This document shows positions 1 to 48,070 of a stretch of DNA of 48,070 bases, in pieces. The notes beneath the pieces were generated by a model. That model was not told where the DNA came from. It searched no databases and saw nothing but the letters and a program-made list of their open reading frames with translations. The position numbers were made by a program, and so were the translations under genes. Position 1 is the first letter of the stretch. Every line of letters begins with the position of its first letter. Origin of the DNA: a virus (taxonomy: Duplodnaviria; Caudoviricetes); IMG/VR virus record IMGVR_UViG_3300030372_004397, positions 1 through 48,070 of that record. The stretch is one strand, 5' to 3'.

Positions 1-1301
1 GCCCTCAACCATTAAAAGAGTGTTTAATAAAAATAGAAGGTATATTAGAATCTAAACAAGATGGTACAAACTTAACTTCATTAGAAGTACACGATATTGT
101 TTGCCATATAGCTGATGCTGTGTTAGCGGGTGGTATTAGAAGAGCAGCTTTAATAAGTTTATTTACGGCTACTGATGAAGAAATGATTGCTTGTAAATCA
201 GGTAATTGGTGGGAAACAAACCCACAACGTGGTAGAGCTAATAACTCTGCTGTATTAATGAGACATAAAATAACAAAGGAATTTTTCTTAGATTTGTGGA
301 AACGTATTGAATTATCCGGAGCTGGGGAGCCAGGTATATATTTTAACAACGATAAAGATTGGGGAACTAATCCATGTTGTGAGATAGCATTGCGCCCTTA
401 TCAGTTCTGTAACTTGTGTGAAGTTAATGTAAGTGATATCACAAGCCAAGAAGATCTTAACTTACGAGTTAAAGCTGCATCTTTTATTGGCACGCTTCAA
501 GCAGGTTATACGGAATTCCACTATCTAAGAGAAATATGGCAAGAAACAACAGAGAAAGACGCACTTATAGGTGTGTCAATGACAGGAATCGGGAGTGCCG
601 CTGTGCTCCAAATGGATATGAAGGAAGCTGCAAATATAGTAAAAGCAGAAAACAAAAGAATATCAAGATTAATAGGTATAAATCAAGCGGCAAGAACAAC
701 TTGTATTAAACCTGCTGGTACTACATCTTTAGTATTAGGTACTAGTTCTGGTATACACGCTTGGCATAATGATTATTATATACGTAGATTACGTGTAGGT
801 AAAAACGAATCAATATACCGTTATTTATTAGCTAACCATCCAGAGTTAGTAAAAGATGAATATTTTAGACCGCACGATACTGCTGTTATCGAAATACCAC
901 AAGCTGCACCAAAAGGTTCAATATTAAGAACTGAGTCTGCTTTTGACTTACTTACAAGAGTTAAAAAAGTTGCTGATAATTGGGTTAAAACTGGTCACAA
1001 GACTGGTAGCAATACTCACAACGTATCCGCAACTATTAGTTTAAAAGAAGATGATTGGAAAAAAGCTGGTCAATGGATGTGGGATAATAGAAATTATTAT
1101 AACGGTCTTTCAGTATTACCTTATGATGGTGGTACATATACTCAAGCACCTTTTGAAGACATAACTAAAAAGGAGTTTGATAAATTAGTTAAACACTTGC
1201 ATGACATAAACTTAGAGCATGTGAAAGAAGAAACTGATGAAACAGATCTATCAGGTGAGTTGGCTTGTGCCGGTGGATCTTGCGAAATAACAAGCCTATA
1301 A
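1..1301 (+). CDS. nrdJ: Class II (adenosylcobalamin-dependent, monomeric RTPR-type) ribonucleotide reductase, 5'-truncated by the window edge
   Basis: The frame is open from position 3 (PQPLKECL...HDIVCHIADAVLAGGIRRAA), so the real start lies upstream. Motifs: GEPG, TNPCCEI (thiyl-radical loop), FCNL, TTCIKPAGT and the C-terminal redox pair LACAGGSCEI. Confidence 0.93.
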   Translation, partial: PQPLKECLIKIEGILESKQDGTNLTSLEVHDIVCHIADAVLAGGIRRAALISLFTATDEEMIACKSGNWWETNPQRGRANNSAVLMRHKITKEFFLDLWKRIELSGAGEPGIYFNNDKDWGTNPCCEIALRPYQFCNLCEVNVSDITSQEDLNLRVKAASFIGTLQAGYTEFHYLREIWQETTEKDALIGVSMTGIGSAAVLQMDMKEAANIVKAENKRISRLIGINQAARTTCIKPAGTTSLVLGTSSGIHAWHNDYYIRRLRVGKNESIYRYLLANHPELVKDEYFRPHDTAVIEIPQAAPKGSILRTESAFDLLTRVKKVADNWVKTGHKTGSNTHNVSATISLKEDDWKKAGQWMWDNRNYYNGLSVLPYDGGTYTQAPFEDITKKEFDKLVKHLHDINLEHVKEETDETDLSGELACAGGSCEITSL

Positions 1302-1315
1302 CTAAAACAAGTATT

Positions 1316-1726
1316 ATGATAAAATCAATAACGAGTTTAGCTTTTTGCATGTTGTTCATGTTAGGAGTTAGCGCTCAGAAGCAAGGTGATTGGTACATTG
1401 GTACCGGTGATATTGCTAACAAAGCTTGGACTGAATGGTCTGTAGCGCCAACTGTAGGTTACGGGGTAACCGACAAATTAATGGTTGGATTAAATGTTTC
1501 ACAAGCAGATTCATCTGCAGATATGGAACTAGATATTCATGCTAGATATTTCTTAAATGGATATTTTGTTTATGCACAAACAGTAGGTTTAGATACTGAT
1601 AATCTAAAACTAGGATTTGGTAAAATGTTTACATTTCACAAAGGTGTATTTGTTGATCCAAAAGTTGTGTATGACACAAACAATAAAACTACAAATTTAA
1701 TGTTGGGCTTAGGCCTCAAGTTTTAA
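1316..1726 (+). CDS. Small outer-membrane beta-barrel protein (about 8 strands, Bacteroidota porin/OmpA-TM-like)
   Basis: Better start is ATG at 1316 (MIKSITSLAF). Signal peptide ends VSA|Q. Alternating amphipathic strands (WSVAPTVGYGV, HARYFL, LGFGKMF, VFVDPKVVY). Terminal GLGLKF fits a BAM beta-signal. Confidence 0.75.
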   Translation: MIKSITSLAFCMLFMLGVSAQKQGDWYIGTGDIANKAWTEWSVAPTVGYGVTDKLMVGLNVSQADSSADMELDIHARYFLNGYFVYAQTVGLDTDNLKLGFGKMFTFHKGVFVDPKVVYDTNNKTTNLMLGLGLKF

Positions 1727-1752
1727 CAGAGTATTAACTAACACAAATAATT

Positions 1753-1977
1753 ATGGAAAAAGTAATGAGTTATTTTACAGGATTTTTTAATGGAATAGTT
1801 GCTATTATGATAGCTATTATACCTACAACTATCCTATGGCAATTATTAACAGGAAGTAAAGTTTTTGAAATGGATATTATAGGAAACTTTGCAAACATGG
1901 TGAACACTATCGGTGATGCTGGGTTTGTAGGTTTTTTAACTTTAGTATTCGTGATGTACTTCTTTGTTAAAAAATAG
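1753..1977 (+). CDS. Small two-helix inner-membrane protein
   Basis: 74 aa with two hydrophobic segments and a basic KK end. A-rich leader before the ATG. Confidence 0.7.
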   Translation: MEKVMSYFTGFFNGIVAIMIAIIPTTILWQLLTGSKVFEMDIIGNFANMVNTIGDAGFVGFLTLVFVMYFFVKK

Positions 1978-2004
1978 TAATTAACAATTAAATTAAATTA
2001 AATT

Positions 2005-2199
2005 ATGGCTTTTAATAAATTAAATTCACTATTCGATGATTTACAAGACGCGGTTAACGATTGTCAAACTGATGTCACTAAATTTGTCGATGGAAATAAT
2101 TCCGCAGGAACGCGGGTTAGAAAAGCTATGCAGACTATAAAGTCTTTAGCTCAAGAGGTTAGAATTGAGGTTCAAGATCAAAAGAACGCTCAGTTTTAA
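2005..2199 (+). CDS. Histone H1-like (Hc1 N-terminal family) small helical protein
   Basis: Signature KF.dGN.sAGTRvRKamq.ik.la.evR, as in the roughly 60-aa Bacteroidota proteins annotated histone H1. Confidence 0.75.
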   Translation: MAFNKLNSLFDDLQDAVNDCQTDVTKFVDGNNSAGTRVRKAMQTIKSLAQEVRIEVQDQKNAQF

Positions 2200-2217
2200 G
2201 AAGACTCTTAAAATTAG

Positions 2218-2250
2218 AAAAGGGGTAACGAAAGTTATCCCTTTTTTTTT
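2218..2250. terminator. Intrinsic terminator between the convergent arms, probably bidirectional
   Basis: AAAAGGGGTAAC-GAAA-GTTATCCCTTTTTTTTT: GNRA loop, long T tract on +, A4 upstream giving a short U tract on -. It lies exactly where the + and - gene blocks meet. Confidence 0.88.
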
Positions 2251-4375
2251 ATGTTATTGCTTCTATTAAAAATGATGTCCCTTCATCTATTGTTCTAAGT
2301 TTTTGGCCAGAGACATCTAAGTTATGTAAGCCAAATCTTAATGTGTATTTTGAGTTTGCGGCTACGTTTACTATAGCAGATGCAGACATTGATTGGCCTG
2401 ACGCAGCGTTTGTAGCACCAGCAACAAATCTATGATAACCTCTTCCTTCCGTGCCGTCAATCAAAGTTACAGTTCCTCCACTTGTTTCTTGAACTAAACC
2501 TACAAAAGATTCACATCTGTTAGATCCGTTATTTATTTCTATTGTTGCGTTAAAAGTCATTTTATACAAACCAGCTCTAGCTATAGTTACTTCGTTACTA
2601 GCTAAACTAAATACGCTAGCACTACTGTTTTGTGCTTGTGTAAGTGTAATTACTGTAGAGTCTGTATCTGGAAGCGAACCTTCAACAGAAGATCCCATCA
2701 CCGTAGCAGATGTATTAGTAGCAAAGAAATATAAATTAGGTCTTACTGTAAACTCATCGTTCTCACCATCTAAACATGTTATATTATCTTTTACCGTAAC
2801 CTTATCATCTTCAACTGTAACCTGTGTTACCTCACCACTACTACCAGCCGTGCTAGTGTTTGCTCTAAGTTGAACTGTACCATTAGAAGCTCTATTAGCT
2901 ACCGCAACAACATCAGAGCCTGGAAAAAGTAAACCATATCTATTACCACCACCCGCATCTTTGTATTGTACACCTTCACCGCCACCACCAGCTGTTCCTG
3001 TAAATTGTATTACACCAGAGGCGCTAGTAAGTAATATATTATCACCAACTGAAACATCATCTCCAACACTTGTAATATCACCTGTTATCGTTAGATTACC
3101 TCCTATAGATAAATCCGCGTCAAATCTAGCATTACCAGCATCAACCCATAAGGCGTAAGCATTAGTAATCGTCATATTTGTTCCGGCTGCTGGCGCATTT
3201 CCTATATATAACGAAGCTGCATTCGTATTTGTTACAGATGCGTTAGTTGCTGCTAATGTGTGCGCTTCTATACTTACAACAGTATTCATGGCCGCTGTCC
3301 CAGAAGCAGAAGTATTACTATCCGTTATAGTCGCCGCGTCTACATGAATTTTTGCACCGTCTCTTGGAATGACAGATACATCACCATCAAATATCGCTGA
3401 TGGAAATGTTTTTACACCCGTAAAAGTTTGAGTACCGCTTAAATGTGCGGTGTCTGAATCCATATTAGCACTTGGCAGAACGCCAGTTACATTAGCGGTT
3501 AAATCACAATAAGTAGTTGAGGTAGATCCTGTACCGCCATTAGCGATTGGTAACGTTCCTGTAACTTCATCTGTTAAATCTACACCGCTTGATTTTATAG
3601 TTACTGCGCCAGAGGAAACCGCAAAATTATCTTCAGAAAAACTAGCAACACCTTTGGCTGATGTTGTAGCATCGTCTCCAGCTATTGTCATTGTTGTGCT
3701 ACTACCGGATGTAGTTATTCCAGACCCACCCGCTATAGTAAAATCAGCACTACCAGCGTTATCACTAATAGAGCTACCGCTATCATCTGTTAATCTTACA
3801 CCTGTTATATCACCTGTGCTATAACCAAAAGAAGCTATGTATGTAGCTATAGCGGCTGAAGTCATAAAACTCGTATCGTTATTAGCAAACGATTCTGCTG
3901 AGGTCTGTACGTTTTGCAAATTAACAGCATCAAGTTGAAACTTACCACCATCAAGAACAACGTCACCAGTAAATAATGCTTGACCACCATCGTCAATACT
4001 TAATCTTACCGTTGGTGTTCCCGCGTCATCAGCATCTGATGTAGCAAATATAATTTTACCAGGAACTGAATCAGCATCTGAAACAGCGTCGTTACTAAAT
4101 TCTATATATGATGATAAAACAGGGCTATCACCATCTGTGACGCCAAAAGCTTCTATTCTTCCTAATAACTCACCAGCTGTTGTATGGTTGCCGGCTGTGT
4201 AGGTATCTAAAGCAGCTGTACCTGATTTTAAAAATTTTAAAGTACCAGAGTGACTAGCCGTTGTTGACCAACTTTGTAATTCTATAGTTGAATCACCACT
4301 TACTTTACTTACAAAAATATCATTACGAAATCTAGATACTAAATCATATATGTGTTGACCGATAAATTTTCTCAT
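2249..4375 (-). CDS. Tail fibre / receptor-binding protein with a C1q/TNF-like C-terminal head
   Basis: 708 aa, Thr/Ser/Gly/Ala-rich. Fibre motifs ATTSAKGVASF..NFAVSSGAVTIK and VTGTLPIANGGTG. The C-terminal beta-sandwich (VTIARAGLYKMTFNATI...TSFLIEAI) is BclA/C1q-like. Confidence 0.75.
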   Translation of the reverse strand: MRKFIGQHIYDLVSRFRNDIFVSKVSGDSTIELQSWSTTASHSGTLKFLKSGTAALDTYTAGNHTTAGELLGRIEAFGVTDGDSPVLSSYIEFSNDAVSDADSVPGKIIFATSDADDAGTPTVRLSIDDGGQALFTGDVVLDGGKFQLDAVNLQNVQTSAESFANNDTSFMTSAAIATYIASFGYSTGDITGVRLTDDSGSSISDNAGSADFTIAGGSGITTSGSSTTMTIAGDDATTSAKGVASFSEDNFAVSSGAVTIKSSGVDLTDEVTGTLPIANGGTGSTSTTYCDLTANVTGVLPSANMDSDTAHLSGTQTFTGVKTFPSAIFDGDVSVIPRDGAKIHVDAATITDSNTSASGTAAMNTVVSIEAHTLAATNASVTNTNAASLYIGNAPAAGTNMTITNAYALWVDAGNARFDADLSIGGNLTITGDITSVGDDVSVGDNILLTSASGVIQFTGTAGGGGEGVQYKDAGGGNRYGLLFPGSDVVAVANRASNGTVQLRANTSTAGSSGEVTQVTVEDDKVTVKDNITCLDGENDEFTVRPNLYFFATNTSATVMGSSVEGSLPDTDSTVITLTQAQNSSASVFSLASNEVTIARAGLYKMTFNATIEINNGSNRCESFVGLVQETSGGTVTLIDGTEGRGYHRFVAGATNAASGQSMSASAIVNVAANSKYTLRFGLHNLDVSGQKLRTIDEGTSFLIEAIT

Positions 4376-4704
4376 TATCTTTTTATTATTACGTCTACAG
4401 TATCATCAACACCCACAGTTATATAAAGACCAAAAGAAATTTGACCTTGACTAAGAGGTATACCATCATCTAACAAAAAACTTACACCAGACGGAATAAC
4501 TAAATCTTCAATTATTTTAAAAGAAGAAGCAGCAGAAGAAGTTGGATTATCTTGTATAAAAACACTTACAGTAGCATTACCACTACCCGTATTAGCTATG
4601 TTAATAGATTTTACAGATCTTATATCTTCATTTGCACTAATAAGCTCATGCGTAGGTCCAAGCGCGGTAGAACCAGTAATATTATGTAGTAATGTAATAG
4701 CCAT
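4375..4704 (-). CDS. Small beta-rich virion protein (fibre-associated)
   Basis: 109 aa. The SINIAN...VSVFI...IPSGVSF pattern is typical of small jelly-roll phage proteins. Stop overlaps the fibre start codon. Confidence 0.6.
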   Translation of the reverse strand: MAITLLHNITGSTALGPTHELISANEDIRSVKSINIANTGSGNATVSVFIQDNPTSSAASSFKIIEDLVIPSGVSFLLDDGIPLSQGQISFGLYITVGVDDTVDVIIKR

Positions 4705-4706
4705 TA

Positions 4707-5183
4707 CTACTCAAAAAACACCATATACTCCATGTGCATAGTCGTAGATACACTAGGTTGAACAGTTATATCTCCATAACCATTTGTATCTTCAGCATCC
4801 CAAGGTATTAACAAAAAGTCACCACTGTATAATCTACCTATTTCACAAAACCTTTCAGCAGAGTCAGCTTGATCAAATCCTTCAGCTGTACCACTACCAG
4901 AAGATTTACCCATACCAATAGTAAAGTATTCTGTTGAGTCTGTTCCTACGTTTTTTATATAAAGTTTTGCTGACTTGTTTTTTGTTACATCCGCAGATAT
5001 ACCACTACCACCAACTAATAAATCTACGTGGTTAGTTGATGAAAAAGTTCTTTTAGCTAAACCAGTTGTTAGCTCTAAGCCTGTGTTTGATCCAGCCTTA
5101 GTCATAGTCATAGTGTTGTTTATAGATAAACCGTATTGATTTACATCACTACTGACTGATAATGTTGCATTTATTGTTGCCAT
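4707..5183 (-). CDS. Small virion protein, paralogue 3 of a tandem trio
   Basis: Shares MAT..AT/S start, GLE.TTG, YI.N and GRLYSGDFLLIPW with its neighbours. Confidence 0.65.
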   Translation of the reverse strand: MATINATLSVSSDVNQYGLSINNTMTMTKAGSNTGLELTTGLAKRTFSSTNHVDLLVGGSGISADVTKNKSAKLYIKNVGTDSTEYFTIGMGKSSGSGTAEGFDQADSAERFCEIGRLYSGDFLLIPWDAEDTNGYGDITVQPSVSTTMHMEYMVFFE

Positions 5184-5206
5184 ATTATTATTATTTTATA
5201 TTGTTA

Positions 5207-5665
5207 TTATTCGTCCGTAAATGTTCTTGAGTCTGTAGAAGCTAAATGTTCTAAGCTTTCATAAAACAAAGTGTAATCTACAGTCATACCAGTAGCTACA
5301 CTAGGTGTTAACGATATGTCTACAAATCTAGCGCTTCTATTCCAAGGCATCCATAAAAAATCTCCTGCGTATAGCCTACCTATTATTTGGTTAGCTATTT
5401 TTATAGTAGCGTATTCGGTTTCATCTTCAGATTTATTACAAATATAAATCCAACAGTTTTTACCAGCGTCTGCCGCTGCTGTTCTAACTGGATTGAATAA
5501 ATCTATTTGAGTTGTTGCTGTTAAAAAAGCTGTAGCCATACCTGTAGTTTGTTCTAAACCTACAGTTGTACCTGCTTTATTAATTTCATTTGTTGTTGAT
5601 AACGACAAAGCGTCACCAACTAAGTCACTACTTGTTATAGTAAGTGAAGCTGTTGTTGTTGCCAT
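5207..5665 (-). CDS. Small virion protein, paralogue 2 of a tandem trio
   Basis: MATTTASLTITSSDL...GLEQTTG...IYICN...GRLYAGDFLWMPW. Confidence 0.65.
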   Translation of the reverse strand: MATTTASLTITSSDLVGDALSLSTTNEINKAGTTVGLEQTTGMATAFLTATTQIDLFNPVRTAAADAGKNCWIYICNKSEDETEYATIKIANQIIGRLYAGDFLWMPWNRSARFVDISLTPSVATGMTVDYTLFYESLEHLASTDSRTFTDE

Positions 5666-5694
5666 ATTTATTTATTTATTTAGTTATTAATTTT

Positions 5695-6117
5695 TTATTG
5701 ATCTTTACCCATTACCATAAATTCTACAATTGGATCGTTACCACCTGGAGAGTAAGCTTTGTAAGTTTTATCACCATGCATAGGTATAAAACCCCAATCA
5801 CCTGCGTCTAGCTGAAATTGAATAGGATCGTTTGTTGAACTATCATCATATATATATATTTTATGTCCAGCAGTAGTTGCTAAGTTTTTAATATATAAAT
5901 ACGGAATAGCAGCAAAATCATCTGCTGTGTATAACGTTACTTGTCCACTAGCTGTAGCTTTTGCAGTAGAAGTTACTTTTTTTCTAGACAACCCAGTTGT
6001 GTGTTCTATACCTGTTGCTGTACCAGTTTGTGTTAATGTCGCTGTTGTTGTAAGAGCTAATTCATCTGTTAACAAATCAACACTACTTAGTGTTATTGTT
6101 GCTGTTGTTGTTGCCAT
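5695..6117 (-). CDS. Small virion protein, paralogue 1 of a tandem trio
   Basis: MATTTATITLSSVDL...GIEHTTG...LYIKN...QLDAGDWGFIPM. Confidence 0.65.
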   Translation of the reverse strand: MATTTATITLSSVDLLTDELALTTTATLTQTGTATGIEHTTGLSRKKVTSTAKATASGQVTLYTADDFAAIPYLYIKNLATTAGHKIYIYDDSSTNDPIQFQLDAGDWGFIPMHGDKTYKAYSPGGNDPIVEFMVMGKDQ

Positions 6118-6130
6118 AATATTTTAATCT

Positions 6131-6589
6131 TTAAATTTGTTTATATTTAGTTTTTCCATTTTCTTTATAAGCTTTTAAGCATCTGTTTCTATTTTTTTTA
6201 GCAGAAACGTAGCTAATATGTACCCAATTAGGATTATCATCATCACCAAACTCCCATATCATTTGATCAAAATTTAAATTATTTTTAATCCAATAATACA
6301 TATCAGCGTTACTAACTCTTTTAAAAGTATCGTCTATATCTATAGCTTGACCACTACAATGTTGAGATTTACTTGAACCGCCTATAGCTTTATTAAGCTC
6401 TGGCGATCTAAAAAAACTATTTATTTTTATAGGTCCATCAACCCAAGCTCTTAAAGGTTCAAACACTTTTTCAGCTAATAATTTCATGTTTGCTAATTGT
6501 TCTTCGTTAGGTGTATTATCTATACCTCTTCTTGTAGCCGTATTGCTTCTTACGCTTTCTTTGTAACTTATATGTTTACTTATACTCAT
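6131..6589 (-). CDS. Peptidase M15A-type zinc peptidase, probable endolysin
   Basis: Likely start is ATG at 6589 (MSISKHISY). Motifs PIKINSFFRSPELNKAIGG, SQHCSGQAID (SxHxxGxAxD) and WVHIS. Confidence 0.88.
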   Translation of the reverse strand: MSISKHISYKESVRSNTATRRGIDNTPNEEQLANMKLLAEKVFEPLRAWVDGPIKINSFFRSPELNKAIGGSSKSQHCSGQAIDIDDTFKRVSNADMYYWIKNNLNFDQMIWEFGDDDNPNWVHISYVSAKKNRNRCLKAYKENGKTKYKQI

Positions 6590-6590
6590 T

Positions 6591-6959
6591 TTATCTTTTT
6601 CCTCCGTGATATTCCACCGCGTGGCCTTCACTAATTAATAATTTATTTAAGCTTACTAAAGTTAATTTTTCTTTACCATCAACTTTATCTAACATTAACT
6701 CTCCTAAACACCTACCAAATTTACCAACACCGTGCGAAACTAGTGTTATATTTTCACATCCAGCTAACAACTGTTTAACCCTATCTTTTGCAGCTAAACC
6801 TTTAGCTTTTTCTTCTAAATCTTTAGTTCTAGTTTCTGGAGTATTAATACCTAAAAATCTAATTCTTTTTTTAGTTCTTATATCAAAACCTAAATCTATT
6901 TCAGCATCTATAGTATCACCATCAATAATTTTTATAGGCCTTATTTTATAGTTGTACAT
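6591..6959 (-). CDS. Thermonuclease (SNase-like) family nuclease
   Basis: IIDGDTI, RIRFLGINTPE, GKFGRCLG and LNKLLISEGHA. No signal peptide. Confidence 0.9.
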   Translation of the reverse strand: MYNYKIRPIKIIDGDTIDAEIDLGFDIRTKKRIRFLGINTPETRTKDLEEKAKGLAAKDRVKQLLAGCENITLVSHGVGKFGRCLGELMLDKVDGKEKLTLVSLNKLLISEGHAVEYHGGKR

Positions 6960-6960
6960 T

Positions 6961-8979
6961 TTATTTTTTTATTATTTTTACGTTCTTTGTTAAGCTGTCT
7001 GTTTTTATACGTAAATTATATACCCCAGAGCTTAAATAAGATATGTCTAACGCGTTTATATCTTTTCTAGATATAATTACTCTACCAAGATAATTTAACA
7101 CCTCTACATCAACGTTTTTATTTATATTAATTTTACCATTAGTAGGATTAGGATATACAAAAACATCTTCAACAGGTATTCTAAAAGGTATAGGACCACT
7201 CCAAGTACCAGCACAATAGTCGTAAGTTAATTGACATATAGTATCCCACTCAACATCACAACAATAATTATCCACATCTATTACCCAAGCGTAACATTGA
7301 TCATTTAACCAATAAGGTATACTATCACCAGTTATACAACCTGCGCTATATAAACAAGCGTCTGGATTTGGAATATTAGCAGTTGGATCGTAGTTGTAAG
7401 CCTCAACATCAGTGCAACCAGTTATTATTTGTATACAACCACCATTATCATAACAAGCATCAGGATCATAATTTAAAGCAGTTGAATCAGTACACCCACT
7501 AATGTAACAACAAGAGTTATCTAACGTATTAGCCGATGCATTATAATTTAAAGCTAGAGGATCAGTACAACCATATAAATATTCTACGCAAGAACCGTTG
7601 TCAGTATTAGCTAGCGGGTTATAGTTAAACATAGTAGAATCAGTACAACCAAATACAACAGGTATACAGCTACCATTATCTGTATTAGCTAAACTATCGT
7701 AATTAAAAGCAGCAGGATCAGTACATCCGTATATAAACGAAATACAACTACTATCGTCAACGTTAGCGTTAGGATTATAATTAAACGCTAAAGAGTTCAT
7801 ACAACCGTAAACAATAGCAATACAAGAACCTGGTATCTCAACATTAGCATTAGGATTATAATTTAAAGCTGTTGAATCCATACAACCAAGTACTATTAAT
7901 GTAGCGCAACTACCATCATCATAATCAGCTATAGTATCATACTCTAAATACAAAGGATTCATACAGCCTGGATAATAGTAACAAGTACTATCATCTGTAT
8001 TAGCTAATGAATCATAGTTTATTGCTAGTGTGTCTATACAGCCATATATTTTTTCTATACAATTATTACCACAATAAGGATCACCTATTACAGGAAAGAA
8101 AGGTGGTATAGGATTAACAAAACCTCCAGCAATATCTATAGCCACGTAATCTTCGTGATATAATTTATAACCACATTGTACAGCGGTAAAATCTGATTGT
8201 TGTGTTATTTCAAATACAGCTTTTATAGGGTATGCAGCTGCTAAGTTTATAAAGAAAGTAGTATCAAAACCATCTAATAAAGTATAAGTACCTATATCTT
8301 GAAAATTAAACGGCGGTATCATGCTTGTCGCTTGTGAAAGCTTTAAGCTTGATCCAGCCCAACCATTACCACCTAAATCTATTAACTCAAGCTCATGTAA
8401 ACAACTATCAATATCAATATCTGTATTAGCAGAATCTACATAATTATAAGCTAACGAATCAATGCAACCATATATTCTTGGTGTAAAACACATACCAGTA
8501 TCTAAAGTAGCTGCTAAATTAAATTCTACATAGCTACTGTCCATGCAACCAAACACCGGTGGCGGTGGAGGACAACCAGATGTGTATATCGTATCATACA
8601 TCATATTACCAAAATTAGCCATAGGTAATTCCCAAATAGTATCTCCACACTGTACAATATAAACAGAACCATCATTACCTCCCCATAAACTACCAGCTAC
8701 ACCATCACCATAAGTATCATTAATAACAAAATAAAAGCTATCAATAGGCGCGCAAGCACTAGCATATTGTGGTTCGTAATCTATTATATTAGTGTAAGGT
8801 CCACCATACATAAGAGTATCACCAAAAAAATCCATTATATACCAAGAAGTTTCTTCTGGATATTGATCAGGGTTTATTGTAACATCTAAACTCCAAGAGC
8901 CTGGAGGACATTGTGAATAAGTTTTATTAGCTATTAAGCAAAATAAAACTATAAATAAATATTGTATTATTTTTTTCAT
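6961..8979 (-). CDS. Secreted Cys-repeat protein with a T9SS type A C-terminal sorting domain
   Basis: Likely start MKKIIQ at 8979; signal peptide ends TYS|Q. Eleven GCxD..A.NY...A..D.G.C repeats. C-terminus VFVYPNPTNG...NYLGR...LDISYLSSGVYNLRI...KIIKK is a canonical Por secretion tail. Confidence 0.88.
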   Translation of the reverse strand: MKKIIQYLFIVLFCLIANKTYSQCPPGSWSLDVTINPDQYPEETSWYIMDFFGDTLMYGGPYTNIIDYEPQYASACAPIDSFYFVINDTYGDGVAGSLWGGNDGSVYIVQCGDTIWELPMANFGNMMYDTIYTSGCPPPPPVFGCMDSSYVEFNLAATLDTGMCFTPRIYGCIDSLAYNYVDSANTDIDIDSCLHELELIDLGGNGWAGSSLKLSQATSMIPPFNFQDIGTYTLLDGFDTTFFINLAAAYPIKAVFEITQQSDFTAVQCGYKLYHEDYVAIDIAGGFVNPIPPFFPVIGDPYCGNNCIEKIYGCIDTLAINYDSLANTDDSTCYYYPGCMNPLYLEYDTIADYDDGSCATLIVLGCMDSTALNYNPNANVEIPGSCIAIVYGCMNSLAFNYNPNANVDDSSCISFIYGCTDPAAFNYDSLANTDNGSCIPVVFGCTDSTMFNYNPLANTDNGSCVEYLYGCTDPLALNYNASANTLDNSCCYISGCTDSTALNYDPDACYDNGGCIQIITGCTDVEAYNYDPTANIPNPDACLYSAGCITGDSIPYWLNDQCYAWVIDVDNYCCDVEWDTICQLTYDYCAGTWSGPIPFRIPVEDVFVYPNPTNGKININKNVDVEVLNYLGRVIISRKDINALDISYLSSGVYNLRIKTDSLTKNVKIIKK
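7350..8045 (-). repeat. Nine tandem Cys-containing repeats of about 26 aa; two more at about 8425-8560
   Basis: GCIDTLAINYDSLANTDDSTC, GCMDSTALNYNPNANV, GCTDPAAFNYDSLANTDNGSC and similar, with a degenerate DNA period of about 78 nt. Confidence 0.9.
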
Positions 8980-8980
8980 A

Positions 8981-9337
8981 TTAAAAATCACTCATTAAAA
9001 TTTCATCTATTGTAGCTTGTATTTCTTTTCTTGTAGCTACCATTTTAAAACTAAGATCTGCTTGAAAACGTTTTACCTCTTCACCATCTTTAAGTAAAAC
9101 AATAGTAGGTACTATAGCTATTTGATATTTTTCTTGACAATCACCATGCCCAATATCCATTGTTTCTTTTTTAACGTCGCTTAATTTATCAAACCAGTCT
9201 ATTTCATTAGCAGAGTTCCACTCGGCGTTAAAATATATAGCTTTCATTTGGCCAAAAGCTATGCTACTAAAAAATATAAATATCATAAGTAATATATAAA
9301 TTACATATGTTTTTGGATTAGTATCTGTTTGTTCCAT
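8981..9337 (-). CDS. Exported or membrane-anchored thioredoxin-fold protein lacking CxxC
   Basis: Hydrophobic N-terminus ending AFG|Q. IYFNAEWNSAN sits at the position of F.A.WC..C. The cis-Pro loop IAIVPTIVLLKDGEEVKRF is retained. Confidence 0.75.
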   Translation of the reverse strand: MEQTDTNPKTYVIYILLMIFIFFSSIAFGQMKAIYFNAEWNSANEIDWFDKLSDVKKETMDIGHGDCQEKYQIAIVPTIVLLKDGEEVKRFQADLSFKMVATRKEIQATIDEILMSDF

Positions 9338-9338
9338 T

Positions 9339-9614
9339 TTATCTTAATTTATCGATTTTGTCTTCCATACGTATCATTCTTTCTTCTAGTTTTTTTACAT
9401 CATCTCTAGTTTCAATAATAGTACTACGTATGTTTTCATCTTTCATATTAAACTCCATTCTAGTTATATCAGGCTTTGGAAGCTCTTTAGCTTCAGCTAT
9501 ATCTGCCTGCAGTGTAAACCACATGCCTACTAAAGTAAATATTAAAGCAGCTATACCTCCTAAAGTTTTTACACTTATTTTAAAAGATGTGTCTTCATTT
9601 AATTCTTTTGTCAT
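9339..9614 (-). CDS. Single-pass membrane protein with a C-terminal coiled coil
   Basis: TM segment LGGIAALIFTLVGMWFTL, followed by heptads (VKKLEERMIRMEDKIDKL). Confidence 0.7.
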   Translation of the reverse strand: MTKELNEDTSFKISVKTLGGIAALIFTLVGMWFTLQADIAEAKELPKPDITRMEFNMKDENIRSTIIETRDDVKKLEERMIRMEDKIDKLR

Positions 9615-9616
9615 TT

Positions 9617-10654
9617 TTAAAATATTACATAGTTAATTCCAAACTTGAAATCATGCCATTCACGATTCCAGTATTTATTATATTTTCCTTCTACAAACAT
9701 GCCTAAATGTTTATTTAGTTTGTAACCAAGTATTAATCCTCCTGAATAATCATACCATTGCTCATCGTTATTATACTTGTGGTAAGAGTATTTAGAACCT
9801 ATATCGTGATGATAAGGTAATACATTTGCCCAAGAGTGTAACCAAAAAGTTTTAGTATAATGATAATAATCAAAACCTAATACTAAAGAGTAATTCCACT
9901 CAGCAGGTAACTCATCTCTTTTACGCTCCACATAATCAGAGAGTATATTAGGTATTATTACAGATTCCCATACATCTTTACTTGTTGCTACTAAATTTCC
10001 TTGTGGATCGTAATACTCATTGTTAAATACATCTACGTTATAACCTTCTTGTAAAGCTAAATAAGTGTAGTGTATATCACCATTACTTAACACCCACTCG
10101 TCTAGTGGATTATACCCATAAGGCTCTGCTATTCTTTGTGAAGCCCCTATGTTTATAGAAAACTTATTACTAACTTTATACCTATATCTTTGAGAGGCTT
10201 CAAAGTATTCTACGTCTGCAAAACCGTCAACTAAATACTCAACTTTAGCAATCCATTTGTCAGCTACATATCTTATAAAATGATTTTGATCTAAGTACTC
10301 TACGCCTTCTTGTCTTTTCATATCAGCCTCAAATAAAAACTCTAAGCCACTTATTTTACCTATAGTAGCAGCATCTGAAAAAGAAGTTTCTGTACCATCA
10401 TAAAATGTATTAGCTCTATTTTCATATCCAAATCTAGCTATTTTTCTAACACCAAAAGCTATGTTATAGTCAAACGGAGTTTTTACTGTTTGAGTTTCTA
10501 AACCGTTTGCAACTGAATACACATCTACGTCTGATATAGAAGTTCCACCACTAACAGCACCGTAAAACGTAGCAAATTTAAAATATTTTTTAAAATCTTG
10601 TGAACTAGCAGACAATGCTATACACAGCGTAAGTAATAATAATAATCTTTTCAT
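9617..10654 (-). CDS. Putative outer-membrane beta-barrel protein
   Basis: Signal peptide ends ASS|Q. Aromatic-rich amphipathic strands (LVLGFDYYHY, GGLILGYKL, LGMFVEGKY). Ends FKFGINYVIF with terminal Phe. Confidence 0.7.
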   Translation of the reverse strand: MKRLLLLLTLCIALSASSQDFKKYFKFATFYGAVSGGTSISDVDVYSVANGLETQTVKTPFDYNIAFGVRKIARFGYENRANTFYDGTETSFSDAATIGKISGLEFLFEADMKRQEGVEYLDQNHFIRYVADKWIAKVEYLVDGFADVEYFEASQRYRYKVSNKFSINIGASQRIAEPYGYNPLDEWVLSNGDIHYTYLALQEGYNVDVFNNEYYDPQGNLVATSKDVWESVIIPNILSDYVERKRDELPAEWNYSLVLGFDYYHYTKTFWLHSWANVLPYHHDIGSKYSYHKYNNDEQWYDYSGGLILGYKLNKHLGMFVEGKYNKYWNREWHDFKFGINYVIF

Positions 10655-10655
10655 T

Positions 10656-13600
10656 TTAATAATTATAGTATTTAAACTTAGTTTTCTTTTTCTTTTTATT
10701 TTTTAATTCTTTTTCTAACATCTTTTTTCTTTTTATTTCGTCTTTAATAGCATCAATTTTCTTAACACCTATACCATCAATACCAAGGTTCCAAGTACTC
10801 CAACCTAAACCAAACGATACTCTTTGCCAAGCCTCGTGTTCTGCGTTTAAAGCCTCTCTAATATTATCAACCTTGTTATGTAGTCTTGCTAAAGGAATAT
10901 TTGTTGTAGCTTCTACCGTATTACCTACAGCATCCCAAATAGGGTTATCAATATCAAGTATAGACATTTCTTTCATAACATCTTGATCCCACACGTAAGT
11001 TCTTTTAGCTTGTACCAACTTTCTAGCTTTAATACCTATTGGTGGAGACACCTGTAAAGCTTCTAGCAACTCAGCATATTCATCTTGTTTCCATTTAGGT
11101 TTTTCTTGTTCTTCACGGAATTTACGTACTACATTTTTTAAAGTAGCTACAACCGCTCCACCTATACCCATACCTCTTAATATAGTATCTATACTACCAT
11201 TAATTACACGGTCTTTTTTCTTTTTAAAGAACTCGTCATCTTTATCATCATCATCTCCAAACGCTATAGCAAATAATGCTGATTGTAAAGCCCCAAATAT
11301 TAAGTTTTGAACAGCAACATAGTATATTATTTTAGATATATTAGTTTTAATATCACCTCTACGGTTAACTAAATCTAAAGCAGCTTTTTTAGTCAACCTC
11401 ATATACTGCATAGGTGTATTTTGAAAAGCTAATATCAACCTACCAAGTGGTGAGGCTTGTTGTTGTGATATTTTATCTGGTCTTGCCGATTGTTGTGTTT
11501 CTTCTGCGATTTCAGCAAAGTCATCAAAAGCTTTTTGTTCAGCTTCAGCCTTAGTATAACCTTGTTTTATATAACTATTAAGTCTATTTCTATAAAAGGT
11601 AGCTCCACCCATAGCTATAGCAAAACTATCAGCAATTTGCGTAGGTAAAAACCCTTTACTTAACAACCAACTTATAGCAGCTTTAAAAGGCTCTTTTGAC
11701 TTACTAACATAACCAGCTAACTCAGCAGCGTTAATATCTGTTTTTAAACCAGATCTTCTTTGCTTTAACATATTAGAGTTAAATATCATTGAAAAATCTG
11801 CCCAAAATTGTTTTTGGTTAGCAAAAGCTTTAGCAGCTTTAAAAAAGTTGTTATCACTCCAGTTAATAAAGTTAACCATAGATATGGTTTGTAGCACAGC
11901 GGATCTTGCATTAACAAACATGGTAGCACCTATAGATCCGTTTATCCAGTTCATAAAGCCATTTACAAGTCTATTTTTACCAAAGTTTCTATTTGTACCG
12001 TTTATAGTTCTATATAATATATCTTCTAAAGCTTCTCTAAAATTACTACCGTATATAGCTTCTATTTTATTTAAATTTTCTTTTGAAAATATAATTTCAG
12101 CGTTGTCTATAAATTCTTGAAAAAACTTTTTTCTACCTATTTTGTTTGTAGCCGCGTCTAAATCATTTCTAATATCTTCAACTAACCAGTTTTCTCCTGG
12201 AGGTACGTAACCTTCTTTTTGTTTAGAAATAACACTTAACGTTTCAGCAAAGTTACGTAGTTCAGGATCTTTTTTAACTAAATCAGATAAATTCTTTTGA
12301 TCTGTTTTAGATAAACCAGGTATATCAAAATTAAATTTATCCCATAAATAAACTCTAACAGCGTCACTATACGTAAAGTCACCATCAGGTGTTTTTTTAT
12401 TTAATTTTTTACGAACATCAGAATAATTTTTCTTCAAAGCGTTATAGTCACTAGCAACACTTTGTCTAGCGTCGTTTAACTCTCTATAAGCTCTATTTAA
12501 CGGATTTATTAAAGCTTTCTTAAAAAACTCCATATGTTTTTCACCTTGTTTACCTTTGCCTAAAAAATAATATAATAAACCATTAAAGTCATCTGCAGAA
12601 GGAGGTATGAATATATTAAACCTACCTTTTTTAGCGCCACGTTTAGCAGCTTTAGCAGCAGAAAATCTTTTCTTAGCATCTACACCTTTTGTTTCTTCTA
12701 ATATTTTATTAAATTCAACGTTTATTCCTTTACTAAATTTAACTTTAGCTTGTTGAACTTTTGATTTGACATCAAATTGATCTAGCATGTTTTTTACAGC
12801 TTGTACGTTTTGTAAAGCATCATCAGCAAAGTAAAAGTCGTTATAACCCTCAGCGACTTTATCAGCTATCCACAAGGCTTTAGCCTCAGCTGTAGAATTA
12901 CCTAAACCGGTTATATTTTTTAAAGGTATATTTAAACCATTAGCTTTTAGAAAATCAAATATAGCTTTCTGAGCAGCTGATGGTCTAGCTGTTAATACAA
13001 ACATATTCTTCGGGCCAAACTTATCTTGTAGTTTCATTGCCTTGTTAAACAGTGGTGCTAACTTGCCTTTTACAACTTTATTAAAATCTGAAAAATCAAA
13101 TGTATATCCTTGATCTAATAAATCTTCATATGTACTAGCGTATTGCTCAGCATTTAAAGTACCTGTTGTTCCGTCTGGAGCAGTAAACTTAACTAAAGAT
13201 TTAGTTGTAGCTAATGTGTCATCAAAGTCTAAAACCGTAATACCTCTAGATTGTTTTAACTGTGGTCTTATTGATTCAACAAATTCTTTACCTTTTTGTT
13301 TTTGAGCTTGAAATTTATCAAATGCAGATCTAGAATTTACAACAGCGTCACTTATTATTTTACTTTGTTTTGTATTTGATAACATTTGATTATAAGCTTT
13401 TATTTTAGCTTTAAAAAAAGATGTGTTAAGTATACTGCTTATAGAGTTTGAACTATCAAAACTAAAATTAGTTTTAGATTTTATGCTGTTAATTTTAAAT
13501 TGTGGCTCTGTGTCTACTCTTAATCTATAACCTATTTTAACTTTTTTACCGTTTATTTTTTTTGTAACTCTAACAGGATTTAACCTTGCTATTAAAATAA

Positions 13601-16600
13601 ACTCTCCTTCTAAAGGACTCATACCTAGTTCCGCCATTTCAAAAACATCTTGCCCCATTATAAAACCTCCAATACCGCCAGCTTGTATATAATGAACGCC
13701 TTTGATATTATAGTTGTTTGAAATAAAATCACCACCTACTTTAATACTATAATCGTTTGTTAAAGCTTTTAATCCTAACGCTTTAAATTTATCATATTGA
13801 TTTAGGTTTAACACAGTGTCGCTATCTACTAAATCAACCCCTATTTCTTTTTTTATTTTTTTTCTTATAGCTTTTACTTTATCCACAACTTTTTTAAGCG
13901 CTTCTTTTATTTTTTTCTCATGTTTTTTGTCTAGTTTTTCTTCTCTAATAATTTCACCTGTTTTAAAATTAGCATAAGAAGCCCCGTTGTGCGACGCTCT
14001 AGCATTTCCAGCTTTATATTCAATAGGTATATGCGTTTCTAAAGGAGTGTCTTTAAACAAAACTATTGTTACGTCTGGATTAGGTACTATTATTTTTTTA
14101 CCTTCAGAGTTTAAAATTTCTACATTACTCTCTTTAACATCTTCATATAAAACAGTTACAAACGGAAGTTTTTCAGACTGTACAATTACGTTCTTTATAC
14201 CACTTTCTTCGTAATTTTTAGAAAATTTACCATGCCCTACAGTATGGAGTTTTTTACCTATTTTAAATTTTAATTCTTTTGGATTAACCAAACCGTCTTC
14301 ATAACCCTCTATAATATGATCTACAACTACTTGATCAATTTCACGGCCCATTATATTTATTTTAGCTTTTCTTTTTTCAACGTCAATTACATCATAAAAG
14401 TTTTCATTATTTTCTATTGCGTCAACAAGATAATTAACTTGTAATATTAAATTAGGACCAGTTAACTCTGTACCAAGAGACATTTTTACTTTAGGATCAA
14501 CATCTAAAATGTTAGCTAATCTTTCTGTATCGTTTTCAAACAACTGCTGACCTTGTAACTTAGATATAGCTCTCATTCTATCTCTTACATCTTGTTCGCT
14601 TTGTACCTCCATAGTAGCAGCGTAAGCTAGTTTAGAAACAACACGTTCAGCTAGTTTATCTTTTCTAGTACCTCTCAAACCACTCTTCTTACCTGTTTTA
14701 GGGTTTATTGCTGGAGGATTAAAAAACCTCATATAGGCTGTTTCACCATTTTTATCTTCAACCATGCTGAGTTTTAGCTTTGTAATAAGATTAGGTCCAG
14801 AGTTTCTATTTACTGTTTTAGGTAATAAACCTTTTTCAACTAATTTATCTACCTCTGTAGGTTTTGTTATTCTTCTTTTAGTAGCAAATATTTTTACTTT
14901 TTGTAATCTTTCTATTTGTATTAAATCTTCTTTAGTTAATACATTGCTATTAAAAATTACTGGAAAATATTTTTTTACAAAATTATTATAATTTTTTTCT
15001 ACATCAAAATATTCTTGTAAAAGATTTTTAAATTCTAGTTCATATGCTTTTTGTAACGCTAGCTTGTATTTTCTATTGTTTTCAATAGAAGGTAGTTTAG
15101 TGCCTAAAGTTTTTCTTACACCTTCTTTTATTTTTTCTTTAAAATCTTCGTAAGAATCTCCTTTTGAAACAACAATTTTTTCTATTATTTTAGAAACTTC
15201 AGCGGTGTAATCTTCATAACTCATTTCTTCTTGTTGAATCATTTGTTCTTCTGGACTCAACTCTTGAGTGTCTTCTATATCAAAACCAACATCACCTTCT
15301 TTTGTAGGTTTTTTAGCGTCAATACTTACAGTGGGTTCTTTAGTAGCTAATTCTTTTCTAGCAACTAATTTAGCAAATCTAGTGTTAGCAAATATATATT
15401 CACCAAAACCTTTTCTACCAACAATAGTACCATCAGCTCTTTTAGCTTCAGGATTAAAACCATCACCGACGAGACCTATAATTCTATCTGTTACTTCTTG
15501 TAAAATTAAATCAAATTCTTCTTTACTTACAGCTCTAGATTTTACGTAATTACTAATAGCACCATTATCTTCTAAAGCATTGAAAAGAACTTTATTACGA
15601 TTAGGATCAGCTATAAAAGTATCATAATCATCTTTTGTTTTAATATTAATAGGTAAAAGATTATTGATAGCCTCGAGTGGAGACACACCTTTAGCTTCTT
15701 TAATTTCTTTTTGTTCTTCTTCTGGTGGTAACTGAGCTTTAGCTCCAGGCTGTTGAGTTTTTTTAACAAAAGAATCTATATATCTTAAAACATCTTGCGT
15801 TGAGTTTATTTGTAATAGAGTATAGTTTTCACCATCTTTTAAAGCTCTTATTTTGTTTAAAAAAGATTTAAAAGAATATAATATAGAATTTTTTGGGCTT
15901 TTAAAAACACCCATACCTCTAAGAGTACCTAATAAAGTTAATAATTCAGCTGTATCTATACCTTTTTTATTAGTTAAACTTAAGTTTTGAATATCCACGT
16001 ATTGGTTTATTCTTCCCATAACTTGTTTAAGTAGTTTTGGATTATCTTTAAGCTCTTGTTCTAAATACTTAATTGTTTCTAAAACAAATTTTTCATGTGA
16101 CGCAACTACTTTTCCATCTTTTACTAACCCGCTTTTTATATCGTAACGATGTTGGTATTCGTGAACAGCAACTCTTATAGCATCAGCTTTAACCACTTCG
16201 TTATCTGTTAAAAGACCTAATCTAACATTGTTAGAAAAAACTAAAAGATCGTTACCAACATAAGTTCCAAAACCACCTATTTTTAACATATTTTGTTGAG
16301 CAGCTGGACCAACCCCACCTGTTGAAACCGTTTTATAGTTATCTAAAATTTGTTTTTTCTCTTTTTCTGTAATAATTCTATCATTAACCTTTTTAACTAA
16401 ATACTCGTCAAGCTCTTGTAAAGCATTATCACCGTCAAAAGCAACAACATTATTACCCATACCTTTCATTAAATTATTAAAGTACATGTGTTGACCTAAA
16501 GCATTTGCATGAGACATGGCCTTGCTTTCTTCTATATTTAATTTTTTACCATCTTCTCTAAGCTTTTGTTCGGCTTTTGATACTGGACTTTTTAGTAAAG

Positions 16601-19130
16601 TCTCTTTTTCAGATTGTAAATCATTATACTGTTTATTTAAAGAGTTTCTTAGTTTTTTTGAAGAATCAGTTTCCTTATCACTAACAGCACCTAACGCCAT
16701 CATTCTTTTATATAATATTCTTTGTCTTCTAACTAAATCAAAAACTTTTTTTGTGTCTTGCTCGTTTAAATCACCAAGTTTATTAAGTACTTTTATATCA
16801 AGTATACTTAATCCATTTTGTATTTCTTTTTGCCTCTTTTTTAATATTTTAGCTTCTTTTTTACTTATACCTATTTCATTGTCTAATAATATAGATTGAT
16901 TTTCTGTCCACTCTTTTAACAAACCTTCCATTTCCACTCTTTCTTCTCTTGTCATAACAGCGCTTCTATACGTGTTACGTATATTTTGAGCTATGCTAGG
17001 ACCACCTATAGCTAAAGTTGTTGCAGCAACGTTAGCTATAAAGTTACCATCAATACCTTCTGTTAAGTCTTTATCCTCGCCTAATACCTCATTGTCTATA
17101 AAATTATGACCCATTAAAGTAAAACTTTCTTCAGCGATTTCAGTTACTGGGCCTTTAACAACAAAATTACCTACGCCTCTTACTAACGATCCTATCGTAA
17201 CAGGACCATACAGTTTAGAAATTTTATTTAAATCATCAAGCCAAGCTAGAGTACCAAGCCGCTCCGCGTAATTAGCTATTAAACCATATGTTGAAGCAGA
17301 AAACAGTCTTTGCCATTGGGTAAAGTTTAAGGCTGACTCTTGATTATCTATTTCTTCATTTATTTTTAAAAGAATATCTGGCGTTATATTAGGATTATTT
17401 TTTTGTCCTTCTAAAAATGATATCATTTCACTAGCGTTTTTTTGCTGTATTTCCATATAAGAAAGTTTTTCACCTCCTTCTACGTTTAAATAAGTCGCAC
17501 CTATTACTTTTCTAGCTTTCTTTTTTCCAATAGCTTTAGCCCAACCAAGATAACTAAGACTTGTTGCTATGGTAAAAGCGTTGTCTCTAAAGTTGTCACT
17601 TAAAAACCTACTAAAATCTTTAAGATCTCCAACTTCATCAAACTTTATAGCCATAGGAACCGTTGTTTCCATTTTTTTATTTAAAGACTCTGTATAGTTT
17701 ATGTGATTGTTGTATTTTTTAATCATAAAGTCTGTAGCTTTAGCATCGTCACCAGCTATAAGCTGAACTGTTTTTGTGCTAAGCCCCATTATAGCGGTAC
17801 CACCTGCGCCAAAAATAGATTTTTCTAAAGCTAATGATACGCCATAACCCCAGTCGTAATTCATATTTAAAGCTTTTAAAGCAGAAACTTTATCATTTAA
17901 TTTTATAGCGTGGTTTTGTAACTTTTTAATACGACCAGCTATTTCATTATTTGATTTTAAAACATCTCTTCTAATCTCTACATCTATATTTTGGTTTTGT
18001 AAAAAAGCGTCTAAGTCTTCAACATTTTTTATACCATAATCAGTATCAAGACTTTTATTAAAACTATCTAAATCTTTAACTAAATTATCTTGAACAGCTT
18101 GCATATATTCACTTTGTGCTTTTATAGCTTGTTCAGTTACATCTTTTCTTTGTTCGTATGGGTTTAGTAAAAATTTATCAGGATTCATTAATACGTTTTC
18201 ATAATACGTGTTTGAAGTTAAAAACTCAGCAGCGTCTTCGTATTTTTTATAATCTGTAGAAAAATCAGTTGTATAAAAACTATCTTCTTCGTCAATATCT
18301 AAAAGCTCGTCTATAGTTTTTAACACTTCTCTTGCCCCTTTTGGATTATTTGGATCGTGATCTCTAACGTATTCCTGTGTTAATCTATTTTGTTCAATTC
18401 TACGGTTTTTTTCTAAAACCTCTTTAAACCCACCAGGTATAATTTCATTATTACTATCGTATTGCAAGTCGTAAGGAATATCTTCTAATTTTAAATCTCC
18501 AGTTTCTAAATATTTTTTATAAAGTTGGTATTTTTTGTTACCAAAGTGGTTTATTAAATCTTCTTCTAAGGTATTTTTATAAAGCACTTCGTCTTTCCCT
18601 TGTTTAGATTCTAATTTTTCGAAACTAGGTATTGCTCCTACTTGTGCTGGATCCTCACCTTGCACAGTTATAACGCTTGACATGCCCTGCGTTGGTCTAT
18701 CCACACCAGTGAAAGTAACAGGCGCGTTAAGAGGATCAATAGCAACTGGTCTATAAAAACTAGATAAATCAAAATATTCACCAATTACGGTGTTTTTAAA
18801 TTTAGAATTATTTTTCCAAGTAACAGACTTATCTATGTTTATTAAGTTTTTAGCAAAGTCTTGTGCGTTTTCAGATTTTTTTATAATTAAATCACCGTCT
18901 TGAGAAACAAAATCTCCAGGTGTAAAAACAAAATCTTTTTTAAATTGAGTTAAATCTGAAGAGTAAATTTTCTCTTTATTTGCAATAATATCATGCACTG
19001 TTGCTTGGTAATCAGGATTTTGCATTTTATTGCTAAAATCTTGAAAACTAGGAACTACTGTAAAATATTTATCTTTATACTCTAAATTTGGATCTGTTAA
19101 AGTTTCAAATAATTTATTTATATCTGCCAT
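10656..19130 (-). CDS. Giant ejected cargo / polyvalent protein with zincin, sigma70-like, PD-(D/E)xK and HAD modules
   Basis: 2824 aa, last of three genes at the podovirus internal-virion-protein position. HEYQH at about aa 990, sigma2-like block, PD...IEYK, DFDDT/LTAR/FADD. Helical C-terminus (AEETQQS.RP...LILAFQNTPMQY). Confidence 0.75.
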   Translation of the reverse strand: MADINKLFETLTDPNLEYKDKYFTVVPSFQDFSNKMQNPDYQATVHDIIANKEKIYSSDLTQFKKDFVFTPGDFVSQDGDLIIKKSENAQDFAKNLINIDKSVTWKNNSKFKNTVIGEYFDLSSFYRPVAIDPLNAPVTFTGVDRPTQGMSSVITVQGEDPAQVGAIPSFEKLESKQGKDEVLYKNTLEEDLINHFGNKKYQLYKKYLETGDLKLEDIPYDLQYDSNNEIIPGGFKEVLEKNRRIEQNRLTQEYVRDHDPNNPKGAREVLKTIDELLDIDEEDSFYTTDFSTDYKKYEDAAEFLTSNTYYENVLMNPDKFLLNPYEQRKDVTEQAIKAQSEYMQAVQDNLVKDLDSFNKSLDTDYGIKNVEDLDAFLQNQNIDVEIRRDVLKSNNEIAGRIKKLQNHAIKLNDKVSALKALNMNYDWGYGVSLALEKSIFGAGGTAIMGLSTKTVQLIAGDDAKATDFMIKKYNNHINYTESLNKKMETTVPMAIKFDEVGDLKDFSRFLSDNFRDNAFTIATSLSYLGWAKAIGKKKARKVIGATYLNVEGGEKLSYMEIQQKNASEMISFLEGQKNNPNITPDILLKINEEIDNQESALNFTQWQRLFSASTYGLIANYAERLGTLAWLDDLNKISKLYGPVTIGSLVRGVGNFVVKGPVTEIAEESFTLMGHNFIDNEVLGEDKDLTEGIDGNFIANVAATTLAIGGPSIAQNIRNTYRSAVMTREERVEMEGLLKEWTENQSILLDNEIGISKKEAKILKKRQKEIQNGLSILDIKVLNKLGDLNEQDTKKVFDLVRRQRILYKRMMALGAVSDKETDSSKKLRNSLNKQYNDLQSEKETLLKSPVSKAEQKLREDGKKLNIEESKAMSHANALGQHMYFNNLMKGMGNNVVAFDGDNALQELDEYLVKKVNDRIITEKEKKQILDNYKTVSTGGVGPAAQQNMLKIGGFGTYVGNDLLVFSNNVRLGLLTDNEVVKADAIRVAVHEYQHRYDIKSGLVKDGKVVASHEKFVLETIKYLEQELKDNPKLLKQVMGRINQYVDIQNLSLTNKKGIDTAELLTLLGTLRGMGVFKSPKNSILYSFKSFLNKIRALKDGENYTLLQINSTQDVLRYIDSFVKKTQQPGAKAQLPPEEEQKEIKEAKGVSPLEAINNLLPINIKTKDDYDTFIADPNRNKVLFNALEDNGAISNYVKSRAVSKEEFDLILQEVTDRIIGLVGDGFNPEAKRADGTIVGRKGFGEYIFANTRFAKLVARKELATKEPTVSIDAKKPTKEGDVGFDIEDTQELSPEEQMIQQEEMSYEDYTAEVSKIIEKIVVSKGDSYEDFKEKIKEGVRKTLGTKLPSIENNRKYKLALQKAYELEFKNLLQEYFDVEKNYNNFVKKYFPVIFNSNVLTKEDLIQIERLQKVKIFATKRRITKPTEVDKLVEKGLLPKTVNRNSGPNLITKLKLSMVEDKNGETAYMRFFNPPAINPKTGKKSGLRGTRKDKLAERVVSKLAYAATMEVQSEQDVRDRMRAISKLQGQQLFENDTERLANILDVDPKVKMSLGTELTGPNLILQVNYLVDAIENNENFYDVIDVEKRKAKINIMGREIDQVVVDHIIEGYEDGLVNPKELKFKIGKKLHTVGHGKFSKNYEESGIKNVIVQSEKLPFVTVLYEDVKESNVEILNSEGKKIIVPNPDVTIVLFKDTPLETHIPIEYKAGNARASHNGASYANFKTGEIIREEKLDKKHEKKIKEALKKVVDKVKAIRKKIKKEIGVDLVDSDTVLNLNQYDKFKALGLKALTNDYSIKVGGDFISNNYNIKGVHYIQAGGIGGFIMGQDVFEMAELGMSPLEGEFILIARLNPVRVTKKINGKKVKIGYRLRVDTEPQFKINSIKSKTNFSFDSSNSISSILNTSFFKAKIKAYNQMLSNTKQSKIISDAVVNSRSAFDKFQAQKQKGKEFVESIRPQLKQSRGITVLDFDDTLATTKSLVKFTAPDGTTGTLNAEQYASTYEDLLDQGYTFDFSDFNKVVKGKLAPLFNKAMKLQDKFGPKNMFVLTARPSAAQKAIFDFLKANGLNIPLKNITGLGNSTAEAKALWIADKVAEGYNDFYFADDALQNVQAVKNMLDQFDVKSKVQQAKVKFSKGINVEFNKILEETKGVDAKKRFSAAKAAKRGAKKGRFNIFIPPSADDFNGLLYYFLGKGKQGEKHMEFFKKALINPLNRAYRELNDARQSVASDYNALKKNYSDVRKKLNKKTPDGDFTYSDAVRVYLWDKFNFDIPGLSKTDQKNLSDLVKKDPELRNFAETLSVISKQKEGYVPPGENWLVEDIRNDLDAATNKIGRKKFFQEFIDNAEIIFSKENLNKIEAIYGSNFREALEDILYRTINGTNRNFGKNRLVNGFMNWINGSIGATMFVNARSAVLQTISMVNFINWSDNNFFKAAKAFANQKQFWADFSMIFNSNMLKQRRSGLKTDINAAELAGYVSKSKEPFKAAISWLLSKGFLPTQIADSFAIAMGGATFYRNRLNSYIKQGYTKAEAEQKAFDDFAEIAEETQQSARPDKISQQQASPLGRLILAFQNTPMQYMRLTKKAALDLVNRRGDIKTNISKIIYYVAVQNLIFGALQSALFAIAFGDDDDKDDEFFKKKKDRVINGSIDTILRGMGIGGAVVATLKNVVRKFREEQEKPKWKQDEYAELLEALQVSPPIGIKARKLVQAKRTYVWDQDVMKEMSILDIDNPIWDAVGNTVEATTNIPLARLHNKVDNIREALNAEHEAWQRVSFGLGWSTWNLGIDGIGVKKIDAIKDEIKRKKMLEKELKNKKKKKTKFKYYNY

Positions 19131-19134
19131 TTAA

Positions 19135-20760
19135 TTAATCTAAAAGTTTTTTAATTTTAAACCCTTTATAAATCGGATCATCTTGTTTTATTCCTAAAAC
19201 AGCTTTAGCTTCTTCATATTTTTCAAGTGGAACAGGCCCAATTCCTGCGACTATATTATTAGCTTCTTGTATAGTCATTTTAGAAGCGCTAGATGTACTT
19301 GCTTTGTAACCAACTGTTTCATCAAAACTAAGATTAAGTCTTAAATCATTTTTAGTTGTATTAACAAATGCTCCTTTATCTGTATCAAACACTTGGTATT
19401 GTCCGTTTTGTTTTCTCCACTTTAAACCGTTCCAAGCTATTTGCGCAGGTATTGTGTTAGGATTTTGATTTAATAATTTTACGTCTTTATCTACTTTGTT
19501 CTTTGGCACATATTGTCCACTTATATAATACGTATTACTTGTCTTTTCTTCACTTCCGCCACTACCTTTTTTCGGAAATTTATCATAATTGTCTTTTGCT
19601 TCATTTTTTAAGAAAGCAACTAAACCTTCAGGACTTTTGCTTAAAGCATATATGTAATTTTTAAAACCTTCTTCACCTTCAAAATCAGCAGGTGTTACTC
19701 CATCTTTACCATCAATATCTCTAGCGTAATTCAATAAAGTGTTTGCTACCTTAGGATTTGATTCTAAAAAAGCTTTAGCAGTGGTTTCGTTTAAACCTTG
19801 TAAATGTTCCCAATAAGTTTCATCAGCTATATCAAACAAGTGTGTTGCTAAGTCTTCTTGATCATTACTAGTTAAACCTTGACCTTCTTTTGTTTTAGCA
19901 TTTTTTAAACGATTAACAAGAGCTGTTTCATCAAAAAAACCTGTTTTAACACCTTCTTTAATAGCATCGTTAATTTCTCCATTATACACTGACCTTAATT
20001 GGCTCTCTACTATCAAGTTTTTAGAAAAATCTTTTACATCAACAGCAAAAGGCGCTAAATCGTTATCTTCACTAGTATATTGTAATTTACCTTCATTATC
20101 AATACCACTTATTACTTTATTACCTTTTTCTAATCTAAATTTTATTTCTCCCTTTTCATTAGCAAACGGCATTAATTGCACACCAACAAACTCATCAGTA
20201 ACTCCATCTTCTTTTGTTAAAGGCCCATAGTTTTCGTTTTGTGCAGCACGAGCAAAAAGCATTGTCATATTTTTTTTACTAGAGTTTTCAGGATCAAAAT
20301 CTTTATACATTGCAGGGCTTAAATTAAAAGCGCTAAAATCTATACCTAAAGAGCCTGCTCTTAATTGATTAGCACTGTTAACAATATTATCTAATTGAGT
20401 TTTACCTAAATCTTTAGTTTCTTTGTTTAAACGTTTATTCTTGCCATCTTCTTTTATTTCATTAATTCTTTGTATTAATGTGGCATCAACATCAGGCATA
20501 CCCATTGTTTGAGTATTTAAAGTTTTTATTCTATCTACCGCTTTGTTTATTAATGGTGTTGCTAACATACCAGCTACCTGACCTATTTGAGCACCTACTT
20601 GGCCAATACTAGCCATTTGTTGGCTATAGCCTTGTGCTATCATACCAAAAGCTTTACTAAGGTTTTGTGGTACAGCGGCCATACCCATTCTAGTCGCAGC
20701 TTGTACTATACTTGGATCCGCCTTACCCGCTAAATTTAATCCTCCTGTTTTTTTTGCCAT
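19135..20760 (-). CDS. Internal virion (ejected) protein
   Basis: 541 aa with a Gly/Ala/Gln/Met-rich N-terminus. Lies between the pilot-like gene and the giant cargo gene. Confidence 0.55.
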   Translation of the reverse strand: MAKKTGGLNLAGKADPSIVQAATRMGMAAVPQNLSKAFGMIAQGYSQQMASIGQVGAQIGQVAGMLATPLINKAVDRIKTLNTQTMGMPDVDATLIQRINEIKEDGKNKRLNKETKDLGKTQLDNIVNSANQLRAGSLGIDFSAFNLSPAMYKDFDPENSSKKNMTMLFARAAQNENYGPLTKEDGVTDEFVGVQLMPFANEKGEIKFRLEKGNKVISGIDNEGKLQYTSEDNDLAPFAVDVKDFSKNLIVESQLRSVYNGEINDAIKEGVKTGFFDETALVNRLKNAKTKEGQGLTSNDQEDLATHLFDIADETYWEHLQGLNETTAKAFLESNPKVANTLLNYARDIDGKDGVTPADFEGEEGFKNYIYALSKSPEGLVAFLKNEAKDNYDKFPKKGSGGSEEKTSNTYYISGQYVPKNKVDKDVKLLNQNPNTIPAQIAWNGLKWRKQNGQYQVFDTDKGAFVNTTKNDLRLNLSFDETVGYKASTSSASKMTIQEANNIVAGIGPVPLEKYEEAKAVLGIKQDDPIYKGFKIKKLLD

Positions 20761-20782
20761 ACTTTTGTTTATTTAAAAATTT

Positions 20783-21457
20783 TTAAGATACTAGTTCTGT
20801 AAGAAAACCACCTGCACCGGCACCACCTGTAGCGATACCACCAGCGATACCACCTATTATTTGACCATACATACCCATTCTAGCTGATTGCATTTGTGAC
20901 ATAGCACCAAATCCTGCCATTTGATTTCCATAAGCAGCTTGTACGCCAGCTTCAGCACCAGCCGCTTGACCATACTCAGAAGCAAGTAAAGTAGATGTTC
21001 TACCAAACTCTGCACTTTGAACAGCAGCCTCACCTTGACGCCTAAGCGTGTCAGCTTGTTGAGCGCCTTGCCTAGCCATTATTTGCGCTCTTCGTTCTTG
21101 TCTACCTATATCAACGCTAACTTGCCTAGCTTGCATAGTAGCTTGATTAGCTAAAGCTTGTGCTAAACCACCTATACCACTAGCGCCAGCAGCACCTCTT
21201 AAACTAGATAATATATTAGCTCTTTGTTGAGCAGCTTGTTCCATTTGAAACTCTGCAGCTTGAGTGTCAACTTGTATGTCTTCATAGAAGTTTTCTACAT
21301 CAGCATAAGGGTTTTGAAAGGTAAATTCTTTATATTCTTTTTTTTGTTGATCAAGAGTTTCTCGTTGAACATTTAATTTTTCCTGCTGCTCCTGCATTTG
21401 TGTTTCAGTAGCCTGCATCATTTGTCGTTCTAAACGTCTTTGTCTTTTTTTTCCCAT
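20783..21457 (-). CDS. DNA pilot / ejection protein
   Basis: Gln/Ala-rich coiled coil with Gly-rich hydrophobic segments (IIGGIAGGIATGGAGAGG). Analogous in position and composition to T7 gp14 / P22 gp7. Confidence 0.65.
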   Translation of the reverse strand: MGKKRQRRLERQMMQATETQMQEQQEKLNVQRETLDQQKKEYKEFTFQNPYADVENFYEDIQVDTQAAEFQMEQAAQQRANILSSLRGAAGASGIGGLAQALANQATMQARQVSVDIGRQERRAQIMARQGAQQADTLRRQGEAAVQSAEFGRTSTLLASEYGQAAGAEAGVQAAYGNQMAGFGAMSQMQSARMGMYGQIIGGIAGGIATGGAGAGGFLTELVS

Positions 21458-21459
21458 AT

Positions 21460-21870
21460 TTATAAATATTTAAAAGCCTCATAGGCTGCTGGCTGCATAT
21501 ACCAGTCTAGTTTTTTATGTATTTGTTGCATAAATCTATTACCACAAACAGTAAATAACTGCACCACTCCAAGCTTTCTAGCTTCTTCTTCTATGCATGT
21601 TATTAAAAGTTCTAATAATTGTCTTCTATTTTTTTCTCTATATTCTGGGTTTGACACAACCCACGTTGGACCATATGCTACTAATGGATTTTCAAATGTA
21701 TATAAAAATCCAGCAGCTACAGGCGTGTTATTGTTTTCTATAATAAAACATGTGCCATCTTGTGGTAGTAACTCTTTTTTAACAGGTATGTCTTTCCACC
21801 ACCACTTCCACCACTTACAACACGTTTCATAATCACCTTCTTTGAATGATCTAAACGTTATATTACTCAT
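21460..21870 (-). CDS. GNAT-fold protein (tail-assembly associated, T7 gp13-like position)
   Basis: Pattern FIIE...PVAAGFLY...WVVSNPEYR...LITCIEEEARKLG. Lies directly before the ejection proteins. Confidence 0.7.
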   Translation of the reverse strand: MSNITFRSFKEGDYETCCKWWKWWWKDIPVKKELLPQDGTCFIIENNNTPVAAGFLYTFENPLVAYGPTWVVSNPEYREKNRRQLLELLITCIEEEARKLGVVQLFTVCGNRFMQQIHKKLDWYMQPAAYEAFKYL

Positions 21871-21923
21871 AATTTAATTTAATTTAACTTGTTCTGTATT
21901 AATATAGTTACAGTTTTTAGCGT

Positions 21924-22283
21924 TTATTTACTACTAGCAGTGACCTCAGAGCTTAAGGCAAACATTTCCGCTTCATGTGTAGAGTTATTTCTTAATCTAA
22001 CTTCAGCAAAATAACCTAACATGCTAGTATTATTTACAATTTTATTTTTTGAAAACATTATAAAGTCTTGAGATACCACGTTTGCCGCGTCTTGGCTTAA
22101 AGTGCTGTCATCTAAAACTATAAAGTCAGTGCCAACGCCAGATACAACACCTATAAATATTGGGTCTACATGATTGTACGTTTGATTAATTGTCGTGATT
22201 GACGTATCCATAGGTATATAATAAGCACTATCTCCAACTTGTAAAGATACATTATTTATTTTTGAGTTAAATTTTATTTGCAT
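21924..22283 (-). CDS. Conserved tail-associated protein
   Basis: 119 aa: NVSLQVGDSAYY...DFIMFSKN...GYFAEV...EMFALSSE. In the tail operon. Confidence 0.55.
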   Translation of the reverse strand: MQIKFNSKINNVSLQVGDSAYYIPMDTSITTINQTYNHVDPIFIGVVSGVGTDFIVLDDSTLSQDAANVVSQDFIMFSKNKIVNNTSMLGYFAEVRLRNNSTHEAEMFALSSEVTASSK

Positions 22284-22285
22284 AA

Positions 22286-23539
22286 TTATGATGCCGCTCC
22301 GGGCGTTATAAAGTTATCTAGTTTTAAAAATATAGTTTTATTAGTAGCTGGAAAAACTAAAATAGAAGTTCCAAAAGCTATTTTTATTTGATCTGAAGAA
22401 CCTGTAAAGGTTAAAATAGTTCCTGTTGTTACTGTAGAAGAGTTATCCATTACTATAACACCATCGGTTCCACTACCATCAAAATCTTCAGTTACAGAGT
22501 TTATATTGTTAGTAGTAGCGTTATTAATACCAAGACCAGTAACAGTAACATGACTACCACCAGACACGCCATAAGTATCAGCAACAGCTATACTAGCACT
22601 AGTAGCTCCAGCTCTAACTGTTTTTGTTAAAGATTTCATTTTAGCCGCTGGTGTTAATGTGTTAAAAGCAATAGTACCTCCAATCGCTTCACTAATAGTT
22701 GTACTTCCAAAAGCTCTAAGCGTTACCGTTTCACCTTCTTCAAAAGCGGTTGAAGTAGAAAAGGTTATTGTTTTTGTAGTTTCATTTATATCTGTAATTG
22801 TTGTCGTAGCTGAAGGCGTAGTTGTTCCTTTGTGATATATAAGCTCCATACCTTCAACTATACCTGTTAAATCAGCTACAGTTATAGTGTTACCGCTAAC
22901 ACCGTCTCCAGCTGGATTTGAAACTATCACTTCTGTTTCTTGATAATACCAATCAGTATCTAATGGCTGTCTAGTTAATCTTAAACCAAAACCGTTAGCA
23001 GAGGTTTTTCTATTATAAACTATATAAGTTGTACTTAAGTCTGTTCTACCGCTAAAATTAGGTGGCGCTGAAACCGTAATGTCTGCAGCTGGTGGATCTT
23101 CTAAATTAGCTGGTGTTGTTGGGTCGCCATAGCTATCGGTGTTTGCTGTATCTAAGTGTAGCGTTACTGTAACATTACCTTGTTGAGTTATAGTTTTATT
23201 AATAACATTATTACCTCCAGAACCTAAACCACTAAGCGTTGTACCTGATTCTAAAGTTGCTATTAAAATAACATTATAAGTAATTGTACCACTAATAGCT
23301 GGAAACAAAATAAATCCTTTTTCGTTTGCAGAAACTAAAGTTTTTCTTAACACGTTTTCTGAGTCAAAAACATTTGCAGCTGTAAAAGTATTACTTTTAA
23401 AATTGTAAAATTTATTTTCACTACTAACTATTTGTAATATAAACTCAGAACCAATATCACCACCTATATTAAAAGCTCTTTTTGTTGCAGATCCTGATAT
23501 ATTACTTTCATCAATACTAAAATTTGTTATTCGTGCCAT
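22286..23539 (-). CDS. Beta-rich tail or appendage structural protein
   Basis: 417 aa, Thr-rich, with two small barrel-like repeats (ITVADLTGIVEGMEL; IAVADTYGVSGGSHVT). Confidence 0.55.
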   Translation of the reverse strand: MARITNFSIDESNISGSATKRAFNIGGDIGSEFILQIVSSENKFYNFKSNTFTAANVFDSENVLRKTLVSANEKGFILFPAISGTITYNVILIATLESGTTLSGLGSGGNNVINKTITQQGNVTVTLHLDTANTDSYGDPTTPANLEDPPAADITVSAPPNFSGRTDLSTTYIVYNRKTSANGFGLRLTRQPLDTDWYYQETEVIVSNPAGDGVSGNTITVADLTGIVEGMELIYHKGTTTPSATTTITDINETTKTITFSTSTAFEEGETVTLRAFGSTTISEAIGGTIAFNTLTPAAKMKSLTKTVRAGATSASIAVADTYGVSGGSHVTVTGLGINNATTNNINSVTEDFDGSGTDGVIVMDNSSTVTTGTILTFTGSSDQIKIAFGTSILVFPATNKTIFLKLDNFITPGAAS

Positions 23540-23549
23540 ATTTTATTTT

Positions 23550-26500
23550 TTAATAAGTTCCGCCTCCACCTGAGCCGTTACCACCATTACCACCATTACC
23601 ACCGTTTGTTGTTGTTGTTGGTGGCGGTGGGCTTAAAGGCGCGGCTGTTGGTGGTAAGCCCGAAGGTCCTGTTATTGGTGTTGCAGTAGTACTTACAATA
23701 CTATATACTGTTCCTATACCTTGAAAGCTAAACTCTGATGTTGATATTGGAGCGTTTAAATCACCATTTATATAGTTAAACCATTTACCTTCTTTTTCTA
23801 TAAACTCTTGTATATTACCACTCTGTTTGTCTGTTCTTATATTATCAACATACCAACCAGTTTTATTAGAAATATTATAAGGTTTTATATTACTCAAACC
23901 AGTATCGCTGTCTACTTCAAATTGATTTATTCTTGATTGAGTTCCTTCATAATTTAAAGTGTTAAATGTTTTAACAACAGATGGTTCTTGATTTAATACA
24001 GCGGTTAAAGAAGACTCTATGTAAGTGTTATAAAAACGATTTCGTTCTTGGCCTTCAACATGGTGCTCATGTAAATTACCGTTATTAATAGTATAATATT
24101 TTTTAGTTAAACTTAAACCTTGTTCTGGTATGTAAGACTTAAAACTAACCCAACCCCTAACGTCTTCATTGTAACTTAAGGTTGTTGGTGATAATCTATC
24201 TGGATTATCATCAGGGTTAGCCTGTAAGTGTCTTGGTAATAACTCAAATTGAGTTAACATTCTTATATTATCTATACTACCACTAACTATTCCGCTTTCA
24301 ACATAAATAACTAAAGTGTTTACTAGCTCATCACTTACTATATCATCGTCTCCTATTGTGTGTAATCTACTGTAATACCCAGAGCCATTTAAACCAGAGG
24401 CTGGATAAGAATAAAATCTAAATCCTTTTCCAGCAGAATTAAAATAATAACCTTGAATTCTACCACCTGTAATATTATTAAACTCAAACTCAATTAAAAA
24501 ATTATCTCCAATAGAAGCTGTTGTCGATATAGCTTGTGTAAGTTGTATTCTATCTTCGATAGTAGGTATTAAAACTCCAGGTGTGTGCATAGGAGCGTTA
24601 TTAAAAGTTATAACTGGATTTGAAGGATCTGTATCGTCAAAAAATATAAAGTCATCATCAGTTATATCAAAACCTTGAAAACTCCAAGAGTTAGCACTAC
24701 CACCAGTAAAATAACTAGTTATGTCTTTTAAATATATATTATCTATAGCACCAACAAAAGCTTGTGATGGTGAACTAAGAGAACCAAATCTAACTTGAGC
24801 TTCATTTTCGTTTGTACTCAAGCTTATGTTAGGCAACACTGAAGATATAGTACCTACTGTACTTAATCCGTTTATAGTATTGTAAGGCTCGTAATCAACG
24901 CTACCTGGTTGTTTTATTAGTATTTCATAAGGATTACCAGTTTGCGTGCTAGAAATATTACCTATTATTTTGTAGTCACCAATATGTTGTATATTATTAA
25001 AAGCAAAACCATCAAAACTACCACTATTAATCTTACCAGCTACATAACCATAAAAACCTCCTTCTATATCTGCTCTTGGTGTACCAAATTTATTTAGCCC
25101 TGGGTTTACGCTAAATGACAACTCCCAACCATCATCGCTTTGTGTAGGAGCGTCTTGTGTTCCTGTGTATGGCGAGGTAATAGTCGCGTGGTTGTTAAAG
25201 TGGTAATGCCAAGTTGCGTTATCACCTGGATTTTCTTGATTATTAGACGCGTCATAATTAACTTGATAAGCATAAGAATCAAAATTTAAACCGCCATAAT
25301 TAGCGTAAGCAGCATCTTTTAAATAATAAACTTTAGGATCTTGTAAACCTTGTCTAAAGCCAAGCATTTTAACACCGCCGTCATTAGTTCCTCTCCACGC
25401 GTCATTAGTTATCCAAGGTGCAGAAGAACTTATGGTTGGTAATAAATTAAGACCTACTACGGTTGAAACGTTTCCATACTCATCACTATTATTATATGTT
25501 TGTGTTGGGTTTTGTATTTTTGTAATTGTTATTTTTTGCACGTCAATATGTACATTAGAAAAAACTATATCAAAATATGGAAGTATACCAGCGTTGTTTT
25601 CACATACAGTACTATTAGCATGTAGCTGAAATATCGCTCTATAACTACCTTGATTATGCCAACTACCATAAGTTCTTGTATCAATGTTGTTTCTATCTAC
25701 ACCGTCAGCTAAAGCCCAAACACCACCTGCTTCAGTAGAACCTTTTATATTTGGCTTATAAGTTTCTAGCTGTATAGACATTTCTGGAGTGAAAGTGCTT
25801 AAGTATGTAATACCGGTATTTAATATTCTACCTACATGACCAACTGGATATTGTTCTATAATAGTACCACCGGTACCCCAATCTAAAGTATTTAAATAAT
25901 TGCCTGAAACATTACCGTTGTTTAAATTGTTATTACAAACGCCTTTAACATATATTTTACCTGTAGCAGCTTGGCTCCAAGTTCCGTTAACTACCGGATC
26001 TAAACCATCTTCGTCTTCCCAAACATCCACGCAGTACCAAGCACCTTTTTCTAGCGATGTTTGAGCGCCAGTGTTATCTACAGGCGCAAATCTAAGCGTA
26101 ACATCATCGTTTATAGCATTAATATTAACTGTTTCGTCTATACCTATTTGATGTATAAAATCATCTCCTTGGTTAAAATAAACATCATCAGTATCATCAT
26201 CAATATTATCATAAGAAGCAATTTCAACATTAAAAACATGATTAGGATCTGCTGCTGGAGAATAAATGTAGTTTGGAAGCGAATAAGTGTTTCTATAACT
26301 AGTAACCCCGTTGTCAGCACCTTCATACCATTTAAGTCCACCAGGCGTAACAGTGTATACTCCAGTTGATATATCTAGAACTGTTTGATCTTCTACACGT
26401 TCTGTAGGAGGATTTGAAAGACCATAATAGCCTTCAGATTCTGTCATAGTTAAATAACTTGTAAGCGACGTAGTAGGGCTTTGCCAATAAGCAGGTAATT

Positions 26501-29500
26501 CAGGTATAATAACCTCTGTCCAAGTATCCACGTCGTTTTCTGGGAAACCCGGTACGTCAAGTTGAGCAACAACAGCAGGTGTACCTACGTTTTCTAATCT
26601 ATACTGTTTTTTTAATTCAAGCTGAGTTACAATCATAGAACCTATACGGTGTCGAGGGTCTGTTACCTCAACTTCTCCTTGACCAGAACCTAAATTAACA
26701 GTATACCTAGGATGTATCGTAATCTGTAAATCTTGTACGGCTATAGCACTCACTTCATCACCATTAGGGTGTTTAAATTTAAACGCTCTAGTATAATACG
26801 CAAAACCATAGTAATTTTCACCTGAAATTTCTGTCGGGGTAGTTAATGTTGGTCCATCTGAGTAGGTTAAACTTGGAAAAGGATTAAAATCAAAATGGCT
26901 TGTAGAATCTGTAGTCTGCATATCGGTAGCTGACATAAGTATATCAGAACTAATAACGCTTGAACCGTCAGCAGCAGGTGTACCGTCATGTAATTTTATT
27001 ATAAAACCTTTTTGAACACCAGAACCCGGTCTATTTGGATCTGGCACCTGAAAAGCTCCTGTGTTAATCGATGGACCGTGTACGGCGTCTTCAGGCCCTT
27101 GGGCATTTCCACCATAACCTGGCTGTAGTGTACCCCACTTTGGCACAAGCCATTCTATTTTTAAATAAACAACTTCACCATTAAACACGGTGGTTGGTTT
27201 CATAGGCGCATTATTAAGACCAATATTAAATAAACCTGTTGCACCCGAGGTTAATAAGTCAGCGGTATAATCTAAAATATAAGTACCAGTAAAAAAGTTA
27301 TTTGATATAGTTGTTAAATCGTTTGGAAAATCTTTTGGAAAAGTAATATAATCGTCGTGAGATAAATAATCAGTAGGTGACAAAGCTATGTTTTGATTAT
27401 AAGGTGGATAGCTGTAAAAAACTATGCCGGGGGTCGCTCCATACTCTTCAGCATCATCAATACCACCACCACCAGAAGGTGACACACCTAAACCAGCCAT
27501 GCTTGATTGGCCAACGTGAAAAATATTTCTATTAAAAAGCGTTGTAGCTTGAGCTGCATCTATACCATTATTTGGTACTCCAGAACCACTTGGCGTGTCT
27601 ATAATATCAAAACCATTAAATGTTCTACTGTGCTTATGTGGAGGATTGCCAGTAACGTTGTTAAAACCGTTAGTACCACCACCATGAACAGCCATATACC
27701 TATTAGTGTTGTTATTCCAACCACCAGTTGTAAATTTAGTATAACTTTCAGAACTAGAGGGGCTATAAACGGTACCTGCTACTACAGGCGCTTGAAAAGT
27801 GTATTGGCCAATAAAAGGATATTCCCTTATAACTACATGCGATAGTAAATTAGGATTCATGTAGTTTGAAACAAATTGGTCAGAAGAGTTAACCCAAGGT
27901 TGGTAACCATCGCCTGGTAAATTAAACCTCATAGTAGATTCATCAAAAATAGTTCCTGTAGGATTACTAGAATAATTAACATCAGGAACAATAGTTTCTA
28001 ATAGTGTAGTGCCTTGTGATATATCAGCGTTTGTTATTAAGTTTGTAGCTATAGCGTCTTTTAAAGTTACATTATAATTTCTTTTATATGCATCGTAGCT
28101 ACCTATAATATTGTCGGCATATCTTAAGTTATCTCTAAACCAATCGTGCATACCAGCCTCTGATATAGGAGTTAATCCATCTTTTGATAACCTTAATATA
28201 GCGCCTCTTTGTCTATCAGCAAAATAAGCTCTATAAGATTCTTTAGCAAAAGATTCTGGGTTTTGCGATATACCATAATCACCCACAAAAGGAATAGTTT
28301 GACCTAGCACATTTATATTAGCTGTTAACTGCGGGTTACCATCAGCATTAAACACAGCGTCTTTATTAGCTAATATTTTTACAACTCTATCTTCACAAAA
28401 TGTTATTAAGTCTGTTTGTCTACTAAACAGTTTTTGAATACTACCATAAGTAGGATTTATATCTTTTGTTATTTTTTCAGCCATTACAAACTGATTTAAC
28501 TCGTTTAAACTAGAGTTAGAGTTATATAAACCTGAAAATATTAAACCGTGTTTTCTGTGATCTCTTTCGTAAGGCTCTTCTGTAGTTGTAGACGCTCTAG
28601 CTCCATTTGTAATCCTCATTTCATTAAAGTCATCTCTAATTCTATCAGACTCTACTCCATCACCAAATGAAAAACAATTATACCAACTTAAACCAGCCTC
28701 CATATTTTGAGTTGATTCTAATATGCTAAAAGAGTTTATTACATTGCTAGTACTACCACCATAATCTATATTTTCCTCCGGCGAGTTTATTTGAGCAGTT
28801 GTATAACTACCATCAACCCTATAAAATCTTATATATTTATTAGTATAATCTATTTCATTACCTTGATTATCAAATCTATTAAAACCAGCGTCTCCAACTC
28901 TATTAGTAAAAAATACTTGTAACGGGTTGGTGTCACTCCAGTTATTTAATATTATGTCTTCAGTAATATAACTAATACTAGTTCTAGCTAAACCAAATAA
29001 TGTTCCATCAGCATTTACTATTTCAACTTTACAACCTATGGGTGCAAATATTTCATTATTATCTGCGTTTATTCTACTAGGAACAGCTCCAGAAGCTTCG
29101 TAATAAACATCTAAACCAGAGTCGCTTTTTGGTTCTGTTTCAAATATAGTTGGTATTGAAGAAATTTCGCCTAAAAGATTATACGAACCTGAAGTTACAA
29201 TTTGTATTTCTGAAGCAATATTAGCTGTTAAACCGTTTGCCGCATCGCAAGGATTAAAACTAGGAGATACAGCTGCATCTGTGGGGTCCTTATCAAGTTC
29301 TAATATAAACACTAATCTTCTATTACTCGCTTTACCAAACTGCTGTATACGCGTTTTCAGGTGACCCGCTTTCAAAGCTTCATCGGCTGTCCCTATGTGT
29401 TTTGCCCAATTAATAGCGTTTTTTTCAACACTAAAAATATTTATAAAATTTGTTGCTTGAGCGTTGTTTGTTCCCCAATCATATTTTTTTCTCCAAGAAG

Positions 29501-32500
29501 TATGGTTATATAAACGTTTTACAGTGCAAGCGTTGACAGTATAAACAATACCTTGTGGGTCAGCACTAAATCTAAATTGAGTACCAGGAACTTTTAACAT
29601 GTCTGCAAAACGAGCATTGGCTTGTGATTCAGTTGTACTAGGAAAATCTATATCCCATTGTTTTTCGTGTAGCTCTTGATATGCTAAGTCGTAACCTTGA
29701 CCTACACCAGGACCTGGCGCAATTGGCTCTGTATAAAAATCGCTATCAGCTCTATCATCACCAGAACTCTGAACGTAATTACCTTCCATTTCTACAACAA
29801 AATTATCTGAACCTTGTGTTAGGTCTACGTCGTTTAATAAAGTGTTATTACCAAGATAAGAATCAGGCACAAAAACACCACCACCCCAAATACCTTGTAA
29901 TTTTTTAGCTAAACTATTATAACCAGTGGCTTTAACACCTGTTAAATCTAAAGGATCTGGAACTAAATCTTTACCTGGACCTAAAAATGATAAATGCATA
30001 AAAACCTTATTACCGGTTGTACCATATACGTCGCTAGGGAAACTATTGCTAGTAGTAATATCACCTTCTTGCCTCCATCTTCTACGACCTATTGCAGGGT
30101 CACTACTTGTGTGTACGTCGTCTGTTACAACAATACCCTCCATACAGTTTGGAGTACCACCAATACTATAAGTATTACCGTGCGGGGTTGACCAAAAAGA
30201 ATCAATAGCGCCTGGAGTTACAGAAAACATAGGTGACCAGTTTGTGCTTTGTAAAAGCGCTACATCAATAGGGTCTTGAGGTATAGCTAACCAACCGTTG
30301 ATATTTGGTTGTTGATCTCCAACCAATGTATTTTCATAATGCCAACCAAGACTAGAATCTTTAGCGTAAGGTTTCCATCTTGAAGTTGCTTTTTCTCTAG
30401 TTAAATAATAAGGTGAAAAAGTATCTTCGCCATCATTACCATCAAACTCGTTGCTATATCGTTCTTCGTAATCGTCCCAAGCACCATCATGACTATTTAT
30501 ATTTAATCCACTAGTCCAAACTCTAACTATATGCTCCCAACGAGTATTGTTTCCTTGCCAAACAGTTTGACTATTATCGTCTAACTGAGCACTAAGTACT
30601 CTAGGCCAATAGTTTTTCTTTAAATTATCTTCCCAATATAATGGATCTTCAACAGCGTAATAATCAGAGCTATTACTTAATATTTTTGTAGGTGGCATTT
30701 TTTGATCTGCGTCTATAGTATTACTCCATGTTATTTGGCCATAAGTCCATCTAGCGCCAGCAAGAACTTCTCCAGAGTTTTTAGCATAAGAATTACTAGG
30801 GTCATTTTGACCTGCACGGAAAAGCAAATTATCAATAAAAAATCTATTGCCATTAAGTGTAGCGTGGTCCAAAAGATAACCCCAATGAACATAATTATTT
30901 ACAGAATTAGTAGTATTTGCAATTTCAATTGCAAGATTATCGCTTCCTGAAGCTGGTAAAGTGTGTGTGAGGGTAGTATCTTGTAACTTAGAATTAGTTG
31001 TTAAAGGATCGTCAGCAAACCAGTAACTACTTGCTTGTTCTTCTACAGTATAAGTTACTAAAGACTCGGTACCAGGTTGTTGTTGTAGTTCATCAGACTT
31101 AGAATCACTTACTATTTTAACAAAAAATCTACCAGAAAACTGGTCCATGTCTTTTAAATCTTTTCTTTCTATAGTAACGGTAAGGTTAAAATTTAATCTT
31201 GGATGCGAGCCGGTATCTGTAGCGTGTTTAGCTATATCGGCATCAGTAGCGTTAACTTGAGTTTCTAGTTTAATTACATAAAGAGCGTCTGACATGTTCG
31301 GTAAGCCAAAAGCAGAAGAATCAGATTCTACCATTATACTAGCTATTCTATATCTTCTAGATTTATAAACATTATTGTTTTCTGTTTTAAACCAAGAAAT
31401 ATATAAGTCTTTTATCTCATTATGCCTTGTGTCAGTTGATATCAAAGAAGCGCCGCCGTTATCAAGATCTTCAAAATTTTGTTTATCTAAAACTATAGTA
31501 TCACAACCTGTTATATCAAACCTTAAAGGTTTTTGTGAATTGGCTGATTTGTAAGCTGTATATAAACCTTTTGGAACTAAACTAGCATCGTATGTTAAAC
31601 TAGTACCAATAGGGTTACCATCTAATACCCCATCATAACTACCTGTAGTTTCGTTGTCGTGTTGTCCTAATATTTTATATTTAAATTTTATAGCGTCAGG
31701 AGCCTCGTTAACTATACCTAATATTTTAAATCTATTTTCTGTACTAAATTGAGTAGCAGAGTCTAGTTTTTTCTTTATTATTAAGTAATCTTCTTCGTTT
31801 ATTTTGTTTCTATCAGACGAATTAAAAGATATCCATAAGTGTTCTCTTTCTTCTTTATCAACGTCTTCTGTAGGCGTATAAGCCTTATCCATTACTAAAT
31901 TATAATATTCGCTAGAAGTTTGTTTTATATAGAACTTATAATAATCAGCCCAAGTTGGTATATTTGAAGATACATAAGCTTTTAGTTGGTGAGATTGACT
32001 AGCTGATTTTACACTACCAGATTCCCAAGGTATTTTAACAGCAGATTCTGTTGAAGAAAATACAGGTGTTTCTCTACCATATTTATCACCAAAAACTATA
32101 CCTAACTGATAGTTTCTTTGTGACTTTATTGATTTTAATACGTTAGCTGGAAAAGTATAGAACTCTTGACTTAAGCTTGGTATATAATTTAATCTATTAC
32201 CGTAATCAACATATATTTCTGGCTTATCACTTATATCGTAGTTTTGAATATAGTTTCCGTAAACTAATCTACTACCCGTTATTTCTTGAGCTAAAGCACT
32301 TCTAGGTACATTGTCATAAATTCTTAATAATTGATTTTCTGGAACAGCCGCATAAATGTTTTCTGAAGTTACTGAATATTTACCACTGTATTTTGAATAA
32401 TTAGAAGTAGTGGGTTCACCTTGTCTGTAACCATAATCATTCCAATAATTAGAGTCTTTTTTTATACTAGTTATAGAGTATACAACAGGTGAGTTTTCTT

Positions 32501-33347
32501 GTTTATATAAAATATCAACTTGAACAACGTCTTTAGGTGTGTCAGGAGCTACAAAGTCATACACGTTTAAAGACTCTATACTATTAAGCATAGTTAAATT
32601 GTAAGGTTCTTTTGAAGTAAAATAGTTAGATTGATTTATGCCTGTAGGATATAAAGGCTGAAAGATAACGTCTGTAAACGGACCAAAAGCAGAATACTCT
32701 CCGTCTTCGTATTTATATCTATATGAAAGTCTAGATAAAGTTTTTTCAAATAAACTAGGTTTTGTTATAGCGCTACTTGTTATTATTTCTACGTTTAACT
32801 TAGAAGTAGGTTTCTTTTTTATTACAGTAATGTGTTCTTTTTGTATGTCAACGTTACCATTAGCATCTTGAACAATAGCGTCATCAACTACAAGTTTAGT
32901 GTGAGTTGTGTCGTTTATAGTACCTAGTTTGCTTCTTGTTATATTGATTTTTTTAGGTTCGTTAAAACCATCTGTCCAGAATAAAAAGTCATCAACTATA
33001 TTTATACCAGTAATAATTCTATCGCCAAACTCTAATACGTTATGATAATCAATAAAAACAGGTATTGGATTTTGACCTTCTGTGTACTCATATATAGCGT
33101 TAATATTTGATCGAACGAACCAATATAGTTTATTATTCTTTTCATCTGCAATAGATCCAACACAATCACCAGTTATGCCTCCACGAAGCTCATTACCTAA
33201 TACATTTTGAACAGTCCCAACGTTTGCTCCTTCAGAAGTAGCAACTTGAATGTTCATTGCATCTCTATACTGTCCGTTTGGTAATAATCTTTCGTCAAGG
33301 TCTTTATTCATTTTACCTTGAACAAAAGTGTTCTTAATCTCTGGCAT
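23550..33347 (-). CDS. Tail nozzle/muzzle protein (P22 gp10 / crAss muzzle-like) with very large insertions
   Basis: 3265 aa. N-terminus F..GKMNKDLDERL.P.G.YRDA.N, RLSYRYKYEDGEYS, LGIVFGDKYGRE, beta-propeller block (YGISQNPESF...YFADRQRG.ILRLSKDGLTPIS), C-terminal GWVSFKSY and FIEKEGKWF. Confidence 0.8.
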   Translation of the reverse strand: MPEIKNTFVQGKMNKDLDERLLPNGQYRDAMNIQVATSEGANVGTVQNVLGNELRGGITGDCVGSIADEKNNKLYWFVRSNINAIYEYTEGQNPIPVFIDYHNVLEFGDRIITGINIVDDFLFWTDGFNEPKKINITRSKLGTINDTTHTKLVVDDAIVQDANGNVDIQKEHITVIKKKPTSKLNVEIITSSAITKPSLFEKTLSRLSYRYKYEDGEYSAFGPFTDVIFQPLYPTGINQSNYFTSKEPYNLTMLNSIESLNVYDFVAPDTPKDVVQVDILYKQENSPVVYSITSIKKDSNYWNDYGYRQGEPTTSNYSKYSGKYSVTSENIYAAVPENQLLRIYDNVPRSALAQEITGSRLVYGNYIQNYDISDKPEIYVDYGNRLNYIPSLSQEFYTFPANVLKSIKSQRNYQLGIVFGDKYGRETPVFSSTESAVKIPWESGSVKSASQSHQLKAYVSSNIPTWADYYKFYIKQTSSEYYNLVMDKAYTPTEDVDKEEREHLWISFNSSDRNKINEEDYLIIKKKLDSATQFSTENRFKILGIVNEAPDAIKFKYKILGQHDNETTGSYDGVLDGNPIGTSLTYDASLVPKGLYTAYKSANSQKPLRFDITGCDTIVLDKQNFEDLDNGGASLISTDTRHNEIKDLYISWFKTENNNVYKSRRYRIASIMVESDSSAFGLPNMSDALYVIKLETQVNATDADIAKHATDTGSHPRLNFNLTVTIERKDLKDMDQFSGRFFVKIVSDSKSDELQQQPGTESLVTYTVEEQASSYWFADDPLTTNSKLQDTTLTHTLPASGSDNLAIEIANTTNSVNNYVHWGYLLDHATLNGNRFFIDNLLFRAGQNDPSNSYAKNSGEVLAGARWTYGQITWSNTIDADQKMPPTKILSNSSDYYAVEDPLYWEDNLKKNYWPRVLSAQLDDNSQTVWQGNNTRWEHIVRVWTSGLNINSHDGAWDDYEERYSNEFDGNDGEDTFSPYYLTREKATSRWKPYAKDSSLGWHYENTLVGDQQPNINGWLAIPQDPIDVALLQSTNWSPMFSVTPGAIDSFWSTPHGNTYSIGGTPNCMEGIVVTDDVHTSSDPAIGRRRWRQEGDITTSNSFPSDVYGTTGNKVFMHLSFLGPGKDLVPDPLDLTGVKATGYNSLAKKLQGIWGGGVFVPDSYLGNNTLLNDVDLTQGSDNFVVEMEGNYVQSSGDDRADSDFYTEPIAPGPGVGQGYDLAYQELHEKQWDIDFPSTTESQANARFADMLKVPGTQFRFSADPQGIVYTVNACTVKRLYNHTSWRKKYDWGTNNAQATNFINIFSVEKNAINWAKHIGTADEALKAGHLKTRIQQFGKASNRRLVFILELDKDPTDAAVSPSFNPCDAANGLTANIASEIQIVTSGSYNLLGEISSIPTIFETEPKSDSGLDVYYEASGAVPSRINADNNEIFAPIGCKVEIVNADGTLFGLARTSISYITEDIILNNWSDTNPLQVFFTNRVGDAGFNRFDNQGNEIDYTNKYIRFYRVDGSYTTAQINSPEENIDYGGSTSNVINSFSILESTQNMEAGLSWYNCFSFGDGVESDRIRDDFNEMRITNGARASTTTEEPYERDHRKHGLIFSGLYNSNSSLNELNQFVMAEKITKDINPTYGSIQKLFSRQTDLITFCEDRVVKILANKDAVFNADGNPQLTANINVLGQTIPFVGDYGISQNPESFAKESYRAYFADRQRGAILRLSKDGLTPISEAGMHDWFRDNLRYADNIIGSYDAYKRNYNVTLKDAIATNLITNADISQGTTLLETIVPDVNYSSNPTGTIFDESTMRFNLPGDGYQPWVNSSDQFVSNYMNPNLLSHVVIREYPFIGQYTFQAPVVAGTVYSPSSSESYTKFTTGGWNNNTNRYMAVHGGGTNGFNNVTGNPPHKHSRTFNGFDIIDTPSGSGVPNNGIDAAQATTLFNRNIFHVGQSSMAGLGVSPSGGGGIDDAEEYGATPGIVFYSYPPYNQNIALSPTDYLSHDDYITFPKDFPNDLTTISNNFFTGTYILDYTADLLTSGATGLFNIGLNNAPMKPTTVFNGEVVYLKIEWLVPKWGTLQPGYGGNAQGPEDAVHGPSINTGAFQVPDPNRPGSGVQKGFIIKLHDGTPAADGSSVISSDILMSATDMQTTDSTSHFDFNPFPSLTYSDGPTLTTPTEISGENYYGFAYYTRAFKFKHPNGDEVSAIAVQDLQITIHPRYTVNLGSGQGEVEVTDPRHRIGSMIVTQLELKKQYRLENVGTPAVVAQLDVPGFPENDVDTWTEVIIPELPAYWQSPTTSLTSYLTMTESEGYYGLSNPPTERVEDQTVLDISTGVYTVTPGGLKWYEGADNGVTSYRNTYSLPNYIYSPAADPNHVFNVEIASYDNIDDDTDDVYFNQGDDFIHQIGIDETVNINAINDDVTLRFAPVDNTGAQTSLEKGAWYCVDVWEDEDGLDPVVNGTWSQAATGKIYVKGVCNNNLNNGNVSGNYLNTLDWGTGGTIIEQYPVGHVGRILNTGITYLSTFTPEMSIQLETYKPNIKGSTEAGGVWALADGVDRNNIDTRTYGSWHNQGSYRAIFQLHANSTVCENNAGILPYFDIVFSNVHIDVQKITITKIQNPTQTYNNSDEYGNVSTVVGLNLLPTISSSAPWITNDAWRGTNDGGVKMLGFRQGLQDPKVYYLKDAAYANYGGLNFDSYAYQVNYDASNNQENPGDNATWHYHFNNHATITSPYTGTQDAPTQSDDGWELSFSVNPGLNKFGTPRADIEGGFYGYVAGKINSGSFDGFAFNNIQHIGDYKIIGNISSTQTGNPYEILIKQPGSVDYEPYNTINGLSTVGTISSVLPNISLSTNENEAQVRFGSLSSPSQAFVGAIDNIYLKDITSYFTGGSANSWSFQGFDITDDDFIFFDDTDPSNPVITFNNAPMHTPGVLIPTIEDRIQLTQAISTTASIGDNFLIEFEFNNITGGRIQGYYFNSAGKGFRFYSYPASGLNGSGYYSRLHTIGDDDIVSDELVNTLVIYVESGIVSGSIDNIRMLTQFELLPRHLQANPDDNPDRLSPTTLSYNEDVRGWVSFKSYIPEQGLSLTKKYYTINNGNLHEHHVEGQERNRFYNTYIESSLTAVLNQEPSVVKTFNTLNYEGTQSRINQFEVDSDTGLSNIKPYNISNKTGWYVDNIRTDKQSGNIQEFIEKEGKWFNYINGDLNAPISTSEFSFQGIGTVYSIVSTTATPITGPSGLPPTAAPLSPPPPTTTTNGGNGGNGGNGSGGGGTY

Positions 33348-33350
33348 ATA

Positions 33351-34928
33351 TTAATGTTTTATCAACTTAGATTTGCCTCTAAGTATTTGAGTTAATTCTT
33401 CTAATTTAATATTTGATAATCTTAATTTTGCTTTTCTTACAGCGGCAAATTTATCTTTTTTATAATATTGTAGTTGACCTCTACCTACGTTAGCCCTACC
33501 ACTCATCAAGTCACATAGAATATGTTTATACATAGCGTCTTCTGCTAGTTTGTGCACTTTCATTTCTGCTTCAGTGCCTAAGCTGTCGCTTATATAATCT
33601 AATATTACAGTTTTTCCTGAAACGTTAGATGAAAAATGTATTTTTCCTAATACGTCATCTATATAAAACGTACCATTTGTTTGAGCAAGTCTAGGTTCTA
33701 ATCCATATCTTTCTCCTTCATTTGGCCAATATACATTGTTTTCAAAATCTTGATAATCGTTAATATTATTTTCTACTGGCTTTTCTGATTTAAAATTGCT
33801 CCAAGTTGTTGATGTAGTAGTAGCATTTGATAAATAAGACATTGACTCTTCACTTGTAAGTATAATGTCATCTATTTTGTTAGTCGTTGAAGTAGCTTCA
33901 AAAGTAGAAGAGTCTGTACTACCATCTGTTGAAAACTTACCAATGGAGTTTATAACAATCCAAATTTTATCTACCTGACTAACATCTATACCATTTTCAC
34001 CAGTAAAGCTTTTAGTTGAAGCTTGTCCGTCTTCCCACTCTAAATACGCATCAACACTGTCTAAAGTTTGCAACCAAGGTGTAAGACTCATTTCTGGAGA
34101 AGTAGCTTTACTATTTTCATAAGGTATAACAAAAGGTGCCTCTGTTGGATCAACAGGAGCGTTTACTATGTTAGGCTTATTATAAAAAGATGGAGGGTTG
34201 TAATCATTTGGATTAGTAGCTGTTACTCCAATTCTTATTCTACCACCTAAAACGTTAGTTGCAGAGCCTTGAGACGTACCAGTAGCAGAAATATTTAAAG
34301 TACCAACACCAGTAACATCTATTCCTTGCCAACAAGCGTATATTTTACTTAAATTACTTCCATACCCTTCATGCACGTGTTGTTTAAAAGTTAAAACACC
34401 ATTTTCAATAGTTATTGTGTCGTCAGTAGTTGGAGTGCTAATATCAGAATCATAATTATAACTAGCTGGGCTATGATGAAACCAAGGTGCAACTAAATCT
34501 TCACTAAAATCCATATTTATACCTAAACTAAACGAAGAAGGAAATATATAATTACCTATATCATCTTGAGAAACCATAAAAGGATTTGAAGTGTCTTTTG
34601 TAGGGTATAAAGGATGTTTTATACCAGAGCTATCGCTCCAACTAATTTTAGTATAGTTTACGTAATCGTGTGGTAGTATCATTTGTAAAGTAGGAGGTAA
34701 TACTATTTCTTGAGCTTTTACAGATTTAAAAGTATCAAAGCTTAATTCAGCTAAAGCTCTTTGCGCGTGAAAAGCCACATCTATTCTACTAGCTTTTGAT
34801 ATTATTTTACCTTCACCTACATATACAACCATAAATTGATTTATTATATCGTTTAAAGAAACAAATTGATAATTTCCATAATTGTCACTTTGGTAATATT
34901 GTTGATGAGTACTGTCTAATAACGCCAT
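33351..34928 (-). CDS. Tail ring / head-tail adaptor protein with an inserted beta-sandwich
   Basis: Conserved ends (VAFHAQRALAELSFD...LPHDYVNY; IHFSS...LDYISD...VHKLAEDAMYKHI...AKLRLSNIK) flank an insertion of about 220 aa. Confidence 0.7.
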   Translation of the reverse strand: MALLDSTHQQYYQSDNYGNYQFVSLNDIINQFMVVYVGEGKIISKASRIDVAFHAQRALAELSFDTFKSVKAQEIVLPPTLQMILPHDYVNYTKISWSDSSGIKHPLYPTKDTSNPFMVSQDDIGNYIFPSSFSLGINMDFSEDLVAPWFHHSPASYNYDSDISTPTTDDTITIENGVLTFKQHVHEGYGSNLSKIYACWQGIDVTGVGTLNISATGTSQGSATNVLGGRIRIGVTATNPNDYNPPSFYNKPNIVNAPVDPTEAPFVIPYENSKATSPEMSLTPWLQTLDSVDAYLEWEDGQASTKSFTGENGIDVSQVDKIWIVINSIGKFSTDGSTDSSTFEATSTTNKIDDIILTSEESMSYLSNATTTSTTWSNFKSEKPVENNINDYQDFENNVYWPNEGERYGLEPRLAQTNGTFYIDDVLGKIHFSSNVSGKTVILDYISDSLGTEAEMKVHKLAEDAMYKHILCDLMSGRANVGRGQLQYYKKDKFAAVRKAKLRLSNIKLEELTQILRGKSKLIKH

Positions 34929-34932
34929 TTAT

Positions 34933-35661
34933 TTATTGTTTTTCTTGTTGTATTTTACTTATTTCTTTTTGAGTAGCGGCTTGTGCTAAAGTATAATCTT
35001 TTATACCAACACCCGCTAGTTGTAATACTTTTGTAACTAATTTAGTTTCTTCAGAAACATGTAGCTCAAAGTCTTGATGATCTGTAGCACTATTATTATA
35101 TAATGCCTTTTCACCTATAACAATATAAGTCCAGTTAACTTTTTTAGGTTTACTTATGTAAGAAAGCTCAAAAGATCCACTAAGAGGTGTTTTTGGAAAA
35201 AAGTACAATTGGTTATTTTCAACGTAATATACAGGTCTACTTTGCGTTGCTTTTGTAAGTGGTGAGCTTTGTGTTTTTATTAAATCAGTTTTATTTATTT
35301 CTTCAACAAATATTGATTTATCAAAAGGGGTTTGTGCAAAAGCATTAAAGTTGTCTTGTAAAACATAAACATCACCCAGCCTGTAAAAGTTGCTTAAATT
35401 TGTTAAAAGCAAACCATCAACAGCTTGAGAAGAATGTTTAAAAGGATATATTTTTTCTTCTATTAAACCAACCATATCATGGTACTCACTATCGTTACCT
35501 GGTATTCTTTTAAATTGATTTAAATCATAAAAATATTGTTCAAAAATTTCCATTTGTGCTTGATTAGCGTACAAATTAAATTCTTGAGGAGTTATATAGC
35601 CTCTTTGCTCTTTGTTAGCTAACGCTAAAACTCTTTGATATACTGTATCTACACTTACCAT
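34933..35661 (-). CDS. Tail ring / gatekeeper protein (tail tubular A-like)
   Basis: NKEQRGYITPQEFNL.ANQAQ.EIF, P.YY, YISKP..V.W and ELH. Position between the capsid and nozzle genes. Confidence 0.72.
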   Translation of the reverse strand: MVSVDTVYQRVLALANKEQRGYITPQEFNLYANQAQMEIFEQYFYDLNQFKRIPGNDSEYHDMVGLIEEKIYPFKHSSQAVDGLLLTNLSNFYRLGDVYVLQDNFNAFAQTPFDKSIFVEEINKTDLIKTQSSPLTKATQSRPVYYVENNQLYFFPKTPLSGSFELSYISKPKKVNWTYIVIGEKALYNNSATDHQDFELHVSEETKLVTKVLQLAGVGIKDYTLAQAATQKEISKIQQEKQ

Positions 35662-35671
35662 ATTTTTTTTA

Positions 35672-35708
35672 ATTTTAATAAAGTAACCACCCCCGAAGAG
35701 TGGTTACT
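35672..35708 (-). terminator. Intrinsic terminator with a UUCG loop
   Basis: Minus strand AGTAACCAC-TC-TTCG-GGG-GTGGTTACT followed by TTATT. The U tract is weak. Confidence 0.75.
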
Positions 35709-35720
35709 CTACTAAGGTTG

Positions 35721-36545
35721 TTACGAATTTAATCGTTTTTCTATATTTGCATATATTTCCATACCTTCATCAGTTTTAAACCAATGCGCTAAAGCAGTGT
35801 ATGGATGCTCGTCAAAAGGAACTGTCATTACAGGCCTGTTATTAGATCCCCATAAAAAGTTTCTTTGATCTGAACTTAATTTAATAATACCAAGCTCTGT
35901 AGCTTTAATACCAAAATTCCTAAGAGTAACATTGTCATCAGCGGCTAACTCTAAGAATAAAGAAGGATTATTACGAGCAAATACTAGTAAATCTCTTTTA
36001 AGTTCCTTAGAACTCATCTTAGATACTTCAGAGCCTTTTTCAACACGCATAATAGCTTCTGCTAAATCAATATCTATTTGTCTAGCCATTAATATCGCGT
36101 CTGCTTCTAACTCTAAAAGCTCTATTTGTTCAGCGGCTTCTTTAGCTGGCTTATATTCTGAAAATAATTTATCTCTATGTGGGTGATATAAAGATAATAG
36201 TTTTTGCAAAACTGTTTTTTCTTTTGGAACAAACAAGCTTCCACTTCTGAATATTATGTGAGCTAATCTTTGGTCACCTTTCATTTCATCAACAAAAGGT
36301 GTTGTTTGATTTTCACAGTATTTTAGTTCTCTTTCATAACCTTTTTCATTATCAAAATAATAGATGTTAGAACTTCTTATCATGTAAGACAACGGTCTTT
36401 GATTTTTTGTTAAGTTATAAACTCTATCTTTTATTTCCCACTTAGGTTTTTTAGGTTCAACTTTTTTAGGTTTTGGTGTTTCAACAACTGGTGTTTCAAC
36501 AACAGGTACTTTGACCTCTTTTTTTGTTTCTTGTTTTTTTGCCAT
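35721..36545 (-). CDS. Conserved capsid-adjacent protein (probable head-associated)
   Basis: 274 aa directly downstream of the capsid gene. Lys/Pro-rich N-terminus followed by a helical domain. Confidence 0.6.
   Translation of the reverse strand: MAKKQETKKEVKVPVVETPVVETPKPKKVEPKKPKWEIKDRVYNLTKNQRPLSYMIRSSNIYYFDNEKGYERELKYCENQTTPFVDEMKGDQRLAHIIFRSGSLFVPKEKTVLQKLLSLYHPHRDKLFSEYKPAKEAAEQIELLELEADAILMARQIDIDLAEAIMRVEKGSEVSKMSSKELKRDLLVFARNNPSLFLELAADDNVTLRNFGIKATELGIIKLSSDQRNFLWGSNNRPVMTVPFDEHPYTALAHWFKTDEGMEIYANIEKRLNS
36474..36503. repeat. 15-bp tandem duplication (PVVET twice)
   Basis: TGGTGTTTCAACAAC occurs twice in tandem. Confidence 0.9.
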
Positions 36546-36569
36546 AATATAATATATAATAAAATTAAT

Positions 36570-36605
36570 AAAAATAAAAGGCCGAGGCCGAAGCCCCGGT
36601 CTTTT
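36570..36605 (-). terminator. Intrinsic terminator after the major capsid gene
   Basis: Minus strand AAAAGACCGGGGC-TTCG-GCCTCGGCCTTTTATTTT: GC-rich stem, cUUCGg loop and U tract. Confidence 0.88.
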
Positions 36606-36614
36606 AAAAAGTGT

Positions 36615-38117
36615 TTACTTCATTAACATAAAGTTGTTTGCACCTTGAGTAATCAAACATCTTTCTGATAAAAAGTGTAACGACATTGCGTCTAAAGCAG
36701 ATGTAGCAGCACCAACAGAACCAGTAACCCAAGTTTTCATTCTTCGGTCATCAGTTTGTGAAGCTCTATATCTAACGTGTAAGAAAGGTCTCTTCATGCT
36801 TGCTCCAACAGTTTGATCATAAACTGAAGAAGTACCAGCAGGAATCATGATTCCTCTAATAGCTTCAGTAGCGTTAATATCATTAATAGCACCTCTTGTT
36901 GCTAAGTCATTTAAGTATCTAAAGTCAGACTTGTAGAAGTCATAAGAACCTCTTCTAAACCCAGAGAAACCTAAATTAAGCGCCATATCTTCAGAGTTGT
37001 TAAACACACCATAAGATGTACCACCAGCTCCATAAGAGTTCATTGAAGCTAACATATCATCAATAGCTAAACTAGTTGACCTGTTAACAAACATCATGTA
37101 CTCTTCAATAGCACCTTGCTTATCAAACTCAGCAAGTATTGCATCAAACTCAGCTAAATCAGTAGCAGCGTTAACACCAGTAACACCAGAAGTAACATTA
37201 CCTCTAACAGTTACAGCGTCAAATAAACCTTGCGTACCAACTTTATCACCGTTACTACCAATTAAAGCATCAGCGTTTGTAGAATCAGAACTTCCACTAT
37301 CAATACCTTCTAGCATAGCCATTTCTAAATAATCGTTAAAACGAGATCTAGTATCAGCTTCAGCTTTTAAGTACCATAAGTAACCTGATTGACCATTTTC
37401 AGCAGAAACTTCGATCCAACCAATTCTTGAAGCGTCAGAACCGTTTACTTCGTAGTAGTCTTTCAAGATAATAGGCTTATTAGTAAAAGTTTGAAAACTA
37501 GGCTCATTAGACTGATGTCTATCTGTAGCAGCGTTTCCAGCTTCAACGTTGTAAGACTGACCTTTTCCATATTCATTACCATAAACTAGTATTCTACAGT
37601 CTTTATTAGCGTTAGTACCAGTACCGTGAGTAATAGTAGTTGCGCCATAAGGAGCAATAGTAATTGTATCACCGTTTACAACAGTAACAACCGCTTTAAC
37701 AACCTCAACAGAGTTTGCTATAATAACAGTATCATTTACTCTAACACCATGTGCTTGACTAGGAGATCCTGAAGTTGTAGATATACCAGAAGCATGATAA
37801 TAAGCTTCGTCAATATCGCCTTGAATTAATAAAGTTGTAGTAGACGCAGTCTTACCTTTATAAGATAAGTGTAATCTACCTTGTTCAGACCAAACTACTT
37901 GATCAGCAGTCATAGCCTCTTCTGCACCAACTTGAGCAAGGAAACCAGAAATTGTTCTAGGTCCGAAAACCTCAGCTTCTTTTTCCATCAAGTCTGGCAC
38001 GTATTGTTGTCCCCAACCTGCGTTTGACGCAGATGAAAGATCTAGATAGTTTGAAGCAGTAGCTTGCTGTACTGTAGCAGGCACACTGTTTAAACTACTT
38101 CCATTTGTAATTGCCAT
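36615..38117 (-). CDS. Major capsid protein (HK97 fold)
   Basis: 500 aa after portal and scaffold. VVWSEQGRLH, FTNKPIILKDYYEV.GS, LEMAMLEG, GTQGLF, LNLGFSGFRRG. Strongly biased codons and its own terminator. Confidence 0.88.
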   Translation of the reverse strand: MAITNGSSLNSVPATVQQATASNYLDLSSASNAGWGQQYVPDLMEKEAEVFGPRTISGFLAQVGAEEAMTADQVVWSEQGRLHLSYKGKTASTTTLLIQGDIDEAYYHASGISTTSGSPSQAHGVRVNDTVIIANSVEVVKAVVTVVNGDTITIAPYGATTITHGTGTNANKDCRILVYGNEYGKGQSYNVEAGNAATDRHQSNEPSFQTFTNKPIILKDYYEVNGSDASRIGWIEVSAENGQSGYLWYLKAEADTRSRFNDYLEMAMLEGIDSGSSDSTNADALIGSNGDKVGTQGLFDAVTVRGNVTSGVTGVNAATDLAEFDAILAEFDKQGAIEEYMMFVNRSTSLAIDDMLASMNSYGAGGTSYGVFNNSEDMALNLGFSGFRRGSYDFYKSDFRYLNDLATRGAINDINATEAIRGIMIPAGTSSVYDQTVGASMKRPFLHVRYRASQTDDRRMKTWVTGSVGAATSALDAMSLHFLSERCLITQGANNFMLMK

Positions 38118-38137
38118 TTTGTAATAATTTTAAATTG

Positions 38138-39313
38138 TTATTTATTGTTTTTAATTTTAAACTTAAAATCAGAAGAATTACTACCTAATACTTTTACCTT
38201 AACTCCACCAGTCTCAATAGTTCCTTGAGATTGACGTGGATCCATATTTATGTTTTTAGACTTAGCAACACTTTGTTTTAAAGCGTCTGCTTTACCTTGT
38301 TCATAAAAATGTTTAGCAACAGCATCAGCGTTCATAGCTGTAAATAAAGACTTATGATACCCTTTAGCATCTGTTAAAGCGAGGTTTTTATCGACAAACT
38401 TTGTCATAAAATTATTAGAATCGCTTTGTATTTTTTTAACGTTATCAACATCTTTTACATTAAACCTAAACTTTTTATCACCAACATTATATTCAAAACC
38501 TTTGAATTTGTTGTTAAAAAGATTATTTGTTTTTTGTTCAAATATTTTAGTGTTATTTTCTACAGTCTTTTTTGTAACTTCTGATTCTTTGTTGTATCTA
38601 TTAAAAAAATCAACAGCTTTTTGTTGTTCCGGAGTCAACTTTGACCCAGCTTTGATTTCTTCATAGTATTTAGACTTTTGCCCGTCTAAGTAGGACCTAG
38701 CACTGGCAACTTGCTCTTTTAATGCTAGTTTTTTTCTTTTAATATCTCTTTCTTCGTCAACTTCTTCATCGTAAGAAAAAGAATCTTCCATAAGGAAGTT
38801 TATTTCATCTGTAGTTAAATGAGGTTTAGTTTGTTTATAATATTCATATAAAACGCTATTGTCATCTAACTTACTTATATCTTGATTTAATCTTGCGTAA
38901 TCTTGTATATCACCACCAGTTTCTTCCATAAAATCCATAAGTTTTTGGATATTTTCTGGTAACGGTTTACCGGTAGCTTCAGCTTCAGCTACAGCTTCTT
39001 GTACTTCTTCAACTGTAGTTTCAACAGGCTCTTCTTCAGTAACTTCTTCTAATACTGTAGTTTCCTGTGCTTTTGCTTCCGGTTGTACTTCTTCTTGTTC
39101 TTGTGTGGTGTCGGTGTTTTCATCGCTTCCAACCACTCCTGTGTCGTCAGTGTTACTTTCTGTAACTTCTTTGTTTTCATCTTCTTTTGGTTCTACTGGT
39201 TTATCTAAGTTTACTTTAATAACGTTATCTTCTTGTTTTGGTTCTTCAACTTTAACTTTAGTAACGCTGTCTTGTGTAGTTTCTTCAACTACATTTTCTT
39301 TGTTTTCTTCCAT
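38138..39313 (-). CDS. Capsid scaffolding protein
   Basis: Very acidic disordered N-terminus and helical C-terminus. Lies between portal and capsid genes. Confidence 0.78.
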   Translation of the reverse strand: MEENKENVVEETTQDSVTKVKVEEPKQEDNVIKVNLDKPVEPKEDENKEVTESNTDDTGVVGSDENTDTTQEQEEVQPEAKAQETTVLEEVTEEEPVETTVEEVQEAVAEAEATGKPLPENIQKLMDFMEETGGDIQDYARLNQDISKLDDNSVLYEYYKQTKPHLTTDEINFLMEDSFSYDEEVDEERDIKRKKLALKEQVASARSYLDGQKSKYYEEIKAGSKLTPEQQKAVDFFNRYNKESEVTKKTVENNTKIFEQKTNNLFNNKFKGFEYNVGDKKFRFNVKDVDNVKKIQSDSNNFMTKFVDKNLALTDAKGYHKSLFTAMNADAVAKHFYEQGKADALKQSVAKSKNINMDPRQSQGTIETGGVKVKVLGSNSSDFKFKIKNNK

Positions 39314-39342
39314 AATATAATATAATAATAGTTAATAAATTT

Positions 39343-41760
39343 TTATTTAGGCTCAAAAGCCTCTAAATCAAAACCTCCACCTATAATATCATTACCTGCT
39401 GATTCAAAGTTTTTAGGTGGTTTACCTGTTTTTCTTTGATCAATAAGCTCTGATTGTTGTGAGGCTTGAATTTTTGTTCTTTCATCTTTTCTATCTTCTT
39501 TTTGTTTTTCTCTGTTTTTCATACCATCAACTTCAATACCTTTAAGTTTCATATTGTATTGAAACTCTAACTCCATTAATTCTTTTTTAGCTTCAACTTC
39601 TTGTTGCATTTTCTGCATATCTATTTGCGCTTGCACTTGTGCTAACTGAGCTTTTGATTCAGACATAGCTTGATTTTTTTGTATTTCTACTTGAGCGGCT
39701 TGTTGAGAAGCCTGAGCGTTGGCTTGAGATTGAGCTTGTATGTTTTGCATTTGTAATCTTCTATCTGCATCTTGCTTTTTCTTTCTTCTTATTTTTAAAA
39801 GTTGATTTGCTAGTTTGATATTTTTAATTTCTCTAATATCTATAGCATCCTCTAGTTCTATATTTTTTTGTTGTAAAGCCATTTGAATATTATTTTCAAG
39901 CATGGCTTTTTCTTCTTCATCTGGTTGTAATTCTATAAATATACCAAAGTCGTATAAATGTAGACTAGATATTTCTTCTAATGTAGCTACATTATGAGAG
40001 CCTATAGCGTGGATAAAAGCATCTTTAGTTGGCGAATATTCTAAAACATCAGATATTCTAAGTGACAAACATTCTGCCGCTTCAGAAGTTAAAAATAAAC
40101 CGGCTTGTAAAACGTGTCTTGTAGCTGTATTTGAATTTGCTGCTGCTAGTTTTTGCACGCCTACTAAAGCGTTTTTATCTGGCATACTACCGTCTCTAGC
40201 TTCGTTTAACCCAGTAGTATCTCTTATCATTTGTAAGTAATAATTATATGTACCAATTAAAGCTTGTAACTTGTTACCACCAGATCCAGACGTAATTTCT
40301 TGAATAGGCACTTTACCAGGATTAATATCACCTTCACTTGTAAACGATCTACCAATAACACTACCTGTTTGGAAAAACATATTTAAAGCTTCTTGTGGAT
40401 TATAATTTGTACCATTACCTAAATCTATTTCAGCTAAACCATCAGCGTCTAAATAAACGCCATCAGGCACCATACGTGCCATAACCTGCTGTAATTTTAA
40501 ATGAGTAAGTTGTATCATATCAGCAAAACCAGTTATTCTTCTAACTAAACTTTCTATTTTACCGTTATACATACGAGGAGCTACTATAGCGTAATTCATT
40601 TTAACTTTAGTATAATCACTTTTAGGTCTAATCATATTAGCAGCCATTTCCCATCTAAGCAATTTATTAGTTCCTAATACTAAAGCACCATCATATAAAA
40701 CTTCTATATTTCTTTGTAGCTTTGAAAAACCACCTTCCATGTCTTTAGGTGGATCAAACGTGTCGTCTTTAGGTATAATTTTTTCAGCGCCACTACCAGT
40801 TTCTTTAACTTTATAAACTTCGTTCATATAAGTTTTGTAATTAAAATATAAAACTTGAACTTTATTATTATCTTCTTTGTCTGAATTATATCTACTGTTG
40901 TTGTTATTTCTATAATAAGATCTATTATTTAATATTTCTTCCAAATCGCTTTCAGTCAAATAAGGAAACTGTTTTGCAAGTTCGTTTATTGGAATAGATT
41001 TAACTTCACCAACGTAATATATATCTTCAAAATAAGGTGAGTCAGTATAAGAATAAACTAAATCAGCAGGATCTACATAATTTATAGTTACACCTTCTGA
41101 AGTAGTAAAGTTAGTTTTAACACATCCAATACCTAAAACTGCTAGATCATAATAAAATCTTTTTTGTATTAAATCGTAATTATTACCTTGCATTAAAACG
41201 TTTATAGCTTGTTCTTCTGCTAATTCTACAGCTTGTTTGTAATTTAACTGCATGTGTATACCAAGTTCTTCTACATTACTTGGTAGTTCTTCTATAGTGC
41301 TTCTTCTAGTATTTACATTAAACTCTTCAGACATTATAGTATCAAACTCTTTTGTTTCCATGTCGTCTATAATATCTTGCATATACTTTGTTCTTTTATC
41401 TACTCCATTTGGTGATTGAGAAAAAGCTTTAATATCGTAAGTTCTTTGAGACATACCATTTACTAATATATCTACAAACTTAGGTATAATAGGAACGGGT
41501 GTCCAGTCTAAATTTAAATAGGACAAATCACCGTTTATAGATAATTCATCCTTATATTTTTGTATTGATTGTTCGCCTCTAGCATATAACCTTAGATTAT
41601 GAAAATTATTATAATTATTCCTATATCTATTACTGTTTCTATCGTCGTTGAACCATTCGGTTTCTATAGCTTTAGCTATTTTTAAACCATACTCATAACT
41701 AAGTTTTTCAGCATCACTTACTGCTTGACTAGGAAAATAACTTTTACTAGAATATCCCAT
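39343..41760 (-). CDS. Portal protein
   Basis: 805 aa after TerL. PIIPKFVDILVNG, IRDTTGLNEARDG and a Gln-rich C-terminal coiled coil like the P22 portal barrel. Confidence 0.88.
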   Translation of the reverse strand: MGYSSKSYFPSQAVSDAEKLSYEYGLKIAKAIETEWFNDDRNSNRYRNNYNNFHNLRLYARGEQSIQKYKDELSINGDLSYLNLDWTPVPIIPKFVDILVNGMSQRTYDIKAFSQSPNGVDKRTKYMQDIIDDMETKEFDTIMSEEFNVNTRRSTIEELPSNVEELGIHMQLNYKQAVELAEEQAINVLMQGNNYDLIQKRFYYDLAVLGIGCVKTNFTTSEGVTINYVDPADLVYSYTDSPYFEDIYYVGEVKSIPINELAKQFPYLTESDLEEILNNRSYYRNNNNSRYNSDKEDNNKVQVLYFNYKTYMNEVYKVKETGSGAEKIIPKDDTFDPPKDMEGGFSKLQRNIEVLYDGALVLGTNKLLRWEMAANMIRPKSDYTKVKMNYAIVAPRMYNGKIESLVRRITGFADMIQLTHLKLQQVMARMVPDGVYLDADGLAEIDLGNGTNYNPQEALNMFFQTGSVIGRSFTSEGDINPGKVPIQEITSGSGGNKLQALIGTYNYYLQMIRDTTGLNEARDGSMPDKNALVGVQKLAAANSNTATRHVLQAGLFLTSEAAECLSLRISDVLEYSPTKDAFIHAIGSHNVATLEEISSLHLYDFGIFIELQPDEEEKAMLENNIQMALQQKNIELEDAIDIREIKNIKLANQLLKIRRKKKQDADRRLQMQNIQAQSQANAQASQQAAQVEIQKNQAMSESKAQLAQVQAQIDMQKMQQEVEAKKELMELEFQYNMKLKGIEVDGMKNREKQKEDRKDERTKIQASQQSELIDQRKTGKPPKNFESAGNDIIGGGFDLEAFEPK

Positions 41761-41762
41761 AT

Positions 41763-43979
41763 TTATTTTATTATTTGTGAATTAGTTCCAGCGTTATTAT
41801 ATCTGGAAATATTTATGTTTAACTTAGGTTTTTCTATTTTAGCGTTAGGTCTGTACAAATGTCTGTTACAAGCCATAATAGCCAAACCACTACTTATAGT
41901 AGCATCGTATTTTGTTCTTTTGTTTATATCAAACTTAGCCCAATCGTTTAATAAAGAATTAAAATATAAATTACCAAAACTACCATCTTTTTGTATACCA
42001 ACATGATCTTGTATATACATTTCAATTGCGGCAGCGTGGGCTTGTTTTATATCTTCGCTGGTATTAGGTATTCCACCTATTTCTTTTTCAGCTGTTGATA
42101 ATTTATTCCAAACTTTGTCAGGACGATTCATGCTAAAACCTCTATAACCTCTACGCCTTAAGTAATATAATAGACGCGGTTTGTTGTTTTCTGCTAGTAT
42201 TGGCATGCTATAAAATACTAAAGCCATTAGCACGTCCTCAAAAAATATTTCTGCCGTAGGTGGTCGTGATAAGTATTCTAAAAAGAAGCTGTTTGCAGGA
42301 GCGTCCTCCATGCTAAATTTAGTTAGGCCGTGTAATGCTCCTTTTGAACCTTGACCATCTACGGTTCCTGATATGTCATATGAGTCACATCCAAAAGCGC
42401 CCATATGCTCGTTACCAGGATATTTTATACCGTTTTTTATTATAACTCTGTTTTGTAATTCTTGTTTTGGTACCCAGCTTAATTTAAATCTACCTTTAGC
42501 ATCTGGATAAAAAATTACTTGTGAGTCTTTAACACCATTAACCCATTGAAAATTACCAGTTGTAATCCCAAGAGTTCTTGTCATTTCTTCGTTGTAATCT
42601 ATTTGTTCGTATATTTTTACTAAGTTAAATATACTATTTTTTGTTTCATCTCTAAACGCATGTTCTTCAGTTCTTGGAAATTGTCTATAAAACTCGTTTA
42701 AAGCGTCTTGATCTCCTTTTAGACCATCAGCTTCGTTTTGCCAGTGATCTATAACTCCTATATCTATTAATTCTCCATCTGAGGCAAAGACGTCTGAGTT
42801 AGGAGTATCAAAGACAGGAAGTCCGTACTCGTCAATAAATCCTTCATAGTTCCATTCCATTGGGATAAACAAAGAATATAAACCAGATTTTGTCTGACCA
42901 TTTCTATTTCTTTTAGTGACATCTGATGAGCTGTATAGTTTTTTAAAATTTTCTCCACCTTTATCTAATGCGTTTGAAGTCGAGCCCATCATGCACTTGC
43001 CTATAATCCTACTACCTAATCTTAAACATGTTTTTGTAACTCGCCAATTATTTAATATATTATCTGGTCTTTCCCATTTACCACTTTCATCATGTACTAG
43101 TAAGTTTAGCTTTTCACCATCATAACTATTATCACCTGTGTTTTTCCAATCAATAGTAGTGTCTAAACCTTCTAGCTCTTCTACTTTTTCATTTGCTGTT
43201 ATCTTTTTTCTTGTAAACTTACTTGCTGGCACTCTATAGGCTAACTCTGTTTTAGGCCTATCCATACCATCTTGAATAGGTTTAAAAAAGAAAGGGTAGT
43301 TTATACTAATAGGTACTACTTTATCTGTAAACATTTTTTTAGCATCACTACCTGTTTTAGAAAGTATACCATATCTAGCATCGCTAGCTAAAGTAGCTAA
43401 GTTAACTGTTTCTGCGCTAGACATAAAAGAAAAACCACTACGTCTATTTTTAAGATAACACATCCCATAACATCTTCTATCAGCTTTACAAGCTTCCCAG
43501 AATATATAAAATAATCTGTTAGCTTCTCTAAAATCAGGTGCGCCTACATCTATTTTACTCCATTGTAAGTACATATAGTGTGTACCTGTTATATAGGTTG
43601 GTTTATCTTTATTCATAAACCAAAACCCTTCATCTCTTCTTTTAAATTCTTCGTCTATATAATCATACCACCTTTCTTTCGACTCTTCAGGGTATGATCT
43701 CCAATCAAATATATTTTTTAATCTATTTAATTCTTTTGGGTATTCTATTTTTTGCCACTTGTTTTTTCCATTGGTGTGCACTTGCACTGGCAACATTGGC
43801 AAAGCAACGCGCAGACCTTGGATCTCAAGTATTTCACCAATTTGACCAGTTTTTGATATAACGATAATATCGTTTTCTTTATTATATCCATATTTCCACT
43901 TTTTAGTTTTATTAAGCCTTTTAATAGTATTTATTTTTACAGGCTTTATTGTTTTTACTAATGATTGCTTGTAATTCAT
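41763..43979 (-). CDS. terL: Terminase large subunit
   Basis: Walker A-like LKNRRSGFS, Walker B LLVHDESGKW, MGST coupling motif, QFPRT.EHAF, nuclease GCDSYD, ENN and YDATISSG. Confidence 0.93.
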   Translation of the reverse strand: MNYKQSLVKTIKPVKINTIKRLNKTKKWKYGYNKENDIIVISKTGQIGEILEIQGLRVALPMLPVQVHTNGKNKWQKIEYPKELNRLKNIFDWRSYPEESKERWYDYIDEEFKRRDEGFWFMNKDKPTYITGTHYMYLQWSKIDVGAPDFREANRLFYIFWEACKADRRCYGMCYLKNRRSGFSFMSSAETVNLATLASDARYGILSKTGSDAKKMFTDKVVPISINYPFFFKPIQDGMDRPKTELAYRVPASKFTRKKITANEKVEELEGLDTTIDWKNTGDNSYDGEKLNLLVHDESGKWERPDNILNNWRVTKTCLRLGSRIIGKCMMGSTSNALDKGGENFKKLYSSSDVTKRNRNGQTKSGLYSLFIPMEWNYEGFIDEYGLPVFDTPNSDVFASDGELIDIGVIDHWQNEADGLKGDQDALNEFYRQFPRTEEHAFRDETKNSIFNLVKIYEQIDYNEEMTRTLGITTGNFQWVNGVKDSQVIFYPDAKGRFKLSWVPKQELQNRVIIKNGIKYPGNEHMGAFGCDSYDISGTVDGQGSKGALHGLTKFSMEDAPANSFFLEYLSRPPTAEIFFEDVLMALVFYSMPILAENNKPRLLYYLRRRGYRGFSMNRPDKVWNKLSTAEKEIGGIPNTSEDIKQAHAAAIEMYIQDHVGIQKDGSFGNLYFNSLLNDWAKFDINKRTKYDATISSGLAIMACNRHLYRPNAKIEKPKLNINISRYNNAGTNSQIIK

Positions 43980-44254
43980 TTTGATCTTCCTTCTGCAAAA
44001 CCTTTAAAAACTCTTTCTTTCTTATCTTCAACGTTTTTACCTTTTAAAATATTTTCTTCTTCTTGTATTCTATTAAGTATTTCAAACGCATCAAATATAG
44101 CTAGTTTTTTAGTAGCTGCAGCATTTTTTAATCTATCAGCAGAAACGTCATCTTCTGTATTAGTAATAATCTTTTCTTTAGCAACGTTGATTAGTTCTTC
44201 AACTGCTTTGTGCCCAGCTTGGATTATAAGTTTCTTCGTTTCCTTGATATTCAT
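43976..44254 (-). CDS. Putative terminase small subunit
   Basis: 92-aa helical protein whose stop overlaps the TerL start (ATGA). Confidence 0.55.
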   Translation of the reverse strand: MNIKETKKLIIQAGHKAVEELINVAKEKIITNTEDDVSADRLKNAAATKKLAIFDAFEILNRIQEEENILKGKNVEDKKERVFKGFAEGRSK

Positions 44255-44789
44255 ATTTAATTGTAATAAATTTAGATAAAACTCTGTATAGTTTTTGGTT
44301 GTCTACTATAAACTCGTATTCACTGCTTGGTGTAAACCCAACAAGATCACCAATTTCTACTGTACCGTCAGAATATTGAATAACACCTTGTAAAGGTTTT
44401 TCTTGTTCAATATTAAACTTGTTTATAGCTTTTAATGGTTTTACAAAACAATAGCCTTTTGGACATAACCACTGATCTTTGTTTTTATATAAAAAAATTT
44501 GATCATAATTAACTATATAAGTGTTTTCATCAAAATAACTTCTACTATTTTTCTCTACACCGTATTGATTATGCCACCTTCTAAAAACATTATGATGTAC
44601 AATAACAGTATCTCCAGCTTTTATATCTGTATTTCCCGCTATAGGTGTAGATATTACAGTTGCTTCTCTATTTACGTATTGATGATTAAATATTTCAGTG
44701 TTAAGTATCAACTCTGAATCACCAACTTTTTTAGTATTGTTATATCTTTCTCCTTTAGGCGTTACAATAAAATTGTGAACGCTTTTCAT
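44199..44789 (-). CDS. Tandem GroES-like (co-chaperonin fold) protein
   Basis: Two similar halves (NFIVTP...IKAGDTVIV; YCFVKP...GVIQY...VEIGDLVGF...YEFIVDNQKLYRV) match the GroES strand pattern. Confidence 0.6.
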   Translation of the reverse strand: MKSVHNFIVTPKGERYNNTKKVGDSELILNTEIFNHQYVNREATVISTPIAGNTDIKAGDTVIVHHNVFRRWHNQYGVEKNSRSYFDENTYIVNYDQIFLYKNKDQWLCPKGYCFVKPLKAINKFNIEQEKPLQGVIQYSDGTVEIGDLVGFTPSSEYEFIVDNQKLYRVLSKFITIKYEYQGNEETYNPSWAQSS

Positions 44790-45010
44790 TAGTATTCTAA
44801 ATTATACTCTACAGATACAGCCATGTTTTTATTAAAGTCTTTCCAAGGTAATACGTCTTTGTTTTTTTTTATATATATAGAATATTTATCATCTTCTTCT
44901 AATATATCACAAATAGTGTGTCCTCCATAAACCTCTTGACCAACAGCGTAATGCATAGCGTCGTTTTTATAGTCTTTACCTACACTAATCTTTCTTATTA
45001 ACTTCGCCAT
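44789..45010 (-). CDS. Hypothetical protein
   Basis: 73-aa beta-rich ORF, translationally coupled on both sides. Confidence 0.65.
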   Translation of the reverse strand: MAKLIRKISVGKDYKNDAMHYAVGQEVYGGHTICDILEEDDKYSIYIKKNKDVLPWKDFNKNMAVSVEYNLEY

Positions 45011-45275
45011 TTTCTTTTATATAATTTATAGTACCGTCTTGAATATTAATATCAGCAGTACCGTATTCTTTTTCAAACTCTGTTTGTTTTTTAGATAAAG
45101 TATCTTGATGACCAGCTATCACGTGTAATAAATGATGTTTTTTAGTTTCCAATATACCCATATCTAATTGAGCTCTATTAATACTATCAATAACACCTTG
45201 TATTTCTTTTAGTTGTTCATCTGTAATTTTCTCAGGTTTTAAGTCAATTACTTCTTCTTTTTTTGTTTTTGCCAT
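44985..45275 (-). CDS. Hypothetical coiled-coil protein
   Basis: 96 aa: helical hairpin followed by EYG..DINIQDGTI. Preceded by a TTAAA-repeat leader. Confidence 0.65.
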   Translation of the reverse strand: MAKTKKEEVIDLKPEKITDEQLKEIQGVIDSINRAQLDMGILETKKHHLLHVIAGHQDTLSKKQTEFEKEYGTADINIQDGTINYIKENGEVNKKD

Positions 45276-45310
45276 AATTATTTAATTTAAGTTAATTTTA
45301 ATTTGTTTAT

Positions 45311-46108
45311 TTATCCTACGTGAAAATGAAAAGCGATCGGATGTATATTGTAAAGCTCATCCCCACTAGCTAAATCACCAGCCGCACCTGCTCCATTTTG
45401 AATTTTCCAAGCAGCAAGATCTGCTGGAACCACATAATCTGTATTACTAGCCGTTGGAGACCCATCAGCTTTGAATACTATAGTATTAGCATCTGCCATA
45501 CTTTCGATTTCACCTAGTATAACACCATCTTCAGCGTGAACAATATCACCTGGTGCGAAAACTAATCTTGGATCAGTTCCCTCTATATCAGCATTTACAA
45601 GTTGTGCTGCTGATAGTCCAGATACATCTACAGCTTGACTTGTTACTACACCTGTGCTAAAAGCAAAAGCACCTTTAGCTATACCAGCTACATATATTTT
45701 AGCTCTATCTGGATTAGATAATATTACTTCTTTTCCCTCAAGAGACGTTGAGGCTATCGTCATATATATTAAATCACCATCTGAATAGTCGCCCTCTGCA
45801 ACTTGAGCAAAACCTATTAAATTGTTTTGCCAACCAGGCGTGTCTACCGCAGCAAATAAATCACCTAAAGTTGTAGGTGCAGTACCATCCTTATCTGAAA
45901 CTGCAAAAAGTAAATCTATACCTTTAGCCGCTTGATCAGCCCCATCAGTTCCTCTTACCGTAGTTGTTATACCGTTTATTTTATTTGCTCTTTCTAAACC
46001 TTTTATTTCAGTCCAGTCAAAAAGAACGTGAGTATCAGCGGCATTACCTGCGTGTTGCGTTGCCGCTGCTATTGTTGGTTTTACTATTACTGTACGTAAA
46101 TTATCCAT
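45311..46108 (-). CDS. Hypothetical protein, probably structural
   Basis: 265 aa, Ala/Asp/Gly-rich with beta propensity. Fills the operon. Confidence 0.55.
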   Translation of the reverse strand: MDNLRTVIVKPTIAAATQHAGNAADTHVLFDWTEIKGLERANKINGITTTVRGTDGADQAAKGIDLLFAVSDKDGTAPTTLGDLFAAVDTPGWQNNLIGFAQVAEGDYSDGDLIYMTIASTSLEGKEVILSNPDRAKIYVAGIAKGAFAFSTGVVTSQAVDVSGLSAAQLVNADIEGTDPRLVFAPGDIVHAEDGVILGEIESMADANTIVFKADGSPTASNTDYVVPADLAAWKIQNGAGAAGDLASGDELYNIHPIAFHFHVG

Positions 46109-46112
46109 AATT

Positions 46113-46505
46113 TTATTTTTTTACTTTTTCAAATGAGCGTCCGCCAAAATAAGCGCCGATCACTGTTATTAATACTAATTGAAGTAAATCAACCCATGAT
46201 GATTTAACTTCAAATTTTAATGCACCAGCATCTATAAAGATTAATAGCATGGTGCATACTATTAAAAATATTAAAGTCATAGGCCTAACATTTTTACTAA
46301 GCCATGAATCTGATTTTAAATCTGCTTCCCAACGAGATGTAATGTTCTTTTCCATTTCAATCTCATAGTTAGCTATTAATTCTTTTACTTTTCTCTCTGC
46401 TTCTAGCTTTTCTTCTTTTGATGTAGTTAAATTATCTATAACTCCACCTACGTTCTTTACTAAGTCTCCAGCACCAGAAGAGAATATTTTTCCTATTATA
46501 CTCAT
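46113..46505 (-). CDS. Holin (GTA-type 3-TM holin family)
   Basis: RWEAD..SDSWLSKNVRP..L, two TM helices and GAYFGGRSFEK. Confidence 0.8.
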   Translation of the reverse strand: MSIIGKIFSSGAGDLVKNVGGVIDNLTTSKEEKLEAERKVKELIANYEIEMEKNITSRWEADLKSDSWLSKNVRPMTLIFLIVCTMLLIFIDAGALKFEVKSSWVDLLQLVLITVIGAYFGGRSFEKVKK

Positions 46506-46511
46506 TTAATT

Positions 46512-46730
46512 TTATTTTTTTGCAAACTTCTCTAATCCGCTTATGCCAAAACAACCTAGCACAACAAATACAAAAGAGTCGTATACAAACTCATTAATTA
46601 CTAGATCTTTACCAGTATAACCAGTGGCAAGATCCATTATCATTATTACACACATTATTGCAAATGCAATAAATCCTACTATAGATTTTTCGTTCCAGTC
46701 GTTGTTATCTTTAAATATGTTCATGTCCAT
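46512..46730 (-). CDS. Small two-TM membrane protein (holin/antiholin-like)
   Basis: Probable start at 46730 or 46724. NEKSIVGF, two hydrophobic helices and GISGLEKF. Adjacent to the holin. Confidence 0.6.
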   Translation of the reverse strand: MDMNIFKDNNDWNEKSIVGFIAFAIMCVIMIMDLATGYTGKDLVINEFVYDSFVFVVLGCFGISGLEKFAKK

Positions 46731-47145
46731 TACTAATATTTGCTTCTTTTTCCCAAGGAAAATCATGGTCACCTGCAGGCTTCCATTTACCGTCTACTAA
46801 TATAGAATCAACACCGTCTACGTTTTTTCTTAAAAACATATCACCGTTATATAATACATAGTCATCTGTGTATGCTAATCTACCTATTTTCATATCAGTA
46901 GAGTGTTTCATTTCGTGATTTATAACTTGTCTTTCTTCAAAACTACCTGGCTTTATTTTATCACTAACATATATACTACCGTCCATATTAGCTTCACCAA
47001 GTATTCCTTCTGCTAAAGGTTTTCTTATAACAGGTGTACCAGGTACAGATGCTTCACTACCAGCCTCTTTACCAAAACGTAGTTTAACTTTAACGTTTCC
47101 GTTAACAGCGTATGGTTTTTTTACTGTTCCTAATTTAAATCCCAT
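46711..47145 (-). CDS. Small zincin-like metallopeptidase
   Basis: GEA..DGSIYV...QVINHEMKH (HExxH) and a downstream PWEKEA third ligand. Confidence 0.72.
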   Translation of the reverse strand: MGFKLGTVKKPYAVNGNVKVKLRFGKEAGSEASVPGTPVIRKPLAEGILGEANMDGSIYVSDKIKPGSFEERQVINHEMKHSTDMKIGRLAYTDDYVLYNGDMFLRKNVDGVDSILVDGKWKPAGDHDFPWEKEANISNGHEHI

Positions 47146-47585
47146 TATCTATCTTTATCTTTTATCATATCATCTATAGCTTTGTTATAAACTTTATCTG
47201 TATATGATTTATTATTAAAAAATATACTACGATCAGATGTTGGTAAATCTTCTTCACCTAAAAGTATTCTGTATATTCTACTTATCATTTGAGAGCATTT
47301 AAAAGAGGTTTTAAACACAGAGTACATAATAGTAGTTCTATTACGATGTCTCCAAGTTTCTATCCAACCATCTCTTCGTAATCTCTCCCATCTTGCTTTA
47401 TCCCAAGAGTACGTATAAACCCCGTTGATAAAATCGTTGCGTGTAAATCTTCCTTTACAATCTAAATAAATTAATAATTCTAAGTCTGCGTCTTTTAACC
47501 CGTAAGTTTTACAGACCCACTTTCTAGTGAGCCTGTAATACTTAAGGATATTCATTTCACGCAAATCTTGCGCGGTTAATCTCAA
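47145..47585 (-). CDS. Hypothetical protein, winged-helix-like DNA-binding candidate
   Basis: Basic protein. GLKDADLELLIYL...FTRNDF...ERLRRDGWIETW resembles the MarR-type wHTH layout. Confidence 0.45.
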   Translation of the reverse strand: MRLTAQDLREMNILKYYRLTRKWVCKTYGLKDADLELLIYLDCKGRFTRNDFINGVYTYSWDKARWERLRRDGWIETWRHRNRTTIMYSVFKTSFKCSQMISRIYRILLGEEDLPTSDRSIFFNNKSYTDKVYNKAIDDMIKDKDR

Positions 47586-47588
47586 CTA

Positions 47589-47918
47589 TTATGAATCAAG
47601 ATCAATGTCAACCGCAGTTATTGTAGCATCTAGATATACACCATCAATATCATCTGCAACTACAATTAAACCATCATTGTACTGAGGTCCAGTAGCATTT
47701 ACAGCTCTAGCTAAAGCTTTCATAATTAAAATTTCACCTCCTGCTCCGTGAGTAAGTGTAATTTTATCTCTTTTGTCTTCAGTTGCGTTTGCGCCTAAAG
47801 TGTTTGCGAAGTTTATTATAGTAGCTGTGTTTGAAGCACAAGTAACACCTATTAAACTATGCACAGGGTACATTGCCACGTCATTATCGCCGTCGTTAAA
47901 ATAAAGAAACTTTTCCAT
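47589..47918 (-). CDS. Small acidic protein, probably virion-associated
   Basis: 109 aa with a long A-rich leader. Confidence 0.55.
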   Translation of the reverse strand: MEKFLYFNDGDNDVAMYPVHSLIGVTCASNTATIINFANTLGANATEDKRDKITLTHGAGGEILIMKALARAVNATGPQYNDGLIVVADDIDGVYLDATITAVDIDLDS

Positions 47919-47998
47919 TTTTTAATTTTTTTTAGTTAATAATTTGTTTTTGTTTTTAAGTTTAAGGTTTCTGGATTCTGGTTTAGGCTTAATATATA

Positions 47999-48022
47999 TA
48001 TATCACATATAAAAGTGATATA
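47999..48022. promoter_or_regulatory. Operator-like inverted repeat
   Basis: TATATCAC-ATATAAAA-GTGATATA: perfect 8-bp arms and an 8-bp spacer in the largest intergenic gap. Confidence 0.45.
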
Positions 48023-48029
48023 ATAAGTT

Positions 48030-48070
48030 TTAGTTAGCGTAAGCAGAGCTAACACTTATAGTTCCACACG
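48030..48070 (-). CDS. 3' end of an upstream gene, truncated by the window edge
   Basis: Minus frame reads ...CGTISVSSAYAN-stop (TAA at 48032-48030) with codons typical of this phage. Confidence 0.45.
   Translation of the reverse strand, partial: CGTISVSSAYAN

Follow-up and report, generated by a model that had tools for sequence, protein, structure and literature searches.

Three ways are known in which phages begin transcription: with the holoenzyme of the host, with a polymerase that they inject, or with modifying enzymes delivered by injection. Among the closest described systems are phage sigma factors that redirect the host core RNA polymerase, as we propose here; these include phiEco32 gp36, which lacks region 4 (none was detected here either), and 7-11 gp47 (PMC8948821). 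The group-2 jumbo phage sigmas, as described in PMC7824862, also redirect host core and are stand-alone proteins. According to the same papers, these sigmas are small proteins that the phage produces once infection is under way and that serve middle or late genes; early genes use host sigma70. In contrast to the phages with stand-alone sigmas, the lineage analysed here has an embedded sigma-like domain besides a stand-alone sigma gene.

Two further systems resemble the locus in its setting. Crassviruses, with the virion RNA polymerase and cargo proteins gp45–gp50 of crAss001 (PMC10172136), have a related muzzle (PF25729) and, as here, a giant gene among the cargo genes of the virion operon. 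Unlike crAss001, which has a virion RNA polymerase, our lineage has a sigma domain and no conserved polymerase motif (200 proteins; 20 genomes). Polyvalent proteins, as presented in the main text of PMC5512222, are large and multidomain, join HExxH to variable enzyme domains and are proposed to jump-start transcription; the giant protein described below is similar. The solutions known for them there are an N4-like polymerase and modifying enzymes; the word 'sigma' does not occur in that main text, although the supplements could list such a domain. In dCas12f-sigmaE of Flagellimonas (10.1101/2025.06.10.658880), a flavobacterial sigma has its −35 reading replaced by another DNA anchor. That system is RNA-guided, cellular and two-part, whereas the candidate anchor here is a fused domain. 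No description of a virion-delivered sigma was found in the literature searched, which lay mostly outside subscription journals.

Results

The giant protein occupies the cargo slot of a virion operon

The window, meaning the whole 48,070-nt stretch analysed, comes from an uncultured marine phage contig (completeness 86%) and encodes a protein of 2824 aa (Table 1). Its virion operon runs from terminase (TerL) through portal, capsid and two ring-type proteins to the PF25729 muzzle (PHROG and Pfam assignments), downstream of which lie genes of 136, 224, 541 and 2824 aa. This gene order is identical in phi18:3, phi38:1 and elemoE. The last and largest gene of Cellulophaga phage phi18:3, gp123, lies in the same slot as the 2824-aa protein and was annotated from MS/MS proteomics. 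The 224-aa protein resembles elemoE gp20 and phi18:3 gp120 (E 4e-4), the latter also with an MS/MS-based annotation. The giant proteins of phi18:3, phi38:1 and elemoE show a weak N-terminal HMM link to the window's family that may be compositional, and no sigma domain was detected in these or in that of the Manatee Spring phage. Gene order, taken with the MS/MS-annotated same-slot gp123, itself without a detected sigma domain, suggests that the 2824-aa protein is likely virion cargo that is packed and injected.

Since the terminase matches come from flavobacterial phages (87 records: Flavobacterium phages 68, Cellulophaga 15, Tenacibaculum 2, Maribacter 1, uncultured phage 1), the host is probably a flavobacterium. 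The giant protein itself gave no tblastn match in 50,697 phage records. Its gene is present in 31 MAG contigs (L293-L323) that carry unrelated taxon labels (Woesearchaeota, Aliivibrio, Maricaulis, Flavobacteriaceae) and are probably mis-binned phage contigs. The muzzle protein of the window (23550-33347, minus strand) has 3265 aa and is thus roughly double the size of its counterparts in relatives (1673 aa in G079), which implies a large insertion.

Table 1. Coordinates of the features discussed (window positions unless a contig of a relative is named)
Feature	Position	Strand	Basis and remarks
2824-aa multidomain protein	10656..19130	-	ORF call; final gene of virion operon; putative cargo/ejection slot
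Two cargo-slot genes (224 aa, 541 aa) upstream of giant gene	19135..21457	-	
HExxH motif	16149..16163	-	aa 990-994; H990 nearly invariant
Sigma70-family domain 2 (regions ~1.2-2.4)	15336..15686	-	aa ~1149-1265; AF2 pLDDT 94.9; VIA
GLVGD, lineage-specific 5-aa insertion	15462..15476	-	aa 1219-1223; alignment
Acidic, disordered region-3.2-like linker	15240..15335	-	aa 1266-1297; pLDDT <50 for most of aa 1268-1294
Second conserved, mostly helical domain at sigma region-4 position	14496..15239	-	aa ~1298-1545; pLDDT ~90-96
DFDDT ... FADD motifs	12741..13253	-	aa 1968-1973 and 2101-2104; nearly invariant
Three-box motif	L388:5582-16569 (G079)		also in early arms of 17 other relatives
Stand-alone sigma gene	L402:3746-4495 (-), L388:6947-7705	-	and equivalents in relatives

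Several other parts of the protein are recognizable. We take the HExxH motif, which lies upstream of the sigma domain in 193 of 195 domain-bearing proteins (median spacing 164 aa in the 193), to mark a zincin-like peptidase. The same label is used in PMC5512222. The protein combines this motif with several unrelated domains, in the manner of polyvalent proteins. The DFDDT ... FADD region, without a match in a Pfam search, is presumably a HAD-like phosphatase domain. In the variable middle a PD...EYK pattern (14013-14078, minus strand) resembles a PD-(D/E)xK nuclease; the inserts of relatives in this part include PF06414/PF13671 kinase-like domains and, in one (L307), a DNA methylase.

A diverged sigma domain 2 lies within the giant protein

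An initial annotation had placed sigma-like regions at 15200..15620. All the peptides that it quoted are found in the 2824-aa ORF at nt 15521-15240 (EEFDLILQEV, aa 1204-1213; IIGLV, 1217-1221; GFNPE, 1224-1228; KGFGEY..., 1240-1259; VSID...SPEEQM, 1268-1297) and lie within that range, but the domain begins about 22 residues before it (aa ~1149, nt 15686). The sigma domain-2 fold, whose absence from predictions the annotation had named as part of a refutation, is supported. With the domain-only model, VIA ranks 1-26 of 48,161 chains searched were all sigma domain-2 chains, as were ranks 1-29 with the two-domain model; the dCas12f-sigmaE entry 9n9q was among the matches. The superpositions cover 64-95 residues at an rmsd of 2.3-4.6 Å, with low Z. 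The domain of one relative (L079) scored 0.96 in the ESM Atlas, where 23 of 30 matches fell within Sigma70_r2 clusters. Foldseek gave no PDB match at E<=0.001, and in BFVD sigma entries appeared only at ranks 3, 6 and 28 (E 0.27-2.1).

At the sequence level the family profile scored 25.8 against an ECF profile, compared with at most 17.6 for 40 column shuffles, and direct hhalign of the two gave E 0.003. When the giant protein was divided into 27 segments for comparison with the ECF profile, those overlapping the domain (two) scored 29.5 and 22.1 and the other 25 at most 17.8. A sister-clade profile (A8) matched FliA at E 1.3e-4, followed by SigE, WhiG, FliA and RpoS at E 0.04-0.6, and A8 is linked to the window's clade (A6) by hhalign (85.5%); an HMM also makes this link, in 7 of 34 loci. 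Weak NCBIfam sigma matches occurred in 6 of 37 sister-clade domains. The embedded domain falls below every Pfam and NCBIfam cut-off for the sigma70 family; used as a single sequence, the region matched nothing in Pfam, PHROG or the PDB, and window-clade profile searches of the PDB gave 0 matches. A group-1 sigma profile scored 18.9 against the window's clade, no better than an unrelated segment (19.3). Overall, these results support the presence of a real, very diverged sigma domain 2, with homology that runs indirectly, via the sister clade, to FliA.

The domain was found in 110 of 110 proteins picked by the region itself. Where loci were picked by C-terminal motifs, 84 of their 91 giant frames had it, although many of these loci had also served to build the profiles; the family comprises 338 clusters at 50% identity. 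In the ESM Atlas, viral clusters whose members have Sigma70_r2 only and a length of 119-142 aa are similar in features to the embedded domain and are possible free-standing relatives.

Among 99 aligned relatives the best-kept residues are F/Y1225 (99), P1227 (96), L/F1242 (93), F/W/Y1245 (81) and I1246 (81), which align with the 2.2-2.3 loop (F-x-P) and the F-x-x-W/Y of region 2.3. We take the aligned positions to be the region 2.3 pocket aromatics that hold the flipped −10 bases. The likeness to regions 2.2-2.4 pointed out in the initial annotation is therein borne out for F/Y1225, P1227 and the 2.3 aromatics, but not for GLVGD, a rare insertion (four of its five columns are gaps in 97 of the 99 relatives, the fifth in 93), nor for Q1211, which is variable; the Q-E pair of region 2.2 is not conserved in the family. 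Because 'DLILQE..GL' is shifted by about one helical turn in the family register, its likeness to DLIQEG..GL is partly coincidence.

A linker and a second domain follow

The proposed 3.2-like linker received modest support. A region-3.2 matrix gave its top match across all 2824 aa at aa 1266, and a match directly after the domain was present in 31 of 195 relatives, window included, compared with 4.7 expected, for a short acidic motif in sequences that are related and so do not count as independent. D1271 is conserved in 108 and G1279 in 92 of 121 sequences. Beyond the linker, an E-x-x-x-Q-x-E helix of the second domain gave a non-significant match to region 4.2 (hhalign E 0.12-0.49). In agreement with the earlier observation of no clear region 4, this region was not detected (hhalign, E 0.1-0.5), and neither were regions 3.0-3.1 in the giant protein.

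Relatives encode a stand-alone sigma and no detectable RNA polymerase

We surveyed 20 relatives, each at least 96% complete, for transcription genes. The PF00623 (Rpb1_2) profile matched 0 of 21 records and 14 of 14 controls; PF00940 also matched 0 of 21, with no match from any positive control. No conserved catalytic-aspartate polymerase motif was present in 200 proteins (three unconserved DFDID, none in the window), and in the 20 relatives the motif occurred in one 411-aa frame only. The absence of a detected phage polymerase from 20 relatives fits the earlier suggestion of an alternative to a virion RNA polymerase, and supports a lineage without a detectable phage RNA polymerase, although a very diverged enzyme could escape both profile and motif tests.

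All 20 relatives carry a stand-alone sigma70 of about 250 aa with regions 2 and 4 (one cut at a contig end), and the 7 compared with TIGR02937 all score above its cut-off. Mean identity is 56% for the stand-alone sigma (19 sequences) and 28% for the embedded domain (99 sequences). The sister-clade profile matched one stand-alone sigma gene at E 6e-6, and the embedded domain may therefore stem from a stand-alone sigma. The gene adjoins one of about 210 aa with a C-terminal segment that reads as HTH-like.

A three-box motif precedes early genes

In the first five genomes, the upstream regions of small early genes share the motif TACAAA-nn-AAATACGA-N9-GATAATA. A loose pattern set on these five was run on all 20 and tightened after all had been viewed; in this form it gave 77 sites in 18 of 20 relatives, compared with 0.0 in shuffles. 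The later 15 genomes account for 45 sites in 13, and two sites in G039 fall within an apparent repeated contig end. There are at most 13 copies per genome, located before small early genes and ligase, ssb-like and sigma genes. The strand is that of the stand-alone sigma gene for 75 of the 77, and 76 lie upstream of this gene, with one downstream, if three contigs are read as circles; in 15 genomes the sites are no more than 10 kb from the gene on its upstream side, and in three they lie upstream of it beyond the contig end. In G079 the motif stands ahead of the first early gene and, at a distance of 39 nt, ahead of the start of the stand-alone sigma gene. The window lacks the early arm and for this reason has no site.

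A search of 121 genomes from the phylum to which the host probably belongs gave no copy. The host promoter consensus, TTTG/TANNTTTG (PMC6847099), differs from the phage motif. Of 390 other upstream regions, 10 contain TAnnTTTG. On their reverse strand the upstream boxes contain TAGTTTG, which would need one more base to match the −7 box of the host. From its position and shape we infer that the three-box motif is a promoter. No covariation between motif and sigma-domain clade was seen.

TGTAAYTAT was rejected as a genome-wide late promoter class (73 sites, compared with 59.8 expected). Its position is conserved, however: in 14 of 20 genomes one copy follows the start of the sigma gene at 781-824 nt, and in a 15th, with a cut sigma frame, at 490. 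The window has a copy at 21895-21912 (minus strand). The element is a possible middle or late promoter. A separate element, TGACAATAG...GTAA.AGGCTA, is conserved ahead of the ~210-aa gene that precedes the sigma gene (L388, L417, L438, L452) and recurs where the early and late arms diverge, once with a TGTCAC inverted partner; it may be an operator or origin.

Discussion

The embedded domain shares its fold, F-x-P loop, region 2.3 aromatics and, putatively, a 3.2-like linker with sigma70 domain 2 (PF04542; FliA, SigB, RpoE-type ECF sigmas, T4 gp55). Unlike these proteins, it is buried in a protein of 2000-4000 aa, falls below HMM cut-offs and has not kept the 2.2 Q-E pair, and the giant protein has no detected region 3.0-3.1 or 4. 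We propose, at what we judge to be about even odds, that the giant protein is virion cargo acting after injection as a starter sigma for the host RNA polymerase. It would be packed in the virion and ejected along with the DNA, and the HExxH peptidase may release the sigma module, following a proposal in PMC5512222. Domain 2 would dock on the beta-prime clamp helices and open a GATAAT-type −10 box, the linker would thread into the polymerase as the 3.2 finger, and the second domain would stand in for region 4 and read the upstream TACAAA and ATACGA boxes. The early arm would thereby be switched on, including the stand-alone sigma, which would then serve later genes; the use of the phiEco32 and 7-11 sigmas for middle or late genes (PMC8948821) fits such a later role. 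Since in G079 a non-host motif stands before the sigma gene as well as before the earliest genes, its reader must be present at entry, and the embedded domain is a candidate for this reader.

Two observations stand against a starter sigma: the motif is constant whereas mean identity is 28% in the embedded domain and 56% in the stand-alone sigma, and the 20 relatives yielded no established class of late promoters. In a different assignment, the motif is read by the stand-alone sigma, under autoregulation, or by a host ECF sigma, and the embedded domain is a sigma-derived fold with another use, either as a scaffold or for binding DNA that is melted or single-stranded while being ejected. The motif is indeed invariant across clades, the stand-alone sigma is conserved, complete and, in G079, preceded by a site, and the reverse-strand TAGTTTG nearly matches the host −7 box. 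However, a sigma cannot initiate its own synthesis if its gene depends on the motif, the phiEco32 and 7-11 sigmas serve middle or late genes (PMC8948821), and the motif was not found in the 121 genomes; we regard this assignment as rather unlikely.

That the injected domain instead shuts off the host, blocking the beta-prime clamp to host sigma without initiating, while early promoters are read weakly by the host and then by the stand-alone sigma, is in our view unlikely. Such a decoy would account for the undetected region 4 and the high divergence, and PhyR-like sigma mimics exist (3t0y is among the VIA matches), but conservation is highest at the aromatics that face the DNA, not at the Q-E pair of region 2.2, a putative 3.2-like linker is retained, and a decoy blocking core would stall the phage, because no phage polymerase was detected. 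The low Z, the lack of a Foldseek PDB match and a virion location deduced from gene order only would also suit a sigma likeness that is just a common helical arrangement, or a protein that is not in the virion. This is highly improbable given the sequence link to FliA (E 1.3e-4, via the sister clade), the 26 sigma chains at the top in VIA, the weak NCBIfam sigma matches (6 of 37 sister-clade domains) and, for the virion location, the MS/MS-based annotation of same-slot gp123.

In a more far-reaching version, to which we give a probability of roughly 0.45, a large marine crAss-related podovirus lineage would have a virion-delivered sigma instead of a virion RNA polymerase. Its domain 2 and a new, non-region-4 DNA-reading domain, freed from the polyprotein, would open a phage-specific three-box early promoter at entry and start a two-sigma cascade. 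The promoter-like motif makes the claim of a starter sigma directly testable in vitro. If this version is true, the second domain would add a new module for recognizing promoters, and an injected sigma would represent a further route by which phages start transcription.
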